Source of the DNA: an uncultured delta proteobacterium
GTDB taxonomy: Bacteria > Desulfobacterota > Syntrophia > Syntrophales > Smithellaceae
Length of the DNA stretch: 64,000 bases
Assembly: GCA_963726395.1 (NCBI GenBank)
Contig: CAVSCG010000036.1
Coordinates: forward strand, 19,060 to 83,059
Direction: 5' to 3'
Below the pieces are notes generated by a model. The model saw only the letters and a list, made by a program, of their open reading frames with translations, ran no database searches and had not been told where the DNA came from. Position numbers and translations under genes: made by a program. Position 1 is the stretch's first letter; each line of letters opens with the position of its first letter. Shown here piece after piece: positions 1 to 64,000 of the stretch.

Positions 1-813
1 AAGAAACTGTAAAGCATTTGTGGGACTGATCATTATAATCATGATTTTATCTAGCAGACCCGAGGAACTTGACAAATAATCATTTTCGTGGATTCTGTAT
101 ACATATAGGCAAGCAATTGCGATTAAAAAAATACTTATCAAAAGTAGTCGAAACCAGCAATCTTTCGATAGTTTGAAGCGATGAATCAGTAAGTAGCATA
201 AAAACGTCGAGCCCAACGAAGGCGCAAAAACGAAAGCCAAATTTCCACCAAAGACTAGTATCGCCAAAGTAGAAAATACAAAAGCTGGGAACCAGTACTT
301 CAGGTCACTCCTCGTTAGAAATAATTCCAGACTGATAAAGCTGGCAATAAAAAAAGGCATTGGCGCTTGAAAAACAAAACCATACGCAAAGGTCAGTCCT
401 TCCCATTGAATAACACTAAAAACAACCAAGCTTAGCAAAAAAAATGATGCTGTGATGAACTCCAATGAACACCTGGGTAATAGACTCTTTCGATAGTCCC
501 GATAAATCAAAATGGCTGATGCCAGCATCAGAAAAGGAATCAAAAGAACAATTATCCTTGATTTCATGCCAAATATTTTTATATTGACCCATTGAATAAC
601 TCCGTATCCTAATATTCGATTTAGGGCAGTTGGTCGCCAAAGATCCCCAAAGGTCAGAGATCCGTCGCAGTACTTTTCAACAAATCCACCTTTAATGAGA
701 TACATATCATCCCGAAAGGCCACATCAGCGGCAGTGGACCAGACATAAAAAAGCGTTATGGCAAAAGGAATGCATATGGATAAACAGCAATATAATTTTG
801 ATTTCATACTCAT
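1..813 (-). CDS. Integral membrane protein, N-terminal part only (continues past left edge); possible GT-C-type glycosyltransferase or polymerase
   Basis: Absent from the ORF track because its stop lies left of position 1. Hand translation from ATG 813..811 gives MSMKSKLYCCLSICIPFAITLFYVWSTAADVAFRDDMYLIKGGF...VLLIPFLMLASAILIYRDY...AFVFSTLAILVFGGNLAFVFAP, open to position 1 with many hydrophobic helices. The ATG overlaps the TGA of the upstream gene (ATGA). Listed ORF 416..640 is an out-of-frame shadow. Confidence 0.6.
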   Translation of the reverse strand, partial: MSMKSKLYCCLSICIPFAITLFYVWSTAADVAFRDDMYLIKGGFVEKYCDGSLTFGDLWRPTALNRILGYGVIQWVNIKIFGMKSRIIVLLIPFLMLASAILIYRDYRKSLLPRCSLEFITASFFLLSLVVFSVIQWEGLTFAYGFVFQAPMPFFIASFISLELFLTRSDLKYWFPAFVFSTLAILVFGGNLAFVFAPSLGSTFLCYLLIHRFKLSKDCWFRLLLISIFLIAIACLYVYRIHENDYLSSSSGLLDKIMIIMISPTNALQFL

Positions 814-3050
814 ATTGATAAACGCCCTGTAAGAAGTTCTGAAAAGACATTGCCAATTATCTTTTCCGCCTCTTTCATGGAAAAGTTTTCTTCACAGTAT
901 AGAAGCCCGGCGCGAGACAGTGCTTCCCATAACGGTTTATCGACGCACAGGGACTGGATCATTTGAGCCAGTTCATACGGATCGTCAGAAACGAGAATAT
1001 TTTTATGATGAACCAAACCTGTACCTTCAGCGGCTGTTTTTGTCGCTACACAAGGAACGCCGTAACTGAGGCTGGTAATCACCTTGCCTTTCATGCCCGC
1101 GCCGTATCTGAGCGGCGCTATGGAAAGACGACATTTACCGAATACATCGGCAAGGTCCTTCACATATCCCATAGCAACAATATCATCGGAAGCCAGAGCA
1201 GCTACCTCGTCGGGCACGTTACTGCCGACAATCAAAAATCGCTCCGTAAAACCGCCGGCGCGTAGAATCGGCCAAACTTCACTGACAAAATACTGGACGG
1301 CGTCCGCATTAGGCGGATGCGTGAAGCCGCCGATAAACACGATATCCCGACGATCTTCCCAGGGAATATCAGATAAACCAGGAATCTCTCTCACAATGGG
1401 AATGTTGAATAACCGGGCATCCGGAACCAGTTCTTGTAAAAATTCTACTTCGTATCTGCTGCGTAATATCGTCGCGTCAACTTTTCTGATGATTCCAAGC
1501 TCTTGTGTCTTGATGTTTGCTGCTCTGGCCAGCAATGCGGCAGATCCCTCTAATTCGGCTCTCCGTTCCTCGCGTAAAAAATGCAGATCCACGGTATCGA
1601 AGATTATCCGCGCATCGGGTGCGTATAGCCTGACTAAATCAACCAGATGAGACGCCACATACACTCTGCAAAGAATCACGATATCCGCTTCCGGCGCATA
1701 TCGCATAACGGCTTCTTTGGATGTATTCACAAACGGAAGATAAGCGCATTCTACACCAATTCTCTGCAAATCTCTGGTGTAATCATCAAAATATATAAGG
1801 TTTTCCGGAACAAAGGTGACATGAAAACCCATTTTTTTCATAATCTTCATATAATTAAACGCATCCATGGATCCCGAATCTTTATCTGGCGTTGGCGTTA
1901 AGGCATCAATGATCAGAACACGACCTTTCAACGTGCGATCAGCAGGTATATCGTCCGGATCGTAACTGCCATGCATGGTCAACACATGCTTCCATTTGTG
2001 AAAGAATTGCTGTTGATTAACAACCTGATATTTTTTGATTCCCGAATCTTCTGATTTTCCATGTGTTATCCCCTCAAAATGTACAACTTCGGCCAGAGGC
2101 TGATAAAGCACTCTATAACCAGCTGCTCTCACCTGAAAAGCAAGATCAGTGTCTTCATAGTAGGCAGGAGCAAATCGCTCATCAAAACCACCCAACTGCT
2201 TCCAGAGTTGCGAGGAAACAGCAATAGAAGCCCCTGAACAATAATCAACATCTCGCAGATAATTAAACTGAGGACGCAAAGGATTAGTGCAACGTCCGTA
2301 AATCCAAGCGCCAACATCATGGAACACAATGCCACCGGCATCCTGCAACATTCCATCCGGATACAACAGCTTGCAACCGACAAGTCCCACGGCAGAATTT
2401 TCATCCAGGGGTTGCACAAGTTCATCAAGCCAACCTGGACACACTAATGTATCGTTATTTAAGAACACGATGTACCGTCCCTGAGCTTTTTTTGCGGCAG
2501 CATTGCAATTTTTTAAGAAACCCTGACTTGTTTCATTACGGAAATATCGTACCTTCGTAAAACGATTCTGAAACACGGCAGGCGTCTGATCCGTTGAATG
2601 GTCATCGGCAATAATGATTTCATAATCATCTCGACCGGCGTTTACAAAGATGGAGTGCAGACAAGCTATCGTAAACCTTATCTGATTATACACAGGAATG
2701 ATGATGGATATTCTGACAATATCATGATGTCCGGAAATATTTTCTGACAACTTTTTTAAATCAGATATCCATAAATTTATTTCATCATCGCCCGGCAAAG
2801 CCAGCGTTGAATGTTTTGATGAAATCGGTAATTGATACTGAGAAATCAGACGGTAAATAATTTCCGGAAATTTTTTTGTGTATTGCTCCTCCCGGATATA
2901 CAATTCTTCGGACCTTTGAAGGAATTTTCGCAGATCCCATGAATTATTAATCAGAAAAAACCACGCTTTTTTTATCATATGAGGCTGCAAAAGCCTCAGG
3001 AACATTCGCGGATTAGCCAAAACAGATCGTAGAATTCGCATGAAAATCAT
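810..3050 (-). CDS. Two-domain glycosyltransferase (GT2 domain + C-terminal GT1/GT4-like domain)
   Basis: 746 aa ORF. GT2 signature: SIIIPVYNQ...ADDHSTDQT...FLNNDT...YYEDTDLAF. C-terminal Rossmann GT-B-like part: FIGGF...GMKGKVITSLSYGVPCVATKTAAEG. Confidence 0.85.
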   Translation of the reverse strand: MIFMRILRSVLANPRMFLRLLQPHMIKKAWFFLINNSWDLRKFLQRSEELYIREEQYTKKFPEIIYRLISQYQLPISSKHSTLALPGDDEINLWISDLKKLSENISGHHDIVRISIIIPVYNQIRFTIACLHSIFVNAGRDDYEIIIADDHSTDQTPAVFQNRFTKVRYFRNETSQGFLKNCNAAAKKAQGRYIVFLNNDTLVCPGWLDELVQPLDENSAVGLVGCKLLYPDGMLQDAGGIVFHDVGAWIYGRCTNPLRPQFNYLRDVDYCSGASIAVSSQLWKQLGGFDERFAPAYYEDTDLAFQVRAAGYRVLYQPLAEVVHFEGITHGKSEDSGIKKYQVVNQQQFFHKWKHVLTMHGSYDPDDIPADRTLKGRVLIIDALTPTPDKDSGSMDAFNYMKIMKKMGFHVTFVPENLIYFDDYTRDLQRIGVECAYLPFVNTSKEAVMRYAPEADIVILCRVYVASHLVDLVRLYAPDARIIFDTVDLHFLREERRAELEGSAALLARAANIKTQELGIIRKVDATILRSRYEVEFLQELVPDARLFNIPIVREIPGLSDIPWEDRRDIVFIGGFTHPPNADAVQYFVSEVWPILRAGGFTERFLIVGSNVPDEVAALASDDIVAMGYVKDLADVFGKCRLSIAPLRYGAGMKGKVITSLSYGVPCVATKTAAEGTGLVHHKNILVSDDPYELAQMIQSLCVDKPLWEALSRAGLLYCEENFSMKEAEKIIGNVFSELLTGRLSI

Positions 3051-3394
3051 TTATTTATTTCTGTGCATCATGATTTATTTTTAATAATGCTTAAAAGTTT
3101 GTAGCCCAGCGTCTCGCATCTCAAAATCGTTGAAAGATTTTTTAATTATCGCTTCACTTTTTTATCTTCTGTAAGACAGGAATATCACACATGCCATACC
3201 GAAAAATTTGCAGAACTGATTTTCATATCATTTCAATGACAAAGTGATAGTTATGCGATCATACCGTAAAATCGGATTATCAAAACACCTATGCTCTATA
3301 ATTGATTTATAAAAAATTATGATGCAATATTTGGGACAGTCTAGCTCTTGTTATCATATTTCCCAACCGGAAGCCCGCCATATCGAGCCAATCT

Positions 3395-4369
3395 TCAGGC
3401 TGTTCTTTGCAAATATTGCCGTATGCGTTTCAATTGATTCTTGGTTCTCGGAAATCTGCGGCCAAAAGCATTTAACCAACGTTCCGCTTGTTTCACCCCT
3501 GGAATAGCTTCAAGTTGTCTTATCCGATTGCGCAGCTCTTCTACGTCCTCAGGAAACAGGTAGTTGGGATATCCACCTACGGTTGTCACCGGCAGCGAGT
3601 ATGCTCGAGACAGCGACTCCTTCCTTCCAAGCCGCTCCCAGTGTATCAATCCGCGAATCACCTTGTCCCAGGCCATAACCGTTGCCAGAGCAAAAGAAAG
3701 TTCCCCGTCGTTCTTTTCATCAAGGCGAAAATTAAACTCTTCGTAAGCCTTGGCTACACAGTCCTCAAAAGAAAACCCATTTGATGAATAATTATCTTTC
3801 AGGGCATATTGAAGCTGCCGTTCTATAAATTGCTCAACGCTGTTGTAGTTCTCATGATGAATGTGCAGACAGCCCGGCGGTTCCAGCGTATGGAGCCGTT
3901 CCTGACCCGTCAGTACTTCCGGCAGCTTGTGGGTGGTATCGCTCCACCGCACACACCCTTTCCGGAAAAGGCGGATTTGTTGATCCGGATACCAGTTGCT
4001 GCCCCGCATAATCTGACCGGCAATCATGTTGTAGCGGGGAATAAAAAAAGCATCACAACTTCGCCCATACTGCTCCAACAGCTCATGAATTATTTGTTCT
4101 GCGTCTTTGGCCAAATACTCATCCGCATCAAGTACCAATATCCATTCATGACGGCCACGTCCCAAAAAATCATTCCGAATACCGTCTATTCGCTGTACAA
4201 CCGGAGCCTGTAATACCGTAGCCCCATACTGTCGGGCAATCTCGCAAGTTCGGTCATGGCTATCCATGTCAACCACAATACATTCCTCCGCCCAACGCAC
4301 TGACTCCATCAAGCGGGACAAAGTCGTTTCCGCATTCCTCGTATGAATAATCACCGTAATGTTTAGCAT
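3395..4369 (-). CDS. Glycosyltransferase family 2
   Basis: 324 aa. Contains ITVIIHTRNAETTLSRLMESVRWAEECIVVDMDSHDRT and LDADEY (DxD). Confidence 0.85.
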   Translation of the reverse strand: MLNITVIIHTRNAETTLSRLMESVRWAEECIVVDMDSHDRTCEIARQYGATVLQAPVVQRIDGIRNDFLGRGRHEWILVLDADEYLAKDAEQIIHELLEQYGRSCDAFFIPRYNMIAGQIMRGSNWYPDQQIRLFRKGCVRWSDTTHKLPEVLTGQERLHTLEPPGCLHIHHENYNSVEQFIERQLQYALKDNYSSNGFSFEDCVAKAYEEFNFRLDEKNDGELSFALATVMAWDKVIRGLIHWERLGRKESLSRAYSLPVTTVGGYPNYLFPEDVEELRNRIRQLEAIPGVKQAERWLNAFGRRFPRTKNQLKRIRQYLQRTA

Positions 4370-4373
4370 GGCA

Positions 4374-5108
4374 TCACCCGTCTATTGTGTATTTCCCTCT
4401 CCAGCGCTCAAGAAACAGCTGGCGGGACGTAACATCCAGCTCGATGCGCCCTGGCGTCAGCGATTCAAAATGAAGAGGACGCCCCGCATTGACACACACC
4501 ACTCGATGGCCACGTTGCCTGACTCTCAAACAGAAGTCAATGTCCTCGAGTCCGAACGCATAGGATTCGTCAAATCCCCCGACCTGCTCGAACAGCTCCC
4601 GTCTGACCATCATGCATGCGCCGGTTACAGCTTGGAAATCTTCAACAAAACAGAGCGGTTCCAAGAATCGACCACGATCCAGATGATAGGGCCCTATATC
4701 ATCTCGGCCGAATACCACGCCTCTGTGTTGCACGCGCCCGTCCGGGAAATAAAGCCATGATCCGGTAACACCTATGCCAGCATTACAACCGTGCTGCATC
4801 ATAAGTAAAAGGGATGACTGGTCGAGAAGCACGTCGTTATTAAGAAAAAGCACGTATTCTGAAGTGCTCTCCTGCACAGCCTTATTGCAGGCTGTCGCAA
4901 ACGCTTTGTGACCATCAAAACGCAGAAGCCGAATTCGCCGGTCAGCAAAAGAAGATGCATTATAGGGCCGCGGTGATGCGTTATCCGCCACGATAACCTC
5001 AACCGGCTCGGACAGATGGACAGAACTTTCAAAAAAGCTTTTCAGGCAAAAACGCAACATCTCATCGAGACCGCGGGATACAATCACTGCGCAGAGAAGA
5101 TTCTTCAT
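4374..5108 (-). CDS. Glycosyltransferase family 2 (rhamnosyltransferase-like)
   Basis: Start chosen at MKNLLCAVIVSRG (ATG 5108..5106), which overlaps the upstream TGA 5107..5105 as ATGA. Motifs: VADNASP, FLNNDVLL, GACMMVRRELFEQVGGFDESY..EDIDFCLR. Confidence 0.8.
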   Translation of the reverse strand: MKNLLCAVIVSRGLDEMLRFCLKSFFESSVHLSEPVEVIVADNASPRPYNASSFADRRIRLLRFDGHKAFATACNKAVQESTSEYVLFLNNDVLLDQSSLLLMMQHGCNAGIGVTGSWLYFPDGRVQHRGVVFGRDDIGPYHLDRGRFLEPLCFVEDFQAVTGACMMVRRELFEQVGGFDESYAFGLEDIDFCLRVRQRGHRVVCVNAGRPLHFESLTPGRIELDVTSRQLFLERWRGKYTIDG

Positions 5109-5995
5109 ACTGTTTTTCTCCAGCTCGATAACGGTCCATCCAGTAACGATGCAAGACGTTGCATCATCCGGCCTGTCGTGTATCGCCTTGCGGTTGCAAC
5201 TGCCGCTTGCCGCATTCGGAAAAGCAGACCGGCACATTGTTCCTGAAGAATCTCTCCAACGGCGCCCACAAAGTCCTGCGACTTTACGATCCGGCAATTT
5301 ATGCCATCGTCAAGGTATTCCATGCCTCCCAAAACCGGTAAAGACACAACCAGGCAGCCAGCCGCCATTGCTTCTAGTGCAGGAAGTCCAAACCATTCAT
5401 GCTCAGCGGTCGCCAAATAAATTGAGCTGTACTGCATGATACGGGCTACCTCAGCTTCACAAATATTGTCGATCGCAATATAACGCTTGCTCGCGTAAGC
5501 GCGCTTTACCTCATCGCATATATACCCGCCACGGCGTGGCATGTATGCAACAGCGTTTTCGAATTTCGGCACTCCGGCGTAAAAAAAACTCGACGTTATT
5601 GATATTCCAACCTCGATAGGATTAATTACACTATGCGTCTGGACATATTCCGTGGCTTGCCTCCAGCAGGTAAGCACCTGCACGGAAGAATTGGCAAGAA
5701 TAGGATCAATGAGAGGATCTGTCCCCTGGCAGTGGAACACTAACTGTCCGGGAAGTTTCCGTAAAGCAGCATAATCATGCGGCAGTGAAAACACAGCGGT
5801 GTCTTCCGGCCGAAATGAATCACGCACGGCTTCAGCATCAACGACCGCAGCATGAGAAAAAAACCAATCCGCAGTTCTTCCTCCGGGAGAAGCAATGACT
5901 GCCATTACTCCAAGCGCATTCAGCGCATCAACAAACTGGTAGGCAACCTTGATCCCACCAAATATTGTCGTATCGGGAACGAAGTAATACAACAT
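5105..5995 (-). CDS. Glycosyltransferase, GT1/GT4-like
   Basis: 296 aa. E-x7-E-type motif EHEWFGLPALEAMAAGCLVV. Start shares one base with the upstream stop. Confidence 0.7.
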   Translation of the reverse strand: MLYYFVPDTTIFGGIKVAYQFVDALNALGVMAVIASPGGRTADWFFSHAAVVDAEAVRDSFRPEDTAVFSLPHDYAALRKLPGQLVFHCQGTDPLIDPILANSSVQVLTCWRQATEYVQTHSVINPIEVGISITSSFFYAGVPKFENAVAYMPRRGGYICDEVKRAYASKRYIAIDNICEAEVARIMQYSSIYLATAEHEWFGLPALEAMAAGCLVVSLPVLGGMEYLDDGINCRIVKSQDFVGAVGEILQEQCAGLLFRMRQAAVATARRYTTGRMMQRLASLLDGPLSSWRKTV

Positions 5996-6812
5996 CAGTT
6001 ATGCCCCTGTTGTGTCATCCTTTTGTTTTTTGGTATTAACATAAACAAAAGTCTTTCAAAACAAGCTCCGTAATGTCGACGTGCATATTGCATTCTGGCA
6101 GCATTTAACAAATTTATACGATGATTGCAATCGATCGATGAACCGAGTTGAGCATGATGCTGTACCGTGAAGTCGAGCGTCATCACGTTACCACCCAACC
6201 GGGTAATCGCTAGTCCAAATTCAACGTCTTCCATATACAAAAAATACCGCTCATCAAATCCTCCGGCTTCCAAGAAAAGATCCCGCGAAATAAAAGCACA
6301 GGCACACAACGGCCATTGCCAGCTTTTAGTGTCATAATCGGGGAGAAGCTTGATGAGTTTGACGATCCGGGACCAACCACGATTGATTTCAATCATATCG
6401 GCAAAAATCTTTTTCCATGTATAACCAGGCTGGCAGCCTTTAACAATCGTCCCGTCGTCGTGAAGAAAATCGGGCACTGCAACGCAACGCCCGTGCTTTC
6501 GGAGTAATTGCGAGGCAACCTCAAGAGCCCGGCATCAACAATGCAATCAGGATTAAGAAAGCAAAGAAATGGTGACCGTGCCGCACGCGCACCGTAATTT
6601 ACTGCGCGTGCAAATCCATAGTTCTGGTTTAACGCATAGACTTCCGCTCCGGCATCACGTGCAAGCTCCACCGAGCCATCACTTGAAGCGTTGTCAACAA
6701 CCAGCACCTGGCCGGCAGAACACGCCTCCAGCGCAGCGAGGCAATCCGGCAATACAGCAGCGGAGTTGTGCGTAACGATTAATGTCGTTAATTCCCGTTT
6801 ACTAAATCCCAA
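5995..6812 (-). pseudogene. Glycosyltransferase family 2, frameshifted
   Basis: Two overlapping ORFs (6393..6812 and 5995..6477) together form one GT2: TLIVTHNSAAVLPDCLAALE..VVDNASSDGS..FLNPDCIVDAG | ALEVASQLLRKHGRCVAVPDFLHDDG..FISRDLFLEAGGFDERYFLYMEDVEFG. Adding one C to the C3 run at 6528..6530 restores the frame. Confidence 0.8.
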
Positions 6813-6861
6813 TTTTCTCCTCTCCGGATTGAAAATTTTTTCCGTCTATTGTATAGAACTC

Positions 6862-7651
6862 TTAACAACGACACCGCAGCGCCCGCATACGCAAGGCCGT
6901 ATCCGGTGCCGGCCCTTTGCAGAAATTGCTGAAATGCGCAACTCGCGCTCCCCGACGGGGGAAACCTTCATCCCAGTATTCGCAGTGGTTCCACTCCCAT
7001 GGCAGTTCCTGGCATATGCCGGGATAAAGACTGTTCGTCCATACCTGGAAGTAATCCTGATCGGCAATCATATGTTGACCCAGTATGATGATCCGAACTA
7101 CTCCTGCGAATCTCCATTAGAGCCCAGCGTGTAACAGCGGCAATTGCCTTTCGTTGTCCAAGAATCACGCCGCTGTTGAAAAATCGAAATGTTGACAAGG
7201 CAGGCGGAGCAAGATCCGGCGCAATAAAGGCCAGTGAATGGCGACAGTAATGCTCCCTGAATGCAGCCCGGTTCATCGCCGATCCGGTAATGGTTGTCTG
7301 TTCAACCATGCCCAACAGGTGCTGATTGAGTGCCGCCCTCACCAAACGGTCATCCAGAGGTTGAAGCAACATCGCATCCGCATCAAGTAACATAATCAGA
7401 TCATCATCGCTGCTACGAAGACAGGCCTCGAGCGCCCTGAATTTGCCGAGAAATCTCCAAGAACGGTGAGATCCTTCATATCGGTTATATTCGGCCACGC
7501 ATAGCCGGGAGGAACTCAACTTCAACAAGGACGTATTGTCGCAACTTACAAACACATTAAAAGCAGTCAGCTCCAAGACTGAGCGGACTGCTTCACATCC
7601 TGCTTTGTAATAGGCATCACTTCCATGGATTAAGAAACAAACACAGGCCAT
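6862..7651 (-). pseudogene. GT8-like glycosyltransferase, frameshifted
   Basis: ORF 6968..7651 has LLDADAML (DxD) and FFNSGVILG. Its continuation IADQDYFQVW..LPWEWNH lies in another frame (6862..7071). The shift is near 7108. The 3' end is uncertain. Confidence 0.6.
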
Positions 7652-8168
7652 AGCAAATGAAACAGCTCCTATTTTAAAATACTGAAATTATGATTAAAGG
7701 AATGATAGGAAGAAGTCCGTTTTTATACAATACATTTTTTCGTAAATAAATAGTAATGGATAAAAAGGAAACATCGAGGGTTTAGTTTATTAAGATCGAT
7801 GTATCCATATAAATCCGAATGTCAACAAAACGTGAAAGAAATGTTCGGCAATCATTTCTTAATTTCGTAAAAGGAGAAAATTGTTTGGTTGCGTAAAACA
7901 CCATATTTATGTGTACTTTGTTTGCATCTCCCCGCGGGGAGGGCGTAGCAGAACAAAACGAAGGCCTCGAAGCCTGAATTCGTGTTATTGTTGAAAGTGC
8001 TTTCAAATTTGTAATCCAATGTCTCGTGTATTTAAAAGGACATACCTATTTCAAAAATAATTACTATAAATTCGACTATAAACAAAATTTCACACTGCAT
8101 GTTTTTTCTTATCTTCCAGAGCGTTTCTTCATATCGTTCACAAACAAGTCTTTCATACTTCGATGGCT

Positions 8169-9203
8169 TTAAGCTTGTTTTTTTAGTTTAATCATTTCTT
8201 TGAATCTTTTCAATCTTTGTCCAATCATACGAAGAGGCCTGGTAATGCGCCAACTGGTAGAGTTATAAAGTGCTGCAATCTGGTTGTCTCTCGCGGTCAA
8301 GAACTGTTGCAGCTCCTCCTTTTGAGCCAGGAGTTCTTCTTTCGTCACGTGACTGGCGCTATAAATAAATTCTACGCTCGGATTATGTCTGTATGAAATA
8401 TTCGTTAACAGCTTAACATCCAATTTGTGTTGCCATATAACATAAGGAAGGCTGAGCTGATCTCGCCTTGAATAATTTTCAACCCACCACCACCAATCAT
8501 TCATCACAGCGATGACTCGATCATCGTGATGTTCCCTGTACATTATATTACTTTCAAACAGACCATTTTTTGCCGGAAAACCGGCTCTTCTGATCAAGTC
8601 CACCTGTCTTCTCATGACATTTTCATCGTCTTTTCCCAGTTCCATGCAAGCAGTGAGTTCATCATAAATGCAACTTCTGACCGGATGTGGTGCAATGGAT
8701 ATCAGACGGGATTCAGCTATGGCCATGTCGATGTCGGCAAACAGATCTTTATTCAAAATATTGATGTTGGCGTCAAGCCATATGCTTTTTTTATACTCGG
8801 GAAACAGGATGTGCGGATGGATTTTATGCCATCTCTGGTTGCGGACATTATCCAGCTTGTCAAAAAGAAGAGGCCTGATGTCCCAGAAAGAATCGGCGGC
8901 GTTGACAATGGATAAATCATCGGTAAAACAAACATAGTCCCAATCCTGATTGACAAATGTATGATTGATAAGATCATCATAGCCGTCGGTTATGCAAGTG
9001 TATATCACGCCTTTTTTTTGACTATTATCCACAGGACTCGACCTTATGTCGCTTTGTATAAATAATGGGTTAATTGCATGAATTATCGCTTTAAAAATGT
9101 CATGATGGTTTTCTGCGCAAGAATAATATGTAAATACGCCTTGCCAATCTTTGTGCCGGGGGTGGCAGCAGATGCATATGTTCTTTAACTTTATTTCCTG
9201 CAA
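8169..9203 (-). CDS. DUF616 (TOD1/MUCI70-like) glycosyltransferase-domain protein with C-terminal STSWRITRPLR module
   Basis: Contains GVIYTCITDGYDDL...WDYVCFTDD, typical of DUF616. The maximal ORF starts at TTG 9203 and overlaps the upstream gene by 104 nt. A GTG at 9032, preceded by AAGG, is an alternative start. Confidence 0.7.
   Translation of the reverse strand: MQEIKLKNICICCHPRHKDWQGVFTYYSCAENHHDIFKAIIHAINPLFIQSDIRSSPVDNSQKKGVIYTCITDGYDDLINHTFVNQDWDYVCFTDDLSIVNAADSFWDIRPLLFDKLDNVRNQRWHKIHPHILFPEYKKSIWLDANINILNKDLFADIDMAIAESRLISIAPHPVRSCIYDELTACMELGKDDENVMRRQVDLIRRAGFPAKNGLFESNIMYREHHDDRVIAVMNDWWWWVENYSRRDQLSLPYVIWQHKLDVKLLTNISYRHNPSVEFIYSASHVTKEELLAQKEELQQFLTARDNQIAALYNSTSWRITRPLRMIGQRLKRFKEMIKLKKQA
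8172..8285 (-). repeat. Third copy of the STSWRITRPLR module, at the C-terminus of the DUF616 protein
   Basis: NQIAALYNSTSWRITRPLRMIGQRLKRFKE matches the two modules in the upstream gene. Confidence 0.8.
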
Positions 9204-11229
9204 ATCGCAAAGGCCTGGTTATTCGCCAGCTTGTCGACTGGTAGAGTGCAGCAATCTGCGCATCGTGCTCGGAAACGGCCTGATCGAGGTCTGTGCCCCG
9301 TCCGACGCCGTTCCCAGTTAAGATTTGCATTGGCTGCCGTCCCTCCGGCAATCGTCCGGCCGGCATCGGCATCAGATGCATATATTTTTTAACTTTGTCT
9401 CCTGCAAATCGTAAAGGCCTGGTCATTCGCCAGCTCGTCGAGGAATAAATGGCGGCAATCTGCGCTTCACGGTCCGCCAATATTTCGAGCGGAAGGGATG
9501 GGCTTTCGTGATTCATGTAAGTACGCATTGTTTTATAGTAGATACAAGTGCTGCAAGGAATATCTTCCCGCGGAGGCATCAGGCCCATTAACATTTGACG
9601 CGCATAATTTATCTTTTCATTGTTGATGCATTCCAGCAATCCCTCTTCAAACACATTTCCGTAGTCCAGTTTATAATTAATGCTGCAACCCAGCAGTCTT
9701 CCGTCCGCATGGATCTGGAGGTTTTCCCAAAGCTGCCCGCAGGAAACTTTTTGCAGGTAATGCTCCCCGTGCTTTTCTAAATATTCCTGCCGGTCGGCGC
9801 AATCCAGGCCGCTTTCTCTCCGTATACGTTCCCGATTTCTTACCGGCGAAAATATTTTGCCCGTATACAGATCGCCAAAGGATAATTTTACGCGAAAATC
9901 CATTTTCAGTTCAACAGCCATATTTCTTGCTTTTTCAATTTCGTGTTCATTATGTCCAAAAGCAATAAACTGCCAGGTCATTTTAGGCAGATCCGTTTTG
10001 TAGCGCTGCTTGAATGCATTGATCGTACGAATATGAGCAATGACTCTTTCAAAGTCGCCGCCGACACGGTATATTTTATAGGTCTCATTGGACGCCCCAT
10101 CCAAAGCAACGGTCATACCCTGTAATTGATATTTCACCAGAGCCTCTAATATGTCGCTGGTGGCGGTATTCAAATTCACGCCGCAGTTTGCCTGCAAGGC
10201 GACATTCTTTTTAAATCCGTATTTAAGAATGGCTGTTATTTCAGGATTTAAAAGGATTTCTCCCCAGTTCGACAATTCGATAGATTTGATCCATGGATTG
10301 GCATCAATTAATTTTTTGAAATCGGTAAATTTCAAGAATTTTGCTCCTAAAGTCTTTAGCGTCATCCCCTGACCGGTAGGACAGGAAGGGCACTTAAGCT
10401 GACAGGCTGAAGACGCGTCAAGCATAATGAATGACGGCTTAATCATTCCATTCAGTTTGAAACCGGATAATTTCTGCCATCGCTCTGCGGAATGTCGATG
10501 AAATTCGAAGACGAGATATTTGGCTGTACAATCGGTAGGGTTGGACATTCCATGGGGTTTCCCGGCTTCATAGAAAATCACGCTGGGCGCTTTGATGATT
10601 TGGCCAAGCGTCTCTACTTCCCCTTCCAGGAGAAGAATGGCCACGTCGTAAGGATCAACATGCGGTTCATAACCGGAGCCGGAAGCCAGACTCGTCGCGT
10701 GACAGTGAAGCTTTCCCAAATACTGGGTCGGCTCCTCAAACATAAGTTGCATCGAAAGACTCTGATCGACACCAATCTCATCCCGTGCCGGCAGAGCATT
10801 GAAACGACAAAAATCCAGCATGGCGTTCCGAAAAGAAGAGAGTCCGCGCCATCGAAACATAAGATAATTTGCTGGTTGTTCGCTGATCGTTTCGAGACTG
10901 TGCGCGAAGTTGGCCGGGTAGAAAACAAAATCGTATTTTTGTAAACGTTTCCGATAAAAGCCGGGTTGAGCGGAGGCATGATGATCTTTCAAAATAATAT
11001 CGATTTCGCCCGATAAAACAATCAGAATCTCTTCGTCTGTGTGTTCATGAGGGGCGTGCGGACTGAAACCGCAGGCCAGTGTTGAAGCATGACAGGAAAG
11101 ATGGTTCAGTGTAGCCGTTGAACCCTGAAAAATAGGATAAGGCTTCCACACTTCCCCGGCATCCAGAGGCAAAGGAAGTTTGAAGGGATAGCACCCGCTT
11201 TTTATTACCGTTTGATTGATGATTCTCAA
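9100..11229 (-). CDS. Bicupin + radical SAM/SPASM fusion protein with two tandem C-terminal STSWRxTRPLR modules
   Basis: 709 aa. Cupin 1: GFSPHAPHEHTDEEILIVLSGE..PANFAHS. Cupin 2: YEPHVDPYDVAILLLEGE..GKPHGMSN. Radical SAM cluster motif: CQLKCPSC (Cx3Cx2C). A Cys-rich SPASM-like region follows (CGQLW..GCSINY..PCSTCIYY). Two repeats follow: AQIAAIYSSTSWRMTRPLRFAGDKVKKYMHL and AQIAALYQSTSWRITRPLRFAGNKVKEHMHL. Confidence 0.8.
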   Translation of the reverse strand: MRIINQTVIKSGCYPFKLPLPLDAGEVWKPYPIFQGSTATLNHLSCHASTLACGFSPHAPHEHTDEEILIVLSGEIDIILKDHHASAQPGFYRKRLQKYDFVFYPANFAHSLETISEQPANYLMFRWRGLSSFRNAMLDFCRFNALPARDEIGVDQSLSMQLMFEEPTQYLGKLHCHATSLASGSGYEPHVDPYDVAILLLEGEVETLGQIIKAPSVIFYEAGKPHGMSNPTDCTAKYLVFEFHRHSAERWQKLSGFKLNGMIKPSFIMLDASSACQLKCPSCPTGQGMTLKTLGAKFLKFTDFKKLIDANPWIKSIELSNWGEILLNPEITAILKYGFKKNVALQANCGVNLNTATSDILEALVKYQLQGMTVALDGASNETYKIYRVGGDFERVIAHIRTINAFKQRYKTDLPKMTWQFIAFGHNEHEIEKARNMAVELKMDFRVKLSFGDLYTGKIFSPVRNRERIRRESGLDCADRQEYLEKHGEHYLQKVSCGQLWENLQIHADGRLLGCSINYKLDYGNVFEEGLLECINNEKINYARQMLMGLMPPREDIPCSTCIYYKTMRTYMNHESPSLPLEILADREAQIAAIYSSTSWRMTRPLRFAGDKVKKYMHLMPMPAGRLPEGRQPMQILTGNGVGRGTDLDQAVSEHDAQIAALYQSTSWRITRPLRFAGNKVKEHMHLLPPPAQRLARRIYILFLRRKPS
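9154..9465 (-). repeat. Two tandem copies of an approx. 36-aa coding module (AQIAA[IL]Y.STSWR[MI]TRPLRFAG.KVK..MHL.P.PA)
   Basis: Copies at about 9358..9465 and 9154..9261 are also similar at DNA level (ctgcaaatcg[ct]aaaggcctggt[ct]attcgccagct). Confidence 0.85.
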
Positions 11230-11345
11230 AACTCCGTTTAGTTATCCGCGCCTGCCAAAAAGCGATAGGTCTGACTATTATGATCAAAGCTGTTTGAACG
11301 CTTTACCATGCCAATTTTATGATTCAATTTTAAGTTACTATCCAT

Positions 11346-12049
11346 CTACGCGGAAATCAAATTACCGCGGTCCAATTGGATAGTCCGGTTGCAAACTTTT
11401 TCGACCAGTTCCGGTGAATGCGTCGCGATAATCAGGATGCTGGATTTCTGAACAATTTCATGTAACCGTTGCTGTGCTTTTTCCTTAAAATCGGCATCCC
11501 CGACCGTCAACCATTCATCCATAAGAATAATCTCGGGTTGCACAAGCGTCGCTATTGAAAAAGCTAAGCGCATCTGCATGCCTGTGGAATAGGTCCGAAG
11601 CGGCATGCGAATGAAATCACCCAAGCCGGCGAAATCAACAATATCAATTATCTTGGAGGACAGCCATTGACGGTTGAAACCGAGCAGAGCTCCTCTAAGG
11701 TAGATATTTTCTATGCCGGTTGCCTCTCCATCCATCCCGAGGCTCAGATCAATCATACTGGTAATTTTCCCCTGGACTTCGAGACAACCCTCTATCGGCT
11801 CATAAACTCCGGAAATAACCCGCAGCAATGTGCTTTTACCTGCGCCATTGTGACCGACCACACCCACCCGGTCTCCTTCTTTAATTCAAGGCTAATGCTT
11901 TGCAGAGCCCTAACGACCACACGACCCTGTTCATTGGAACCCATGCGGCCGCCGGTTGCCGCCTGCATCAGCTGGTTTTTCAGCGAACGTCCTGTGGTAT
12001 TATAGATCGGAAAATCAACACTTACATTATTCATACGAATGTGTGTCAT
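11346..12049 (-). pseudogene. Polysaccharide/O-antigen ABC exporter ATP-binding protein (Wzt/TagH/KpsT type), frameshifted
   Basis: 11792..12049 (MTHIRMNNVSVDFPIY..ISLELK) plus 11346..11867 (GVVGHNGAGKSTLL..YSTGMQMRLAF..LMDEWL). There is one indel near 11879. The product is short (about 235 aa) with no C-terminal carbohydrate-binding extension. Confidence 0.85.
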
Positions 12050-12058
12050 AAATCAATC

Positions 12059-12860
12059 CTATAACCAATAAGCTATGCGCGAACGAAACCGTCCGTAAAA
12101 TAAGATTGTAATGCACCATCCTACCAAGGCCAGTACAACACAAATAAGCCAGCTGAAGCAGATGGCAGCGTTCCCAGTAAGGGTGCACGGACAATTTCGA
12201 TCAAATGGAAAAAAGGATTGGCGTCCAGCAAAAGAAAGCTGGCGCGTTTCGGCAATAGATACGGCATCCAGATGATCGGCGTCAGATAAAAGCAAACCTG
12301 CAAAAGATTGCTGAAAGATCTGAGGCATGTCGCGAAAACGGGTACAAAAACACCAAGCAGCAGAGCCATCCAGGACAAGTTAATCATCAATAGCACAAAT
12401 CCAAGAAGCGGAAAAAATTGCGGTAGCACGTAAAGGCACCCAGAAGACCAATAAAACCAAATGGATAGATGACAATGTTATGAGCAAAAATAACCACGAT
12501 TGCGCCATATCACCCGAAGAATATGCGTAAATAGACGGCAGAGAAATTTGCTTGATGATGGCCTCGGCCACTGTGAAGCCAAGTGCAGCCCTCGATTAGC
12601 ATCGTAGTGATCAGCGTCCATAAAATCAACCCGATGGTAAGGAAGGGTAAAAACTCTTTCATCGGAGCGGCAAAGAGATTACCAAATACTAAACCAAGCG
12701 CTCCAATCAACACACCCATGCTGATGGTAATCCAAAAAGGCCCGAGTGATGATCGCCGATAACGTTGACGAATATCCTGCATGCCGAGAATACCGGCCAG
12801 TTCATAACCCTTTAGAGCCGCAAAGATATCGCGCCAACCGGAAATAAATAATTTATACAT
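12059..12860 (-). pseudogene. ABC-2 type polysaccharide exporter permease (Wzm/TagG/KpsM type), at least 3 frameshifts
   Basis: Four overlapping ORF pieces (12510..12878, 12380..12571, 12121..12429, 12059..12328) read consecutively as one ABC-2 permease: MYKLFISGWRDIF..QDIRQRYRRSSLGPFW..NPFFHLIEIVRAPLLG. Confidence 0.75.
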
Positions 12861-12883
12861 AAGTTTAATAAGCACCAAGCTGA

Positions 12884-13651
12884 CTATCCATTATATATCT
12901 TTAATACCATACCAAAGCTGCCCCACATACTCTCTGAAAATAAGCTGTTATTGTAAAGCCATTGAGACTGCGGAATGTATCGGACTGCGGGAGTACCTGC
13001 CGGCGATGCGTAGAGATAGTTAGACGGCAGAGGAATCACATTGTTGAAAAACTTTCGAAATTCTGTCTCGCTTCGTTTCATGTGATAGGCCGAAGTCACC
13101 AGTCCGATCTTTATATCTTTATCGACGAACATTTTGTTGAACTTCACCGCATTTTCATACGTGTTTTCCGATTTGGCTTCGATGCGGATCCTCTCCTTGG
13201 GCACGCCGAAGGCTTCGGCCATTTGCGCCATAAGCGCCGCATCGGATATTTTGCCATCGCCTTTCCCGGAGCAGACAAGATATTTGGCATTGTATTCTTT
13301 ATACATTCGAATGGCATGAACCAGCCTGACGGTGGTAGCTTCGCCGGGAAACGTTTTGTCCAGGGCATGAATATAGTAATTGCCCCCGCTCAATGCTACG
13401 ATAACATCAAGTGTCATTTTTTCTCCGACCGGACGGTTCTTGATATAGTCTTTCTCCAGCCTGTAGCTCAGGTAGTTGGATGTAGGCTCGATGCTGAATC
13501 CATAGAGTAAAACAATGGTTAAAAATAAAAACAAAACACCGCTTTTTTTCTTGCCTGAAATCAGGCAAATCAAAAAAGAGATAAGCAGAAAGACAAAAAT
13601 AATAAAAATGGGATCAACGCATGATTTCAATATATGGTAAATTTGCTCCAT
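12884..13651 (-). CDS. DUF218 (YdcF/ElyC/SanA-like) envelope protein
   Basis: 255 aa. N-terminal TM segments. Contains VALSGG..ATTVRLVHAIRMYKE..LVCSGKG and LVTSAYHMKRS. Confidence 0.8.
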   Translation of the reverse strand: MEQIYHILKSCVDPIFIIFVFLLISFLICLISGKKKSGVLFLFLTIVLLYGFSIEPTSNYLSYRLEKDYIKNRPVGEKMTLDVIVALSGGNYYIHALDKTFPGEATTVRLVHAIRMYKEYNAKYLVCSGKGDGKISDAALMAQMAEAFGVPKERIRIEAKSENTYENAVKFNKMFVDKDIKIGLVTSAYHMKRSETEFRKFFNNVIPLPSNYLYASPAGTPAVRYIPQSQWLYNNSLFSESMWGSFGMVLKIYNG

Positions 13652-14202
13652 GGCCTATCTGTTCTCCTGGGATTTCCATTCGACAATAAGTATTTTTAAG
13701 CCTGTTTCCTGATCTTTAAACCTTGATGAAACTTGTCCTTTTTACAGCTCCGCCTCTTCAGTTACATCAGCGAAAGAAATGTAATCTATTAATAATTACA
13801 ATACTTTCCCAACGTTTTTAATAAACTGATGATGCAAGTTATAGAAAACAATGAGAATAAGCAATAAAAAGTTATTTATCGATTTGAAATATTTTTCTTC
13901 GGAATGCCATAGTCTCGCATCACATCTGGATGACCTTGTCTTCGGGCAGCAACTGGCTGACAAGGCTTTTGAAACGGTCCAAAAGCATTCCTGGATTAAA
14001 AAAGCGGAGCGAATTGAAAGATTCATCGGCAATATGAAACCTGCCGGGATATAATTATTTATAATGGTCTTTCCTAGCGAAAAGTGATAGTTTTTTTAAA
14101 AAGCATTTCGGCTTCCCCAGGTGAAATTTTCCATCTCGCTGATTGTGCATAAGTTTCAGTAGAATTCAGAGAAAAAGGAAAAAAAGGACAAGACTTTTCA
14201 GC

Positions 14203-15423
14203 ATGATGATTAGGCAACTTTTTCACAAATACACCCAGATCGTCATCGTCCTTTGTGTTGCATCCCTTGTTTTTTTAAATCCTTTTCCTCATGTTACCGC
14301 TCCGAGTGAAATATTTTTTTATACCGCGCTGGCCCTGGCGCTATTGCTGTTTATTTCCAAGGCCACGAGACCGGACATCAGCTCACCACTTGGCCTTCCT
14401 TTCCTTTGCTTTCTGCTGTTTGCGCTTGCCAGCATCGCCTGGGCCTTTGATTGGGAAAACACCGCGCATGATGTGTACCGGCATCTCTTAAGGCACATCG
14501 TTTTGTATCTCATGCTCATTTCTTTCTTTATCAGAAAGGAACACCTCCTGGCCCTCATCTGGTCCATCATCGCATCAACAACCCTTTTTTCTCTGGCTGC
14601 TCTCATCCACAGCTACATCATACTTGCAAGCCCCATATCATTCCGGATAAACTTTGAGGATATCGGAAGCAACCAGATCGCTCAGTATTGCCTGCTTGGA
14701 ACGCTCTTATCTCTGTTTTATTTCCCCGTGGCTAAAAAATGGTACCAAAAAACCGTATTAATGATTTGTTTTGTCATTACCATTTCAGCCGTCATTTTAT
14801 CTTATTCAAGGGCCTGTTTACTGGCTCTGGGAGTAGCATGTCTTTTCTGCATTTTTACGGCATCTAAATTCAAGAAGACCCTTATCGTGGTCAGTCTATT
14901 GATTCTGGCCGTCTCCATTTCACTTTTTAATCTAAGTCCGGATTATCATGAAAGAGCCCGGACCAGCACATATGAAAGAATAAAGATTTATGCAACGGCT
15001 TATGAAATGATTAAGGAAAGACCTGTTTCCGGATTCGGCTACGGAATGGAAGCATTCAAACAAAACTTTTTTAAATTCAATAAATTGAACCCGCAAAATC
15101 TTGTAAGTCAAATCGATTACGCGCATCCGCACAATGTATTTCTAGATATTACCATAAGGCTCGGCCTGGTCGGTCTGGTTCTTTTTTGTTGGATCTTGTT
15201 TCGTGTTTTTAAGATGGGAGGAGAATTGATTTGCCGCAGCAGGGATCCTTTTTACAGGCACTGGGGAATCGGCATCACTGCCTGCCTGATCGCTTTTTTG
15301 ACTGCCGGATTATTTGGAAACATTTTGAATAACAGGAGCAGCGTGATCCTTTACACAATTATAGCCATGATCACGATTCTCTGGAAACTTAATCAATACC
15401 CGGTATCGGATCCGAATCGATAA
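14203..15423 (+). CDS. O-antigen ligase family (WaaL/Wzy_C-like) membrane protein
   Basis: Polytopic membrane protein. A periplasmic loop with SRACLLALG....HPHNVFLDI fits the Wzy_C domain. ATG 14203 is preferred over the listed TTG 14143. Confidence 0.75.
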   Translation: MMIRQLFHKYTQIVIVLCVASLVFLNPFPHVTAPSEIFFYTALALALLLFISKATRPDISSPLGLPFLCFLLFALASIAWAFDWENTAHDVYRHLLRHIVLYLMLISFFIRKEHLLALIWSIIASTTLFSLAALIHSYIILASPISFRINFEDIGSNQIAQYCLLGTLLSLFYFPVAKKWYQKTVLMICFVITISAVILSYSRACLLALGVACLFCIFTASKFKKTLIVVSLLILAVSISLFNLSPDYHERARTSTYERIKIYATAYEMIKERPVSGFGYGMEAFKQNFFKFNKLNPQNLVSQIDYAHPHNVFLDITIRLGLVGLVLFCWILFRVFKMGGELICRSRDPFYRHWGIGITACLIAFLTAGLFGNILNNRSSVILYTIIAMITILWKLNQYPVSDPNR

Positions 15424-15516
15424 CTTTCTTATGTTGAAAAAGAATATCCTGGCATGTTAAGAGGCAGATTGATTGTAACTATAGAACATGATTGCGTGAG
15501 GGTCCGGGCATAGAAA

Positions 15517-16308
15517 ATGAGCTTTTTCAAAGAACTATTATTCGGCATAAGCAGACGGAAAAACGTCGCCCGAGATTTGTCAGGGAGTCTCTTGGCGGCG
15601 AAACAAATCATCTTGACCAACTATTTTACCGGCAAGAAGGATTCTCAAAGGGGTGGAAAAGATCAATTCGAACCGAATCAATTTGAAAACATGAAGGGGT
15701 GGTATAATAGCATCTTAGCCAATCAACTTCATGGCCTTATATTTCACGATCAGCTTTCAGAAGACTTTGTCGGCAAATATACCAATGACTACATCTCCTT
15801 TGAAAAATATGAACTCAAAAAAAGATATTCATTAAATGACGACCGTTTCTTCTGCTGGTATGAATGGTTGCTTCAGCATGAAGAAGTGGAATCCCTGTTT
15901 TGCACGGATTTATTTGATGTGGATTTTTTCGGGAATCCTTTTCACCTGATGGATCCTTTACGATATGATTTATATTGCGGTGATGCTAATGGTGCTAAAA
16001 TGGATGAGTGGGTCAATAATAGAATGGAATGGGCCTATGGCAAGACTTTTCACGCCGGGAAAATCAAATTTATAGCGGGCATCATGGGCGGAACACGCGA
16101 AAATATGCTGCGCCTGTTCCAAGCCATGACCCGTGATTTCGAGAAGGCGAAGCGCGCAACACGAAAAGGGAAAAATATGAATATGGGAGTGTTCAACAAG
16201 TGCGTTCATGACTTGTTTGAACAAGACAGGATATTATTCGGGTCACCGCTGAATAGCCGTTTTAAAAAGTTTGAAGGACAAGGTAACTTCTGCATCCGGC
16301 ATAAGTAG
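15517..16308 (+). CDS. Hypothetical protein, possible novel GT-A-like transferase (DVD motif)
   Basis: 263 aa and soluble. I recognise no named family. Contains LFCTDLFDVDFFGNPF (DxD-like). Sits inside the glycan locus. Confidence 0.4.
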   Translation: MSFFKELLFGISRRKNVARDLSGSLLAAKQIILTNYFTGKKDSQRGGKDQFEPNQFENMKGWYNSILANQLHGLIFHDQLSEDFVGKYTNDYISFEKYELKKRYSLNDDRFFCWYEWLLQHEEVESLFCTDLFDVDFFGNPFHLMDPLRYDLYCGDANGAKMDEWVNNRMEWAYGKTFHAGKIKFIAGIMGGTRENMLRLFQAMTRDFEKAKRATRKGKNMNMGVFNKCVHDLFEQDRILFGSPLNSRFKKFEGQGNFCIRHK

Positions 16309-16508
16309 AATTAACTTCCATGGCTTGTTGTCGCAAATGCCTCAATGCATGGATGAGATGCGTGCGAAAGGAAGGCATTTGCATCCTTGAGCACGGTTCG
16401 GCAAATGAACCTCAATGGTCCAACGAACTTGATCCATTTGGAGCGGATATTTGTCTAATGCCCTACCTCATCACATCATGGGGAAAGGGGAAGTATGGCG
16501 TGAGGGAA

Positions 16509-16913
16509 CTACTCACAGCACCAACAAAGCGTGACAGTCAAAGCCATCTGAAGTTTATCGTAATCCAGAGGTTTTGAACCGTGAATATGGTGGAGTTGAC
16601 GTGCGTTGGCCAGGACAACCTTAAAACCACGGCTGTCCAGAATCTCAAATAACGGTATCCAGTATACACCCGTGCTTTCCATGGCGACGGTCTCAACACC
16701 CTGCTCCTTGAGCCAATCGGCAAGCCGCACCAGTTCAGGGGTCGTCATGCCGAAGCGCGCCACATTCGGACGGTCGTCATCCCGTGACGGACCGGCAACC
16801 CAGTGTTCACGAGAACCCAGGTCTATCCCGGCTGCATCCGGTTCGATGGTCTTAAGAGACCGATGTGAGTGTGCACGATCATTTTTGTTGACTTTCTTGC
16901 GTTGACCTACCAT
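16509..16913 (-). pseudogene. IS110-family (DEDD) transposase, N-terminal fragment only
   Basis: AAGIDLGSREHWVA...VETVAMESTGVYWIPLFEILDSRGFKVVLANARQLHHI is the RuvC-like DEDD_Tnp_IS110 domain. The ORF stops after about 134 aa and no C-terminal Transposase_20 domain lies downstream. Confidence 0.8.
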
Positions 16914-17195
16914 TATTTATTGCCTCCTTTTCTGGGGATGCAGGTGTGGCAGCCCGGGATGGCAACTTTTTGATTCTCGTATGGGTGAGAGCGAATGCCT
17001 CAACAATGATCAAGGGCAGTCCGGAACCATGCTGAACTGGGGGCAAGATTGCTCCAGTGCAATTAGGGTCTTAGCTGCTGCCGCACCTACTTAAAAACGC
17101 TTGATAGACCCGGCAGGGCAATGGTGCAAAAAAAAGTTTCATCCTCGATCAAACTCGGTGCCTTGGCAGCCAGCGGCGGACTGTAACTTAATATA
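16509..17195 (-). mobile_element. IS110-family insertion sequence remnant (5' leader + truncated recombinase gene)
   Basis: A GC-richer block of about 280 nt (16914..~17195) lies upstream of the transposase ATG and contrasts with the AT-rich flank at 17196..17231. The 3' half of the element is missing. Boundaries are approximate. Confidence 0.55.
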
Positions 17196-17231
17196 TGGTA
17201 AAAATATTTAAAGAAGATTAAGAATAATAAA

Positions 17232-18263
17232 ATGCATTTAAAAAGTAATAATATTTTAGTTACCGGTGCTGCCGGGTTTATTGGTTTTCATCTTTGCAAT
17301 CGTCTTCTTGGTGATGGCAATGACGTTGTCGGTATCGATAATATCAATGATTACTATGACGTGAACCTGAAACATGCCCGTATTGCCATTCTACAAAAAC
17401 ATAGCAACTTCACTTTTTATAAAATAGATATTGCTGATCTTCATGCCATGGAAGACCTCTTCGCCAACCAACGCGAAAATGCTTTTGATGTTGTAATAAA
17501 TTTGGCTGCACAGCCAGGTGTACGCTACTCACTGAAAAACCCTCATTCCTATATCAGAAGCAACATTGTCGGATTCACTAACATTCTGGAATGTTGCAGG
17601 CATAACAAAGTCAAGCATCTTGTCTTCGCATCATCCAGCTCTATTTACGGAATGAATGACAAGATTCCCTTTTCGGTCAGCGATAACGTTGATCATCCTG
17701 TTTCACTTTATGCCGCTATCGAAAAAAGCAAATGAACTTATGGCGCATACTTACGCGCATTTCTATGGATTACCCTGTACCGGCCTGAGATTTTTTACAG
17801 TGTATGGCCCCTGGGGCCGTCCCGATATGGCTTATTTCTCTTTCACGAAAGCCATTATGGAAGGGAAACCGATTGATGTATTCAATTATGGCAAAATGAA
17901 ACGCGATTTCACCTATATTGATGATATTATCGAAGGTGTTGTTCGTGTCATGGATAAAATTCCTCAGCCAAATCCCGAATGGGACAGAAAAAATCCCGAT
18001 CCAGGTTCAAGTTATGCTCCCTATAAACTATACAACATTGGCAACAATAATCCCGTAGAACTGATAAAATTTATCGAAGTATTGGAAAACAATCATCGGT
18101 AAAAAAGCACAAAAAAATATGCTGCCCATGCAGCAGGGAGATGTTCCGATTACATATGCTCGATGTAGATGATCTAATGAATGATGTTGGATTTAAGCCA
18201 GCCACACCGCTAGAAGAAGGGATCAAAAAATTTGTCGAGTGGTACAAAGGGTATTATAAGTAG
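17232..18263 (+). pseudogene. NAD-dependent UDP-sugar (UDP-glucuronate-type) 4-epimerase, three frameshifts
   Basis: VTGAAGFIGFHL...SSSSIYG...YAA[T][11 protein letters not shown]...[14 protein letters not shown]...LPMQQGDVPITYA|DVDDLM..FVEWYKGYYK. Single extra bases at about 17719, 18094 and 18161 move the frame 0>1>2>0. None lies in a homopolymer. Confidence 0.85.
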
Positions 18264-18993
18264 TCGTCCCTGAAAAAGTCTTTTTTTTCTAAAAAGCGTG
18301 AGCGGAGTGACTTATACCAAGTCGCATTCTTTGGATAACTTTCTTGGCTGCCAGAAAAAGAAAAACATTTATCAAACAGTCCCCCTTGTCATTTCGTAAG
18401 TTCTATAAATACCGAAAGACACAGCAAAAGTCACATACGAATTGCTTGTACTCAACCCTGTCAATGCTTGATTGAACGCCCTTTTTTTCAAGAAGTTTTT
18501 AGTAACGCGGCAGACCGCCGCAAACTAAGCATTTCAACCACCTCCGAAACAAACTTTTACCTCGTCGCCGCTGACCAGAACACAGCGGGAATACTCCCAT
18601 GAAACAATTAACACAGGTTGCAGTGAACTCATCCTTTCTCTTACTATCATGGCTCGTGCGCATGAAGAATCTGCAACTAAAGCTATACGTTTATCTAAAG
18701 TATGGGAAAGGAAAAGGTAACTTGCAAACGTAACGAAACTTATTGCTTCTTGTCCTGCATGGCTTAAACTCAATGACACTAAAACTCAGTTTGATATTAT
18801 TTCCGCTTTATTAATAAATCATCTGTTAGGTGCACTCAAGGTTTGGTGCATCAGAATTTCATAAATCGCCTCGGTGCAAATAAGTGAGCATTCAAAAATT
18901 CCCCCGGACATACTTTCTTTCAAATAGTACACTTAAATATATTGACAAAGAAGACAGGATTTCCTAGGCTTCCTCCTTAAAAAGGGGGTTCTT

Positions 18994-19713
18994 ATCAAAA
19001 AAATACTGTCAATCATAATTCCAGCATTCAACGAAGACAAAACCATTCATATAATCTTAGACAAAGTGAAAGCAGTGCAATTGCTTGCTGGCGTTGACAA
19101 AGAAGTAATTATCGTTAATGATTGTTCTAACGACAACACAGAAGAAGAAATATTACAATACAAACAAAGCAATCCTGAGCTGAATATTGAATATTATAAA
19201 CATTCCTTCAATAAAGGCAAAGGTGCTGCAATACATACGGGTATTGATAAAGCTAAAGGAGACTTTATTATAATTCAAGATGCCGACCTTGAATATAACC
19301 CGCAAGAATATAATTTAATGCTACAACCAATATTAGACGGCTTTGCCGATGTGGTTTATGGCAGCCGATTTATTGGCGGAAATCCACACCGTATTTTATT
19401 CTTCTGGCATAGTATTGGTAATCGTTTTCTCACATACATTTCTAATATGTTTTCTAATTTAAACTTAACAGACATGGAAACTTGCTACAAATTATTCAGA
19501 GCTGAAATTATTAAACCTATCAAACTTCGAGAAAACCGTTTTGGTTTTGAACCTGAAGTGACTGCAAAAATTGCCAGAGTGAAAAATATACGAGTTTACG
19601 AAGTGGGTATTTCATATTACGGTCGCACTTATGAAGAAGGAAAAAAGATTGGCTGGAGAGATGGTTTCAGCGCACTTCAGTGCATCCTGAAATATAATAT
19701 GTTTTCCCGGTAG
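18994..19713 (+). CDS. Glycosyltransferase family 2 (polyprenol-phosphate sugar transferase-like)
   Basis: LSIIIPAFNEDKTI..VNDCSNDNT..IIQDADLEY. The conserved N-terminus lies upstream of the first canonical start (GTG 19066). No ATG/GTG/TTG occurs in frame between stop 18943 and 19066. AAGGGGG at 18982..18988 looks like an RBS. The start is therefore uncertain or non-canonical. Confidence 0.75.
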   Translation: MKKILSIIIPAFNEDKTIHIILDKVKAVQLLAGVDKEVIIVNDCSNDNTEEEILQYKQSNPELNIEYYKHSFNKGKGAAIHTGIDKAKGDFIIIQDADLEYNPQEYNLMLQPILDGFADVVYGSRFIGGNPHRILFFWHSIGNRFLTYISNMFSNLNLTDMETCYKLFRAEIIKPIKLRENRFGFEPEVTAKIARVKNIRVYEVGISYYGRTYEEGKKIGWRDGFSALQCILKYNMFSR

Positions 19714-19989
19714 TCCGGAATGCGTGTGGAAAAGACACGGCTATAAGAAAATTAAAACTTTTAAAACTGATGGTTCAAGTGTTTACCTTTACTACTTTAG
19801 TGAATAGGTTCTCAAATGACCTAGGTTTGGACTGCACCCCCGTGCTTAGACACCCCAATCCGAGTTAAGTCTCTTTACAGCACGAGAATATTCTTCTGAT
19901 CATCCCCATGAAATGCCATTGGTACATCCCTCTGGAATGATTTACGATGGTCATGATACTCGGGCATTCAAATGGTTCTTCCAAGGGGA

Positions 19990-20449
19990 TCATATCTTTG
20001 TCCTTCTGTACAAGAAATTTTTCCGGGGACTTTTCTCTCTCTTCTTTTTAATCTTTTTATCGCGTTCGTTCTCGCTCAGCTGCAAGATTACGTATATGTC
20101 CGCGGACTCCAGAAAGCGGCTCGGTATCCAGTTCGAAAAAAAGACAACCTTTGCCCCTGTGGAATCGAGAAAACTTCCGGATGATTTTTTGTCAATTTTA
20201 ATCTTTTCCCATTTCAATCGCCAGAATCGGGTTGAATAAATGGTATTGTCATCAATCACCAGAATATCTTTCCGGCCGAAGTTGCCGAAACCCAGCCTGA
20301 CAAATCTTTTGACCATATATGTCTTCCCTGCTCCGGGAAGTCCGGCTATGGCAATCACGGCTCTTTTTTTGATTTCCCAGGATAGTATTGATCTCCTGCA
20401 ATAACTTTTCCAGTCCCATGGTTCCCTGATACGTGCCGATATCTTTCAT
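19990..20449 (-). pseudogene. P-loop NTPase / small kinase-like protein, frameshifted
   Basis: MKDIGTYQGTMGLEKLLQEINTILGNQK | (R)AVIAIAGLPGAGKTYMVKRF (Walker A). Shortening the T7 run at 20364..20370 to T6 restores the frame. A further shift near 20020 may extend the protein to about 19860. The ATG overlaps the heptosyltransferase stop (ATGA). Confidence 0.6.
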
Positions 20450-21585
20450 ATTCTTTTTTCACCGGAAATCCTGCCTCTTTCAGACAGGATGGATTTTAAT
20501 TTCGGTTCCAGAACAGCTGTCACCTCTTCAAGAGAAAGCTCATCCAGACACCGGCTTTGACCGCTTCCATCGCACCCTTTTTTCCCGCAAGGCACACAGG
20601 GCCAGTCTTTTTGAATGATGACATGACCGTCTCCCAATGGCCCCCATCGCCATGCACGCGACGGGCCGAAAATGGCCGCCACAGGCGTGTTCACGGCCGT
20701 GGCCATATGCATGGGACCGGAATCGATGCCGATGAATAATGCGGCTTTGGACAACAGAACGGCTGTTTGCTTCAGGGATAATTGGCCACCGAGATTAAGC
20801 GGGTGGCTCTTGGCCAAAGCGCAGATTGCCCGGTTCAACCGGAGTTCTTCTGCATCCTTACCGCAGATCAGGATGGTCCGGATCGCCCTCTTTTCGAACA
20901 GATAATCGCAGATGGCGGCGTAACCTTCCGCAGTCCATACTTTGTAAAGCGCATTAGATGATGGATGCAAGACGACATAGGGAAGATTATCAGATACGCC
21001 GTTGTTCTTTAATATTGCTTCGCAAGTACTCTGATCTTGGGGGCTCCAATAAATGGTCGGTTTAGCGGGGGGAAGGAAACATTCCAATGCCTTTGCCATT
21101 TCCAGGTGTTTTTTGACAATGTGAAGATTTTTTTCAACTTCAACCAAGTCTGTAAATAAAAGCGATAGATTGAGGTCTTTTTTCCTTTCTATCTTATAAC
21201 TCAATCTTCTCTTTGCACCGCTCAACCAGGCAAGAACTGCCGCACGTTCGTTCCATGTCAGATCAAGGGCCATATCAAATTTATCGTTTCGAATTTCTTT
21301 TATTAACCGGAACTGCTTCTGTAGATCCGATAAAAAGTTCGAATCCCTTTCCACGGTAAAAATTTTGTTGATGGCCGGATTGCCCGTTAACATATCTTCC
21401 GTCCCCTTGTTTACGACAGCTGCGAGGAAGGCCTGGGGGAAACGGAATCGTAGCGCGTCAAATACCGGTGTGGTAAGCAGAACATCACCCAGGTATCTTA
21501 ACTTGATAACGAGAATGCGTGGAGAGCCGGCGATCATGATTTGCGCTCTGGAATCAGTAAACTTTTCATGCTTCGGTTGACTCAT
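20446..21585 (-). CDS. Glycosyltransferase family 9 (LPS heptosyltransferase-like)
   Basis: PRILVIKLRYLGDVLLTTPVFDALR...GIDSGPMHMATAVNTPVAAIFGPS. Start chosen at ATG 21585, which overlaps the upstream TGA (ATGA). The maximal ORF starts at 21612. Confidence 0.85.
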   Translation of the reverse strand: MSQPKHEKFTDSRAQIMIAGSPRILVIKLRYLGDVLLTTPVFDALRFRFPQAFLAAVVNKGTEDMLTGNPAINKIFTVERDSNFLSDLQKQFRLIKEIRNDKFDMALDLTWNERAAVLAWLSGAKRRLSYKIERKKDLNLSLLFTDLVEVEKNLHIVKKHLEMAKALECFLPPAKPTIYWSPQDQSTCEAILKNNGVSDNLPYVVLHPSSNALYKVWTAEGYAAICDYLFEKRAIRTILICGKDAEELRLNRAICALAKSHPLNLGGQLSLKQTAVLLSKAALFIGIDSGPMHMATAVNTPVAAIFGPSRAWRWGPLGDGHVIIQKDWPCVPCGKKGCDGSGQSRCLDELSLEEVTAVLEPKLKSILSERGRISGEKRI

Positions 21586-22589
21586 TTCTTTGCGGAATTG
21601 GTCGCTACCCAATTGAATATTTTTTCAATCTGTTTCTGATAGGTATACATTTCCAGAACTTTTTGCTGTCCTGCCGACGCAATGCTTTTTCTCTCATTCT
21701 CATTTTTCAGATAGTATTTAACTTTTGTGATCAATTCATCATCTGTATCGAATACATCGATTTCTTTTCCAATTTCAAATGCATATTCGACACCGGGTGT
21801 CCTGCGGCATAAGTAAAACCCTCCGCATCCCATCACTGCAAAACTCCTGTTGCTGAGGTATTTCCCTGTGATCGGGATATCAGCGTCTTCGCCGATGAAA
21901 ATTTTAATATGACGAATCACATCAGCGAAATCCTTCGTGTACACTTCTCGCCCCGCCCATATATTGCCGACACCTTTAAGGTGGTATTTTATATTCGTCA
22001 AATCCCTCGCGAGATGCGGCCCCCACCACTTGATGTCGAAACCGTATTTTTTCAACAGCAGAGCGTTTTCGCACCTCCTGCTATAGATGGGGCTTCCCAT
22101 GGTACCGATCATCGCCAGATCTGCATAACAGGGGTAAACAAATGTCTCCCCACCCTCAATCCCAAAAAATTCCTTGGCAAAACCCTGATGCATCCATTTT
22201 ATATTCCTGATTCCCGCCTCTTGGAGTCGTAAAACGTGATCTTCATTGTTGGAAAAAGCAAAGTCGTGTTCCCTGGCTATCGGTATATACCAGTCCCCCA
22301 TCGCGGCATCGAAACACCAGTAAATGGTCATACATCCCTTGCTTCTGAATTTTTTAATAATTTCCGGATTAAGAATTTCTCCCTTCTGGGTAAAAAAATA
22401 GTCGGGCTTTTTTTCCTCAACGAGCGCTAAAAGATCGTTTTCGTAGTTCACTTTATTACGATAGGCATATAGAAAGACCTTTAAACCCAGGCGTTCCATA
22501 GCATCCACGACGAACTGGCTTGAATTGCCTGGTTTATCAATTGGAGTGCAATAGATGATAATTTTGTCCCTGATGCGCTCATTCACCAT
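21582..22589 (-). CDS. CgeB-family / DUF3880-type glycosyltransferase-like protein
   Basis: 335 aa. The C-terminal SNRSFAVMGCGGFYLCRR..DVFDTDDELITKVKYYLKNENERKSIASAGQQKVLEMYTY resembles the Glyco_trans_1_2 (CgeB) domain. Confidence 0.65.
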   Translation of the reverse strand: MVNERIRDKIIIYCTPIDKPGNSSQFVVDAMERLGLKVFLYAYRNKVNYENDLLALVEEKKPDYFFTQKGEILNPEIIKKFRSKGCMTIYWCFDAAMGDWYIPIAREHDFAFSNNEDHVLRLQEAGIRNIKWMHQGFAKEFFGIEGGETFVYPCYADLAMIGTMGSPIYSRRCENALLLKKYGFDIKWWGPHLARDLTNIKYHLKGVGNIWAGREVYTKDFADVIRHIKIFIGEDADIPITGKYLSNRSFAVMGCGGFYLCRRTPGVEYAFEIGKEIDVFDTDDELITKVKYYLKNENERKSIASAGQQKVLEMYTYQKQIEKIFNWVATNSAKK

Positions 22590-22605
22590 AATAAAAATCT
22601 CTTCA

Positions 22606-23820
22606 TTAATATTTGTGACGGGTAATTTCTTCTATCAACTCTCGGAATCGTTGTTCCCTTTTTCCCATTGAGAATTCTTTGATGACTCTTTGTTTAAGGT
22701 TTTTGGCCCTCTCTTTCGCTGCCTCCGGTTCCCTTTCAAGAACAAGGGCGATGGTGTCAGCAAGTTCTTTCGGGTCCAGAAATTTTGGTTTCATCAGCTC
22801 CATCGTGTCGGGATCCACCACATAATCAGGCATAGACGACTCGTCAAGATAAGAATAGCTTGAAGGTTCTATTTTGGGTTTCAACAAGTAGCCGAAGCTG
22901 TCATCCGTAATGATTTCCGGAATGCCATCAATTTTGGAAGCGATAAGGGGTGAACCAGCCAGGGCAGCTTCCAGATTGACGTTACCGAACGGTTCTCTTG
23001 CCGATGGTACGACTGTTACATCGGCCATCTTATAGAAAATTGCCGTGCCTGTCTGCATGCCCGCAAAGATGACCCTGTCTTCCTCTTTTTTCGCTTTGAC
23101 CAGCGCTTCCAATGTTTTTCTTATTTTGCCGTCGCCGACCAAGATAAGCTTTTTGTCCTTTCCCGGGAGATAATTGAGTGACTCGATCAGAGTATGCGCC
23201 CCTTTGATCGTTTCCAATCTTCCGAGAAAGAGTATCACTTTTTTTCCGTTCAGGTTAAATCGTTTTCTTAATTCTGCCAGTTCGCTGTCTCCTATCCGGT
23301 CAGTATGTTCGAGATAATCCAATGGCAAGGAATTGTGTATGACCTTTATTCTGTCTTCAGGAACACTCCATCGCTTGTTCAGCATTGTTTTGGAAGCTCT
23401 GGAGTTGGAAAAGAAAAAATCGAATTTTGAGAGATATTGCGATTCCTCTGCATTGAGAAACCATGAATGCCCCCTGTCGTAAAACACATTTTCCCCTTTT
23501 GCATAGGTGGCAAATAAGTTCATCAGACTCAGATCTTGGATCTCATAGAAAAGGTTTACATCGTGGGAAAAGTCGATATTTTTTTTCACCAGATATGAGC
23601 GAAGAAATTTTGGAATCTTGATCCCTCTCCACGTTTTATATTCATAGACGTGGAAATGGTCCTTGAAGAAAGTCCCGAATTTCTCATTGATTCTGTCTCC
23701 TGTGTGCAATATGTCGTGCTCCCATAAATCTCCCTTTTCCAGTCCGAACTTAAGACATCGGTACAGATGTGTTTCTTTTCCACCGGGGATTTCCAGGTGT
23801 ATGCAATGAAGAATTTTCAT
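22606..23820 (-). CDS. Glycosyltransferase family 4 (GT1 superfamily)
   Basis: 404 aa. Contains LFLGRLETIKG...PSAREPFGNVNLEAALAGSPLIASKIDGIPEII. Confidence 0.85.
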   Translation of the reverse strand: MKILHCIHLEIPGGKETHLYRCLKFGLEKGDLWEHDILHTGDRINEKFGTFFKDHFHVYEYKTWRGIKIPKFLRSYLVKKNIDFSHDVNLFYEIQDLSLMNLFATYAKGENVFYDRGHSWFLNAEESQYLSKFDFFFSNSRASKTMLNKRWSVPEDRIKVIHNSLPLDYLEHTDRIGDSELAELRKRFNLNGKKVILFLGRLETIKGAHTLIESLNYLPGKDKKLILVGDGKIRKTLEALVKAKKEEDRVIFAGMQTGTAIFYKMADVTVVPSAREPFGNVNLEAALAGSPLIASKIDGIPEIITDDSFGYLLKPKIEPSSYSYLDESSMPDYVVDPDTMELMKPKFLDPKELADTIALVLEREPEAAKERAKNLKQRVIKEFSMGKREQRFRELIEEITRHKY

Positions 23821-23828
23821 AAAAAAGT

Positions 23829-25009
23829 TTATACCTTTTTTTCGCGTGCGTGACTTAGCATTTTCTCCTGATACAGATCTTCGTACAGGACAGACATTTC
23901 TTCAAGATAACGCTTCCAGGAATACGCTGGAAGCACTTGCCTGTTATAATCACAAATGGTTTTTCTTTCCAGCGTCAGCCCATTTTCAATCTTATCGGCA
24001 ATTTCAACGGGATTCGTCGGATCATCGATGATATAGCCGTTTTTACCCTCATCCAGAAGCTCTGAACCACCGCATATTCTCGATGTCACCAGAGGGATTC
24101 CCGCCGCCATGGCTTCCAGACAGACATTGCCAAAGGGTTCATAGATGGTCGGAAAAATGAAAAGATCGCTGGCGCAGTAATATCTTTCCACATCGGCCAG
24201 AGGACCCAGGAAGATGACGCGTTTTTCGACCCCTTCCTTTTTTCGCAAGGGCTCGATATGGGCTAATACTGTCTTTTCCTATTACCATGAGCCGAACATC
24301 TGAATCCACTTTTGTCAATGCCTCTGATAGCAAATGGAAGCCCTTTTCTCTTAAAACCGGATCCGACAAAGAGAAGGACTCGTATATCCTGTGAAATTCC
24401 GAGGAAATGCCTTACCTCATTGCGCATCTTCTCACGGTCTGGCAGGTCGAATCGATTTGTGTCGATGGCATTATAGACGACTTTGATTTTTTTCGACGGC
24501 ATCTCATAATGCTTGACAATTTCATCTTTTCCCCTTTTGGATATAGCAATGATCATTCTTGCCTTGCCTTCTCTAAAAATTTTCTTTTCTATCCAAAGAA
24601 TGCTCAGGTGCAACGGATTTATCTTGTGCAAAAAGAACTTGTACCAGGGATCTATTTTCTGTCGTTGAATGAGCCATTCGCGGTGACACCCGTCGCTGGC
24701 CCTGTATATGTCCTGGTAAAGGGTTCTCTCAAAACTATGGACGATGTCGAATTCTTCCCGTTTCAGCATCCTGCGTGCATTAAGGGCAAAACTCAAGACC
24801 TCTAAGAAAGATAACCCCCGGATGATCGGAACCTTATGCAAGACCATCCGGCGCGGTGCAAAATCAGATTCATTTTTGTTAATTTTCCACTCACTGGCAA
24901 AAAGATGAATTTCATGGTTGGATCCGGCAAAATGCTTTATCAAGGCCGCGAGATATCGCTCCGCGCCGCCAAACTCGGAATATTTCTGTTTCACGAAAGC
25001 AATTTTCAT
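23829..25009 (-). pseudogene. Glycosyltransferase family 4 (WaaG/RfaG-like LPS core), two frameshifts
   Basis: Three ORF pieces (24263..25009, 24139..24369, 23829..24248) form one protein: MKIAFVKQKYSEFGGAERY..LFVGSGFKRKG|FHLLSEAL..LMVIGKD..ALAK|KEGVEKRVIFLG..PTIYEPFGNVCLEAMAAGIPLV. Shifts map to a G run near 24355 and to the T6 run at 24238..24243. Confidence 0.8.
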
Positions 25010-25776
25010 CGTTTAGAGCCCTGCAACTCGAGGAGCTTAATGTATTTCAGAAAGGTATAGAACGCATAAAGCACTGAAAGAACAAATCCATAATATCCTT
25101 CAAGAAGACCGAGTCGCAACAAATACATGTTGATGAAGGTATAGGCGGGCCGGAACACGATATGAGAGATTCCGTAAGTCTTCTTTTCCTTCAGCAGTTC
25201 TTTCGCGGCAAGCGTTGAATAACGATCGAGCCGCTTCATAAAGTCTTCCAGTGATTTATAAGTGTGATGCTCCATTGGAAATTTAAGATGGCCGGCAATA
25301 CCGTTGAGTTGAACGGCTTCATGGACCTCTCTGATGCCAAACAGCCCTTTTCCCTTTTGGAAAAGCCGCAAGTTGTAATCAGGATACCATCCGCAGCGTC
25401 TGATCCATCTTCCCAGAAAGAAATTTTTTCTGGCAATAAAATAGCCGTCTTTCGGATTGCCGCTTTCCATGAGGCTTGCAATCTCTTTTCTCAATTCAGG
25501 CGTTATCCTTTCATCGGCATCGAGACTTAATATCCAGTCTCGTGTTGCCTTCTCAATTGCGCTGTTCTTCTGCAGCGCAAATCCTTTCCATGATTCTTTG
25601 ATAAAATTGACGCCGAAAGCCCTGCAAATTTCTTCAGTGCTGTCAGTACTGTCGGAATCGACAACAATAATCTCATCAGCCCATTTGACGCTTTCCAGAC
25701 ATTCTCTGATATTGTCTTCTTCATTGTGGGTAATGATGACCGCAGACAGCCCTTTTGAAGAATTTTTTTGAGTCAT
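25006..25776 (-). CDS. Glycosyltransferase family 2 (WaaE/KdtX-like)
   Basis: LSAVIITHNEEDNIRECLESVKWADEIIVVDSDSTDST..LDADER. The stop overlaps the next start (ATGA). Confidence 0.85.
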   Translation of the reverse strand: MTQKNSSKGLSAVIITHNEEDNIRECLESVKWADEIIVVDSDSTDSTEEICRAFGVNFIKESWKGFALQKNSAIEKATRDWILSLDADERITPELRKEIASLMESGNPKDGYFIARKNFFLGRWIRRCGWYPDYNLRLFQKGKGLFGIREVHEAVQLNGIAGHLKFPMEHHTYKSLEDFMKRLDRYSTLAAKELLKEKKTYGISHIVFRPAYTFINMYLLRLGLLEGYYGFVLSVLYAFYTFLKYIKLLELQGSKR

Positions 25777-26120
25777 GGCTTTATTCCCTATATCATCTCT
25801 CTATTTAGATTCATTTCGCATACCTGAGATTTAATCAGCCCAAAGACGGCAATCCATCATTTTCTATTTAAATGTTGCAATGTTACGAGAATTTTGTATA
25901 GATCTGTTCAGGCAATAGATAAGATGATCCTTTCAACGAGCGGAAGTATAAGAAACACACCCTTCCGTGTCAAGAAAATATTGGGTCAAGGATGGATGAA
26001 ACGGTTCGAATGAGCGCAGTTTCTGATCTATCGACGGTATTTTGTTTGACATACAGATTTAATTTTATATAAACATCAAAAATGGCTGGTTCTTATAAAA
26101 CTTAAATCCCGGGTGCTGAA

Positions 26121-27027
26121 ATGCGTGAACTGAAAGATTACACCTTGCGTGAATGGTTGCGGATAAAACCAATTGACCATTTCATGATCGAGGTAGCCAA
26201 CGACACTCTTCAAAGCGTCTTTTGCAAATTACGGCCAAAAGCACTGGGACATTTTCTTCAAGATGCCCAGCATCTGTCGGGGAAAAAATATCGGGTTGGT
26301 CATTGCCTTTGAAAAACCGTGGGTGCTTGATTTGTTGTTAAAAACATCGGCCCGCAATTTAACCGGCGGAACTTTGCTCGTCTTCGACAATTCCCGCACA
26401 CAGGAAGCCCGGAAGGATATTGCCCGTGTGTGCCAAGAGAGCGCTGTTCCTTATCTTTCTCTACCGCCCTGCCCGACGCGGCATGCCAACCGCTCAAATG
26501 GCATGGCGATGACCTGGGTATTCAATAATGTGGTCAAGACAATAATGCCGAAAACCTTTACCTTCATTGATCACGACCTTATCCCGCTTGAAAAAACCAA
26601 GCTAGGGACAGGGCTGGAAAACCAACTTTTCTATGGAGCCATTAGGGCAGGCAAACTGGGTTTTTGGACCCTGTGGGCCGGATACTGCTCTTATAATTTC
26701 CCGGCCGTGGAACATCTCAAGCTGAATTTTCTCAATGATTTCTCCCGCGACCTGGACACCGGAGGACGGAACTGGCCCCTGCTCTATAAATTCCATAATC
26801 AGAATCAAATACGATTTGCTCCGAGAAACAAGACCGAACTAATAGATCCTCTGGATAAAAGCATCAGCAATTATCGCGTCAGCATTGTGGATAACTGTTG
26901 GCTTCATTTCGGCGGGGCCAGCTATCAAAAAAAATTCCAGGAAGGTTATGAGTTTTATCAGCGCATAGCCGGAGCTATAACCGAAGGCAAAAAATTAAAT
27001 ACATTAATAAATTTATCTTCCGGATAA
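26121..27027 (+). pseudogene. Hypothetical nucleotide-sugar-transferase-like protein, frameshifted
   Basis: 26121..26312 and 26263..27027 join if the A6 run at 26283..26288 is A5: ..AQHLSGKNIGLVIAFEKPW..LLVFDNSRTQEAR..FIDHDLIP. GT-A-like features only; no named family recognised. Confidence 0.5.
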
Positions 27028-27861
27028 GGCGGCATCCAGCGTGTTTTTCATCAGCATGGCAATGGTCATCGGGCCCACGCCGCCGGGCACCGGAGTAATA
27101 TAGGACGCTTTGGCGGCAACTTCATCGAAAGCAACATCGCCGGATAGTTTGCCGTTATTCAGCCGATTGACACCAACATCTATTACGACAGCTCCTTCTT
27201 TCACCATGTCCGCTGTAATCATCCGGGCCTTGCCTACAGCGGCGATCAGCACATCGGCGCGCGAGGTCACAGTAGGCAGATCTTTTGTTTTGGAATGACA
27301 CATCGTGACCGTCGCGTTTTGCGCCAGAAGCAGTAGCGCCATAGGTTTGCCGACGATATTGCTGCGCCCGACGACGACCGCGTCTTTCCCGGAAAGCTCA
27401 ATGCCGGTGCGGGCAATTAATTCCATGATGCCTCGGGGCGTGCAGGGAATAAAGAGCGGCGAGCCGGTAACGAGTCCTCCCACATTGTAGGGATGAAAAC
27501 CATCCACATCTTTGTGGGGATCAATGGCGGCAATGATTTTGTCCGTGGCAATATGTTTGGGAAGCGGAAGCTGAACCAGAATGCCGTGAAGGCATTGATC
27601 CTGATTCAGATCATTGATCAAGTTCAGCAGTTTCGTTTCAGTGGCATCTGCAGGCAATTTATATTCTCGCGACAGAAAACCAACTTCCGCGCAGGCCTTG
27701 GCCTTTCTTCCAACATAGATCTGCGAAGCCGGGTCGTCTCCCACGAGCACAACCGCTAATCCGGGAACAATACCGGTCTTCTCCTTGAATACGGACGTTT
27801 CTTCACGAATCGCCTTACGGATATCCTGCGCTATTTTATTACCATCTATAATGATCGACAT
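27013..27861 (-). CDS. folD: Bifunctional methylenetetrahydrofolate dehydrogenase/cyclohydrolase
   Basis: 282 aa. Contains PGLAVVLVGDDPASQIYV...VQLPLP...GRSNIVGKPMALLL...TPVPGGVGPMT. Confidence 0.95.
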   Translation of the reverse strand: MSIIIDGNKIAQDIRKAIREETSVFKEKTGIVPGLAVVLVGDDPASQIYVGRKAKACAEVGFLSREYKLPADATETKLLNLINDLNQDQCLHGILVQLPLPKHIATDKIIAAIDPHKDVDGFHPYNVGGLVTGSPLFIPCTPRGIMELIARTGIELSGKDAVVVGRSNIVGKPMALLLLAQNATVTMCHSKTKDLPTVTSRADVLIAAVGKARMITADMVKEGAVVIDVGVNRLNNGKLSGDVAFDEVAAKASYITPVPGGVGPMTIAMLMKNTLDAALSGR

Positions 27862-28039
27862 GCCTTGCCTTTTATTTGAATATTATTCTTTGTGCCCAAC
27901 CGGGCAGGAATATAGGGTAAAAATAAAGCACTGGCAAGTAAAAAACACTGCTGCCCGATGAAATAATGTCATCCGATGGATATCTTCTTGAAAAAATATC
28001 CATTCTTTGTTAAGTGAGCAGCAAGAATTGCGGGGTGAT

Positions 28040-29503
28040 ATGAAAGCTGTTAATCTTGCACTGCTATTAGAAGAATCCGTTCAAAAGCACGCGGACCGGC
28101 CCGTCTTGATTGCGGAAAATCAACGCATCACATACAGGCAATTACACTCGGCCGTTCACGCTGTCGCACCATCTCTAAAAAATATGGGGATGGGAAAAGG
28201 CGATAAAGTAGCCATCATGCTTCCCAATATCCCGGAGTTTGTTTATTACTGCTTTGCCGTTTTCCAATCAGGTGCCGTCGCCGTTTTGCTCAATACATCA
28301 TCCACACCGTATGAACTGTGCTATCTTCTGAATAACAGTGACGCTAAAATTCTCATCACCCAGGCATCGGGTGAAAAAAGGTATCGGGAAATAAAGGATC
28401 AGCTTTCAACGTGCCACTCTATCTTCATCACTGACTCCGAGGAGAATCGTAGCGTGGTGAATCAGAAAAGCAAGGTCAACGAAAGTGATTCTCGTGCGAC
28501 ACTTATCAATCCCGATGACCCGGCCATGATGATTTATACGGCGGGATTGACCGGTAAACCGCTTGGAGCAGTCCTTACCCATCACAATCTTTGTGAAGAG
28601 CTCAACATGATTCAACCCATTTTTCGAAGAGAGCCGGACGATATCGGACTTTGTCTGATCCCTCTATTTCATTCTTTCGGCGTTACCGTGAATATGCTGA
28701 ACGTCATTCAAGCGGGCTGCTCTACCGTCATGATGGATCGATTAACCATGGATAGTCTCTTATCCACCATCGAAAGAGAAAGAATAACTTATATCTGCGC
28801 CGTTCCCCGTCTCTATGTCGGGATGGTTCTGTACGAAAAAACGGCAAAATATGATTTGAGTTCTTTGAGGCTCTGCGTCACTGGCGGTTCAGCCATGCCG
28901 CCTGAGTTCATTCCTCTTTTTGAGCAGAAACTGGGCGTCCGCATTCTGGAAGGATACGGCTTGACAGAAGCGTCACCCGCCTGTTCTTTCAATAGAATTG
29001 AATTAGCGGCAAAACCCGGATCCATCGGTTCCGCTCTTACCGGGATTGATATCAAAATTGTTGATGAGGCCGGGCAAGAACTGCCGCGCAACCAAGTCGG
29101 TGAGGTGATTCTCCGGGGCGGCAACGTGATGAAGGGCTACTATAAAGATGATGAGGCCACCGCTTCAGTTATCAGGGATGGCTGGCTTTACACCGGAGAT
29201 CTGGGCAGAATGGACGAGGACAATTACATTTTCCTCACGGGCATCAAGAAAAGAATGATTATCACCAGTGGCTTTAATGTCTACCCGCGTGAAGTGGAAA
29301 CGGTCCTGAATCTGCATCCGGCGGTTCAGGATTCGCGGGTGTTAGGCAAAAAAGACTTAATGCGCGGCGAATTGGTCACTGCACAGATTGTTTTGCGCGA
29401 TGGATTTCATCCTGACGACAAAGAAATCATCCGGCATTGCAAAGTGTATCTCTCCCCCTACAAAGTCCCGCGGGAAGTGGAATTTGTCGCGGCCGTCGAA
29501 TAA
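28040..29503 (+). CDS. AMP-dependent acyl-CoA ligase (long-chain fatty acid-CoA ligase-like)
   Basis: MIYTAGLTGKPLGAVLTH (AMP-binding motif), GYGLTE, TGDLGRMDEDNYIF. ATG 28040 after GGGGTG is preferred over TTG 28007. Confidence 0.85.
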   Translation: MKAVNLALLLEESVQKHADRPVLIAENQRITYRQLHSAVHAVAPSLKNMGMGKGDKVAIMLPNIPEFVYYCFAVFQSGAVAVLLNTSSTPYELCYLLNNSDAKILITQASGEKRYREIKDQLSTCHSIFITDSEENRSVVNQKSKVNESDSRATLINPDDPAMMIYTAGLTGKPLGAVLTHHNLCEELNMIQPIFRREPDDIGLCLIPLFHSFGVTVNMLNVIQAGCSTVMMDRLTMDSLLSTIERERITYICAVPRLYVGMVLYEKTAKYDLSSLRLCVTGGSAMPPEFIPLFEQKLGVRILEGYGLTEASPACSFNRIELAAKPGSIGSALTGIDIKIVDEAGQELPRNQVGEVILRGGNVMKGYYKDDEATASVIRDGWLYTGDLGRMDEDNYIFLTGIKKRMIITSGFNVYPREVETVLNLHPAVQDSRVLGKKDLMRGELVTAQIVLRDGFHPDDKEIIRHCKVYLSPYKVPREVEFVAAVE

Positions 29504-29506
29504 TCT

Positions 29507-31153
29507 TTACGACTTCCCGACAGGCGCCATTTCTATCAGTGACGGATCATACTCTTGTGGTTTTTCATACCCCAGAAGATTCAACAGGGTTGCCGCAATA
29601 TTTGACAAACCTTTTTCTTTGGTATCCGCCATGTGATATTCCCCCTGATACAAGGGATCATAGATTATAAAGGGGACCGGATTCAGGCTGTGTGCGGTCT
29701 TTACTGATTTTGCGCCCTTCTTGTCTATCGTGAACATCTCATCCGCGTTGCCATGGTCCGCAGTGATAACGGCAATGCCTCCTATTTCCTTGATGGCATC
29801 CAGCAACTCTCCAACGCATTTATCCGCGGTCTCCACCGCAATAATAGCTGCATCCATCTTACCCGTATGCCCGACCATGTCACCGTTCGGGAAATTGAGC
29901 CTTCCGAATCGATAATCGCCACTCTTGAGCAGGTCTATAACTGTATCCGTTATCTCTTTGGCCTTCATCTGAGGGGCGCGGTCAAACTCAATCCGGTCGG
30001 AAGGGATCTCCACATATTTTTCAAGGGATTCATCGATATAACCGGAACGGTTGCCGTTCCAGAAATACGTCACGTGACCGAACTTCTGGGTCTCTGAGAC
30101 CGCAAAGGTTTTTATTTTTTCAGCGCAAAGGTATTCGCTGATGACGCGATCAATAGCCGGAGGTTGCACAAGAAAATGGGGAGGGATATGGGCATCCCCG
30201 TCATACTGCATCATTCCCGCATAAAATATGTCCGGAAGAGGTCCCCTGTCGAATTCAGAGAATTCCTTCTCGGAGAATGTCCTTGATATCTCAATGGCGC
30301 GGTCGCCCCGGAAGTTGAAAAAGATTACGGCATCCCCGTCATTGATAGTCCCAATGGGCATCCCCGAACCATCGGCTATAACAAACGCGGGCAAATACTG
30401 ATCCGTTGCCTTCGGGTCTTCTTCGTAAAAGGTCTTCACTGCATCGGAAGCGGATGGGAATTTCCTGCCCTCTCCCAAGACATGGGCATCCCATCCCCTC
30501 TTAACGATATTCCAGTCGGAGTTGTACCTGTCCATGGTTACCTTCATGCGTCCGCCGCCTGAGGCGATGGCGTAATCAAGACCTTTTTCCGCTGAGATTT
30601 TTTTCAGTTTTTCCTCTGTGGGAATAATATAATTCAGCGCCGTCCTCTCCCCCACATCTCTTCCGTCCAGAAGGGCATGGACCCTGACTCTATTGAAATT
30701 CAGCTCGGCGCACTTGTCGATCATGATGAATAACTGTTCAATATGTGAATGGACATTCCCGTCCGATAATAGCCCGATAAAATGAATCGTCCCACCATTT
30801 TTGGACTGCTTTACGATATGGTCCCAGACCCCGGATTGAAAGATCCTTCCGGTCTTGAGCGCCGCATTTACAAGGCGGGCGCCCTGGTCAAAGACCCTGC
30901 CGGCGCCGATGGCATTGTGCCCTACCTCGCTGTTTCCCATATCATCATCTGAGGGCAGTCCGACTGCCGTACCGTGGGCCTTCAGCTGCGTGTACAGATC
31001 AGATTTGAACAATTGATCAAGGTTGGGTGTATCGGCCCTGTAAACGGCATTCGTTTCATCTGCTTTGCCGATGCCAACACCGTCCATGATAATCAACAAC
31101 AGGGGGCCTTTTCTGCCATGAAAGGATTTTAATTGATTGAGTTTTAATGACAT
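29507..31153 (-). CDS. gpmI: 2,3-bisphosphoglycerate-independent phosphoglycerate mutase (long form)
   Basis: 548 aa. Contains LLIIMDGVGIG...NSEVGHNAIGAGR...TADHGNADEM. Confidence 0.9.
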   Translation of the reverse strand: MSLKLNQLKSFHGRKGPLLLIIMDGVGIGKADETNAVYRADTPNLDQLFKSDLYTQLKAHGTAVGLPSDDDMGNSEVGHNAIGAGRVFDQGARLVNAALKTGRIFQSGVWDHIVKQSKNGGTIHFIGLLSDGNVHSHIEQLFIMIDKCAELNFNRVRVHALLDGRDVGERTALNYIIPTEEKLKKISAEKGLDYAIASGGGRMKVTMDRYNSDWNIVKRGWDAHVLGEGRKFPSASDAVKTFYEEDPKATDQYLPAFVIADGSGMPIGTINDGDAVIFFNFRGDRAIEISRTFSEKEFSEFDRGPLPDIFYAGMMQYDGDAHIPPHFLVQPPAIDRVISEYLCAEKIKTFAVSETQKFGHVTYFWNGNRSGYIDESLEKYVEIPSDRIEFDRAPQMKAKEITDTVIDLLKSGDYRFGRLNFPNGDMVGHTGKMDAAIIAVETADKCVGELLDAIKEIGGIAVITADHGNADEMFTIDKKGAKSVKTAHSLNPVPFIIYDPLYQGEYHMADTKEKGLSNIAATLLNLLGYEKPQEYDPSLIEMAPVGKS

Positions 31154-31208
31154 TGATATGCTCCAAAAATCATGGGTAAATATGTCAATAGAGTTTAAAA
31201 TATAAAGT

Positions 31209-31241
31209 AAAAGAGCCCTTTCTTTTCAGATCGGGCTCTTT
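31209..31241 (-). terminator. Rho-independent terminator candidate after the Fe-S oxidoreductase gene
   Basis: Minus strand: AAAGAGCCC-loop-GGGCUCUUU followed by UACUUUAUAUUUU. Confidence 0.6.
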
Positions 31242-31275
31242 GGAAAATCAGCTTATCATGCTTGGTAAGGTTGAA

Positions 31276-33437
31276 TTATACGGCACAAACATCAACCGGG
31301 GCCTTAACTTCTTCCTTTCCCATGGCCTTGACAACCAGTTCCGCAATATCCCAGGCGGCCATCGTTTCCGTCATCTGATTGTCCTTGATGCCGTCGGACA
31401 TCATGGTCAGACAGAACGGACAGCCCACGGCAATCGTGTCGGCCTTCACAGCGATAGCCTGCTTGGTGCGCGCATTGTTGATCCGCTCTCCAATATCTTC
31501 TTCCATCCACATTCTCGCGCCACCGGCGCCGCAACAGAAGCTCTTGTCGAGATTGCGTTCCATTTCCACCAGTTGAAGGCCGGGAATGGCTTTCAAAATC
31601 TGACGGGGTGGTCATAAATATTGTTATAGCGGCCCAGGAAGCAGGAATCGTGATAGACAAATGTACCCTTGAGCGGCTGGCGTAGTCTGATCTTGCCGTC
31701 GGCAATCAGTTTCGCGATGATTTCCGTATGGTGATACACTTCGAAATTGCCGCCGAAATTGGGGTAATCTTTCTTCAAAGAGTTATAGCCGTGCGGGCAG
31801 ATGGCGATGATTTTCTTCACGCCGTAGCCGTTCATCACGTCAATATTGGCCTGGGCCAGTGACTGGAAAAGATACTCGTTGCCGGAACGCATCGCGGAAT
31901 CGCCGCAGCAGCCTTCTTCGTTGCCCAGAATACCGAAGCTGACACCGGCTTCCTGTAAAATCTTGGCCAAGGCGATGGAAATCTTCTTGCCGCGGTCGTC
32001 AAACGAACCGGAACAGCCCACGTAGAAAAGATACTCAACATTGGGATCTTCAGCCAGGGTCTTGATGCCCAGTTCTTTGGCCCAATCGCCACGCATGTGC
32101 GCACCGACACCCCAGGGATTGGAGTTGTTTTCCATATTACGACAGGTCAATTGCAATTCGGGAGCGAAATCCGCTTCGGTCAGAACCTTATACCGTCTCA
32201 TGTCAATAATCTTTGGCACATGTTCAATCGACGCCGAGCAGTGTTCCATACAATACATACAGTTGGTGCAAGCCCATAGTTCGTGCAGGTCAACGACTTC
32301 ACCCACCAGCGCTTTCCCTGTTGCTTCTTCGGCCGGAGCTTCCGCAGGCTCTTCGCCTTGGGCCGGAGGAGCGGGCACGAGGCCCAGTTTCTGGGATACC
32401 TTCTCCATCAGGGGATCCGGACATTTTTCCAGCCAGTAGGTTTTAATATCCTGAACCATTTTCTTGGGAGACAAAGGCTTGCCCGTCAGGTAAGCCGGGC
32501 AACCGTCCTGGCAACGACCGCAACGGGTACAGGCGTCGGAATCAAAAATCTGTTTCCAGGTGAATTCTTCAAGTTTACCGACACCAAACGCTTCCGCATT
32601 TTCGAAATCGCGGATCGGTTCAATGTAACCGGTCGGCTGGTGCGATTGGAGAAAATGGTTCGCCGGGGTGGTAATAATATGGAGCAGGCGTGAATAGGGA
32701 ATATACGCAATAAATCCGAGCCCCAGAATCGCATGCACCCACCAGGTCAATTGATGAACGGTTCTGGCGGTATCCAGTTCTATGCCGGTAAAGGTACGGG
32801 ACAAAAGCCAGCCCACGAACGACCAGACTTCCCAGGGCGGATTGGTCACATAAATGCGAAGCGCTTCTGCTATAAAGCCGGTGACGATGATGGCGCCGAT
32901 GAGCAGAAGAACGATCACATCATCGGGTGTATTGTCGATCTCGCCTTTATAACCCAGACGATCCGGCTTCGCCACAAACCGGCGATCCAACGCAAGAACG
33001 ACTCCGATCAGGACCGCCAATCCGAAAAGATCCATCAGGAAAGAAAAGCCTAAATAAAAATTGCCTTTCAGAAATGTCCAACCAAAGAGCGGTTCCGTAA
33101 CATGATGCTGCCCCGCATCAAATGCGGCGCCGAAAATCAAAACAAAAAAACCAAAAAAGATTAAAGCGTGCATGATGCCCGGATAGGGATCTTTCAAGAC
33201 TTTCTTCTGCAGGAAAATTTCCTGAAGAACCGTTTTGACTCTTTCCTTCATATTGTCCAGGCGCATCTCCGGCTTGCCCATGGCTTTCCACATCAGCCAG
33301 CGACGATAAATGCCAAAAGCCATAATGGCCAGGGCAACGGCCGTGAGGGCAAAAAGGACGATCTCAAACGCCGGCAGGGGAATGTTCCAGAAAACCTCGC
33401 GGCCTTCACGACCTACATAAAATGCATGTTCTTTCAT
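31276..33437 (-). pseudogene. Membrane heme-b/Fe-S oxidoreductase with CCG domains (Etf-associated, DUF224/HdrD-GlpC-like), one frameshift
   Basis: N-terminal part has about 6 TM helices. Two 4Fe-4S motifs: CTRCGRCQDGCP and CTNCMYCMEHCS. CCG domains: YVGCSGSFDD..GCCGDS and HDSCFLGRYN..|..SFCCGAGG. The pieces 31593..33437 and 31276..31596 join as ..NNIYDHPRQILKAIPGLQL.. if the G4 run at 31605..31608 is G5. Confidence 0.85.
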
Positions 33438-33491
33438 TGATCCTCCAACAAGACTTGAGAGCTAATTCTTGTCTTTTAAATATCAAGCACC

Positions 33492-33530
33492 AAAAAGGTC
33501 TTTGCCCCGCAGCTGCGGGGCAAAGACCTT
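33492..33530 (-). terminator. Strong rho-independent terminator after etfA
   Basis: Minus strand: AAGGUCUUUGCCCCGC-AGCU-GCGGGGCAAAGACCUU (16-bp stem) followed by UUUGG. Confidence 0.85.
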
Positions 33531-33537
33531 ATGGTTT

Positions 33538-34515
33538 TTAAGCAACCAGTTTCTTGCAAACTGCTGTCAATTCGGGAACGACCTTGAACAGATCGTCAAC
33601 AACTCCGTAATCCGCTTTCGTGAAAATAGGAGCCTCGGCATCCTTATTGATTGCAACGATACACTTGGATGAGCTCATGCCCGCCAGATGCTGAATCGCG
33701 CCGGAAATGCCGCAGGCGATGTACAGGTTCGGAGAAACAACCTTACCGGTCTGCCCGACCTGATCTTTTTGCGGACGCCAGCCGGCATCGACTGCCGCGC
33801 GGGACGCGCCAACCGTACCTTTGATCGCTTCGGCCAGTTCTTCGAGAATAGCATAGCCTTCGGGGCCTTTCATACCGCGGCCGCCGGAGACAATCACAGT
33901 GGCTTCCGTCAAATCGACTTTACCACTGCTGTCTTTCTGCACTTCCAGAACTTTGCTCTTGATCGATGCTGCATCGACAGCTGCATCCACTTTCACCACT
34001 GCGCCGGCTTTGGCATTTTCAGCGGCCGGAAACACATTGGGACGGAGCGATGCCATCGCCGGTGTTGAACTGGTAACGATTTCACCAAAGCACTTCCCTG
34101 CATACAAGGGGCGAATAGCGACAAATTTGCCACCATCCAGCTTTACATCCGTACAATCTGTGGCGAGACCCGTGGCTAATTTAGCGGCCACGCGGGCAGC
34201 CAGATCTTTACCCTGAACCGACGCGCCCAAAAGCAGAATCGCCGGATCATTTTCTTTAACCACTTTGGCGACCACGGCGGCGTGCGCTTCAGTGATATAG
34301 GGCTCCATGGCAGCATTGTCGCCCACAAAAACCTTATCCACACCATATTTGCCCAACTGAGCGGCCAAACCTTCTATACCTGCACCAAGCAGAATGGCGC
34401 TGACTTCATCGCCGGTCTGGTCGGCCAGCTTGCGGGCTGTCGAGGCCAGTTCCATGCTGATTTTCCTGAGCGCGCCGTCCCGCTGTTCTGCTACTATCAT
34501 AACTCCTTTTGCCAT
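33538..34515 (-). CDS. etfA: Electron transfer flavoprotein subunit alpha
   Basis: 325 aa. Contains SGGRGMKGPEGY...GASRAAVDAGW...QVGQTGKVVSPNLYIACGISGAIQHLAGM. Confidence 0.95.
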   Translation of the reverse strand: MAKGVMIVAEQRDGALRKISMELASTARKLADQTGDEVSAILLGAGIEGLAAQLGKYGVDKVFVGDNAAMEPYITEAHAAVVAKVVKENDPAILLLGASVQGKDLAARVAAKLATGLATDCTDVKLDGGKFVAIRPLYAGKCFGEIVTSSTPAMASLRPNVFPAAENAKAGAVVKVDAAVDAASIKSKVLEVQKDSSGKVDLTEATVIVSGGRGMKGPEGYAILEELAEAIKGTVGASRAAVDAGWRPQKDQVGQTGKVVSPNLYIACGISGAIQHLAGMSSSKCIVAINKDAEAPIFTKADYGVVDDLFKVVPELTAVCKKLVA

Positions 34516-34537
34516 TTTTCATTCCTCCGCTTCTTAA

Positions 34538-35314
34538 TTAAATAACTTTTGCTTCTTCTCTGAGTAACCGGCCTAATTCCGCCGCCTTTTGCGCGGGCTC
34601 ATCTCCGCAGATAATCTTTCCGGGAGGTCTGGCCGGAGGTGGAATGGTTTTGGCTACTTTGGCTTTCGCGTCGGTGGCAGTGCCAACGGCGGCGGCGTTT
34701 TTTACATCAACCGGCTTCTTCTTCGCTTTCATGATGCCGGGCAGCGACGCGTAACGCGGTTCATTGAGACCCTTCTGACAGGTCACAACGCAAGGCGTCG
34801 CCGTTTCAACCAGAAGCTGTGCGCCTTCGATCGGGCGAATCACTTTGACTGAGGAACCGGCGAAATCCAGTTTGGTGACCAGAGTCAATTGCGGGAGATT
34901 CAAGGCTTCAGCCAGCATGGCGCCGACCTGACCTGAATCGTCATCGATGGCGCGCTGTCCGCAGAAGATAATGTCGTGGGGCAGCGTTTTGATGACCGCA
35001 GCCAGAGCATTGGCCACAACAAACGCGTCCGCGCTGTCAAAAGCGGGATCGCAAATGTGCACGCCCTTGTCCGCGCCCATCGCCAGAGCGGTACGGATGG
35101 TTTCCATCGATCTTGCCGGACCGAGGCAAACGATTGTGACGTCACCGCCATTTTTCTCTTTCAACTTTAATGATTCTTCCACGCCATATTCATCGTAGGG
35201 ATTCATCACCCACTTGATTTGGCCTTCCTCGATACCCGAACCGTCAGCCTTGACTTTGATCTGTGCTTCGGTGTCTGGCACTTGCTTCACACATGCAATA
35301 ATATTCACTGTCAA
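34538..35314 (-). CDS. etfB: Electron transfer flavoprotein subunit beta
   Basis: 258 aa. Contains NIIACVKQVPDTEAQIKV...NPYDEYGVEESLKLKE...IIFCGQRAIDDDSGQVG. Confidence 0.95.
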   Translation of the reverse strand: MTVNIIACVKQVPDTEAQIKVKADGSGIEEGQIKWVMNPYDEYGVEESLKLKEKNGGDVTIVCLGPARSMETIRTALAMGADKGVHICDPAFDSADAFVVANALAAVIKTLPHDIIFCGQRAIDDDSGQVGAMLAEALNLPQLTLVTKLDFAGSSVKVIRPIEGAQLLVETATPCVVTCQKGLNEPRYASLPGIMKAKKKPVDVKNAAAVGTATDAKAKVAKTIPPPARPPGKIICGDEPAQKAAELGRLLREEAKVI

Positions 35315-35393
35315 AAACCTCCTTATCCTGCACGTCGTATATTGAGGACGATCCGTGCATTTAAAATTTTCTTCTTACACTTAATTCTATCAA

Positions 35394-35428
35394 AACGCCC
35401 GATTCTCTCTCGGAGGGAACCGGGCGTT
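35394..35428 (-). terminator. Rho-independent terminator candidate after acs
   Basis: Minus strand: AACGCCCG-19 nt-CGGGCGUU followed by UUGAUAG. It starts 5 nt after the acs stop. Confidence 0.55.
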
Positions 35429-35432
35429 CATA

Positions 35433-37403
35433 CTACAGTCTGTTTTTGACGATGTCGTCAACTACCGACGGATCGGCCAGCGTGCTGGTGTCACCCAACT
35501 CGTTCAATAGATTGGCGGCAACTTTCTTCAGAATTCTTCTCATGATCTTGCCGCTGCGGGTTTTGGGAAGACCATCGGCCCACTGAATCTTATCGGGTGT
35601 GGCAATGGGTCCAATTAGCGTGCGGACATGAGCGATCAACTCTTTCTTCAGAGCGTCGGATTTTTCAACGCCGGTCTTCAGGGTAACATAAGCATAAATT
35701 CCCTGTCCCTTAATGTCATGCGGCATACCGACAACGGCTGCTTCAGCAACGGCCTTATGGGCAACCAGAGCACTTTCCACTTCGGCTGTTCCCATGCGGT
35801 GACCGGAAACATTGATAACATCGTCGATACGGCCGGTAATCTGATAGTAACCGTCTTTGTCTCGGCGGCAGCCGTCACCGGTTACATAGTAGCCGGGGAA
35901 CTGTTCAAAATAAGTTTCCTGGAATCTCTTGGGATCACCATAGACGCCTCTCATGATGCCGGGCCATGGCACTTTGATGCACAGAGCGCCGCTGGCTTCC
36001 GTATCCTTGAATTCTTTTCCTTCGTCATCCACTAGGACAGGCTGCACACCAAAGAAAGGCATGGTCGCCATACCGGGTTTGATATCGATCGCGCCGGGCA
36101 GCGGGGTAATCAGAATACCGCCGGTTTCTGTCTGCCACCAGGTGTCCACGATGGGGCATTCGCCGCGGCCAATCACATTATAATACCAGTTCCAGGCTTC
36201 GGGGTTGATCGGTTCGCCGACGGTTCCGAGAATGCGCAGGGAGGAGATGTTGCATTTTTTCACAAAGTCATCGCCCTCTTTGGCAATCGCGCGGATAGCG
36301 GTCGGAGCGGTATAGAAAATGGTGACTTTGTATTTTTCGACGGTCTGCCAGAAGCGGCTGTAGGTCGGATAATTGGGAACGCCTTCGAACATAACGGACG
36401 TTGCGCCGTTGCAAAGAGGCCCGTAAACAATGTAGCTGTGACCTGTTACCCAGCCGATATCGGCGGTGCACCAGTAAACATCTTCTTCATGATAATCGAA
36501 AACTATTTTATGGGTGTAGGATGCAAAGGTCAGATAACCACCCGTGGTGTGCATAACGCCCTTGGGCTGTCCGGTGGAACCCGAGGTATAAAGGATGAAG
36601 AGAGGATCTTCGGCATCCATCCATTCCGGTTCGCACTTGGCATCGACTTTGGCCATTTCTTCATGCCACCATTTGTCGCGGCCGGCAGTCAATTCACATT
36701 TAATTTTATCGCCGACTCTCTTGACAACAATAACAGTCTTTACAGACGGAGACTGTGCTAATGCTTCATCAGCTATTGTTTTCGCGGGAACGGCTTTGTT
36801 GCCACGGAAGGTTCCATCGCAGACCACAAGCAACTTGGCACCGGAGTTGACAATTCTGTCACGGAGCGCATCAGCGCTGAATCCGCCGAAAACGATTCCA
36901 TGAATGGCGCCAATGCGGGAGCAAGCCAGCATGGCAATTGCCAGTTCGGGAACCATCGGCATATAAAGACATACACGGTCGCCCTTCTGGATGCCGTTAG
37001 CTTTTAGAACATTGGCGAATTTGCAGACTTCTTCGTGGAGCATTTTATACGTAAATGCTTTTTCTTCGCCCGGCTCGTTGCCTTCCCACTGGATAGCAAC
37101 CTTGTCGCCGCGTGTTTTCAGATGCTTGTCGAGGCAGTTGTACGAAACATTCAGCTTGCCGCCTTCGAAAAACTTTACGGAAATGGGACCTTTCTTAATG
37201 TCAAAATTATAATCCATGACTTTGTCCCATTTTTTGAACCATTCGACCTGCTGTTCGGCCACTTCCGCCCAGAATACGTCCGGCTGCTCAACGGATTTTT
37301 TCCAAAGTGCATCATAGGCAGCTCTTCCGCTGACCCAAGCATTCTTCTTCATTTTTTCCGTAACCGGATATATTTCCTTCAATTGAACCTTTGCATCCGC
37401 CAT
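35433..37403 (-). CDS. acs: Acetyl-CoA synthetase (AMP-forming)
   Basis: 656 aa. Contains [70 protein letters not shown]. Confidence 0.95.
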
Positions 37404-37987
37404 TTTAGATAATCCTCCTCGTTTTAAATTTTGTATTTTAAACGCTTGCCTAACGTTTCGCCATAAAAAACATATTTTTAACTCTGGGATTAAGCCTGCA
37501 GCACGAAAGCTTTCGGTACGCTTAAGGTGCGCAATGAGTAAGCTAACTCACTGGAGTTGAGGTGTGCACCGCCATCTGTGAACACGTTAAAACTTAATTT
37601 TTACCTTAAGCCGCGAAGCGCCCGAGAAAGCTCGTCTGCGTGACTGTTTTCATTAAAGAATTAACTGTTTGCCCCTGATACTCAATTTTTTTCGCGGGGC
37701 GTCACTTCTTCAAAGTGCTGAAAATACTGAATCTTACTGATTTATAAACATGAGGTCAAAATTTGACCGCAAGTCAATCTATCCTTGGGGACTCACCTAC
37801 CCTAATATCAATATCCTGTCAAGAAATATTTAGAGTGAAAATAAACCCCTAACCGCCACCGGCGCGTGTATCTTAATAATGGTAATTTAACAATAAAATA
37901 AGCAAGATGATGCCATTTCGCCTTCAAAGGATAACCAAGAGGCAAGACCGTTCCCTGCTTTCAGAAATTACCACTAGACTGTGCGGC

Positions 37988-39256
37988 CTACCAGCCTTTC
38001 TTCCACATATCCTCGTCGTCGTAAACTTTCTCATCGTCAGACGCTTCAGGCGCATCCATTTCACAGTCGCGTGTTTTTTGTTTGGCTTTTTCACGGAAAT
38101 ATTCACGATACCACTCATGCGCGGTAATCATGGCCATCACTTCGCTGGTACCCGTCCAGATCGAGGCCAGACGAACGTCTCGATAGATACGTTCAATGGG
38201 GAAAACGTTCGTATAGCCGATGCCGCCCATGACCTGCATAGAATTATGGACCACTTTCTGACAGGATTCCGTAATGAATTTTTTACTCTGTGAAACCATC
38301 CGGCGAATGAGATTCATATCAGCACGCTCATCCACCGCGCGCGCCGTCGCGTAAGCCATGGCACGCGCCGCATCCAGCAGCATAACGGCTTCAGCCACCT
38401 GAAAACTCACGCCTTCAAACGTATTAATGACCTGTCCGAATGCTTTGCGCCTTGATGTATAATTTGTGGCGATTTCCAGAGCAGGACGCGCCGCACCGAT
38501 CGTCATAGCTGCTGTGCCCAGACGCTCCGGGATCATCATGGTATTAAACACCGCCTGAGCTCCCTGGATTTTACCGACAACATTTTTTTTAGGCACCTTC
38601 ACATCGCGAAAAATGATCCGGCCGGTACCCCCACCGCGGCAGCCCATCAGACCATACAGATATTTCACTTCCACACCCTCCGTCCGGTCAACGATGAAGC
38701 AGGTAATGGCGTCCTGCGGCTTCGCGTCCGGATGCGTGCGGGCATACACCAGGAAAAAGTCAGCTCCCTCCGCGCCGACGATGAACCGTTTCTGACCGTT
38801 TAAGAGATAGTAGTCTCCGCAATCTTCAGCCTTGGTGGTCGCGCCGAAGAAATCCGATCCACCGCGCGGTTCGGTCAGGCACTCCGCCGCAAAAAGGTCG
38901 CCACGTAAAAGCGGTTTGACGTATTTTTCTTTTTGCTCATCCGTTCCATGCAGAATAATCGCATCGCAAACCAGCTCCGCACCCACACCGAAGACGCAGG
39001 CAAATTCATAGCCGATCACACCGACTTCTTCCATGATCATGCAGGTCGTCACCCAGTCCATATCCCTGCCGCCCCATTTTTTCGGATAGCGGCAGCCCAT
39101 CAGATTTCTTTGCGCGGCTTCGCGCAAAAACTCTTTGGGAAATTTGATGGTGTCCGTATCCATATCCAGAATCATCTGGCGCGGAATGCCTCTGACAAAT
39201 TCACGAACTTCGTCACGGATTTTAATCTGCTCTTTCGTCAACATATACTCAAACAT
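37988..39256 (-). CDS. Acyl-CoA dehydrogenase with acidic C-terminal extension
   Basis: Start at MFEYMLTKEQIKIRDEV. Contains CLTEPRGGSDF, YLLNGQKRFI, QVMGGIGYTNVFPIERIYRDVRLASIWTGTSEV. The tail REKAKQKTRDCEMDAPEASDDEKVYDDEDMWKKGW follows the normal end. Confidence 0.9.
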   Translation of the reverse strand: MFEYMLTKEQIKIRDEVREFVRGIPRQMILDMDTDTIKFPKEFLREAAQRNLMGCRYPKKWGGRDMDWVTTCMIMEEVGVIGYEFACVFGVGAELVCDAIILHGTDEQKEKYVKPLLRGDLFAAECLTEPRGGSDFFGATTKAEDCGDYYLLNGQKRFIVGAEGADFFLVYARTHPDAKPQDAITCFIVDRTEGVEVKYLYGLMGCRGGGTGRIIFRDVKVPKKNVVGKIQGAQAVFNTMMIPERLGTAAMTIGAARPALEIATNYTSRRKAFGQVINTFEGVSFQVAEAVMLLDAARAMAYATARAVDERADMNLIRRMVSQSKKFITESCQKVVHNSMQVMGGIGYTNVFPIERIYRDVRLASIWTGTSEVMAMITAHEWYREYFREKAKQKTRDCEMDAPEASDDEKVYDDEDMWKKGW

Positions 39257-39463
39257 GGCTTCCTCCCTTATCATGCGGTGGTTTTTAGCTTTGTCTCGTC
39301 GCAAAGTTTCGGGGATTATAACAGAAAGGTGTCCTGATACGTATAACAAATGACAGTTTCAGAACAAAAATCCCTCTTGACTATTATCCGGTAGTGTGAC
39401 CATGCTGCAGCCATAGAGCGTGATCTTTTTTAAAATACTGGTTATTTTTAATCAATGAGACGC

Positions 39464-39503
39464 AACCACCGGAACCGCTTTTTGTCCTGGTGGTTTTTTG
39501 TTT
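39464..39503 (+). terminator. Orphan terminator-like hairpin + U-run in the acd/rbp divergent intergenic region
   Basis: AACCACCGG-13 nt-CC(U)GGUGGUU followed by UUUUUGUUU. No annotated plus-strand gene lies upstream. Confidence 0.45.
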
Positions 39504-39724
39504 ACCACCCTGCGACGACGACATTAAGAGTATAAAGCCGCGGGTGATATAGATAAACCGGGCAAGCACAATCGCTCGGCAGGTGAGGCATACAAGCCCT
39601 CCCTTCAACCTTCCTTCTCAATCAGGAGCTGGATGGGGGTGATGACGATGCTTTGTGGAACCCCACGGGGGAATGAAGGTTTAACCTATGCCAAACGATT
39701 GGCATAAAGAGAAAGGGAACTAAA

Positions 39725-40087
39725 ATGAACAAGAATTTGTATGTCGGCAACCTGTCTTTCAAGGTCACGGATGAAGACCTGAAGACAAACTTTGCGGAAG
39801 CAGGCGAAGTCGCCTCCGCGTCCATTATTAAAGACAAATTTACCGGCCAGTCCAAGGGATTCGGCTTTGTCGAAATGAAAACTGAAGAAGGCGCCACTCA
39901 GGCCATTCAGAAGTTTAATGGCGGCATGCTGGACGGCAAGGCCATTACCGTCAACGAAGCCAGACCGAAGAAAGAATTCGGCGCAGGCGGCGGCGGAAAT
40001 CGCGGCGGCGGTGGTGGATACCGTGGCGGCGGCGGTGGTGGAAACCGTGGCGGCGGTGCTGGTGGAAACCGTGGCGGCAGATACTAA
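39725..40087 (+). CDS. RRM-type RNA-binding protein with Gly/Arg-rich (RGG) tail
   Basis: NLYVGNLSFKVT (RNP2), KGFGFVEM (RNP1), then C-terminal GGGNRGGGGGYRGGGGGGNRGGGAGGNRGG. Confidence 0.9.
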   Translation: MNKNLYVGNLSFKVTDEDLKTNFAEAGEVASASIIKDKFTGQSKGFGFVEMKTEEGATQAIQKFNGGMLDGKAITVNEARPKKEFGAGGGGNRGGGGGYRGGGGGGNRGGGAGGNRGGRY

Positions 40088-40115
40088 GATCCGCTAAAAA
40101 ATTGAATTTCAATTG

Positions 40116-40160
40116 AAAAGAGCAGAAGGCCGTTGAATATACTCCTTCTGCTCTTTTTGT
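40116..40160. terminator. Bidirectional rho-independent terminator between convergent rbp and aminotransferase genes
   Basis: GAGCAGAAGG-14 nt-CCUUCUGCUC, flanked by an A-run 5' and UUUUUGUUU 3'. Confidence 0.8.
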
Positions 40161-41462
40161 TTATTTGCTCGAATGAATATATTCGGTAATTTTCGCGGCG
40201 ATGGTTTTGACGACAAATTCAAATTCATCAACATCCTTGTCCAGGAGCGTCATTCGGAAACCAAGCAGCGGTGAGAAAAATGACGTCAGCGGCACCACAC
40301 AGATACCGGTGGACGCCAGCAGATAGTAAACGAACCGTTTGTCGTACTCAACGTCCCCAGTGAGGCTCTCCACATAATTTCGTACATCCGATTGCTCAAT
40401 CGACAGAAATTGCCGCTCGTTGAGCACTGACTCGTTGAAGAGGACTGTCATATAAAACGCGCCGTTGCTTTTGTTGGCAATTAGAAAAGGAACATCTTTC
40501 AAAATGCCGTAGGCAATGTTGGAGAGCTTTTCATAATGCTGCGTGCGCTCCCGCAAATAATTTTTATATTCCGGATGCGTCATGATTTTTGGAATCGCCA
40601 TTTGCGGCAGCGTGGTAGAACACACTTCCGACATCTTTTGATGTAAAATGGTATTGATGAAGCGGTTGAAAATCGGATCCTTGTCCGCATTATATACTTC
40701 CATCCAGCCACAACGCGCACCCGGCCAGGGAAGTTCCTTGGAAATGCCCTTCATGGAAATGCCCGGCACATCGCCGATCACATCTCCGATCGGCACCGTC
40801 GATTTACCGTTGTAAACAATGTTGATATAGGTCTCATCGGAAATCACAAAAAGATCATTTTCCCGGGCAATTCGCACTACATTCTCCAGCGCCTCCACCG
40901 GATAGACAAAGCCGGTGGGGTTGTCGGGATTAATGATCAGAATGCCGACAATGGCCCGATGACTTTTCACTTTCTGCTCCAACTCCCTCAGATCGGGCTG
41001 CCAGTTGTTGTAAGGATTCATCCGGTAGGTATTGGGCGGAAAGGAAGCGTGAAGCACTTCCGCCATCAAATGCGTGGAATAGGTCGGCTCCGGCATGATC
41101 ATGCGGGCATCCACCTGAATGGAGCTATAGGCGCGGGCAATCGCGTCGCCCAGGCCGTTGAAGAAAATAATATCTTCGGGTGTAATCTGAATTTTTCCGC
41201 GTGCATTCACACGGTCGGCAATAAAAGCGCGCGTGGCATCGACTCCCTTGGTGGGCGAATAAGCATAGGATACGTTTTCTTTAATAATGTCAATGAGTAC
41301 ATCTTTCATCCAGGCGGGAATATTTTCCCCTTTTTGCACCGGATCGCCAATGTTTTCCCAGATGATTTTCAAACCGTATTCCTGCATTTTTTTAGCAATG
41401 AGCACGATATTGCGGATTTCATAAGTCAGCCCGCTGCCGCCGCGGGAAATTTCAAAACGCAT
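40161..41462 (-). CDS. Class I/II PLP-dependent aminotransferase (alanine/aspartate aminotransferase-like)
   Basis: 433 aa. Contains IINPDNPTG, ISDETY, GISKELPWPGARCGW (PLP-Lys region). Confidence 0.85.
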   Translation of the reverse strand: MRFEISRGGSGLTYEIRNIVLIAKKMQEYGLKIIWENIGDPVQKGENIPAWMKDVLIDIIKENVSYAYSPTKGVDATRAFIADRVNARGKIQITPEDIIFFNGLGDAIARAYSSIQVDARMIMPEPTYSTHLMAEVLHASFPPNTYRMNPYNNWQPDLRELEQKVKSHRAIVGILIINPDNPTGFVYPVEALENVVRIARENDLFVISDETYINIVYNGKSTVPIGDVIGDVPGISMKGISKELPWPGARCGWMEVYNADKDPIFNRFINTILHQKMSEVCSTTLPQMAIPKIMTHPEYKNYLRERTQHYEKLSNIAYGILKDVPFLIANKSNGAFYMTVLFNESVLNERQFLSIEQSDVRNYVESLTGDVEYDKRFVYYLLASTGICVVPLTSFFSPLLGFRMTLLDKDVDEFEFVVKTIAAKITEYIHSSK

Positions 41463-41635
41463 AAGTTACTTAACTCCTTGGATATTTGTAGAGCAATCCA
41501 TAATACATATTTTTTAATTTATCCAGAGTTTTTTAATTTTTACGCTATTTGCTGACCGGACGATAACTTTCTAAAGGACAAAAAGACCTTTTCGTGATAT
41601 TCAAAAAAATAATAAAAAACAAAAGGACATAGATT

Positions 41636-42809
41636 ATGGACGATACAAAGACTTTTGCCGAAATGTTCGAGGAATCCTATGCCACCCCCAAGCGATTTTC
41701 CGTGGGGGAAAAAGTGGAAGCGACAATTGTCAAAATTTCGCCGGAATGGATTTTTATTGATTTGGGCGCTAAAAGTGAAGGCTACATGGATAAAAAAGAA
41801 TTCCTCGATGACGCGGGCAATCTGACCGTTAAAGAAGGCGACACCGTCACCGCCTACTTCCTTTCGTCGCGTCACAGCGAAAGACTCTTTACGACCAAAT
41901 TGCTCGCACGCAAAAGCGTGGATGAATTTTTAGTCAACGCCTATTCCAACGCGATTCCACTGGAGGCGATTGTCGAAAAAGAAATTAAAGGCGGCTTCTC
42001 CATAAAAATCAGCGCCAGTGCGAACGGCTTTTGTCCTTACTCGCAAATGGACACGAGAAAAATTGACAACGCCGCGGATTACGTCGGTAAAAAATTCGAT
42101 TTCATTGTCATAGAATATGGAGAAAATGGTCGCAAGATTATCCTATCGCGCCGCCCGTTGCTGGAAAAGATTGAAGAGGAGAAAAAATCCGTCCCTGCAA
42201 AACTCCCTGCAAAAAGGTATGACGGTACAAGGCGTGGTAACCTCGGTGCGCGACTTCGGCGCGTTTGTCGATATCGGCGGCGTGCAGGCCCTGCTGCCGG
42301 TTTCGGAAATGACCTGGGGTAGAGTAGAAGACACGCGATCACTCTATAAACCAGGCGACACCATTGAAGCCGTCATCATTAACCTGGATTGGGAAAACGA
42401 CCGCGTGACGCTATCCTTCAAAGATACACTCCCCGATCCGTGGAATGAGGTTGTCCGAAATTATATCGAAGGCAGCATCCACAAGGGCAAAGTTTCAAGG
42501 CTGACGGATTTTGGCGCGTTTATCACGCTGGAAGCAGGCGTGGATGGGCTCTTGCATATCTCCAAACTGGGCAAAGGGAAAAAGATCAAGCACGCCCAAG
42601 ACGTCCTGTCCAAAGATCGCGAAATCGACGTGAGAATCGAAAAGATTGACCGCGACAATAAGCGAATATCACTGGATCTTGCAACAAACAGCGAGGAGAA
42701 AAATGGCTCGTCGGAAGAAAGCGACAACTATCAGAGTTACATGCCCAAGGCGCCCAAAACCATGGGTACATTCGGCGATCTGCTGAGCAAAGCAAAAAAG
42801 AAGAAATAA
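41636..42809 (+). pseudogene. S1 RNA-binding domain protein (RpsA-like, about 4 S1 domains), one frameshift
   Basis: 41636..42322 and 42117..42809 join as ..LLEKIEEEKNPSLQNSLQKGMTVQGVVTSVRDFGAFVDIGG.. if the A6 run at 42182..42187 is A5. Repeated S1 motifs are present (G.V..L.DFGAFI). Confidence 0.85.
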
Positions 42810-42936
42810 AAGACAAGGTATCATCTCTTATGAGCACGAAGCATAATTTGATGACCTGATACCCTGAGGACGAGGTCACACGAGGTTATATGTCTTGCCC
42901 CGACTTTTCCTTGAACCTCGCGCCCCCTCCCGGGGG

Positions 42937-45096
42937 TTATCCCTGAACCTTCGCGGTTAAAACCATCAGCGCATCCGCCACGATCGGTTCATCGTCTCGG
43001 ATCATGATGGGATTGAGATCGATCTCGGCGATTTCAGGATGCAGAAGCGCGATGTTACCTACAGTCTGAAGAATCTGCGTCAATACATCCAGCTTCACCG
43101 GCGGCATGCCCCGATACTCGTGCAGTAATTTTCCGGACCGGAGATCGGCAAACATTTCCTTGGCGTCCACATCGGCCAGAGGAGCCTGGCGGATCGTCGT
43201 ATCCTGGTAAACCTCCGTCAGTACACCGCCCAGTCCGAACACCACACATGGCGCAAATCCGGCAAAGCGCGTCATCCCGGCCAGAAACTCACGGTTGCCG
43301 CTCACCATTTCCTGCACCAGCACCGCCACATGCCGGCCTGCCGCCTTCTGAATGCTGTCGAATGCTTTTTTAACCTGCACCGCATCTTGGATATTCAACT
43401 CAATCAACCCCTTGCCGCTTTTGTGCTGGATATCCCAACTGCATGCCTTGAGCGCAACGGGATACTGAATGCCTTCGGCGGCATCCACCGTATCTTGCTT
43501 TGTCAAGACCAACACCTCTCGTGTAACCGGCACACCGTAGAGAGCCAGAAGTTGTTTGGCCTCGTATTCATCGAGCGCCGTCCGGCCCGCAGCCTGCGCC
43601 TGCCGGATCACCTCCACCGCCTGCTCTTGCACCTGCGGCACGACCGGGGGAACAGCGCGGACGCGCTCTCTAATCAACTTATAACGGTAAAGGGATCCCA
43701 GCGCACGGGCGGCATTTTCCGGAGAATTAAAAACAGGCGTATTGGCATCCTGGTAGCTCTTGGTATAATTGTCTTCGTGATCAAAAAAGGACGAGATCAG
43801 AAACGGCATGGAACACATATGGGGCAAATCAAAAGCATTCCCCTTGAGGGATCTCGTGCCTTCCAGGAAATCCTCATAGGACATGCCACGGATAAAATCA
43901 CGTAAGTGCGAGAAAACTTCGATCATGAAACCCGAGTGCACGATACCGTGCAGAACAATCGCGTCCACCTCACCGCTTTTCATGATCATCTCCGGCAGCG
44001 TCGTTGTCAGTTTTTCCATACTTACATCAAACGTCATATCCACCGGGTTGGAGGCCGAAGCATGCGGTGCAATTTGCGGCCGGATTTCCTGCTGAAGACG
44101 TTCCGAAAAAGGAGAAACTTCCATACCCGCTTGATCACACGTATAGGCAATCGCCGTGCCCGGCCCGCCGGAATTGGTCACAATTCCCACTCGTTTTCCG
44201 AGAAGTGGCGGTTGCGTCGCCAACGCCCAGCCGTGGGCATAGAGGTCTTCAATACTGCGCACGCGGATAATGCCCGCCTGCTTGAAGATACCGTCGTAGA
44301 GAAAATCCGGACCGGCCATCGCGCCCGTGTGACTGGAACCGGCCCGCGCGCCGGAGGCCGAACCACCCACATATTGCGCCACCACCGGCTTGCGCTGCGT
44401 AACCCTGCGGGCAACTTCCACAAATCGTCTGCCATTGCGGATTCCTTCAATGTAAAGAATGATCGCTTTGGTCTGCTCGTCTTCACCCAGGTACTCCAGC
44501 GCATCGACCATATCGATATTGGCTTCATTGCCCAGACTGATGGCCTTGCTCAAGCGAATACCTTTTTTCCTTAAATACGGCAGAACCTGCGTCACATAAG
44601 TACCGCTCTGCGAGGCAAACCCCAGCAGACCAGGCCCGGTTGTCAATGGGAAGACCGTTGTGTTGAGTGAATTTTCGGAATTGATGATCCCCAGGCAATT
44701 GGGGCCCACAAAACGAATCCCGTACTGCTGGGCTATAGCGTTAATCTGCTCTTCCATTTTCCGACCGGTAGCACCGGTTTCCTTGAAACCCGCAGTGACG
44801 ACGATCGCTCTTTTCGTTCCGATTTTGCCAAAATCCGCAAGCAAGGTCGTCATGGCTTTGTTGGGCACGATAAAAACGACCAGATCGGGCACCTCCGGCA
44901 AATCGGACGCCGCCTTAAAAGCAGGATATCCCAGAACGGTTTGTTCCGTCAGGTGAATGGGATAAAATTTGCCCGCATAGCCGTCTTTTATAATGCTTAA
45001 CGCCTGAATAGTTCCCATTTTGAAAAAATCATTACTGGCGCCGACAACCGCGACGGATCGTGGATTCATAAGTAATTGCAAAGGGTTTTCCGACAT
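42937..45096 (-). CDS. ADP-forming acetyl/acyl-CoA synthetase (fused CoA-binding/succinyl-CoA-synthetase-like + ATP-grasp domains)
   Basis: MSENPLQLLMNPRSVAVVGAS..., GPNCLGI, GNEANID, SHTGAMAG, plus a C-terminal ATP-grasp (LDEYEAKQLLALYGVPV). The start could also be 45105 or 45168. Confidence 0.85.
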   Translation of the reverse strand: MSENPLQLLMNPRSVAVVGASNDFFKMGTIQALSIIKDGYAGKFYPIHLTEQTVLGYPAFKAASDLPEVPDLVVFIVPNKAMTTLLADFGKIGTKRAIVVTAGFKETGATGRKMEEQINAIAQQYGIRFVGPNCLGIINSENSLNTTVFPLTTGPGLLGFASQSGTYVTQVLPYLRKKGIRLSKAISLGNEANIDMVDALEYLGEDEQTKAIILYIEGIRNGRRFVEVARRVTQRKPVVAQYVGGSASGARAGSSHTGAMAGPDFLYDGIFKQAGIIRVRSIEDLYAHGWALATQPPLLGKRVGIVTNSGGPGTAIAYTCDQAGMEVSPFSERLQQEIRPQIAPHASASNPVDMTFDVSMEKLTTTLPEMIMKSGEVDAIVLHGIVHSGFMIEVFSHLRDFIRGMSYEDFLEGTRSLKGNAFDLPHMCSMPFLISSFFDHEDNYTKSYQDANTPVFNSPENAARALGSLYRYKLIRERVRAVPPVVPQVQEQAVEVIRQAQAAGRTALDEYEAKQLLALYGVPVTREVLVLTKQDTVDAAEGIQYPVALKACSWDIQHKSGKGLIELNIQDAVQVKKAFDSIQKAAGRHVAVLVQEMVSGNREFLAGMTRFAGFAPCVVFGLGGVLTEVYQDTTIRQAPLADVDAKEMFADLRSGKLLHEYRGMPPVKLDVLTQILQTVGNIALLHPEIAEIDLNPIMIRDDEPIVADALMVLTAKVQG

Positions 45097-45349
45097 GAGC
45101 GTCATTCCTTTTGTGAATTTTTCAAAACTTGCTGAGAGCAAGTACAAACAAAGAGCCGTGTCTGTCAAGGTAAAATGCAGTTTTCCTGACGATTACCGGG
45201 AAAATCCTGCCAATAAGTTTTCGATTCTGATCGACATCCGGGAGCGGTCATGAAAACTTCTTGTTGAATATCCCGGCACCATGATTTATGCTCCCGGACA
45301 GTTTAGAACAGAGCGACAAATAATCTTTCCCCGTGCAGGAAAGAGATGA

Positions 45350-45994
45350 TTGAGGACAGTGATGGGTTTAATCCGTTTGTTAATCAGCGATCCGGCGGCA
45401 TTCGTCATGCTGGCCGTGTTGCTTTTGTATTCCGTGATATTGCACGAGCTGGCGCACGGCTGGGTAGCCTACAAGATGGGCGACGAAACGGCCAAATGGC
45501 TGGGCAGGCTGACACTCAATCCGATCAAGCATCTTGATCCTATCGGCTCGCTAATGCTTTTAATTATCGGTTTCGGCTGGGCCAAACCGGTCCCGGTCAA
45601 TCTGGAAAATATCCCCGTGCCGCAAAGACGCAAGGGCTTGATTCTGGTTTCCGCCGCAGGTGTTACGGCCAACATCATCATTGCCTTCATTGCGCTGCTT
45701 TTATGGCGGCTCCTTTCTCCCGAACCGGGCGGGATGGTTTATCAGGTACTTTATACGCTGTCGTATATCAACATCCTGCTGGCCGCGTTCAATTTAATTC
45801 CAATTCCGCCGCTGGACGGCTCGAAAATTTTGATGGGCTTTACGCCGGAATCGTTCAACCGCATCCTGTATCAAATCGAACCTTTCGGTTTTTTTATTGT
45901 GCTGGGCCTGCTGCTTGTAGGCGCGCTCAATCCGGTGATTAACGTGTTCCAATCCGGCATTATAAGTTTTATATCTTTATTTTTGCCTTCATAA
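45350..45994 (+). CDS. Site-2 protease family (peptidase M50) membrane protein
   Basis: HELAHG zinc motif and NLIPIPPLDGSKIL. The start is uncertain (TTG 45350, GTG 45359 or ATG 45362). Confidence 0.85.
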   Translation: MRTVMGLIRLLISDPAAFVMLAVLLLYSVILHELAHGWVAYKMGDETAKWLGRLTLNPIKHLDPIGSLMLLIIGFGWAKPVPVNLENIPVPQRRKGLILVSAAGVTANIIIAFIALLLWRLLSPEPGGMVYQVLYTLSYINILLAAFNLIPIPPLDGSKILMGFTPESFNRILYQIEPFGFFIVLGLLLVGALNPVINVFQSGIISFISLFLPS

Positions 45995-46016
45995 GCGAAA
46001 GAAAGGAGGAAATACC

Positions 46017-46586
46017 ATGGTGACATTTTCCGAGCTGTTACAGAAAAGACGGGCAATCCGGGATTTCGAGGAAAGAGAAGTTCCCTCGAAAATAATCGAC
46101 GAAATCCTTCAGGAATCTACGCTCGCGCCGTCCGCCAGCAATAATCAACCCTGCCGTTTTGTCGTGGTTCAATGCCGTAAAACAATCAAAGCCTTGTCGG
46201 ACGAAAGTAAAGCCAATCTCCTGTATGATCATGCTGAAAAAAAGATCAAGCTCGCTCCCGACTACGTTACGTTTCTGCAAAACGAGAATTTCAATGTGTT
46301 TTACAACGCGCCCTGCCTCATTTATATCGTCGGGGCAAAATCGGTGGGTTCGCTGGATGTGGACGCGGCGCTGGCGGCAAGCTACATCATGTTTTCAGCG
46401 GCAGCCCGGAATTTAGGCACCTGCTGGGTTGCCTTGGGCGCGAATATTCGAGATCCTCAACTGAAGGGAGAACTGGGCATTTCCGATAATCACCGGATCG
46501 TCGCACCAATTATTCTGGGCTATCCTAAAGTGATTCCCGCTTGCAACAAAGCGGCACGCGCCGGAAATTCTCCGCGTGATCACTGA
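46017..46586 (+). CDS. Nitroreductase family protein
   Basis: 189 aa. Contains LQKRRAIRDFEEREVP...APSASNNQPCRFVVV. Confidence 0.85.
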   Translation: MVTFSELLQKRRAIRDFEEREVPSKIIDEILQESTLAPSASNNQPCRFVVVQCRKTIKALSDESKANLLYDHAEKKIKLAPDYVTFLQNENFNVFYNAPCLIYIVGAKSVGSLDVDAALAASYIMFSAAARNLGTCWVALGANIRDPQLKGELGISDNHRIVAPIILGYPKVIPACNKAARAGNSPRDH

Positions 46587-46603
46587 AGCCCATTGATGAT
46601 GGA

Positions 46604-48298
46604 CTAAAGATTTTTAACCAGCGTTTTTATTCCGGCTGCGGCGTCTTTTTTCCAGTGGATGCGGATAATTTTGCGGCCTTTATCCATCAACGCCTGACGG
46701 TCTGCCTCGGCCTGCGCGGCTTTGAGCTCTCCGAAAGTCAGAGAAGAGTCGGGTTTGCAAAGAGCGTCGGGGATATCCAGATCCGATTTGTTTTCGCTGG
46801 TCATCTGAATAAACAGGCCGTGGCCTGCGTCGCCTTTATGCAACTGGCCTACCGAATGCAGATAGCGGGGGCCGTAGCCGACCGTTACGGCTATACCGTA
46901 TTTTCGGGAAATCGCCGACCGCAACTGCCCCAGCGCATCGTCGATTTGCGGCGACGGACTTAAATAAACCTGCAACCCCATGTAAGCGTTTGCCGTCGAT
47001 GGCGTTAGAAAATTGGTCAGTGCTTCGGAAACGGTTGTCCCGGAAATATCGCCGTAAACCTCACAGTCGCCGGCGGCAAGTGACGGTTGCGTCTTCGGCC
47101 ACGCCTTATTTTTTTTGAATTCCGCAAGCATCCGGTTCGTGTGCTTTTTGGTCGCTTCGACATCCGGTTGATCGAATGGGTTGATTCCCATGATGTGAGC
47201 GGCGACAGCCGTCGCCATTTCCCACAGAAACATTTGACCGCCCAGATCATAGGCATCATGAATCCGAATTTTCAAGATGGGATGTCCGGCGGTCGCCAGT
47301 TCCATTATCTGTGAATTCCATTCGTTATGGTCATCATAAAAAAAGACAAAGACGCGATCATTCCCGTAAGTGCTGACATCCATCGACGGTTCATTCAACA
47401 CCGGCAGAATTCCCTTGCCCTCTTTGCCGGTGCTCTCCGCGATCAATTGTTCCAGCCAATCGCCAAAAGATTTCCAGGACGGCGGAAGCATCAACGTGAG
47501 CTTGTCGCGGCCGTATTGCGCAAGTGTTCCCAAAGCGGCGCCTAAAAGACAGCCGGTGGAGTCGCCTTTGCCGGAAAAGAAATCAGTCTTTTCCTGCTGG
47601 GCAACGGCTACCGCGTTTTGCAGTAGTTTTTCAATCTGAACACCGATTAATGCCGCGGGAATCATTCCCACCAGGGAAAGCGCCGAATAACGGCCGCCGA
47701 TATTGGGATTGTTGGAAAAAATGTAGGGAAGCTGCAATTGCCAGGCCTGCTCAAGCATGGGACTGCCTTCATCAGTAATGAACATGAAATGCTCGTTGGC
47801 CGAAACGTCCGGTTTTTCGTCGGTTACGTTGTAGAAATAATTAAAAAGCGAGACAATTTCCAGAGTCGTCCCTGACTTTGAAGAAACGATAAAAAGCGTT
47901 TTTTCCAGGTTGAGTTTTTCGGCCAAGCCGCGGATGGCCGCCGGATCGGTTGTATCCAGAATTTGCAGCCGTGGGTAGCCCGGCGCGCATCCGATGATGT
48001 TGTTGAAGACTTCCGCCGACAGACTCGATCCGCCCATGCCCAAAAGGACAACGTCTTCAATGCTGCCGTTGGTGAAGGGCGTAAGCGAGGCGCGGATGCT
48101 GTGGACATGTGCTGACGTTTCCACGGGGGCGTGCAGCCAGCCCAGCCGATTGGAAATTTCCTCAGGCGCCGGTTTCCAGACATGAAAGTCGTTTGCCCAG
48201 ATGCGCGCGGCAATGTTTCCGCGGCGCATCTTCTCCAATGCGTTGGTGACAGCACTCTGATAGGGTCCAAGTAAAAAAGAAATGCCTGTTGTCTGCAT
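46604..48298 (-). CDS. pgi: Glucose-6-phosphate isomerase
   Basis: 564 aa. Contains LLGMGGSSLSAEVF, IVSSKSGTTLE, NIGGRYSALSLVG. The start shares one base with the tkt stop. Confidence 0.9.
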   Translation of the reverse strand: MQTTGISFLLGPYQSAVTNALEKMRRGNIAARIWANDFHVWKPAPEEISNRLGWLHAPVETSAHVHSIRASLTPFTNGSIEDVVLLGMGGSSLSAEVFNNIIGCAPGYPRLQILDTTDPAAIRGLAEKLNLEKTLFIVSSKSGTTLEIVSLFNYFYNVTDEKPDVSANEHFMFITDEGSPMLEQAWQLQLPYIFSNNPNIGGRYSALSLVGMIPAALIGVQIEKLLQNAVAVAQQEKTDFFSGKGDSTGCLLGAALGTLAQYGRDKLTLMLPPSWKSFGDWLEQLIAESTGKEGKGILPVLNEPSMDVSTYGNDRVFVFFYDDHNEWNSQIMELATAGHPILKIRIHDAYDLGGQMFLWEMATAVAAHIMGINPFDQPDVEATKKHTNRMLAEFKKNKAWPKTQPSLAAGDCEVYGDISGTTVSEALTNFLTPSTANAYMGLQVYLSPSPQIDDALGQLRSAISRKYGIAVTVGYGPRYLHSVGQLHKGDAGHGLFIQMTSENKSDLDIPDALCKPDSSLTFGELKAAQAEADRQALMDKGRKIIRIHWKKDAAAGIKTLVKNL

Positions 48299-50372
48299 TA
48301 CATTTCTCCTTCGCTACGAATGGACAGCATTTTCGTGGCCGCCGCGACAATGTTGGCGGACGTGAAACCGAATTTTTCATAAAGCGCGGGCGCGGGCGCG
48401 GACGCGCCAAAGGTTTCCATACCCAGGATCTTTCCCGTCAGCCCCACATAATGTTCCCAGCCCAGCTTGATGCCGGCTTCCACGGCCAAGCGAGCGGTTA
48501 CTTGCGGAGGCAATACTGAATCGCGGTATGCCTGAGGCTGGCGATCGAATATTTCCCAACTGGGCAAAGAAACGACGCGGACTTTTATATTTTCCGCAGC
48601 AAGCTTGCGAGCGGCATCTAATGTCATGGCGACTTCCGAACCGGTGGCAATCAGAATCATCTCCGGATTCGATGACGACTCCCATAAAATGTAGCCTCCC
48701 TGCCGGACACCGGCGGCGGGTGCCAAGACCTGCCGATCCAGCACCGGTAAATTCTGACGGCTGAAAACCAGCGTGGTGGGACCTTTGGTGTTCATGAGCG
48801 CCAGACGCCAGGCTTCCAGGGTTTCATTGGCATCCGCCGGACGCAACACGGTCATATTGGGGACTTGCCTCAAATTCATGATCTGCTCAATGGGTTGATG
48901 CGTTGGGCCGTCTTCGCCCACGCCGATGCTGTCGTGTGTAAAAATAAAAATGGCACGCAACCCCATCAAAGCGGCCAGCCGCATGGGCGGACGCATATAG
49001 TCGGCAAACGTTAAAAAGGTTGCCGTGTAAGGAATTACACCGCCGTGCAGCGCCAGGCCCACGACAATGGAACCCATCGCGTGCTCGCGCACGCCGAAGT
49101 GGATGTTTCGTCCCGAGTAATCCCATGCCCCGCCCACCATGCCGTGCAGACCCTCGCAGGACAAGGCCGGGCTTTGGAAATCGCCAAAGCCCTTAAGCCA
49201 GGTAAACGTAGAAGGATTAAGATCCGCCGAGCCTCCGGCCAGTTCCGGAACTTTGGCCGCAAGAGTCTGCATGACGATTTCAGAGGCTTTGCGGGTGGCG
49301 ACATCTTTGGAGCCGGAGGGAAACTCGGCAAGCGCCGCTTCCCAATCAGCGGGCAGTTCGCCGCGCATGGCTCTTTCCAGTTCAGCAGCCAGCACTGCAT
49401 CTTTTTGCCGGTAAGCCGCGAACGTTTCAAGCCAGCTTTTTTCACTTTTTTTGCCGCGGGAAACAGCCTTGCGAAAATATTTGCTCTACGTCATCGGCAA
49501 CATAAAAGGATTCATCGACCGGCCAGGCGCAATGCCTCTTTCGCGCCTTGAATTTCTTCAGCCCCCAGCGGCGAGCCGTGGGCGTCGCAGCGGCCTTGTT
49601 TGCAAGGCGCGCCGTAGCCGATAGTGGTCTGCACACAGATCAGCGAGGGTTTGCCGGTTTCCTTTTTGGCTTTTTTAATCGCCCGGTCGATGACGGCCAC
49701 ATCGTTGCCGTCCTGAACTTTCTGCACCTGCCAGCCGTAAGACTTGAAGCGCATTTCGATATTTTCGGTAAAAGACAATCCTGTGGAGCCGGCCAGGGAT
49801 ACTTTGTTGTCGTCATAAAGAACGATGAGTTTCCCCAGACGCAGATGACCGGCCAGAGCACAGGCTTCCGCGACCACGCCTTCCATCATGTCGCCGTCTC
49901 CGGCCATGACATACGTGTAATGATCAACGATGGGTTGCCCGTCGCGATTGAACCGCGCTGCCAGATGCGCCTCGGCAATAGCCATGCCGACGGCGTTCGC
50001 CAGTCCCTGCCCCAGAGGGCCGGTAGTCACTTCTACGCCTGCCGTATGTTTATATTCAGGATGTCCCGGTGTGCGGCTGCCCCACTGGCGGAAATTTTTG
50101 ATGTCGTCGAGCGAAAGATCGTAGCCGGTCAAATGTAAGAGAGCGTATAAAAGCATCGAGGCGTGGCCGGAGGATAGAACAAAGCGGTCGCGATCCGGCC
50201 ACTGTGGATTTTTCGGATTATGCTTCAGATGTTTTGTCCATAAAGTAAAGGCTGCCGCCGCCGCTCCCAGGGGCATGCCGGGATGGCCGGATTTGGCTTT
50301 TTCAATGGCATCCGCGGCCAAAAATCGAATGGTATCAATACATTGTTTTTCCAACTCATTTTTATCAGACAT
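48298..50372 (-). pseudogene. tkt: Transketolase, two frameshifts
   Basis: The pieces 49512..50372 ([31 protein letters not shown]), 49442..49636 ([17 protein letters not shown]) and 48298..49395 are colinear with one Tkt. Shifts lie at the A4 run 49474..49477 and near 49526. Confidence 0.9.
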
Positions 50373-50510
50373 AACGTCTCCTTAAGGTCATTGAAGATGT
50401 TTCACTTAAAACAAACATTAAATTATTGCACGAAATTTTTTCCGTCTGTTCAATGACATTGCAATGTTATTGAAATTAAATTTCGGTTACAATCGCAGCG
50501 TAATTCCATG

Positions 50511-50834
50511 TTAAGGTTTTTTTACCAGCGATTCGTCCAGCCACTTCAGATATTCAGTGCTACCCTGGATAATTGGAACGGCAATAATTTCCGGTGTTTC
50601 GTAGGAATGCAGTTTTTTGATGGCGGCTTCGACTTTGGGGAAAAGGTCTTCGCGGGTTTTCATTAAACAGGAGTATTCCCTGGCATTTTCCACCTTGCCT
50701 TTCCAACGGTAAGTGCTTTCGATAGCGCCTGTGATCTGCACGCAGGCAGCCAGTTTCTGTTCCACCAAATACCGGGCGATGGCTTGCGCCTGCTCTTTGG
50801 TTTCCGTCGTCGTCATAACTTGAATAAATGACAT
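50511..50834 (-). CDS. cutA: Divalent-cation tolerance protein CutA
   Basis: 107 aa. Contains LAACVQI...STYRWKGKVE...E..L..KT. Confidence 0.85.
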   Translation of the reverse strand: MSFIQVMTTTETKEQAQAIARYLVEQKLAACVQITGAIESTYRWKGKVENAREYSCLMKTREDLFPKVEAAIKKLHSYETPEIIAVPIIQGSTEYLKWLDESLVKKP

Positions 50835-50851
50835 CCTTCTACCTTGCTCCT

Positions 50852-51649
50852 TTATCCTTGCGCCTTTATCCTCTTTTTCGTCATCTCATACATCATGATT
50901 GCCGCTGCCTGCGGAAGGCTTAGAGAATCAGACTGCGCATTGCCTGGAATAATCCAACGCTCATCGGTCGGCGCCAATAATTGCGCAGGCAGTCCATGAC
51001 TTTCACTGCCTAAAAGCAGGGCGGCTTTTTTAGGCAGCGGGTGCGGTGGCACTCCATTGCGCACATCGCTGCCTACTAGATAATGAGTCTTATTGATCTG
51101 CGGTAAGACCGCGATCAAATCAACGCCAGAGACAACCGTTAAATGAAAAAGGCTGCCCATGGAGGCGCGTACGGCTTTGGGGTTGGTGTAATCGGCGGAG
51201 TTGGCGCTTAAAATTATATGGGTAAAACCAAACCACAGCGCACTGCGCATCAATGCACCCAAGTTGCCAGGATTATTGATTTCATGGAGGATGATCATAT
51301 TCCCGGCACTGGAATTGATCAGTGCGGAAAGAGAGGGTTGCTCTTTCTGCTTTACAATCGCGATAATCCCTTCCGGTTCTTTGTCCTGGCTTAGCTTTTT
51401 CCATTCAGAGCGCGTCAGTTGATAGACAGAACTCTGATCTTTCGCAGACGCAATCAGTTTTTCCCAGTATGAAATTTTTTCGGGCAACACGAGAATCGCT
51501 TCCACCTGCCAATCGCTTTTGAACAGCTCTTCGACGACTTTTACCCCCTCGGCTAAAAACAAGCCGTATTCCCGGCGGTATTTAGCGTCGGCAAATCTTG
51601 CCCATTTTTTTAAATGGTTTTTTGAAGCGTTTGAAAACTCACTTTGCAT
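50852..51649 (-). CDS. TrmH/SpoU-family RNA 2'-O-methyltransferase
   Basis: 265 aa. Contains NPGNLGALMRSALWFG, LLLGSESHGL, IPGNAQSDSLSLPQAAAIMMYE. Confidence 0.85.
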   Translation of the reverse strand: MQSEFSNASKNHLKKWARFADAKYRREYGLFLAEGVKVVEELFKSDWQVEAILVLPEKISYWEKLIASAKDQSSVYQLTRSEWKKLSQDKEPEGIIAIVKQKEQPSLSALINSSAGNMIILHEINNPGNLGALMRSALWFGFTHIILSANSADYTNPKAVRASMGSLFHLTVVSGVDLIAVLPQINKTHYLVGSDVRNGVPPHPLPKKAALLLGSESHGLPAQLLAPTDERWIIPGNAQSDSLSLPQAAAIMMYEMTKKRIKAQG

Positions 51650-51657
51650 AAGGGCTG

Positions 51658-52596
51658 TTACTCCTTCATCGTTACCGGAGGAACCTCGCCTTCTTCCTTA
51701 TCCGGCCAAATGATGGATGATAGGATCGAGACCACCAGAATAGAGGCGATGACGAGCAGCGAAGCCGCAACCGGTACATGGAAAAAATCTTCAATGAGCA
51801 TCTTGATGCCGACAAAGCTTAAGATGGCCGCCAGACCGTAATGGAGAAGGTGGAACAATTTCATCAAACCGGAAATCGCGAAAAAGAGCGAACGCAGGCC
51901 TAAAATCGCAAAGACGTTGGACGTATAAACGATAAAAGGATCTTTGGAGATGGCCAAGACAGCAGGAATCGAATCAACTGCGAAAAGAATATCGGTGGTT
52001 TCCAGGGCCAGAAGAACGGCCAGCATCGGCGTGGCATATCGGACGCCGCGTTTGACGACAAAAAATTTGGCTTCGGAAAATTTATGGGTGACAGGCATGA
52101 AAAAACGCAAAATTTTTATCGCGATATTCTTGTCGGGATGGACTTCCGTCTGTTTGTTCAGCGCCATTTTGATGCCGGTAAATATCAGGAAAGCGCCGAA
52201 AATATACATGACCCAGCTGAAGGCATTGATCAGCGCGACCCCCGCGAAGATAAAGACCCCGCGTGTCACCAGCGCCATCAATATCCCCCAGAACAGCGCC
52301 TTGTGTTCGTAAGCGTGAGGAACGTTGAAAAAACGGAAAATCAGCATGAATACAAAAAGATTGTCGATGCTCAAAGAGTATTCGATGAGATAACCGGCAA
52401 CAAATTCCATCGCTTTCCCGTGGCCATAGAAAAAGTAAATCGCTGCGGCGAACAAGAGCGCCAGTGTCACCCAGAAGGATGTCCATAGCATGGCTTCCTT
52501 CATTTTAATGACGTGAGATTTGCGGTTGAAAACGCCAAGATCAAGCGCCAGCATGGCCAGAATGAAGACCGTAAAGATTATCCACCACCATGTCAT
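51658..52596 (-). CDS. TerC-family integral membrane protein
   Basis: 312 aa. Contains YLIEYSLSIDNLFVF and ETTDILFAVDSIPA (the paired TerC motifs). Confidence 0.85.
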   Translation of the reverse strand: MTWWWIIFTVFILAMLALDLGVFNRKSHVIKMKEAMLWTSFWVTLALLFAAAIYFFYGHGKAMEFVAGYLIEYSLSIDNLFVFMLIFRFFNVPHAYEHKALFWGILMALVTRGVFIFAGVALINAFSWVMYIFGAFLIFTGIKMALNKQTEVHPDKNIAIKILRFFMPVTHKFSEAKFFVVKRGVRYATPMLAVLLALETTDILFAVDSIPAVLAISKDPFIVYTSNVFAILGLRSLFFAISGLMKLFHLLHYGLAAILSFVGIKMLIEDFFHVPVAASLLVIASILVVSILSSIIWPDKEEGEVPPVTMKE

Positions 52597-52613
52597 GGAT
52601 TCAGTTCCTCGAA

Positions 52614-53945
52614 TTATATTGAACGGCCGAGCGCCTGAGCCGCGTTATGAATAATGTCCCAGGCCGGACTGAAAGGCGGGGCATAAGCCAGATCCAGATA
52701 GCCGATCTGATCGAGATCCATTCCCACCCAGAGCGCGACAGAGAGCGCGTTGATCCTTCCCACCGCGCCGGCCACACCGACGGCCTGCGCCCCCAGCAGC
52801 TTGCCCGATGATTGGTCGGCAATCAGTTTCAGGCCGATTTTTCTCAGGCCCAGCGCAGGCGCCATGGCGCTGCCCCAGGTTATGTTGCTTGCCGGCGTAA
52901 AGCCCACGGCAAGGGCTTCTTTTTCTGAAAGTCCCGTGGCTGCGCATTCCAGATTAAACAGCCGAAAAGACTGAGCACCGACGATGCCGTCAAAGGTCAG
53001 CGGTTTGCCGCCGATGTTGCGTCCGGCAACACGTCCCTGTTTGTTGGCGATATCGCCCAGTGGAATATTTACCCAGCGGCGACTGACACGATGAAATGAT
53101 TCGCAGCAGTCGCCCACGGCATACACATTTTCCAGAGAGGTCTGCTGGGAGAAATTGACGGCAATTGCGCCGGATGGGCCAATTTTCAAACCCATCGATT
53201 GCGCCAGACGCGCGTCGGGCCTTACGCCGATGGCCAGTAAGACCAGATCGCCTTCATATTCACCTTTATCCGTTCTAACGCAAAGCAGTGCGTTTTTTCC
53301 CTTTTCAATCGCCAGGGCGGCAGCATCGGCTACAAATTCCACACCGTGGGCATGAAGTTCTTCAAGCATCATGGACGACAGAGCCGCGTCCCAGCGGTTG
53401 GCCGGCAGCGGGTCTTTGTGGATGATCGTCGTTGTAATGCCCGAGGCAGAAAGCGCCTCGCTCATTTCCAAACCGATAAAGCCGCCGCCGATGATCACGA
53501 CGCGTTTCGCGCTTTTTTCCTTAAGCCAAGTTTTAATATGGATAGCATCTTCCAGATTGCGCAGCGAAAAAACACCGGACAGATCTAGCCCTGGCATGTC
53601 CGGCACAATCGCGGACGTGCCGGTGGCCATGACCAGAATGTCATAGGGTATTTGACGGTTATCCTGAATTTCGACGATGCCTTTTGCCGGATCAATGCCA
53701 GCCACCCGTGCCTGAATTTGCACCTCAATGCCGCCTTCACGGAATTTTTCCGGCGTTCGGGCAATCAGCTTGCTTTGTTCTTGAATTACATCCCCGATGT
53801 AATAGGGCATCGGTCAGGCGGTAAAGGCGACAAATTTCCCCTTTTCCAGCATCGTGACATTCAGGGACGGATTGTTTCTTTTCGCTTCAGCGGCAGTGGA
53901 ACCGCCGCCCGCGCCGCCGCCGACAATTACTAAGTTTCTACTCAT
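52614..53945 (-). CDS. FAD-dependent pyridine nucleotide-disulfide oxidoreductase (CoA-disulfide reductase / NADH oxidase-peroxidase family) with predicted selenocysteine at codon 44 (TGA 53816..53814)
   Basis: ATG 53945 opens MSRNLVIVGGGAGGGSTAAEAKRNNPSLNVTMLEKGKFVAFTA, then TGA, then PMPYYIGDV... All of it is in the frame of listed ORF 52614..53810. The TGA aligns with the redox Cys of the family motif (SF..C[GA][LMI]PY). A second dinucleotide fold is present (VVIIGGGFIGLE). Total 443 codons, which is normal for the family. Confidence 0.75.
53785..53803 (-). promoter_or_regulatory. SECIS-like stem-loop downstream of the in-frame UGA
   Basis: mRNA: UGA CCGAUGCCCU AUUACAUC GGG GAUGUAAU. This is an 8-bp stem with a G-rich apical loop that begins 18 nt after the UGA. 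An alternative 6-bp hairpin is CCGAUG/CAUCGG. Confidence 0.6.
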
Positions 53946-53958
53946 CATGACCTCCGCA

Positions 53959-54804
53959 TCATTTCTGACGGATTGAGGCTTCCTTGCGCCAAAGGATGAT
54001 GGCGATGCCTGCCAGCATCATGAATACACACAGGACTTGTCCCATCGTGTTGAATCCGAGAACAAACCCCAGGTGCGCGTCCGGTTCGCGGAAAAACTCG
54101 ATGAGGAAGCGCACCAGACCGTAGCCGAAAAGATAAAGACCGATCATGAAGCCGTCGAAGGGATTGCGCTTGCGAATCAACCAGAGAATGCAAAACAAAA
54201 ACAGGCCCTCGAACAGGGCTTCGTAAAGCTGCGAGGGATGCCGCAGACTCTGCGTCGCATCCAACGGAAAATACATTCCCCACGGTACCGTGGTCACGCG
54301 GCCCCAGAGTTCGCCGTTGATAAAGTTTCCGAACCTGCCAAACATGTAACCCAGCGGCGCTGCCGCGCATATCCAGTCTCCGAATTGCCAGGGGTTGATC
54401 TTGCGTTTATGGCAGAATAAAAGGGTAACCAGAATTACACCAATCAGGCCACCGTGATAGGACATGCCACTCAATCCGACAAATCGGAAACCGTTAGAAA
54501 AATCAAACGGCAGGATAATTTCCAGAAGATGGGAGCTGTAGTAACTGAAATTGTAAAACAGGGCGTAACCGAACCGGGCGCCGACAATCAGGCCGACCAT
54601 GGCCCAGACCAGATAATCCTGCAAGGTCTCCGTAGTTAAGGTGATTTCTTTGTGTTTAATCCGGTAGGCAAAAAGCAGATAGACCACGGCAAAAGCGACC
54701 AGATACATGAGACTGTAGTAACGCAACTGAAAAGATCCGATGCTGAAAAGCGTGGGACTGATCTGTGAGGGCAACTGCTGCCAGGCGCTGAGAAAATATT
54801 CCAT
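53959..54804 (-). CDS. lgt: Prolipoprotein diacylglyceryl transferase
   Basis: 281 aa. Contains SYHGGLIGVIL and GRFGNFINGELWG. Confidence 0.95.
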   Translation of the reverse strand: MEYFLSAWQQLPSQISPTLFSIGSFQLRYYSLMYLVAFAVVYLLFAYRIKHKEITLTTETLQDYLVWAMVGLIVGARFGYALFYNFSYYSSHLLEIILPFDFSNGFRFVGLSGMSYHGGLIGVILVTLLFCHKRKINPWQFGDWICAAAPLGYMFGRFGNFINGELWGRVTTVPWGMYFPLDATQSLRHPSQLYEALFEGLFLFCILWLIRKRNPFDGFMIGLYLFGYGLVRFLIEFFREPDAHLGFVLGFNTMGQVLCVFMMLAGIAIILWRKEASIRQK

Positions 54805-54936
54805 AAGTTATTTCTTTCCGTTTTCCGTATTTAAAAATCTCTAATTAAATATTGCGGTTGATGAACGCAGGAAACGGTCGCGGCCACCCACGTGTGACCT
54901 TTAGGTTATACGGGTGACAAGACCGTTCCCTAAGGC

Positions 54937-55899
54937 TTAGTACGTTTGACCCTTTATTTCATCTATATACAACTCCGCGCTATGTACGGCATTTGCGCCG
55001 TCTCCCGCAGCGGTGACGACCTGGCGGAAAAGTTTGGCGCGGCAATCACCCGCGGCAAAAATGCCGTCCGCATTGGTTCGCAAATGTTCATCCGTGACCA
55101 GAAAGCCTGTTTTATCCATTTCTACAAGACCTTTGAACATTTCCGTATAAGGCAGGCGGCCGACAAAAATGAACGCGCCGTCGGCGGCTATTTCGCTGAT
55201 CCCACCGGTGTTGACATCTTTAACTTTGACACCTGTGACAAACTCAGTGCCGGTGATCTCCGCCACCGTCGCATTCCAGATAAATTCAATCTTTTTTTCG
55301 GCAAAGGCCCTTTTTTGCAGCATACCCGCCGCGCGCAGTCGGTCACGGCGATGAATTACGATGACTCTTTTGGCAAAATGGGTCAGGAAAAGCGCTTCCT
55401 GAATGGCCGTGTCGCCACCGCCCACCACAATGACATCGCGGTTGCGGTAAAAAGGCCCGTCGCAAGTGGCGCAATATGATACGCCTTTCCCGGCAAATTC
55501 CGATTCTCCCGGAACGCCCAGATTGCGCCACATCGCGCCTGTCGCCGCAATAATACAGAGGGTTTTATAGATTTTGTCTCCGGCGGTCACTTCCCAGATC
55601 ACCTCGGCGGCAGAGCTCTTTTTAACGGCTGTTACATCCCGGGGAAGACTTTCCAGACCGAATTTCAGCGCCTGCTTTTTAAAAAGCTGCATCAGCTCAA
55701 AACCGCCGATACCATCGGGAATGCCCGGATAATTTTCGATCATATCCGTTATCGTGATCTGGCTCACCGTTCCCGCACCTTCAATGAGCAGCGTTTTAAG
55801 ACCGGCGCGTGCGGCATAGATGCCGGCCGTGTAGCCTGCCGGCCCGCCGCCGATAATGACGATATCATAATCATATTCCGGCAAGTTTGCTTGCGTCAT
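54937..55899 (-). CDS. trxB: Thioredoxin-disulfide reductase
   Basis: 320 aa. Contains IIGGGPAGYTAGIYAAR, the redox motif CATCDG, and VVGGGDTAIQEALFL. Confidence 0.95.
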   Translation of the reverse strand: MTQANLPEYDYDIVIIGGGPAGYTAGIYAARAGLKTLLIEGAGTVSQITITDMIENYPGIPDGIGGFELMQLFKKQALKFGLESLPRDVTAVKKSSAAEVIWEVTAGDKIYKTLCIIAATGAMWRNLGVPGESEFAGKGVSYCATCDGPFYRNRDVIVVGGGDTAIQEALFLTHFAKRVIVIHRRDRLRAAGMLQKRAFAEKKIEFIWNATVAEITGTEFVTGVKVKDVNTGGISEIAADGAFIFVGRLPYTEMFKGLVEMDKTGFLVTDEHLRTNADGIFAAGDCRAKLFRQVVTAAGDGANAVHSAELYIDEIKGQTY

Positions 55900-56071
55900 A
55901 AGAAATCTCCTGTTGTTTTATCGCTGACTTTAATCAGGAAGAGGGGCTTTTGTAAAGACTAAATTGATAAGATTTTAGGCAAGGCTGGAGAAGCTGCTTT
56001 ATTCATCGGCGGCTTCTCCAGAGCGGCTGATTTTCCCAGCGGGACGGGATCGAATCTATCGCTTGCGTGGA

Positions 56072-57325
56072 TCAATGATGGATTCTCTCTTTATGTTTGC
56101 TCACTCTTTTTTCATGATGCCGGTTGATTTTTTTCTTATACTCATTGATAAATTCCCTGGATGACAGATATTTGTCGGCAAAAGAAACAATATAGGCTTC
56201 TTTATATTTCGGCGGCACAAGGGTCAGCGGCCACATATGTTTTTTTATAATATCCTCTTCAATATCATTGATTGAAAAATGCCTTTTGGCGTTGGCTACG
56301 GCTATCGCCGGATGCGCAAACCCGTGAAATTTTTCCCGGGGCAGATCGGGCACGTCATGATTGCGCCAATCATACAGAAAGAAATCATGCAACAGCGCGC
56401 CGCGAGCCGCGGAGCGGAAATCCAATTTAAAATATTTGCATATTCGATAAGAAAAATAGGCCACGTCATGAACATGGGCGTAAATGGAAGAATTATGATG
56501 AAAATAATCTTTGAGTTTTAAAAACTCTTCATGTTGGAGAATATCCTCCACGGTTTCATAATATTCTTTTTCAAACGGTGTCCTGCCTGCCAGTTCCAGA
56601 ATGATTTTATTCTGGATGGGCTTTAAAAAAGAATTAAGCCGGGTTCTGATTGTCTTGTTGATGTTTTGATTAATGTACTTATTCAGGTCAGGGAATGCGT
56701 CGCGTAAACGTTGAAATGATTCTAAATTATTTTCAATTTCGGCACTGCTTAAGTTGAAGTATTCTTCATAAAGGTAAGCGACACCCTGCCGGAAGGCAGC
56801 CAGGGACATCACGGAAAAAGTATAGTCGATCCAGAAATAGATCATGAAGATGATGGCCGCCGTTTTGGTAAAGACGTCATTCAGCAGCACCAGCCATCGA
56901 AATACTTCCGGATGAATAAAGGTTACGAAGATCAATGCCAGCACTGTCCAGAATATTGAAAAGGGCAGGCACACGTGGCCATGAAGATTGAACCGGTTTT
57001 CCGAGTAGTCCCAGAGCGTCAGTTTAAATATCTTTTCGGATAAGAATCCGACCATGTATTCCATGAACGTGATGGCCAGACCGAAAATAATAAACCGCGG
57101 CACAAGATGCCAGCCTTGAAAAATATGCTGCATGACAATGATCACGAAAGCGCCCAGGCCGTAAATGGGAATGAAGGGACCAAACAGGAATCCCGCATTG
57201 ACAAACTTCCGCTGTGTGAGAGACCGGTAAATAACTTCCAGCAGCCATCCCAGAAAGCAATAAATGGCGAAAAGTACAATATAATAAAAAAAGCTTAGGG
57301 TTTCATCCAATATGATGTTTTGCAT
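56072..57325 (-). CDS. Membrane protein: N-terminal polytopic domain (putative ABC-transporter type IV / CmpB-like) fused to a C-terminal HD-domain phosphohydrolase
   Basis: 417 aa with about 6 TM helices at the N-terminus. C-terminus: HVHDVAYFSYRI...GALLHDFFLYDW (HD motif). Confidence 0.7.
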   Translation of the reverse strand: MQNIILDETLSFFYYIVLFAIYCFLGWLLEVIYRSLTQRKFVNAGFLFGPFIPIYGLGAFVIIVMQHIFQGWHLVPRFIIFGLAITFMEYMVGFLSEKIFKLTLWDYSENRFNLHGHVCLPFSIFWTVLALIFVTFIHPEVFRWLVLLNDVFTKTAAIIFMIYFWIDYTFSVMSLAAFRQGVAYLYEEYFNLSSAEIENNLESFQRLRDAFPDLNKYINQNINKTIRTRLNSFLKPIQNKIILELAGRTPFEKEYYETVEDILQHEEFLKLKDYFHHNSSIYAHVHDVAYFSYRICKYFKLDFRSAARGALLHDFFLYDWRNHDVPDLPREKFHGFAHPAIAVANAKRHFSINDIEEDIIKKHMWPLTLVPPKYKEAYIVSFADKYLSSREFINEYKKKINRHHEKRVSKHKERIHH

Positions 57326-57591
57326 AATGATCCTGTAGCGTTAAAAATGATTCAGAAAAACGCCGTCCTCTAAAGGACAGGATTCCTCGGAATACGTTTT
57401 TTTCAGATAGTATCTCGTTCGGGCCTTTTTCAATATCAAGCGGCATCCGGAGAGACAAACTGCCAATACCTTATGTGGAAATTTGCCGCGATATTACACG
57501 ATCGGATGATTTTTGTGAAGTTTTTTTGCCCCGACCTGAAAAACTTTGTAACTCGCAGACAGGCTTTTTTTGAGCCGATATCTTTGATTTA

Positions 57592-57620
57592 TTGACATAA
57601 AAATAATCCCCTGCTACATT
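57592..57620 (+). promoter_or_regulatory. Sigma-70-type promoter candidate for the DUF523/DUF1722 gene
   Basis: TTGACA (57592..57597), 17-nt spacer, TACATT (57615..57620). RBS AAGGGGGA and ATG 57643 follow. Confidence 0.6.
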
Positions 57621-57642
57621 CCGGCGGCAAGGGGGAAACGCC

Positions 57643-58590
57643 ATGGAAAAAATAAAAATCGGGATCAGTTCATGTCTTTTGGGTAATGCTGTCCGATATG
57701 ACGGCGGGCACAAGCTTGACCGTTTTCTTCGCGACACATTGGGTCAGTATGTGGACTATGTGCCGGTCTGCCCGGAGACCGAATGCGGCATGGGAATTCC
57801 TAGAGAGTCAATGCGACTGGAAGGAAAGACGGGTGCTCCCCGTCTGGTAACCCACCGCACCCGGGAGGATAAAACAGAAATGATGCTTCGCTGGGCAAAA
57901 AAGCGCGTAGCGGAGCTTGAGGCCGAAAATCTTTGCGGTTTTATTTTCAAAAGCGATTCGCCGTCCAGCGGGATGGAAAGGGTTAAGGTCTATGACGATA
58001 AAGGCATGCCCACCAAAACAGGCGTAGGGATATTCGCGCGGATTTTTATGGAGCATTTTCCGCTGCTGCCGGTTGAAGAAGAAGGCCGGCTCCACGACAC
58101 AGGCCTGCGCGAAAATTTCATCGAAAGAATCTTCACCCTCAAACGGTGGCGGGAAATCCGAAATATGAAATCCAGCCGGGGCGCTCTGGTGGACTTTCAT
58201 ACCCGCCACAAATTATTGCTTTTATCGCACAGCACAAAGCTCTATCAGGCGATGGGAAAACTGGTCGCCGGGCAAAAAAGCCTCAGTGTACAGGACCTCT
58301 TTTTACAATATGAACTGATGATGATGGAAGCGTTGAAACTGAAAACAACGCCGAAAAAAAATGTCAACGTGCTCCAGCATATGATGGGATACTTCAAGGA
58401 ACAGTTGTCCGCCGACGAAAAAAAAGAGCTGCTCGAAATTCTCGATGATTATCAGAAGGGCTTTCTTCCCTTGATCGTTCCCCTGACCCTGATCGGCCAT
58501 TATGTGCGCAAATATGATCAGGCTTATCTTCGAAAACAAATTTATCTCAATCCGCATCCGCTTGAGTTGCAACTGCGCAATCATGTGTAA
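57643..58590 (+). CDS. DUF523 (TudS/YbbK-like Fe-S) + DUF1722 fusion protein (YbgA-like)
   Basis: 315 aa. Contains KIGISSCLLGNAVRYDGGHK..VCPE, then the C-terminal DUF1722-like HKLLLLSHS...L.H..GYFK. Confidence 0.75.
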   Translation: MEKIKIGISSCLLGNAVRYDGGHKLDRFLRDTLGQYVDYVPVCPETECGMGIPRESMRLEGKTGAPRLVTHRTREDKTEMMLRWAKKRVAELEAENLCGFIFKSDSPSSGMERVKVYDDKGMPTKTGVGIFARIFMEHFPLLPVEEEGRLHDTGLRENFIERIFTLKRWREIRNMKSSRGALVDFHTRHKLLLLSHSTKLYQAMGKLVAGQKSLSVQDLFLQYELMMMEALKLKTTPKKNVNVLQHMMGYFKEQLSADEKKELLEILDDYQKGFLPLIVPLTLIGHYVRKYDQAYLRKQIYLNPHPLELQLRNHV

Positions 58591-58674
58591 GAAAAGGCAA
58601 AAGGCTTACGGTTCAAGTAAAAAGGGAATGGTTACAACCATTCCCTTTTTTAATCCTAAATCCTGACTCCTTGC

Positions 58675-59565
58675 TTATGCTCTCATTCCTGCGGAACGCT
58701 TCAGCGCTTCGATGCGGTCTTCCAGCGGGGGATGGGTCATGAACAAGAGCTTCAAACCGCTTGTCGACGGCTTACCGGCGATGCCGAAAGCTTTCATCTG
58801 ACCCGGCAGCGGCTCGATAGCGCTGCGTTGTAGGCTTTCCAGCGCGGCAATCATACTGCCGGCGCCCGCCAGTTTCGCGCCGCCCGCATCCGCCAGGTAT
58901 TCCCGCTTCCGGCTGAACCACATCACGATAATACTCGCCAGGATACCGAAAACAATCTGAGCGACAATGTTGGTCATGAAAAAGCCTATCCCGTGGCCTT
59001 CCTCGTTTTTCAGGATTACGCGATCCACAAAATACCCAACAATGCGGGACAGGAAAATAACGAACGTGTTGACGACGCCCTGAATTAAACTGAGCGTGAT
59101 CATATCACCGTTGGCGACATGACTGATTTCGTGACCCAGTACCGCCTCGACCTCATCGCGCTTCATCGTCCGCAAAAGACCAGTGCTGACCGCTACCAGG
59201 GCTTTGTTTTTGTTCATCCCGGTGGCAAAAGCATTGGGCGAATCCGATTCGAATACGGCAACTTCCGGCATCCCGATGCCCGCCTGAGAGGCATGTTTTT
59301 GCACGGTGTTGGTAAGCCAGATTTCCGCATCGGAACGTGGCTGCATAATCACCTGGGCTCCGGTGCTCCGCTTGGCCATCCACTTGGACATTGCGAGTGA
59401 TATGAACGAACCGCCGAAACCGATCACGGCGGCAAAGATCAGCAGGCTCATGTAGTTGATTCCGTTGGCAGAGAGCACTTGGTCAACGCCTAAAAGTTTG
59501 ACAACAATACTTAAAACCAAAATCACGGCGATATTGGTCACCAGAAACAGAAATACTCTCTTCAT
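58675..59565 (-). CDS. htpX: Membrane zinc metalloprotease HtpX (M48)
   Basis: 296 aa with TM helices. Contains the HEISHV zinc motif and THPPLEDRI. Confidence 0.9.
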
Positions 59566-59696
59566 ATTTTTTTATCCTCCTCCACCTGTTCAAATCATTA
59601 TGGCAGACGGTTTGAAAAACCAAACCTTTTTTCAATATGCCTTATCTTAGTGTCAAGCGATAAATTGTCAATATTTTGTTGTTATTCTGTAGCTGA

Positions 59697-60563
59697 TTAT
59701 TTAGTATAAGTTTGAAGAGAGAGTATTATTATCCCGCATATGCCTATAAAAACGCCTATCCAGCCGGCCAATCTGATTTTTTCCCTGTAAACGAATGAAA
59801 TGAACATGCCCAGCATAATCGGAGCGCTGAGCGTAATGGGAAACACAACCGCAGCAGGCATAAGTTTTAGCGCTTCAAGGGTGCAATATACGCCGACATA
59901 GCTTGCAAAAGCCGCAAGGATTCCATACAACAAAGCCCGTGCTTTCACTCGCTTCCGCCTGGTCAGGAAGAAAATCAGCAGCAGAATAAAACCGACGGCG
60001 TATGACATAAAAAGGTATGCAAATGAATTGAGCTTGTGATGACTTATTAAAAGCTGTCCGATTCTTGGAAGACCGCTTAACGCAAAAGCACCTATGATCA
60101 TGAAAAACCATAGCGTGTTATTATTGTTCCTGCCCCCGGCAAAGACATCGTTTGACCAGGAGACTAGCACGATTGACGTTAATATGAATAATATTCCGGC
60201 AATGGTTATGATATTCAGCGTTGCCTTGAAAAATATAACACTGAAAATAACCGGGATGAGAAACGATGATCTGTAAATGGCGTTGGAGTAACCGAAATGA
60301 CCAATCCGTAACGATTTGTTAAAAACAAAAACGGCCGTTGCTCCGCCGATTCCGGCCATTGCGGAAATGGAGCATAATTCAAATGTATAACTGGCGATCT
60401 CCACATGATTAAATTCCGCGAAAAGATACCCCAGAACGCCGGCAGCCGCGAACATCACAAAGGTAAAATCAAATGATGATATGCCGTTTTTCGCCGAGAG
60501 TTTTGCAAGATATGCGAAGGATGTGATTCCGAGCACAACGAGTAAGATATATATAAAACTCAT
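59697..60563 (-). CDS. DMT/EamA-like membrane transporter
   Basis: 288 aa with about 10 hydrophobic helices in two similar halves. Confidence 0.6.
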   Translation of the reverse strand: MSFIYILLVVLGITSFAYLAKLSAKNGISSFDFTFVMFAAAGVLGYLFAEFNHVEIASYTFELCSISAMAGIGGATAVFVFNKSLRIGHFGYSNAIYRSSFLIPVIFSVIFFKATLNIITIAGILFILTSIVLVSWSNDVFAGGRNNNNTLWFFMIIGAFALSGLPRIGQLLISHHKLNSFAYLFMSYAVGFILLLIFFLTRRKRVKARALLYGILAAFASYVGVYCTLEALKLMPAAVVFPITLSAPIMLGMFISFVYREKIRLAGWIGVFIGICGIIILSLQTYTK

Positions 60564-60867
60564 ATTTTCAACTTCTTACCGAAGATTGACCATGTCATTA
60601 ATTCTTTCCCAATCTCTGAGACACGACTCCGCACGCGACTGCTCCGTCAATTATTTATCGATGCCATATCAAAAGACGATGAGCATGGCAACGAAAGAAA
60701 GTTTTCGCCACAGGCGGGAAGATCTTCATCTACGAAATATTTCTTCTCGCTTGTTCTTTTTTATCTAAAATTGTGATAGGTCTGTCCAACAATTTGGAAA
60801 ATACGGGAAACACTGTGTTTCTTTTTCCCTATGAATCACCCGAGGACAAAAAGCAGGATAAAAGACC

Positions 60868-61925
60868 ATGGATTTGATCAACAACCTGAAAAATAAAGCC
60901 TTCAAGGGAAAGGGCATCGGCGCTGATGAAGCGCTGGAGCTTTTTATCGAAGGATGCGGTGTTCCTTACCGCGTTTTTGCCATGGCATCAGAGATCCGTG
61001 AACACTTTAAAGGAAAAGAAATTATTCTTTGCGGCATCACCAACGCCAAATCCGGCAAGTGTTCTGAAGACTGCAAATTCTGTGCGCAGTCATCCCACTA
61101 TTCAACTGATGTTTCTTCCTATCCGCTCAAACCGGCAAAAGAATTATTGCCGAGGCCGACAGGCCAAAGAAAGACGGGGCAGAGTTTTTCGGCATCGTTA
61201 CCAGCGGCAAGCGCGTGAAAGCCCAAAAGGAATGGACGGAAATTTTTAAAGCCATTGCCGGCATAAACAAAATAGGCATTCATCCCTGCGCGTCTTTGGG
61301 CATCATCGATGCGACAAAGGCCCGCGAACTCAAATCTGCCGGCCTTTTCCGATATCATCACAATCTGGAGACAGCCCGCAGCTATTTTAAAAATATTTGC
61401 ACAACACATGATTACGAAGAAAACGTAGAAACAATCAGGGCTGCCAAAGCCGCCGGATTGTCGGTTTGCGCGGGCGCACTCATCGGCATGGGTGAAGGCG
61501 TTACGCACCGCATTGAGTTGGCCACGACACTTCGCCAGCTGGATGTCGATTCGATTCCGATCAATATTCTCAATCCGATCAAAGGCACACCGCTAGACCA
61601 TCTGAACCTGTTACCGCCAATGGAAATTCTCATGACCATCGCCGTTTTCCGTTTCATGCTGCCGGATAAGGACATCAAACTCTGCGGAGGCAAGGAAAAG
61701 AATCTGCGGCAGCTCTTGCCACTGGGCATCATCGCGGGCGCGAATTCTTTGATGACGGGAAATTATCTGACGACCACGGGTCGAGTGGGCAAGCTTGATC
61801 AAGAAATGATTGCTGATTTGGGGCTCAGGCCAACACGGGAGCCAGATATCTGCCAATGCGGCATAGAAGGAAAGAACGCTTGTATGGCCCGGGCAACTAC
61901 AAAGAGAAAATCGGCGCGGAAATAA
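60868..61925 (+). pseudogene. bioB: Biotin synthase, one frameshift
   Basis: SGKCSEDCKFCAQSSHY (radical SAM Cx3Cx2C) ...YPLKPAKE|IIAEADRPKKDGAEFFGIVTSGKRV...YHHNLETA..GEG. The shift is near 61141. Confidence 0.9.
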
Positions 61926-62080
61926 CGTTTCATCCGGCTGATGTGTGCTTTTTATAAAATTTGATTCATAAAAGAATATGATAAAATTTCCTCTTCTTTT
62001 GTACAAATCTTTAACACATCATTAATCAATACTTATTATTTACCACTTAACGACATCACCGCTTTTCAAGACAATTCCCT

Positions 62081-62812
62081 TTATTCTTTTATCGTACCGG
62101 GATGTGTCGATAGAAGTGCAGATTTATTCACCGGACTAATACTGTCAGCACTTTGCAAAAGTTGAATCATTTTCTTCTTTTTAGTGAAAATGCCTTTCGC
62201 ATAGGACATAGCGTTTTTTTTGTGCTTATCACGTAAATTGACGTCTGCCCCTCTTTCCAGCAGAAGATTTGCTATCGGCAGGGAATTATTTTTTACTGCA
62301 AGCATAAGGGGAGTTGTTCCTTTATGATCAAGGGCATTTATATCAGCACCTTTGTCAAGCAACAATTTCACCACATCAACAGATCCGGAAGAACTGGCAT
62401 AGTGTAAACTTGTAAAGCCATTAGATTTACTCTTATAATTGACATCCGCTCCTTTTTGAAGGAGCTGCTCAATGCACGAAAGCTCTACTTTCTTACAAGA
62501 AGCTGCCACGTGTAAGGGTGAATACCCGTAGGAATCAGTTGAATTTACATTAGCCCCTTTTTTTAATAAAAGTTCCGCAGTCTCAAATTTACACTCAGAT
62601 AATGACCAATATAAAGGTGTTGCACTCCATTTTCCCTCATTGGGTTCATCAACTTTAGCACCTTCATTTAGAAGCTTGTTGGTCATGACGACATCACCAT
62701 GCTTGGCCGCTGCAATCAATGGCGTCGCTGTGCAACCGGTAAGTTGCAGTGCAACTAATGGAAGCGCTATGAAACAAACCAACGTAGTGAGTTTAGACTT
62801 CCGTAGCATCAT
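62081..62812 (-). CDS. Ankyrin-repeat lipoprotein
   Basis: Signal peptide with lipobox LQLTGC, then about 5 ankyrin repeats (TPLH.A...G....V..LL..GADVN). Confidence 0.85.
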   Translation of the reverse strand: MMLRKSKLTTLVCFIALPLVALQLTGCTATPLIAAAKHGDVVMTNKLLNEGAKVDEPNEGKWSATPLYWSLSECKFETAELLLKKGANVNSTDSYGYSPLHVAASCKKVELSCIEQLLQKGADVNYKSKSNGFTSLHYASSSGSVDVVKLLLDKGADINALDHKGTTPLMLAVKNNSLPIANLLLERGADVNLRDKHKKNAMSYAKGIFTKKKKMIQLLQSADSISPVNKSALLSTHPGTIKE

Positions 62813-63030
62813 CTTTTTACCCCCTGGCTAAATTTAATTATTTAAGGATAAGTTCTTCGGTTTCTCATAAATCTTTTAGGAGATTTTCACTATTTTTCTT
62901 TACCTGTCAATATAAATCATCATCTTTGTATGACTTGCTCCCGAAAGCAGTATTTGCCACGTTAAATTTTACTGCTTATCTAAGGAAGGTATATTTAAAA
63001 TTGGATGAACCGAAATAATCTGTAGCCTGA

Positions 63031-64000
63031 TTAATCCGCTTCCGTATCCACGATCGTTATCGACTCGGAAGCATCCGGCATGGCTTCCACCGCCTTTAAT
63101 TTCCCGGCAAGCGTCCGCGTCTTTTTCTGTGCGTCGTCCACGGAGCTTGCGGCCTGATCCAGTCTTTTGCGCACCGCATCAAGCGAATCGCCAAACCGGC
63201 CAAACGCTGCTTTTACCTCGCCCAGCACTTGCCAGACTTCGCCGGAACGCTTCTGAATCGCTAACGTGCGGAAACCCATTTGCAGACTATTGAGAAATGC
63301 AGCAAACGTTGAGGGACCTGAAATCACGATACGGTATTCGCGCTGCAGGTGCGAAACCAGTGTCGTGCGGTGGATCACTTCAGCGTAAAGCCCCTCCGAC
63401 GGCAGAAACATGATGCCGAAATCCGTGGTTTTGGGAGGAGCAAGATATTTTTGCGATATGTCTTTGGCCGCCTTTTTAATACTATTCTCCAATTGCCTGA
63501 CTGCATCTTCCGCGGCGGACGCATCGGATCTTTCCTGCGCTTCCATCAACCGGGAGTAGTCTTCCACCGGAAATTTCGCATCTACCGGAATCAGTACAAA
63601 ATCGGAGGGGGAATCGCCCTGGCCGGGTAGTTTGATGGCGAATTCGACAAAATCACCGCTCTGCTCGTTTATCCTGACATTCCTTAAGTATTGTTCCGGG
63701 GACAATATCTCTTCCAGGAGCGCGCCTAGTTGGACTTCTCCCCATGTACCACGCGACTTGACGTTGGTGAGCACCTTTTTTCAAATCTCCCACGCCCGCG
63801 GCCAGCGTACGCATATCGCCCAGGCCCTGATGGACCTGCTCAAGCCGTTCGGAAACCTGCTTGAATGAATCTCCCAGGCGTTTCTCCAGTGTGCTTTGCA
63901 ATTTTTCATCGACGGTTTCACGCATACGGTCGAGCTGGCGGGTATTGTCTTCCTGTATCTGCTTGAGCTTCTCATCGATGACCAGACGGACGTCCTCCAT
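63031..64000 (-). pseudogene. rmuC: DNA recombination protein RmuC (N-terminus beyond right edge), one frameshift
   Basis: 63653..64000 (..RMRETVDEKLQSTLEKRLGDSFKQVSERLEQVHQGLGDM) and 63031..63774 (RGTWGEVQLGALLEEILSPEQY..) are colinear with RmuC. The shift lies at the T run near 63776..63782. Confidence 0.85.

Follow-up and report, generated by a model that had tools for sequence, protein, structure and literature searches.

The open reading frame at 9100..11229 on the minus strand of the window (the whole 64,000-nucleotide stretch of DNA analysed here) is a genuine, intact gene for an uncharacterised bicupin-radical SAM enzyme. It starts with TTG, has no internal stop codon and encodes 709 amino acids, in which a bicupin is followed by a Twitch-type radical SAM (rSAM) module and two C-terminal motif repeats. 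A Smithella homologue of the same length (P0002) is 87% identical to the window protein and has the same architecture (E=0), and the same fusion of 690–718 amino acids recurs on independent contigs; homologues of equal length and architecture at such an E-value place the ORF far beyond chance and show that it is no mis-join. It is hardly credible that an indel in the assembly joined two genes, or that this is a decaying pseudogene within a degraded locus: several genes around it are frameshifted (wzm, wzt, a GT2 gene at 5995-6812, an SDR gene at 17232-18102 and a GT4 gene at 23829-25009), but the 2.1-kb ORF has no interruption, the indels that set it apart from an 88%-identical Smithella locus are all in frame or compensated, every catalytic motif is intact in the alignment of homologues, and both modules sit in one protein in 112 of the 120 best database homologues (93 with rSAM then bicupin, 19 with bicupin then rSAM).

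Profile, structure and literature searches gave no match to the bicupin-rSAM family, whether among Pfam and NCBIfam models, among solved structures or in published papers. The preliminary description, made from the sequence alone, had recognised four parts and no characterised enzyme of this build; both points were borne out, the first by Pfam, AlphaFold2 (AF2), Foldseek and repeat comparison, with the bicupin and SPASM/Twitch rSAM folds recovered in the profile and structure searches. By analogy with known systems, there is a nearly even chance that the gene encodes a two-module carbohydrate-tailoring enzyme working as a unit with a glycosyltransferase (GT)-like partner, here DUF616, with a chemistry that we infer below.

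Bicupin, radical SAM core and auxiliary cluster domain

Pfam Cupin_2 matched two stretches of the window protein (45.2 bits against a cutoff of 27.2). The first barrel (10846..11148, minus strand; approximately residues 28-128, with Cupin_2 at 59-124 and strands in the AF2 model) carries the classical 3-His-1-Glu motif of metal cupins in canonical form, H61-x-H63-x3-E67...H110, and these four residues, G74 of cupin motif 1, H47 and H58 are invariant in an alignment of 43 sequences (A3). The second barrel (10498..10809, minus strand; approximately residues 141-244, delimited by the alignment, AF2 strands and Foldseek bicupin matches) had been taken as merely degenerate, but it keeps an invariant H190-x-D192...H226 set, with H177 also invariant and D195 nearly so in the 43 sequences. 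The bicupin therefore has two conserved sets of predicted metal ligands, and the presence of two barrels, motif 1 of the form G(X)5HXH(X)3-4E(X)6G and a His in motif 2 places it in the cupin superfamily. Foldseek comparison of the AF2 model of this half (pLDDT 91) matched YlbA and DR1152 of the ureidoglycine aminohydrolase family, MncA, OxdC and the isomerase BacB, all with two barrels in one chain as here (E 1e-13 to 1e-10, TM ~0.65, 10-18% identity); the sole sequence match to known bicupins was marginal (MncA, E 0.002). The known bicupins differ from the window protein in the HxD...H set of its second barrel, and none is fused to a radical SAM domain. Metal cupins that isomerise sugars, namely PMI and archaeal cPGI, are single-domain proteins. 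A JmjC/2-oxoglutarate oxygenase was considered and rejected: JmjC_2 matched weakly (residues 183-204, 13 bits against a cutoff of 22) though H190-x-D192...H226 is present, and the H...H spacing is that of cupin motifs 1/2. Many hosts of the family are anaerobes, which was also noted against the oxygenase reading.

The radical SAM core (9865..10437, minus strand; approximately residues 265-455) was located by Pfam, alignment, AF2 and Foldseek. Its cluster motif, C276-x3-C280-x2-C283 at 10381..10404, has Cys invariant in all 54 aligned homologues, and a 'SNWGE' SAM-binding motif is present. The Pfam Radical_SAM model scored slightly below its cutoff (residues 274-428, 26.0 against 29.5 bits) and was matched at E<=1e-3 by 73 of 75 family members. 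In the AF2 model (pLDDT 89) the module consists of the alternating strands and helices of a partial TIM barrel, and Foldseek matched it at probability 1.0 to >50 rSAM structures, including SuiB, SkfB, BlsE, DesII, viperin and BtrN, the likeness to every solved rSAM enzyme being modest (TM about 0.5-0.63, 12-16% identity).

The core is followed by an auxiliary Fe-S domain (9505..9762, minus strand; approximately residues 490-575), in which the Pfam SPASM model matched residues 497-562 with 27.7 bits (cutoff 21.5). This part had been described as a Cys-rich SPASM-like extension. The SPASM motif consists of seven Cys, CX9-15GX4C-gap-CX2CX5CX3C-gap-C (PMC6231123), of which the window protein has CX12GX4C and CX2C only, with CX5CX3C absent, and the SPASM subfamily with its two auxiliary clusters was rejected. 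Four C-terminal Cys, and only these, reach a frequency of 1.0 in the 54 homologues (C497-x12-G-x4-C515 ... C559-x2-C562); because there are only four, one auxiliary cluster is predicted, and the extension is Twitch-like with a single predicted cluster site, that is, a truncated SPASM domain with the ligands placed as in BtrN. Cys occupies positions 374, 496 and 534 in just 57-76% of sequences, two of the three being V and S in the window protein, and among the aligned homologues no Cys is invariant besides the seven predicted cluster ligands.

BtrN, the 2-deoxy-scyllo-inosamine dehydrogenase of butirosin biosynthesis, is the prototype Twitch rSAM enzyme, and HygY and NeoN are related Twitch enzymes acting on carbohydrates. 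As in BtrN, the rSAM core of the window protein is followed by a short C-terminal domain with four Cys, one before a beta-hairpin, one after it and a CX2C after a helix. In BtrN these four fully ligate one auxiliary [4Fe-4S] cluster, and the proposal for such fully ligated auxiliary clusters in BtrN and anSME is that they oxidise the radical intermediate (PMC6231123). The carbohydrate-like substrates of BtrN, HygY and NeoN also resemble the one proposed here. The structural match to BtrN (4m7t) had E 4.5e-7, TMq 0.48 and ~15% identity, and no sequence-level match to it was found even with the family profile; unlike the window protein, BtrN has no cupin, GT partner or C-terminal motif and belongs to an aminoglycoside gene cluster.

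None of the curated NCBIfam rSAM families (W_rSAM_matur, spiroSPASM, BlsE, NirJ, AhbD, MftC, PqqE, MoaA and others) reached its cutoff. N_Twi_rSAM scored 28 bits against 170, which puts the window protein outside that particular model, and the best models, 'tungsten cofactor oxidoreductase radical SAM maturase' and 'putative metalloenzyme maturase', were far sub-threshold, the strongest score being 58 bits against cutoffs of 380-400. The best E-value in a scan of 75 family members was 1.2e-22.

GT-like partners, C-terminal motif and gene neighbourhoods

A gene for a 287-aa DUF616/TOD1_MUCI70 GT-like protein (8169..9032, minus strand; Pfam PF04765, 45.9 bits) begins 67 nt downstream of the rSAM stop codon; comparison with its orthologues in L001 and L004 makes a GTG at 9032 the likely start. 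Seven loci (L001-L005, L013 and L015) share this gene pair, and DUF616 is the conserved downstream partner within the window protein's own clade. DUF616 is also one of three GT-like families to which the rSAM module is fused, the others being PF03407 (a PF03407-rSAM fusion is found in 12 of 75 genomic relatives) and GT4. Triple fusions take the forms PF03407-bicupin-rSAM (P0081), DUF616-bicupin-rSAM (P0064), bicupin-rSAM-DUF616 (P0010) and GT4-rSAM-bicupin (P0024). The rSAM, bicupin and GT-like modules have thus been fused repeatedly, in varied order and with different GT families, and fusions such as P0024, which unite three activities (GT-like, radical SAM and bicupin) in a single chain, are attractive for biochemistry. 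The rSAM-bicupin and DUF616 pair stands on its own in L004, as does the GT4 triple fusion in L009.

The rSAM module was detected in 446 of 185,579 species genomes, nearly all of them MAGs, as a stand-alone, bicupin-fused or GT-like-fused form; in a large share of these ~450 species-level genomes it is fused to the bicupin, a GT-like domain or both, in several independent arrangements. Hosts are mostly uncultured and often anaerobic, for example Smithella, Omnitrophota and anammox bacteria. Of 80 genomic loci, 13 encode the bicupin separately, usually directly upstream, and ~46 have none within the available flank, their rSAM relatives being still 50-56% identical; the radical step therefore does not require the bicupin.

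The two C-terminal repeats, at residues 581-630 (9340..9489, minus strand; REAQIAAIYSSTSWRMTRPLRFAG) and 649-698 (9136..9285, minus strand; HDAQIAALYQSTSWRITRPLRFAG), are 60% identical to each other, and each consists of a coiled-coil and the motif STSWRxTxPLR. A third copy of the motif closes the neighbouring DUF616 protein (8172..8312). No Pfam model matched the C-terminal motif, and we know of no description of it. A motif profile search found 570 protein clusters carrying it, and in a sample of 61 long hits it sat mainly on proteins with GT2 (22), methyltransferase (12), GT4/GT1 (11), sulfotransferase (4) and RgpF (4) domains; in L001 it is borne by three enzymes encoded in succession at a Wzm/Wzt locus. 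The motif is thus common to the bicupin-rSAM protein and to enzymes of polysaccharide assembly and tailoring, and may serve glycan-assembly enzymes in general as a docking tag. WbdD-type proteins are coiled-coil-bearing enzymes that tailor or terminate O-antigens in ABC-transporter pathways, to which the coiled-coil and motif modules shared by the window protein and the GT2, GT4, methyltransferase, sulfotransferase and RgpF proteins bear a likeness. The preference for a glycan over a peptide role, already stated in the preliminary description, fits better with these motif carriers, with the DUF616 partner and with the rSAM fusions to PF03407, DUF616 and GT4.

The window also contains GT2, GT4 and GT9 genes and a WaaL-like ligase. 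The ABC exporter genes beside the ORF, taken in the preliminary description as part of its glycan locus, are both pseudogenes: wzt (ABC ATPase; 11346..12049, minus strand) has a 1-nt deletion near 11883 and lies in two reading frames, and wzm (ABC-2 permease; 12062..12860, minus strand) has several uncompensated 1-nt indels and lies in three. Wzm/Wzt genes together with GT genes were found in L001 and L008, and L007 is a Wzx/Wzy locus. The proposed association with Wzm/Wzt is confined to the Smithella-like clade plus a single further locus; it is absent from L004, L009 and L011, and the link is not general. Neighbouring proteins were very heterogeneous (494 proteins in 389 clusters), the commonest annotated ones being GTs and other rSAM enzymes. 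TupA-like ATP-grasp genes, which we take to be of the teichuronopeptide type, adjoin the family gene in three loci and in L007. The survey revealed no conserved reductase, and no conserved small peptide gene was noticed among the recurrent neighbours (bicupin, GTs and other rSAM enzymes; ORFs of at least 90 aa).

Proposed chemistry and alternatives

Because relatives are repeatedly fused to GT-like domains, the enzyme probably performs radical chemistry on a cell-surface sugar. The reduced [4Fe-4S] cluster would cleave SAM to a 5'-deoxyadenosyl radical, which would take hydrogen from a hydroxyl-bearing carbon of a sugar, be it a nucleotide sugar or one that the glycan already carries. The Cys-ligated auxiliary cluster would then accept the electron of the substrate radical, giving a keto-sugar in the manner proposed for BtrN and anSME, and the metal sites of the bicupin could promote non-redox enolisation beside the carbonyl (isomerisation, epimerisation, elimination or decarboxylation). 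The GT-like partner would attach the resulting rare sugar or provide the substrate, and the coiled-coil/STSWRxTxPLR repeats may be what docks the enzyme onto the glycan-assembly machinery in the cytoplasm. The window protein has no B12 or methyltransferase domain, and its sequence gives no pointer to methylation.

BlsE, DesII, viperin and BtrN, which act on carbohydrates or nucleotides, are among the top structural matches of the rSAM model, and we counted this in favour of a sugar substrate. Against it, the likeness to every solved rSAM enzyme is modest, the very top Foldseek matches are the peptide maturases SuiB and SkfB, and the best, far sub-threshold NCBIfam profiles point to metalloenzyme maturases. 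Many rSAM relatives also lack a bicupin, the neighbourhoods are very heterogeneous, no reductase is conserved nearby although a keto-sugar would normally call for one, and the exporter genes adjoining the window copy are pseudogenes. We raise only tentatively the broader possibility that the rSAM, bicupin and GT-like modules form a portable cassette, spread over many phyla, that makes and attaches an undescribed surface-glycan sugar or linkage via radical SAM oxidation and metal-cupin rearrangement. If so, it would represent a new class of radical glycan-tailoring enzymes, not a variant of the aminoglycoside-type Twitch enzymes. To our knowledge, nearly all known radical SAM enzymes that act on carbohydrates belong to antibiotic pathways (BtrN, HygY, NeoN, DesII and BlsE), and in the literature we found no described rSAM family dedicated to cell-surface glycans; the bicupin-rSAM family offers a concrete, testable way into undescribed sugar chemistry of anaerobes and candidate phyla.

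Somewhat doubtful, yet the best of the alternatives, is that the rSAM domain makes the final product as an epimerase, decarboxylase or dehydratase instead of a dehydrogenase, with the bicupin separate or accessory. BlsE, DesII and viperin take sugars or nucleotides as substrates and abstract hydrogen from a carbinol carbon, and they outrank BtrN in Foldseek (ranks 5-26, TMq 0.52-0.57, 12-16% identity to the rSAM module), although such matches are too weak for choosing among chemistries; the NCBIfam BlsE model gave 11 bits against a cutoff of 400, and all three enzymes, unlike the window family, are without cupin or GT fusion. Uronic acid decarboxylation of the BlsE type would suit the TupA-like neighbours, which hint at uronic acids, and bicupin relatives include decarboxylases such as OxdC; dehydration of the AprD4/viperin type is another variant. 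Epimerisation of the HygY/NeoN type has a precedent in HygY itself, a Twitch sugar epimerase cited in PMC10991966, but the lack of an eighth invariant Cys to give back a hydrogen atom argues against it.

We consider it unlikely that the rSAM/Twitch domain is instead a maturase that modifies a residue of the bicupin or GT-like partner (for example, by a cross-link or oxidation), so that only the matured metalloprotein would act on the glycan. SPASM/Twitch enzymes mostly modify peptides or proteins, and the RiPP maturases SuiB, CteB and SkfB, the top Foldseek matches (E 1e-10, TMq ~0.6), share the Pfam SPASM domain with the window protein; covalent fusion in either order to a presumed target would suit a dedicated maturase, and the best NCBIfam models bear maturase names. 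However, the scores of these models exclude membership of those families, the window protein has 4 of the 7 SPASM Cys and the genes around its family encode GTs, not peptides or transport proteases, a bicupin is missing from the vicinity of about half of the close rSAM relatives, and it would be unusual for a stoichiometric one-shot maturase to be fused to the very protein that it modifies. A RiPP maturase in the strict sense was rejected, with no RRE or other leader- or peptide-binding Pfam match and no adjacent precursor peptide noticed among ORFs of at least 90 aa.

Compared with the carbohydrate-tailoring role that we prefer, it is quite improbable that the target is a membrane glycolipid head group or a lipid-linked intermediate rather than a polysaccharide repeat or nucleotide sugar. 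Stand-alone members have GT28/MGDG-synthase-like GTs (L062, L069 and L025), PEMT/ICMT-type membrane methyltransferases and MsbA-like ABC exporters among their neighbours, and the module also occurs outside polysaccharide loci (L004, L009 and L011). This evidence comes mostly from bicupin-less relatives, however, and inspection of the sequence and AF2 models brought no membrane segment to notice, while the window-type proteins bear the motif typical of soluble enzymes of O-antigen/rhamnan-type assembly.

An intact fusion gene within a damaged locus

The radical SAM (rSAM)–bicupin protein is encoded by an uninterrupted open reading frame of 709 aa with a TTG start (9100–11229, minus strand). Pfam searches matched Cupin_2 in two stretches (45 bits), Radical_SAM at residues 274–428 (26 bits, slightly below the gathering score) and SPASM at residues 497–562 (27.7 bits, exceeding the gathering score), which, with the C-terminal repeats considered below, verifies the single ORF of cupins, radical SAM core and repeats proposed in the preliminary description. 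When about 5.8 billion proteins were searched, 462 matches emerged; full-length examples built in the same way come from separate assemblies, such as P0002 of Smithella (709 aa, 87% identity) and P0006 (718 aa, 74% identity). A CX3CX2C motif and a cupin motif occurred within one protein in 112 of the 120 best homologues, a proportion biased toward proteins with both modules because the full-length window protein served as query. When compared with a homologous Smithella locus (L001, 88% identical), all indels within the ORF were in frame or compensated. Together, these observations exclude an assembly mis-join of two genes, which had been named as a reason to discard the fusion. Another locus (L013), which carries a 99%-identical copy, belongs to a contig with the title 'uncultured Smithella sp.'. 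A scan for promoters and terminators around the gene gave no difference from shuffled sequence.

An LPS/O-antigen-type region takes up the first 26 kb of the window, with genes for GT2, GT4, GT9 (heptosyltransferase), a WaaL/Wzy_C ligase, DUF218 and the DUF616 partner. The last is a glycosyltransferase (GT)-like (TOD1_MUCI70) gene (8169–9032, minus strand) with a probable GTG start at 9032, 67 nt past the rSAM stop. The adjoining exporter genes (within 11346–12860, minus strand) are broken and read as pseudogenes: in wzt, the loss of 1 nt near 11883 divides the gene between two frames, and wzm is scattered over three by several uncompensated 1-nt indels, at least six in about 500 bp relative to the intact Smithella orthologues of L001 (12582, 12536, 12499, 12462, 12408, 12347 and others). 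Apparent frameshifts also split a GT2 gene (5995–6812, minus strand; N-terminal half 6393–6812, remainder 5995–6477) and an SDR epimerase/dehydratase gene (17232–18102, plus strand; 17232–17735 and 17656–18102), and a split GT4 gene (23829–25009, minus strand) has its N-terminal (24263–25009) and C-terminal (23829–24248) domains in different frames. Because the 3 kb with the rSAM–bicupin and DUF616 genes contain no frameshift, compared with at least six in wzm, the damage looks local rather than a uniform sequencing error, reflecting either pseudogenisation or a poor patch of assembly. Whichever the cause, the pair is independent of the adjoining exporter. A truncated IS110-family transposase (DEDD_Tnp_IS110, 134 aa; 16509–16913, minus strand) separates the region of the WaaL-like ligase from the split SDR gene, consistent with an LPS locus that is undergoing rearrangement or decay. 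Just downstream of the WaaL/Wzy_C-like gene (14143–15423), an ORF of 263 aa (15517–16308, plus strand) matched no Pfam model.

Predicted metal centres of the two halves

Exactly seven cysteines were invariant across 54 sequences (C276, C280, C283, C497, C515, C559 and C562), the last four arranged as CX12GX4C ... CX2C. The SPASM motif contains seven cysteines, CX9-15GX4C-gap-CX2CX5CX3C-gap-C, and two clusters, and the Twitch domain is its truncated form with one cluster (PMC6231123). The window protein keeps only the first half of the SPASM motif plus the CX2C. Thus, the Cys-rich SPASM-like extension noticed earlier is supported by the Pfam match, but a full SPASM domain is ruled out by the presence of four rather than seven invariant auxiliary-domain cysteines. 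The C-terminal Fe–S domain is Twitch-like: its four cysteines are predicted to ligate a single auxiliary cluster fully, in the manner of BtrN, and the protein resembles BtrN and similar Twitch carbohydrate enzymes.

The bicupin half was analyzed in an alignment (A3) of 43 sequences, restricted to rSAM-first homologues as mixed domain orders misaligned. Barrel 1 has seven invariant residues (H47, H58, H61, H63, E66, E67 and H110), of which H61-x-H63-x3-E67-x6-G74 together with H110 makes up the classical 3-His-1-Glu cupin metal motif. Barrel 2, previously described as the more degenerate cupin, is not merely degenerate, having an invariant HxD...H set (H177, H190, D192 and H226). With invariant ligand sets in both, the two barrels therefore both look metal-binding.

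AlphaFold2 models of the two halves were confident (pLDDT 89 for the rSAM half and 91 for the N-terminal half). Foldseek retrieved SuiB, SkfB, BlsE, CteB, DesII, viperin, BtrN and PqqE for the former (TMq 0.48–0.63, identity 12–16%) and DR1152/YlbA, MncA, oxalate decarboxylase, AerE and BacB for the latter (TM about 0.65), with no close structural match for either half. PDB sequence searches with the window protein and with the family profile gave no rSAM match at E≤1, so that fold comparison alone is informative on PDB relatives. Among NCBIfam models, the window protein reached at most 58 bits where the cutoff is 380, and 75 family members were likewise far off, leading us to reject membership in any curated NCBIfam rSAM family; the protein also falls outside the JmjC oxygenases on Pfam evidence and, having no RRE-type Pfam match, outside the RiPP maturases. 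It belongs to the radical SAM and cupin superfamilies. Literature searches, covering SPASM, O-antigen, glycosyltransferase and DUF616 contexts, found no description of a radical SAM–bicupin enzyme or its family; together with the NCBIfam and PDB results, this agrees with the initial impression that no characterised enzyme has this architecture.

A recurrent association with glycosyltransferase-like proteins

A pattern scan of 185,579 genomes, one per species, detected relatives of the rSAM module (radical SAM plus Twitch half) in 446, nearly all of them MAGs. Hosts include Omnitrophota, anammox Planctomycetota, Verrucomicrobiota, Lentisphaerae, Cyanobacteria, Melainabacteria, Acidobacteriota, Binatia, Methylomirabilota and Desulfobacterota. 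In the best-scoring 80 of these 446 loci, compared using the longest ORFs of ≥90 aa as crude gene calls, about 21 encode bicupin and rSAM module as one fused protein, 13 have a separate bicupin gene, mostly immediately upstream, and about 46 show no bicupin in the flanking sequence available. Of 75 rSAM proteins, 12 bear at the N-terminus the PF03407 'nucleotide-diphospho-sugar transferase' domain, with a bicupin gene directly upstream in 10 of the 12, and at three loci (L033, L034 and L057) a PF03407 gene precedes an rSAM–bicupin fusion. Four kinds of triple fusion were observed: PF03407–bicupin–rSAM (P0081, Brocadiaceae), DUF616–bicupin–rSAM (P0064), bicupin–rSAM–DUF616 (P0010) and GT4–rSAM–bicupin (P0023, P0024, P0029, P0037 and P0038). 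Domain order is likewise permuted among the 120 best homologues (rSAM–bicupin in 93, bicupin–rSAM in 19). That the rSAM module, the bicupin and a GT-like protein probably act together is supported most strongly by these independent fusions.

Across the best 80 of 446 loci, neighbourhoods were very diverse, the commonest Pfam families among 270 first and second neighbours being Cupin_2, GT2, GT4/GT1, GT28 and other radical SAM proteins. Glycan loci include L001 (WecA-type, Wzm and Wzt genes and a 1,426-aa multi-GT), L008 (three Wzt genes, sulfotransferases and GTs) and L007 (Wzx, Wzy, ATP-grasp and AsnB genes and two additional rSAM genes). The Wzm/Wzt neighbourhood stressed in the preliminary description thus recurs in L001 and, for Wzt, in L008, but it is not general, and an obligatory association is rejected: the rSAM–bicupin/GT-like unit also travels alone, as a DUF616 pair amid unrelated metabolic genes (L004), as a solitary GT4 triple fusion (L009) or with a PF03407 gene as its only related neighbour (L011). 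On either side of the stand-alone GT4–rSAM–bicupin gene of L009 (390–4732), and of that of L010, lies an ORF with a DUF1285_N match (124 aa and 155 aa), as if the fusion gene had been inserted into or beside a duplicated or split DUF1285 gene.

The two C-terminal repeat modules reported previously are real: residues 581–630 and 649–698 (9340–9489 and 9136–9285 among the motif copies of the window) are 60% identical, with QIAA(I/L)YxSTSWRxTRPLRFAG as their common core. A coiled coil and the STSWRxTxPLR motif also close the adjoining DUF616 protein (8172–8312). In the Smithella locus L001, the multi-GT (10750–15171 as called, 10891–15171 as annotated) carries the motif internally, at about residue 849 of the called ORF, giving three consecutive motif-bearing enzymes. 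No Pfam model covers these repeats. An exhaustive search of 1.84 billion representative proteins with a 50-position profile from the three window copies found the motif in 570 protein clusters (E≤1e-3), with W, P and R invariant and 10–15 tandem copies in some proteins (P0121, P0124 and P0128). Most copies are found either C-terminal to domains of the GT2, GT4, methyltransferase, sulfotransferase and RgpF types or in between them. Because of the domain partners of the 61 long matches (GT2 22, methyltransferase 12, GT4/GT1 11, sulfotransferase 4, RgpF 4 and WbsX 3), the repeats are a tag common to cytoplasmic polysaccharide assembly and tailoring enzymes, possibly an undescribed docking tag for the membrane, the transporter or partner enzymes. 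Their sharing independently places the window protein in this machinery. What is new is the combination of known cofactor modules, which is widespread, evolutionarily reinforced and tied to glycan assembly.

Candidate chemistry and alternatives

We tentatively propose, at slightly less than even chances, that the rSAM–bicupin protein is a sugar-tailoring enzyme working with its GT-like partner. The motifs for cofactor binding, the folds, the pattern of fusions and the spread of the repeat motif are established, whereas the reaction steps are proposed; a specific keto-sugar route is much less likely than this overall picture. In such a route, SAM would be cleaved and a hydrogen abstracted from a sugar carbinol carbon, and the Twitch cluster, with Cys supplying all of its ligands, would oxidise the substrate radical to a keto-sugar; oxidation of a radical intermediate is the proposed role of the auxiliary clusters of BtrN and anSME (PMC6231123). 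The bicupin metal sites might then carry out enolisation-type chemistry next to the new carbonyl, and the GT-like partner would transfer the modified sugar or supply the substrate. Metal-dependent cupin sugar isomerases (PMI and cPGI among them) have the same 3-His-1-Glu site as barrel 1. The rSAM module has four GT-like partner families, a variety that fits a cassette providing one unusual donor or decoration for attachment to whichever acceptor the host has available.

A different radical outcome, namely decarboxylation, dehydration or epimerisation, is unlikely, though it deserves weight; a HygY/NeoN-type epimerase is disfavoured because the 54 sequences contain no eighth invariant cysteine to give back the hydrogen atom. 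It is rather improbable that the protein is a maturase, for which the bicupin or GT would be the target. Less probable still is a glycolipid substrate, the repeats pointing to polysaccharide enzymes. In cyanobacteria (L062 and L069 from Snowella, and L022, L048, L065 and L075 from others), the rSAM module occurs as a stand-alone protein unaccompanied by a bicupin; in Snowella, two MGDG-synthase-like (GT28) genes come next, a hint of a glycolipid role for that branch. An artefact is scarcely credible given the homologues of identical architecture in independent assemblies.

Besides the sugar-tailoring proposal, several unusual relatives were observed. One protein of 648 aa (P0013) is a tandem duplication of two complete rSAM–Twitch units with no cupin. 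At five loci (L020, L025, L028, L041 and L089), the rSAM module lies in a cluster that holds two to four further radical SAM genes, B12-binding ones included, and DegT aminotransferase and GT28-like genes. A full rSAM–bicupin homologue of 640 aa, with an rSAM module 51–55% identical, was found in L029 (CAZJVP010000088.1), a contig that binning assigned to an 'uncultured Thermococci archaeon', representing either horizontal transfer into an archaeon or a binning error.

Follow-up and report, generated by a model that had tools for sequence, protein, structure and literature searches.

A probable selenocysteine codon at the catalytic position of a CoA-disulfide reductase/NADH oxidase-family flavoprotein in the Smithellaceae

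Kryukov and Gladyshev are said to have first found, in 2004 and in Geobacter metallireducens, the selenoprotein family with which the present locus is compared. The family is catalogued with the G. metallireducens protein WP_011365774.1 as its exemplar in the entries of PMC1794560, PMC9312934 and PMC13188914, and the entry in the 2026 catalogue lists UGxP as its selenocysteine (Sec) motif and TIGR03385 as its model (PMC13188914). For the RNA element that directs Sec insertion in bacteria, the bSECISearch consensus of Zhang and Gladyshev (2005), as summarised in PMC13188914, describes an upper stem of 4-16 bp, an apical loop of 3-9 nt with G as its first or second base, usually followed by G or U, a distance of 16-37 nt between UGA and apical loop, and a minimum free energy of at most -7.5 kcal/mol. 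Within the lineage of interest, the literature records 19 selenoproteins in Syntrophus aciditrophicus and a complete set of selA, selB, selC and selD in a composite Smithella genome.

The window analysed here, a 64-kb stretch of DNA from a member of the Smithellaceae, carries on its minus strand a locus that, judged from its sequence, is very probably a single gene that encodes a homodimer-type FAD/NAD(P)H oxidoreductase, of the CoA-disulfide reductase (CoADR)/NADH oxidase (Nox)/NADH peroxidase (Npx) type, with Sec in place of the catalytic cysteine. The locus adds a member to a catalogued selenoprotein family, as the preliminary description of this DNA had supposed, and both family and mechanism are textbook. 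The frame runs from an ATG at 53945..53943 to a TAA at 52616..52614 (52614..53945 with the stop codon included) and comprises 443 sense codons with one in-frame TGA, codon 44 at 53816..53814, as its sole break. The 43 codons before the TGA (53817..53945, minus strand) encode the FAD-binding GxGxxG fold (VIVGGGAGGG) and are lost in stop-to-stop ORF calling. Around the UGA the predicted product reads MSRNLVIVGGGAGGG...KFVAFTA*PMPYYIGD, and its Sec-containing peptide would be FVAFTA-U-PMPYYIGDVIQEQSK.

Mechanical ORF calling splits the gene into 53814..53948 (44 aa) and 52614..53810 (398 aa, starting at Met46), which reproduces the truncated call, beginning at 53810, from which the preliminary description set out. 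That description had placed a FAD-binding N-terminus upstream in the same frame, interrupted by this TGA alone, and the frame and the domain matches agree with it: when the stop is set to cysteine, a single Pyr_redox_2 match (PF07992, E 4.2e-57) extends over residues 4-285 and across the TGA, PF00070 is also matched, and the dimerisation domain Pyr_redox_dim (PF02852) is found at residues 329-429. The two sides of the TGA score 0.43 and 0.42 for codon usage, compared with a mean of 0.27 for the long ORFs of the 64-kb window. When the whole window was scanned for same-frame ORF pairs split by one TGA, this site ranked first, and no second selenoprotein was found by the same scan. An alternative ATG lies at 53948, 3 nt 5' of the one at 53945; homologues, together with the spacing to a Shine-Dalgarno-like GGAGG read from the sequence at 53951..53955 (minus strand), 5 nt 5' of ATG 53945, favour 53945 as the likely start.

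With its Pyr_redox_2 and Pyr_redox_dim domains the gene product is a class-I pyridine nucleotide-disulfide oxidoreductase of the single-Cys group CoADR/Nox/Npx, with full-length matches to the structures 6ruz (E 2.7e-93), 4fx9, 3cgb, 1joa and 1yqz. The solved cysteine enzymes Thermus thermophilus Nox (6ruz), Pyrococcus horikoshii CoADR (4fx9/5l1n/3kd9) and Bacillus anthracis CoADR (3cgb) give end-to-end alignments of 430-440 residues (E 1e-78 to 1e-93) in which the two Rossmann folds, for FAD and for NAD(P)H, the domain for dimerisation and the site of the redox residue all correspond, but that residue is Cys in the solved enzymes and predicted Sec here. The UGA (53814..53816, minus strand) falls in the column of the family's single redox-active Cys, both in the alignment to solved structures and among orthologues. 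The query segment 'ftaCpmpyy' is matched to 'YGACGLPYV' in 6ruz and 'HAPCGIPYV' in 4fx9, so that the UGA column corresponds to the Cys of GAC-GLPY in the T. thermophilus enzyme and of APC-GIPY in P. horikoshii CoADR (4fx9/5l1n); the alignment that the preliminary description had asked for at column 44 thus bears out its assignment. The single redox residue lies, as in the family at large, some 42-48 residues from the N-terminus within a segment S/A-x-x-C-x-x-P-Y.

The models for CoADR are the best-scoring NCBIfam families, with TIGR03385 in second place, despite scores that lie below the curated cut-offs of the equivalogs NF007123 (382.8 vs 458 bits), TIGR03385 (379.9 vs 578.8) and NF010037 (229.8 vs 394). 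For H2O-forming Nox, the model NF046103 scores 232.6 bits where its cut-off is 600. The protein is therefore CoADR-like yet not assignable as CoADR, and its substrate cannot be transferred from the solved Cys enzymes because the scores fall below the cut-offs for both CoADR and H2O-forming Nox. The active-site His10 of Enterococcus faecalis Npx lies in the first Rossmann loop, GSSHGG. Here that loop reads GGGAGGG, with Ala in the column matching Npx His10 (a correspondence taken from the 1joa match, whose ungapped offset sets query residue 5 against chain residue 3).

Like the G. metallireducens family, the locus belongs to superfamily COG0446, is TIGR03385-like, has a single in-frame UGA, comes from a deltaproteobacterial anaerobe, and has many Cys homologues that align C to U at the catalytic column. 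It differs from the catalogued family, the Geobacter exemplar being compared by its catalogue description, in having U-P-M-P instead of U-G-x-P, with Pro rather than Gly after Sec in the same motif column. The U-P-M-P motif is present in the window and in every Smithellaceae Sec form. A distant Sec form, L058 (41% identity), carries the catalogued UGxP motif (as U-G-I-P) with its UGA in the same alignment column as that of the window; it has its own fdhF-like bulged hairpin, unlike the Smithellaceae Sec forms, in which an AU-rich stem of only 8 bp closes a GGN triloop. A second distant form, L057 (55% protein identity), keeps both the UGA and the hairpin and matches at 30 of the 32 nt that span the two.

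Smithellaceae genomes gave 44 orthologous loci that are informative at codon 44; this codon is TGA in 21, all from species-level genomes other than that of the window, which is counted separately, and TGT or TGC in the remaining 23. Two of the TGA forms stand on complete chromosomes, OY820932.1 and OY821638.1. The Sec forms share a mean pairwise nucleotide identity of 78%, and the base following TGA44 is C in every one of them. In full-length Sec-form orthologues codon 44 is the sole internal TGA and codon 444 the normal stop, the exception being L018, which has an indel. All 20 of 20 Sec-form genes have an ATG start and a frame open up to the UGA. Over codons 2-38 their entropy is 0.30 at the first codon position, 0.13 at the second and 1.08 at the third, and 2662 synonymous codon differences stand against 1141 non-synonymous ones. 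Both flanks of the UGA are under purifying selection, which for the codons 5' of it acts at the protein level; since these upstream codons evolve as coding sequence, the UGA must be read through. It was also observed that Sec or Cys status tracks the gene's first ~300 nt but not its remaining length, a pattern that points to recombination.

Downstream of the UGA lies a candidate SECIS core (53785..53803, minus strand), in which an 8-bp stem, AUUACAUC/GAUGUAAU, closes a GGG apical loop; along the minus strand its parts are ATTACATC at 53803..53796, GGG at 53795..53793 and GATGTAAT at 53792..53785. A 10-nt spacer separates the UGA from the stem, whose 8-nt 5' arm brings the distance to the loop to 18 nt. 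The sequence is as the preliminary description gave it, and comparison among orthologues adds that the hairpin is under nucleotide-level selection, and this in the TGA forms only. All eight Watson-Crick pairs and a GGN loop are kept in 21 of 21 Sec forms, whereas the Cys forms retain 4-8 of the 8 pairs, with a mean of 6.0. The codons of YYIGDxI supply part of the stem complementarity by themselves, and the loop GG, being part of a Gly codon, is found in Cys forms as well and does not discriminate. Third-position entropy over codons 41-50 is 0.19 bits in Sec forms and 1.18 in Cys forms, against a mean of 0.98 for the gene; these codons are the synonymous-diversity minimum of the whole gene in the Sec forms only. 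The zone of low synonymous change spans gene nt 125-161 (53785..53821, minus strand), taking in the GCCGCC-UGA-C context and the hairpin, and the three longest invariant runs of the gene in Sec forms, nt 142-152, 125-134 and 154-161, all fall here.

RNAalifold applied to the Sec forms picks the 8-bp hairpin. No covariation was found in the stem, all eight pairs being invariant across the Sec forms of the RNAalifold alignment, and the structural support is conservation and not compensatory change. The hairpin agrees with the bSECIS consensus in its 3-nt loop, 8-bp stem, loop G and 18-nt spacing, but its own energy of -5.7 kcal/mol (z = -8.3 against shuffles of the 21-mer) is weaker than the limit of -7.5, and a value of -8.6 is reached only when an unrelated downstream hairpin is included. 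No Rfam match for a bacterial SECIS was found, and a permissive scan of 53700..53900 gave chance matches only. Like SECIS elements of the Escherichia coli fdhF type, the candidate lies in coding sequence just 3' of the UGA, with a stem about 10-11 nt after it and a loop that opens G-G; unlike them, it has no bulged U, a 3-nt loop and an AU-rich stem. We infer that this hairpin is the SelB-recruiting SECIS.

When the single sequence is folded, the minimum-energy structure is a different hairpin, CCGAUG/CAUCGG with an 8-nt loop, directly 3' of the UGA (53794..53813, minus strand; local fold -8.5 kcal/mol), and the overall z is only -1.2. This competing hairpin was set aside as probably not the functional element: among 19 distinct Sec sequences, 5 have a CCG>CCC change that breaks it, and it departs from the SECIS spacing and loop-G rules.

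On the Sec reading, a ribosome reaching UGA44 would encounter the GGN-loop hairpin 10 nt downstream serving as a bacterial SECIS, which would recruit SelB with Sec-tRNA(Sec); Sec would be inserted and translation would run on to the normal stop. By homology with the Cys enzymes, electrons may then pass from NAD(P)H through FAD to Sec44 in an oxidised state, either as the selenenic acid that peroxide or O2 would produce or as a selenenylsulfide with CoA or a persulfide. Actual incorporation of selenium and the identity of the substrate are to be understood in the same conditional terms. Within the 64-kb window, ARAGORN, Rfam at gathering thresholds and NCBIfam scans of 30 large ORFs detected no tRNA-Sec, selA, selB or selD; ARAGORN and Rfam at gathering thresholds found no tRNA or RNA family of any kind there. 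Genome-wide reassignment of UGA was rejected, as TGA is an ordinary stop that ends 10 of the 38 long ORFs in the window.

The lineage offers a second way of reading such a codon. According to the account of Mukai et al. (2017, PMC5389517), deltaproteobacteria and the composite Smithella genome have tRNA-Sec-like selC* genes for tRNA-Cys whose anticodon is GCA or UCA, selC* is followed by a selB* gene in Syntrophobacterales and Desulfobacterales, and in E. coli a tRNA-Cys(UCA) of the selC* type inserted Cys at a Sec UGA. Such a system, reported from the same lineage, would target the same kind of UGA and SECIS site, and Cys is functional at codon 44 in 23 orthologues. The UGA might thus be decoded as Cys, always or at low selenium, by an opal-suppressor tRNA-Cys, possibly via a second SelB, to give a partly or wholly cysteine-containing enzyme. 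We regard this as very unlikely. No selC* or selB* was seen in the window or in the orthologous loci examined, PMC5389517 leaves the anticodon of the Smithella selC* unstated, and the genomes that bear selC* also possess a complete Sec apparatus; moreover, if only Cys were wanted, TGT or TGC would suffice, as in half of the relatives. The selC*/SelB* system is better seen as a possible modifier of how the UGA is read than as what the locus encodes. A broader proposal is that UGA44 has a dual use, being read as Sec via SelB and tRNA-Sec when selenium is available and as Cys via selC* tRNA-Cys(UCA)/SelB* when it is scarce, with Sec- and Cys-type 5' segments swapped among Smithellaceae by homologous recombination. 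This we consider improbable; were it true, one gene would yield either a seleno-enzyme or a thiol-enzyme, and a population would tune its selenium dependence by decoding and allele swapping.

Termination at UGA44 to leave a 43-residue peptide, followed by a restart at Met46, would give two products, and an ATG two codons past the UGA together with database entries for a 398-aa form are compatible with this. Re-initiation was nevertheless rejected and is extremely improbable: the 398-residue protein would be without the GxGxxG FAD-binding fold and without the catalytic residue, no Shine-Dalgarno-like motif precedes Met46 (GCCGCCUGACCG AUG), and the upstream 43 codons are conserved within the same domain in the Cys forms, which are single 443-aa proteins.

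That the TGA is a mutated or misread TGC or TGT, in a pseudogene or an assembly error, is effectively refuted: such a change takes one substitution and other genes of the window are broken, but a sequencing error or one-off nonsense mutation is ruled out because the TGA stands at the same codon in 21 other, independent species-level assemblies (with Cys in 23), it recurs in L057 and L058, both flanks evolve as coding sequence with one internal stop per Sec form, the hairpin specific to Sec forms is kept at synonymous sites, and the remaining breaks of the window are indels, not substitutions. Those breaks, in a transketolase (48298..49395 and 49512..50372) and an S1-domain protein (41636..42809), are of the frameshift type, and the earlier argument that the TGA is unlikely to stem from the error process that produced them is upheld.

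The Sec-type gene, which we call nox, stands in a conserved order, trxB-lgt-nox-terC, that is found in Sec and Cys loci alike. All four genes lie on the minus strand. Immediately upstream is lgt, for prolipoprotein diacylglyceryl transferase (53959..54804; TIGR00544, 245 bits), whose stop codon at 53961..53959 is 13 nt 5' of the nox ATG, and 17 nt past the nox stop is a gene for a TerC/Alx-family membrane protein (51658..52596; TIGR03718, 401.6 bits). A thiol-redox neighbourhood had been proposed for the locus on the strength of trxB. The thioredoxin-disulfide reductase gene is indeed two genes upstream (54937..55899; TIGR01292, 380.8 bits against a cut-off of 343), but trxB is the only such gene, and lgt lies in between.

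General knowledge of selenoproteins is unchanged by this locus. In practice, what matters most is that a gene of 443 codons is cut to 398 residues by gene callers and in public databases, the default mis-annotation that the preliminary description had predicted: about 33 of the best 120 database clusters are truncations of 398-399 aa, among them NCBI entries under the name 'FAD-dependent oxidoreductase [Smithella sp.]'. The gene and at least 21 orthologues stand in public databases as 398-residue proteins that have neither the FAD-binding fold nor the catalytic residue. The matched Sec and Cys orthologues, placed in one gene order, provide material for studying how a minimal SECIS originates from partly self-complementary codons, and the Smithellaceae set also suits the study of Sec/Cys status moving between lineages. 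For these widespread syntrophic degraders of alkanes and propionate in digesters, sediments and oil-impacted sites, metabolic and redox inference starts from the wrong protein.

The nox gene, which encodes a flavoprotein of the CoADR/Nox/Npx type, can be read on the minus strand as a single frame of 443 sense codons from ATG (53945..53943) to TAA (52616..52614). The sole in-frame interruption is a TGA at codon 44 (53816..53814), as the preliminary description of this DNA had proposed. A mechanical ORF listing divides the gene into pieces of 44 and 398 aa, the latter beginning at Met46. When Cys is substituted for the stop, Pfam returns one Pyr_redox_2 match (residues 4-285) that spans the TGA, bearing out the FAD-binding N-terminus claimed upstream in the same frame, together with Pyr_redox_dim at residues 329-429. 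When the window was scanned for pairs of ORFs in one frame separated by just one TGA, this site came clearly first, and codon usage on both sides of the TGA scores above the mean of the window's long ORFs. The genetic code is standard, since 10 of the 38 long ORFs end in TGA.

Searches of the read-through product against solved structures gave end-to-end matches to Thermus thermophilus NADH oxidase (6ruz, E 2.7e-93), CoA-disulfide reductases from Pyrococcus (5l1n, 4fx9 and 3kd9, E about 1e-80) and Bacillus anthracis (3cgb, E 1.8e-78), NADH peroxidase (1joa, E 6.5e-56) and Staphylococcus aureus CoADR (1yqz, E 1.7e-51). Codon 44 aligns with the single redox-active Cys (GAC-GLPY in 6ruz, APC-GIPY in 4fx9), confirming the catalytic column to which the TGA had been assigned. 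Because the first Rossmann loop, GGGAGGG, is without the His used by Nox and Npx, and because the top NCBIfam and PDB hits are of CoADR type, we lean, with low confidence, towards a CoA-disulfide, CoA-persulfide or polysulfide reductase rather than an oxidase. Following the chemistry of the family, NAD(P)H would reduce the FAD, which would in turn reduce the oxidised Sec, present as a selenenylsulfide with CoA or a persulfide, or as selenenic acid.

Scanning one genome per species yielded 46 orthologous loci, with protein identities of 70-95%, in MAGs of Smithella, Smithellaceae and 'Syntrophaceae', which places the window in a member of the Smithellaceae (Syntrophales). Of these loci, 44 cover the nox N-terminus and form the basis of the codon 44 counts. 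The codon is TGA in 21 of these (Sec forms, consensus AFAA-U-PMPYYIGDVI) and TGT or TGC in 23 (Cys forms, consensus SYAS-C-PTPYYIGD). Full-length Sec forms contain no internal stop besides codon 44 and end normally at codon 444, except for L018, which carries an indel. This locus (CAVSZS010000013.1, a 600-kb contig labelled 'Candidatus Aminicenantes') is frameshifted after the UGA; it has the Smithellaceae gene order at nox and 92-97% protein identity to the window, and the label probably reflects an error of taxonomy or binning.

Frameshift-type breaks do occur elsewhere in the window: transketolase is split into an N-terminal ORF (49512..50372) and a C-terminal ORF (48298..49395) in different frames, and a multi-S1-domain protein (41636..42809) into overlapping ORFs. 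Both breaks are of the indel type, as had been thought, and are typical of long-read assembly. An error of this kind at the nox TGA is rejected, as it would not account for a substitution common to relatives; most genomes of the scan are independent short-read assemblies. In the overlapping ORF pairs at 4374..5995 and 8169..11229, the matches are to different families, and these may be genuine neighbouring genes. At 31593..34515, an EtfA-like gene adjoins one for an Fe-S oxidoreductase of 614 aa whose C-terminus is CCG/HdrD-like, with acyl-CoA dehydrogenase and acyl-CoA ligase genes nearby; this is an electron-transfer module typical of syntrophic fatty-acid oxidisers and is consistent with the Smithellaceae as source.

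A single protein is translated across the UGA. Across codons 2-38 of the 20 usable Sec forms, entropy is 0.30, 0.13 and 1.08 bits at codon positions 1, 2 and 3, and codon differences comprise 2662 synonymous and 1141 non-synonymous changes (23306 and 14553 in the rest of the gene), making this segment at least equally constrained; an ATG start is present in all 20. A separate product from Met46 is rejected, as it would have neither the GxGxxG FAD-binding fold nor the catalytic residue. The Met46 AUG (53808..53810) lies two codons past the UGA in all Sec forms, Thr occupying this position in Cys forms, and the ready start codon it offers to gene callers accounts for the uniform 398-aa truncated calls across databases. 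Among the 120 best protein clusters, about 33 hold Sec forms cut short at 398-399 aa, named for instance 'FAD-dependent oxidoreductase [Smithella sp.]' or 'CoA-dependent NAD(P)H sulfur oxidoreductase', and the 442-443-aa entries examined are Cys forms; the locus is thus mis-annotated by default, as had been anticipated.

The 8-bp hairpin predicted after the UGA was located at 53803..53785, with its onset 10 nt past the UGA, and consists of the arm ATTACATC (53803..53796), the loop GGG (53795..53793) and the arm GATGTAAT (53792..53785). Mean pairwise nucleotide identity among the Sec forms is 78%, and their third-position entropy reaches its gene-wide minimum at codons 41-50 (0.19 bits vs a gene mean of 0.98); the same codons in Cys forms give 1.18 against a mean of 1.13. 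The three longest invariant runs in the Sec forms (gene nt 142-152, 125-134 and 154-161) correspond to both arms of the hairpin and to the UGA context. This context, GCCGCC-UGA-C (window 53813..53821), is without variation in Sec forms; UGA followed by C terminates translation weakly, which would favour recoding. All eight pairs are Watson-Crick in 21 of 21 Sec forms, the loop varying at its third base only (GGN), and RNAalifold on this group selects the same hairpin and detects no covariation in the stem, every pair being invariant.

Measured against the published bacterial SECIS model (PMC13188914), the hairpin agrees in apical loop (3 nt; model 3-9 nt), in G at the start of that loop, in upper stem (8 bp; model 4-16 bp) and in UGA-to-loop spacing (18 nt; model 16-37 nt), but its free energy of -5.7 kcal/mol falls short of the -7.5 kcal/mol or lower of the model. 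The minimum free energy fold of the window sequence alone is another hairpin, CCGAUG/CAUCGG (-8.5 kcal/mol), immediately 3' of the UGA. As a functional element it is rejected, because a CCG>CCC change disrupts it in 5 of the 19 distinct TGA sequences and because it departs from the SECIS rules on spacing and loop G. A ribosome with UGA in the A site would have melted it. The 8-bp hairpin is the functional candidate, on comparative rather than thermodynamic grounds, and SelB with Sec-tRNA(Sec) would bind it and insert Sec at UGA44, as in the established bacterial pathway. Cys forms retain 4-8 of the 8 pairs (mean 6.0) and the GG loop start (gene nt 143-161, e.g. L012, L007 and L015), a consequence of partial self-complementarity within the YYIGDxI codons. 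The SECIS stem resembles a pre-existing proto-hairpin that has been tightened, or else the Cys copies bear a decaying remnant.

Neighbour-joining bootstraps of nox by codon partition recovered a clean Sec/Cys split in 100 of 100 replicates for codons 1-66, 76 of 100 for codons 1-37 plus 57-70 (hairpin zone left out), 9 of 100 for codons 71-150 and 0 of 100 for both 151-300 and 301-443; it is thus the 5' part of the gene with which Sec/Cys status moves. When codons 71-443 are used, the window gene and its orthologue L001 group with a Cys clade (L002, L007, L008, L012, L015, L024 and L014; 76% support). By sliding identity the switch lies near nt 300, and the nearest relatives change near nt 300-450. 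The genes flanking nox are likewise discordant with one another. Homologous recombination between lineages, in either direction, is the most likely cause of this mosaic, and the sequence pattern suggests that the 5' segment with UGA and SECIS and its Cys counterpart have been exchanged in this way.

Several loci show further discontinuities. A Cys-form nox on a 1.9-kb metagenome contig (L056; JGI 3300010357, Ga0116249_10194826, 252..1580) shares with the window 97-100% identity from about nt 450 on, 62-83% in the first 450 nt and 96% in the start of terC; it could be a very recent allele swap or an assembly chimera. In L029 (CAZOPH010000052.1), TrxB and Lgt are 94-96% identical to those of the window, the Cys-form nox 74% and TerC 78%, both of the latter grouping with L032/L037, a pattern that suggests a break between lgt and nox, caused by either recombination or mis-assembly. 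Seven Cys forms (L017, L020, L022, L028, L031, L033 and L042) have a different genomic context, with no lgt, terC or trxB within 3 kb, and may be relocated or paralogous copies.

More distant Sec forms emerged when 50%-identity representatives were searched with a full-length Cys orthologue. The top match (P0121, 399 aa, aligned from query residue 47) and a lower one (P0181, 398 aa, from residue 53) are both truncated calls. The locus encoding P0121 (L057) reads ...VSYAA-TGA-PMPYYIGDVI...; in protein it shares 55% identity with the window gene, and from the UGA through the hairpin end 30 of 32 nt match, vs 57% identity in the following 150 nt. That encoding P0181 (L058; Logan SRR27730047_8334, gene 1394..2749) is 41% identical and reads ...TSYAA-TGA-GIPYYVG..., the U-G-x-P motif listed for the known selenoprotein family, with its own fdhF-like hairpin (GGU loop, bulged U 22 nt past the UGA). 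Its neighbours (hemerythrin, TusA, DsrE, cysteine desulfurase and NifU genes) form a sulfur-trafficking context, whereas that in Smithellaceae is trxB-lgt-nox-terC.

The window gene is of a kind already known, as had been supposed: 'NADH oxidase' is a catalogued selenoprotein family, found in Geobacter metallireducens and an Olavius symbiont (PMC1794560; PMC1976440). It differs from the known family in its U-P-M-P motif, its short AU-rich hairpin and its scores below the curated NCBIfam cut-offs for CoADR and Nox. No tRNA or sel genes were found in the 64-kb window, and Sec machinery in this genome would be expected from the literature on relatives. Sec use is richest in deltaproteobacteria, with 19 selenoproteins in Syntrophus aciditrophicus of the same order (PMC1794560), and Mukai et al. 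found complete selA/B/C/D in all genomes carrying selC*, a tRNA-Sec-like tRNA-Cys, including a composite Smithella genome (PMC5389517). The data directly support the gene structure, the placement of the TGA at the catalytic residue, the division into Sec and Cys forms, and selection acting on the RNA element, and we are highly confident that nox is decoded with Sec. The main value of the finding is the correction of annotation, and the Smithellaceae set provides clean comparative material for SECIS evolution and Sec/Cys exchange.
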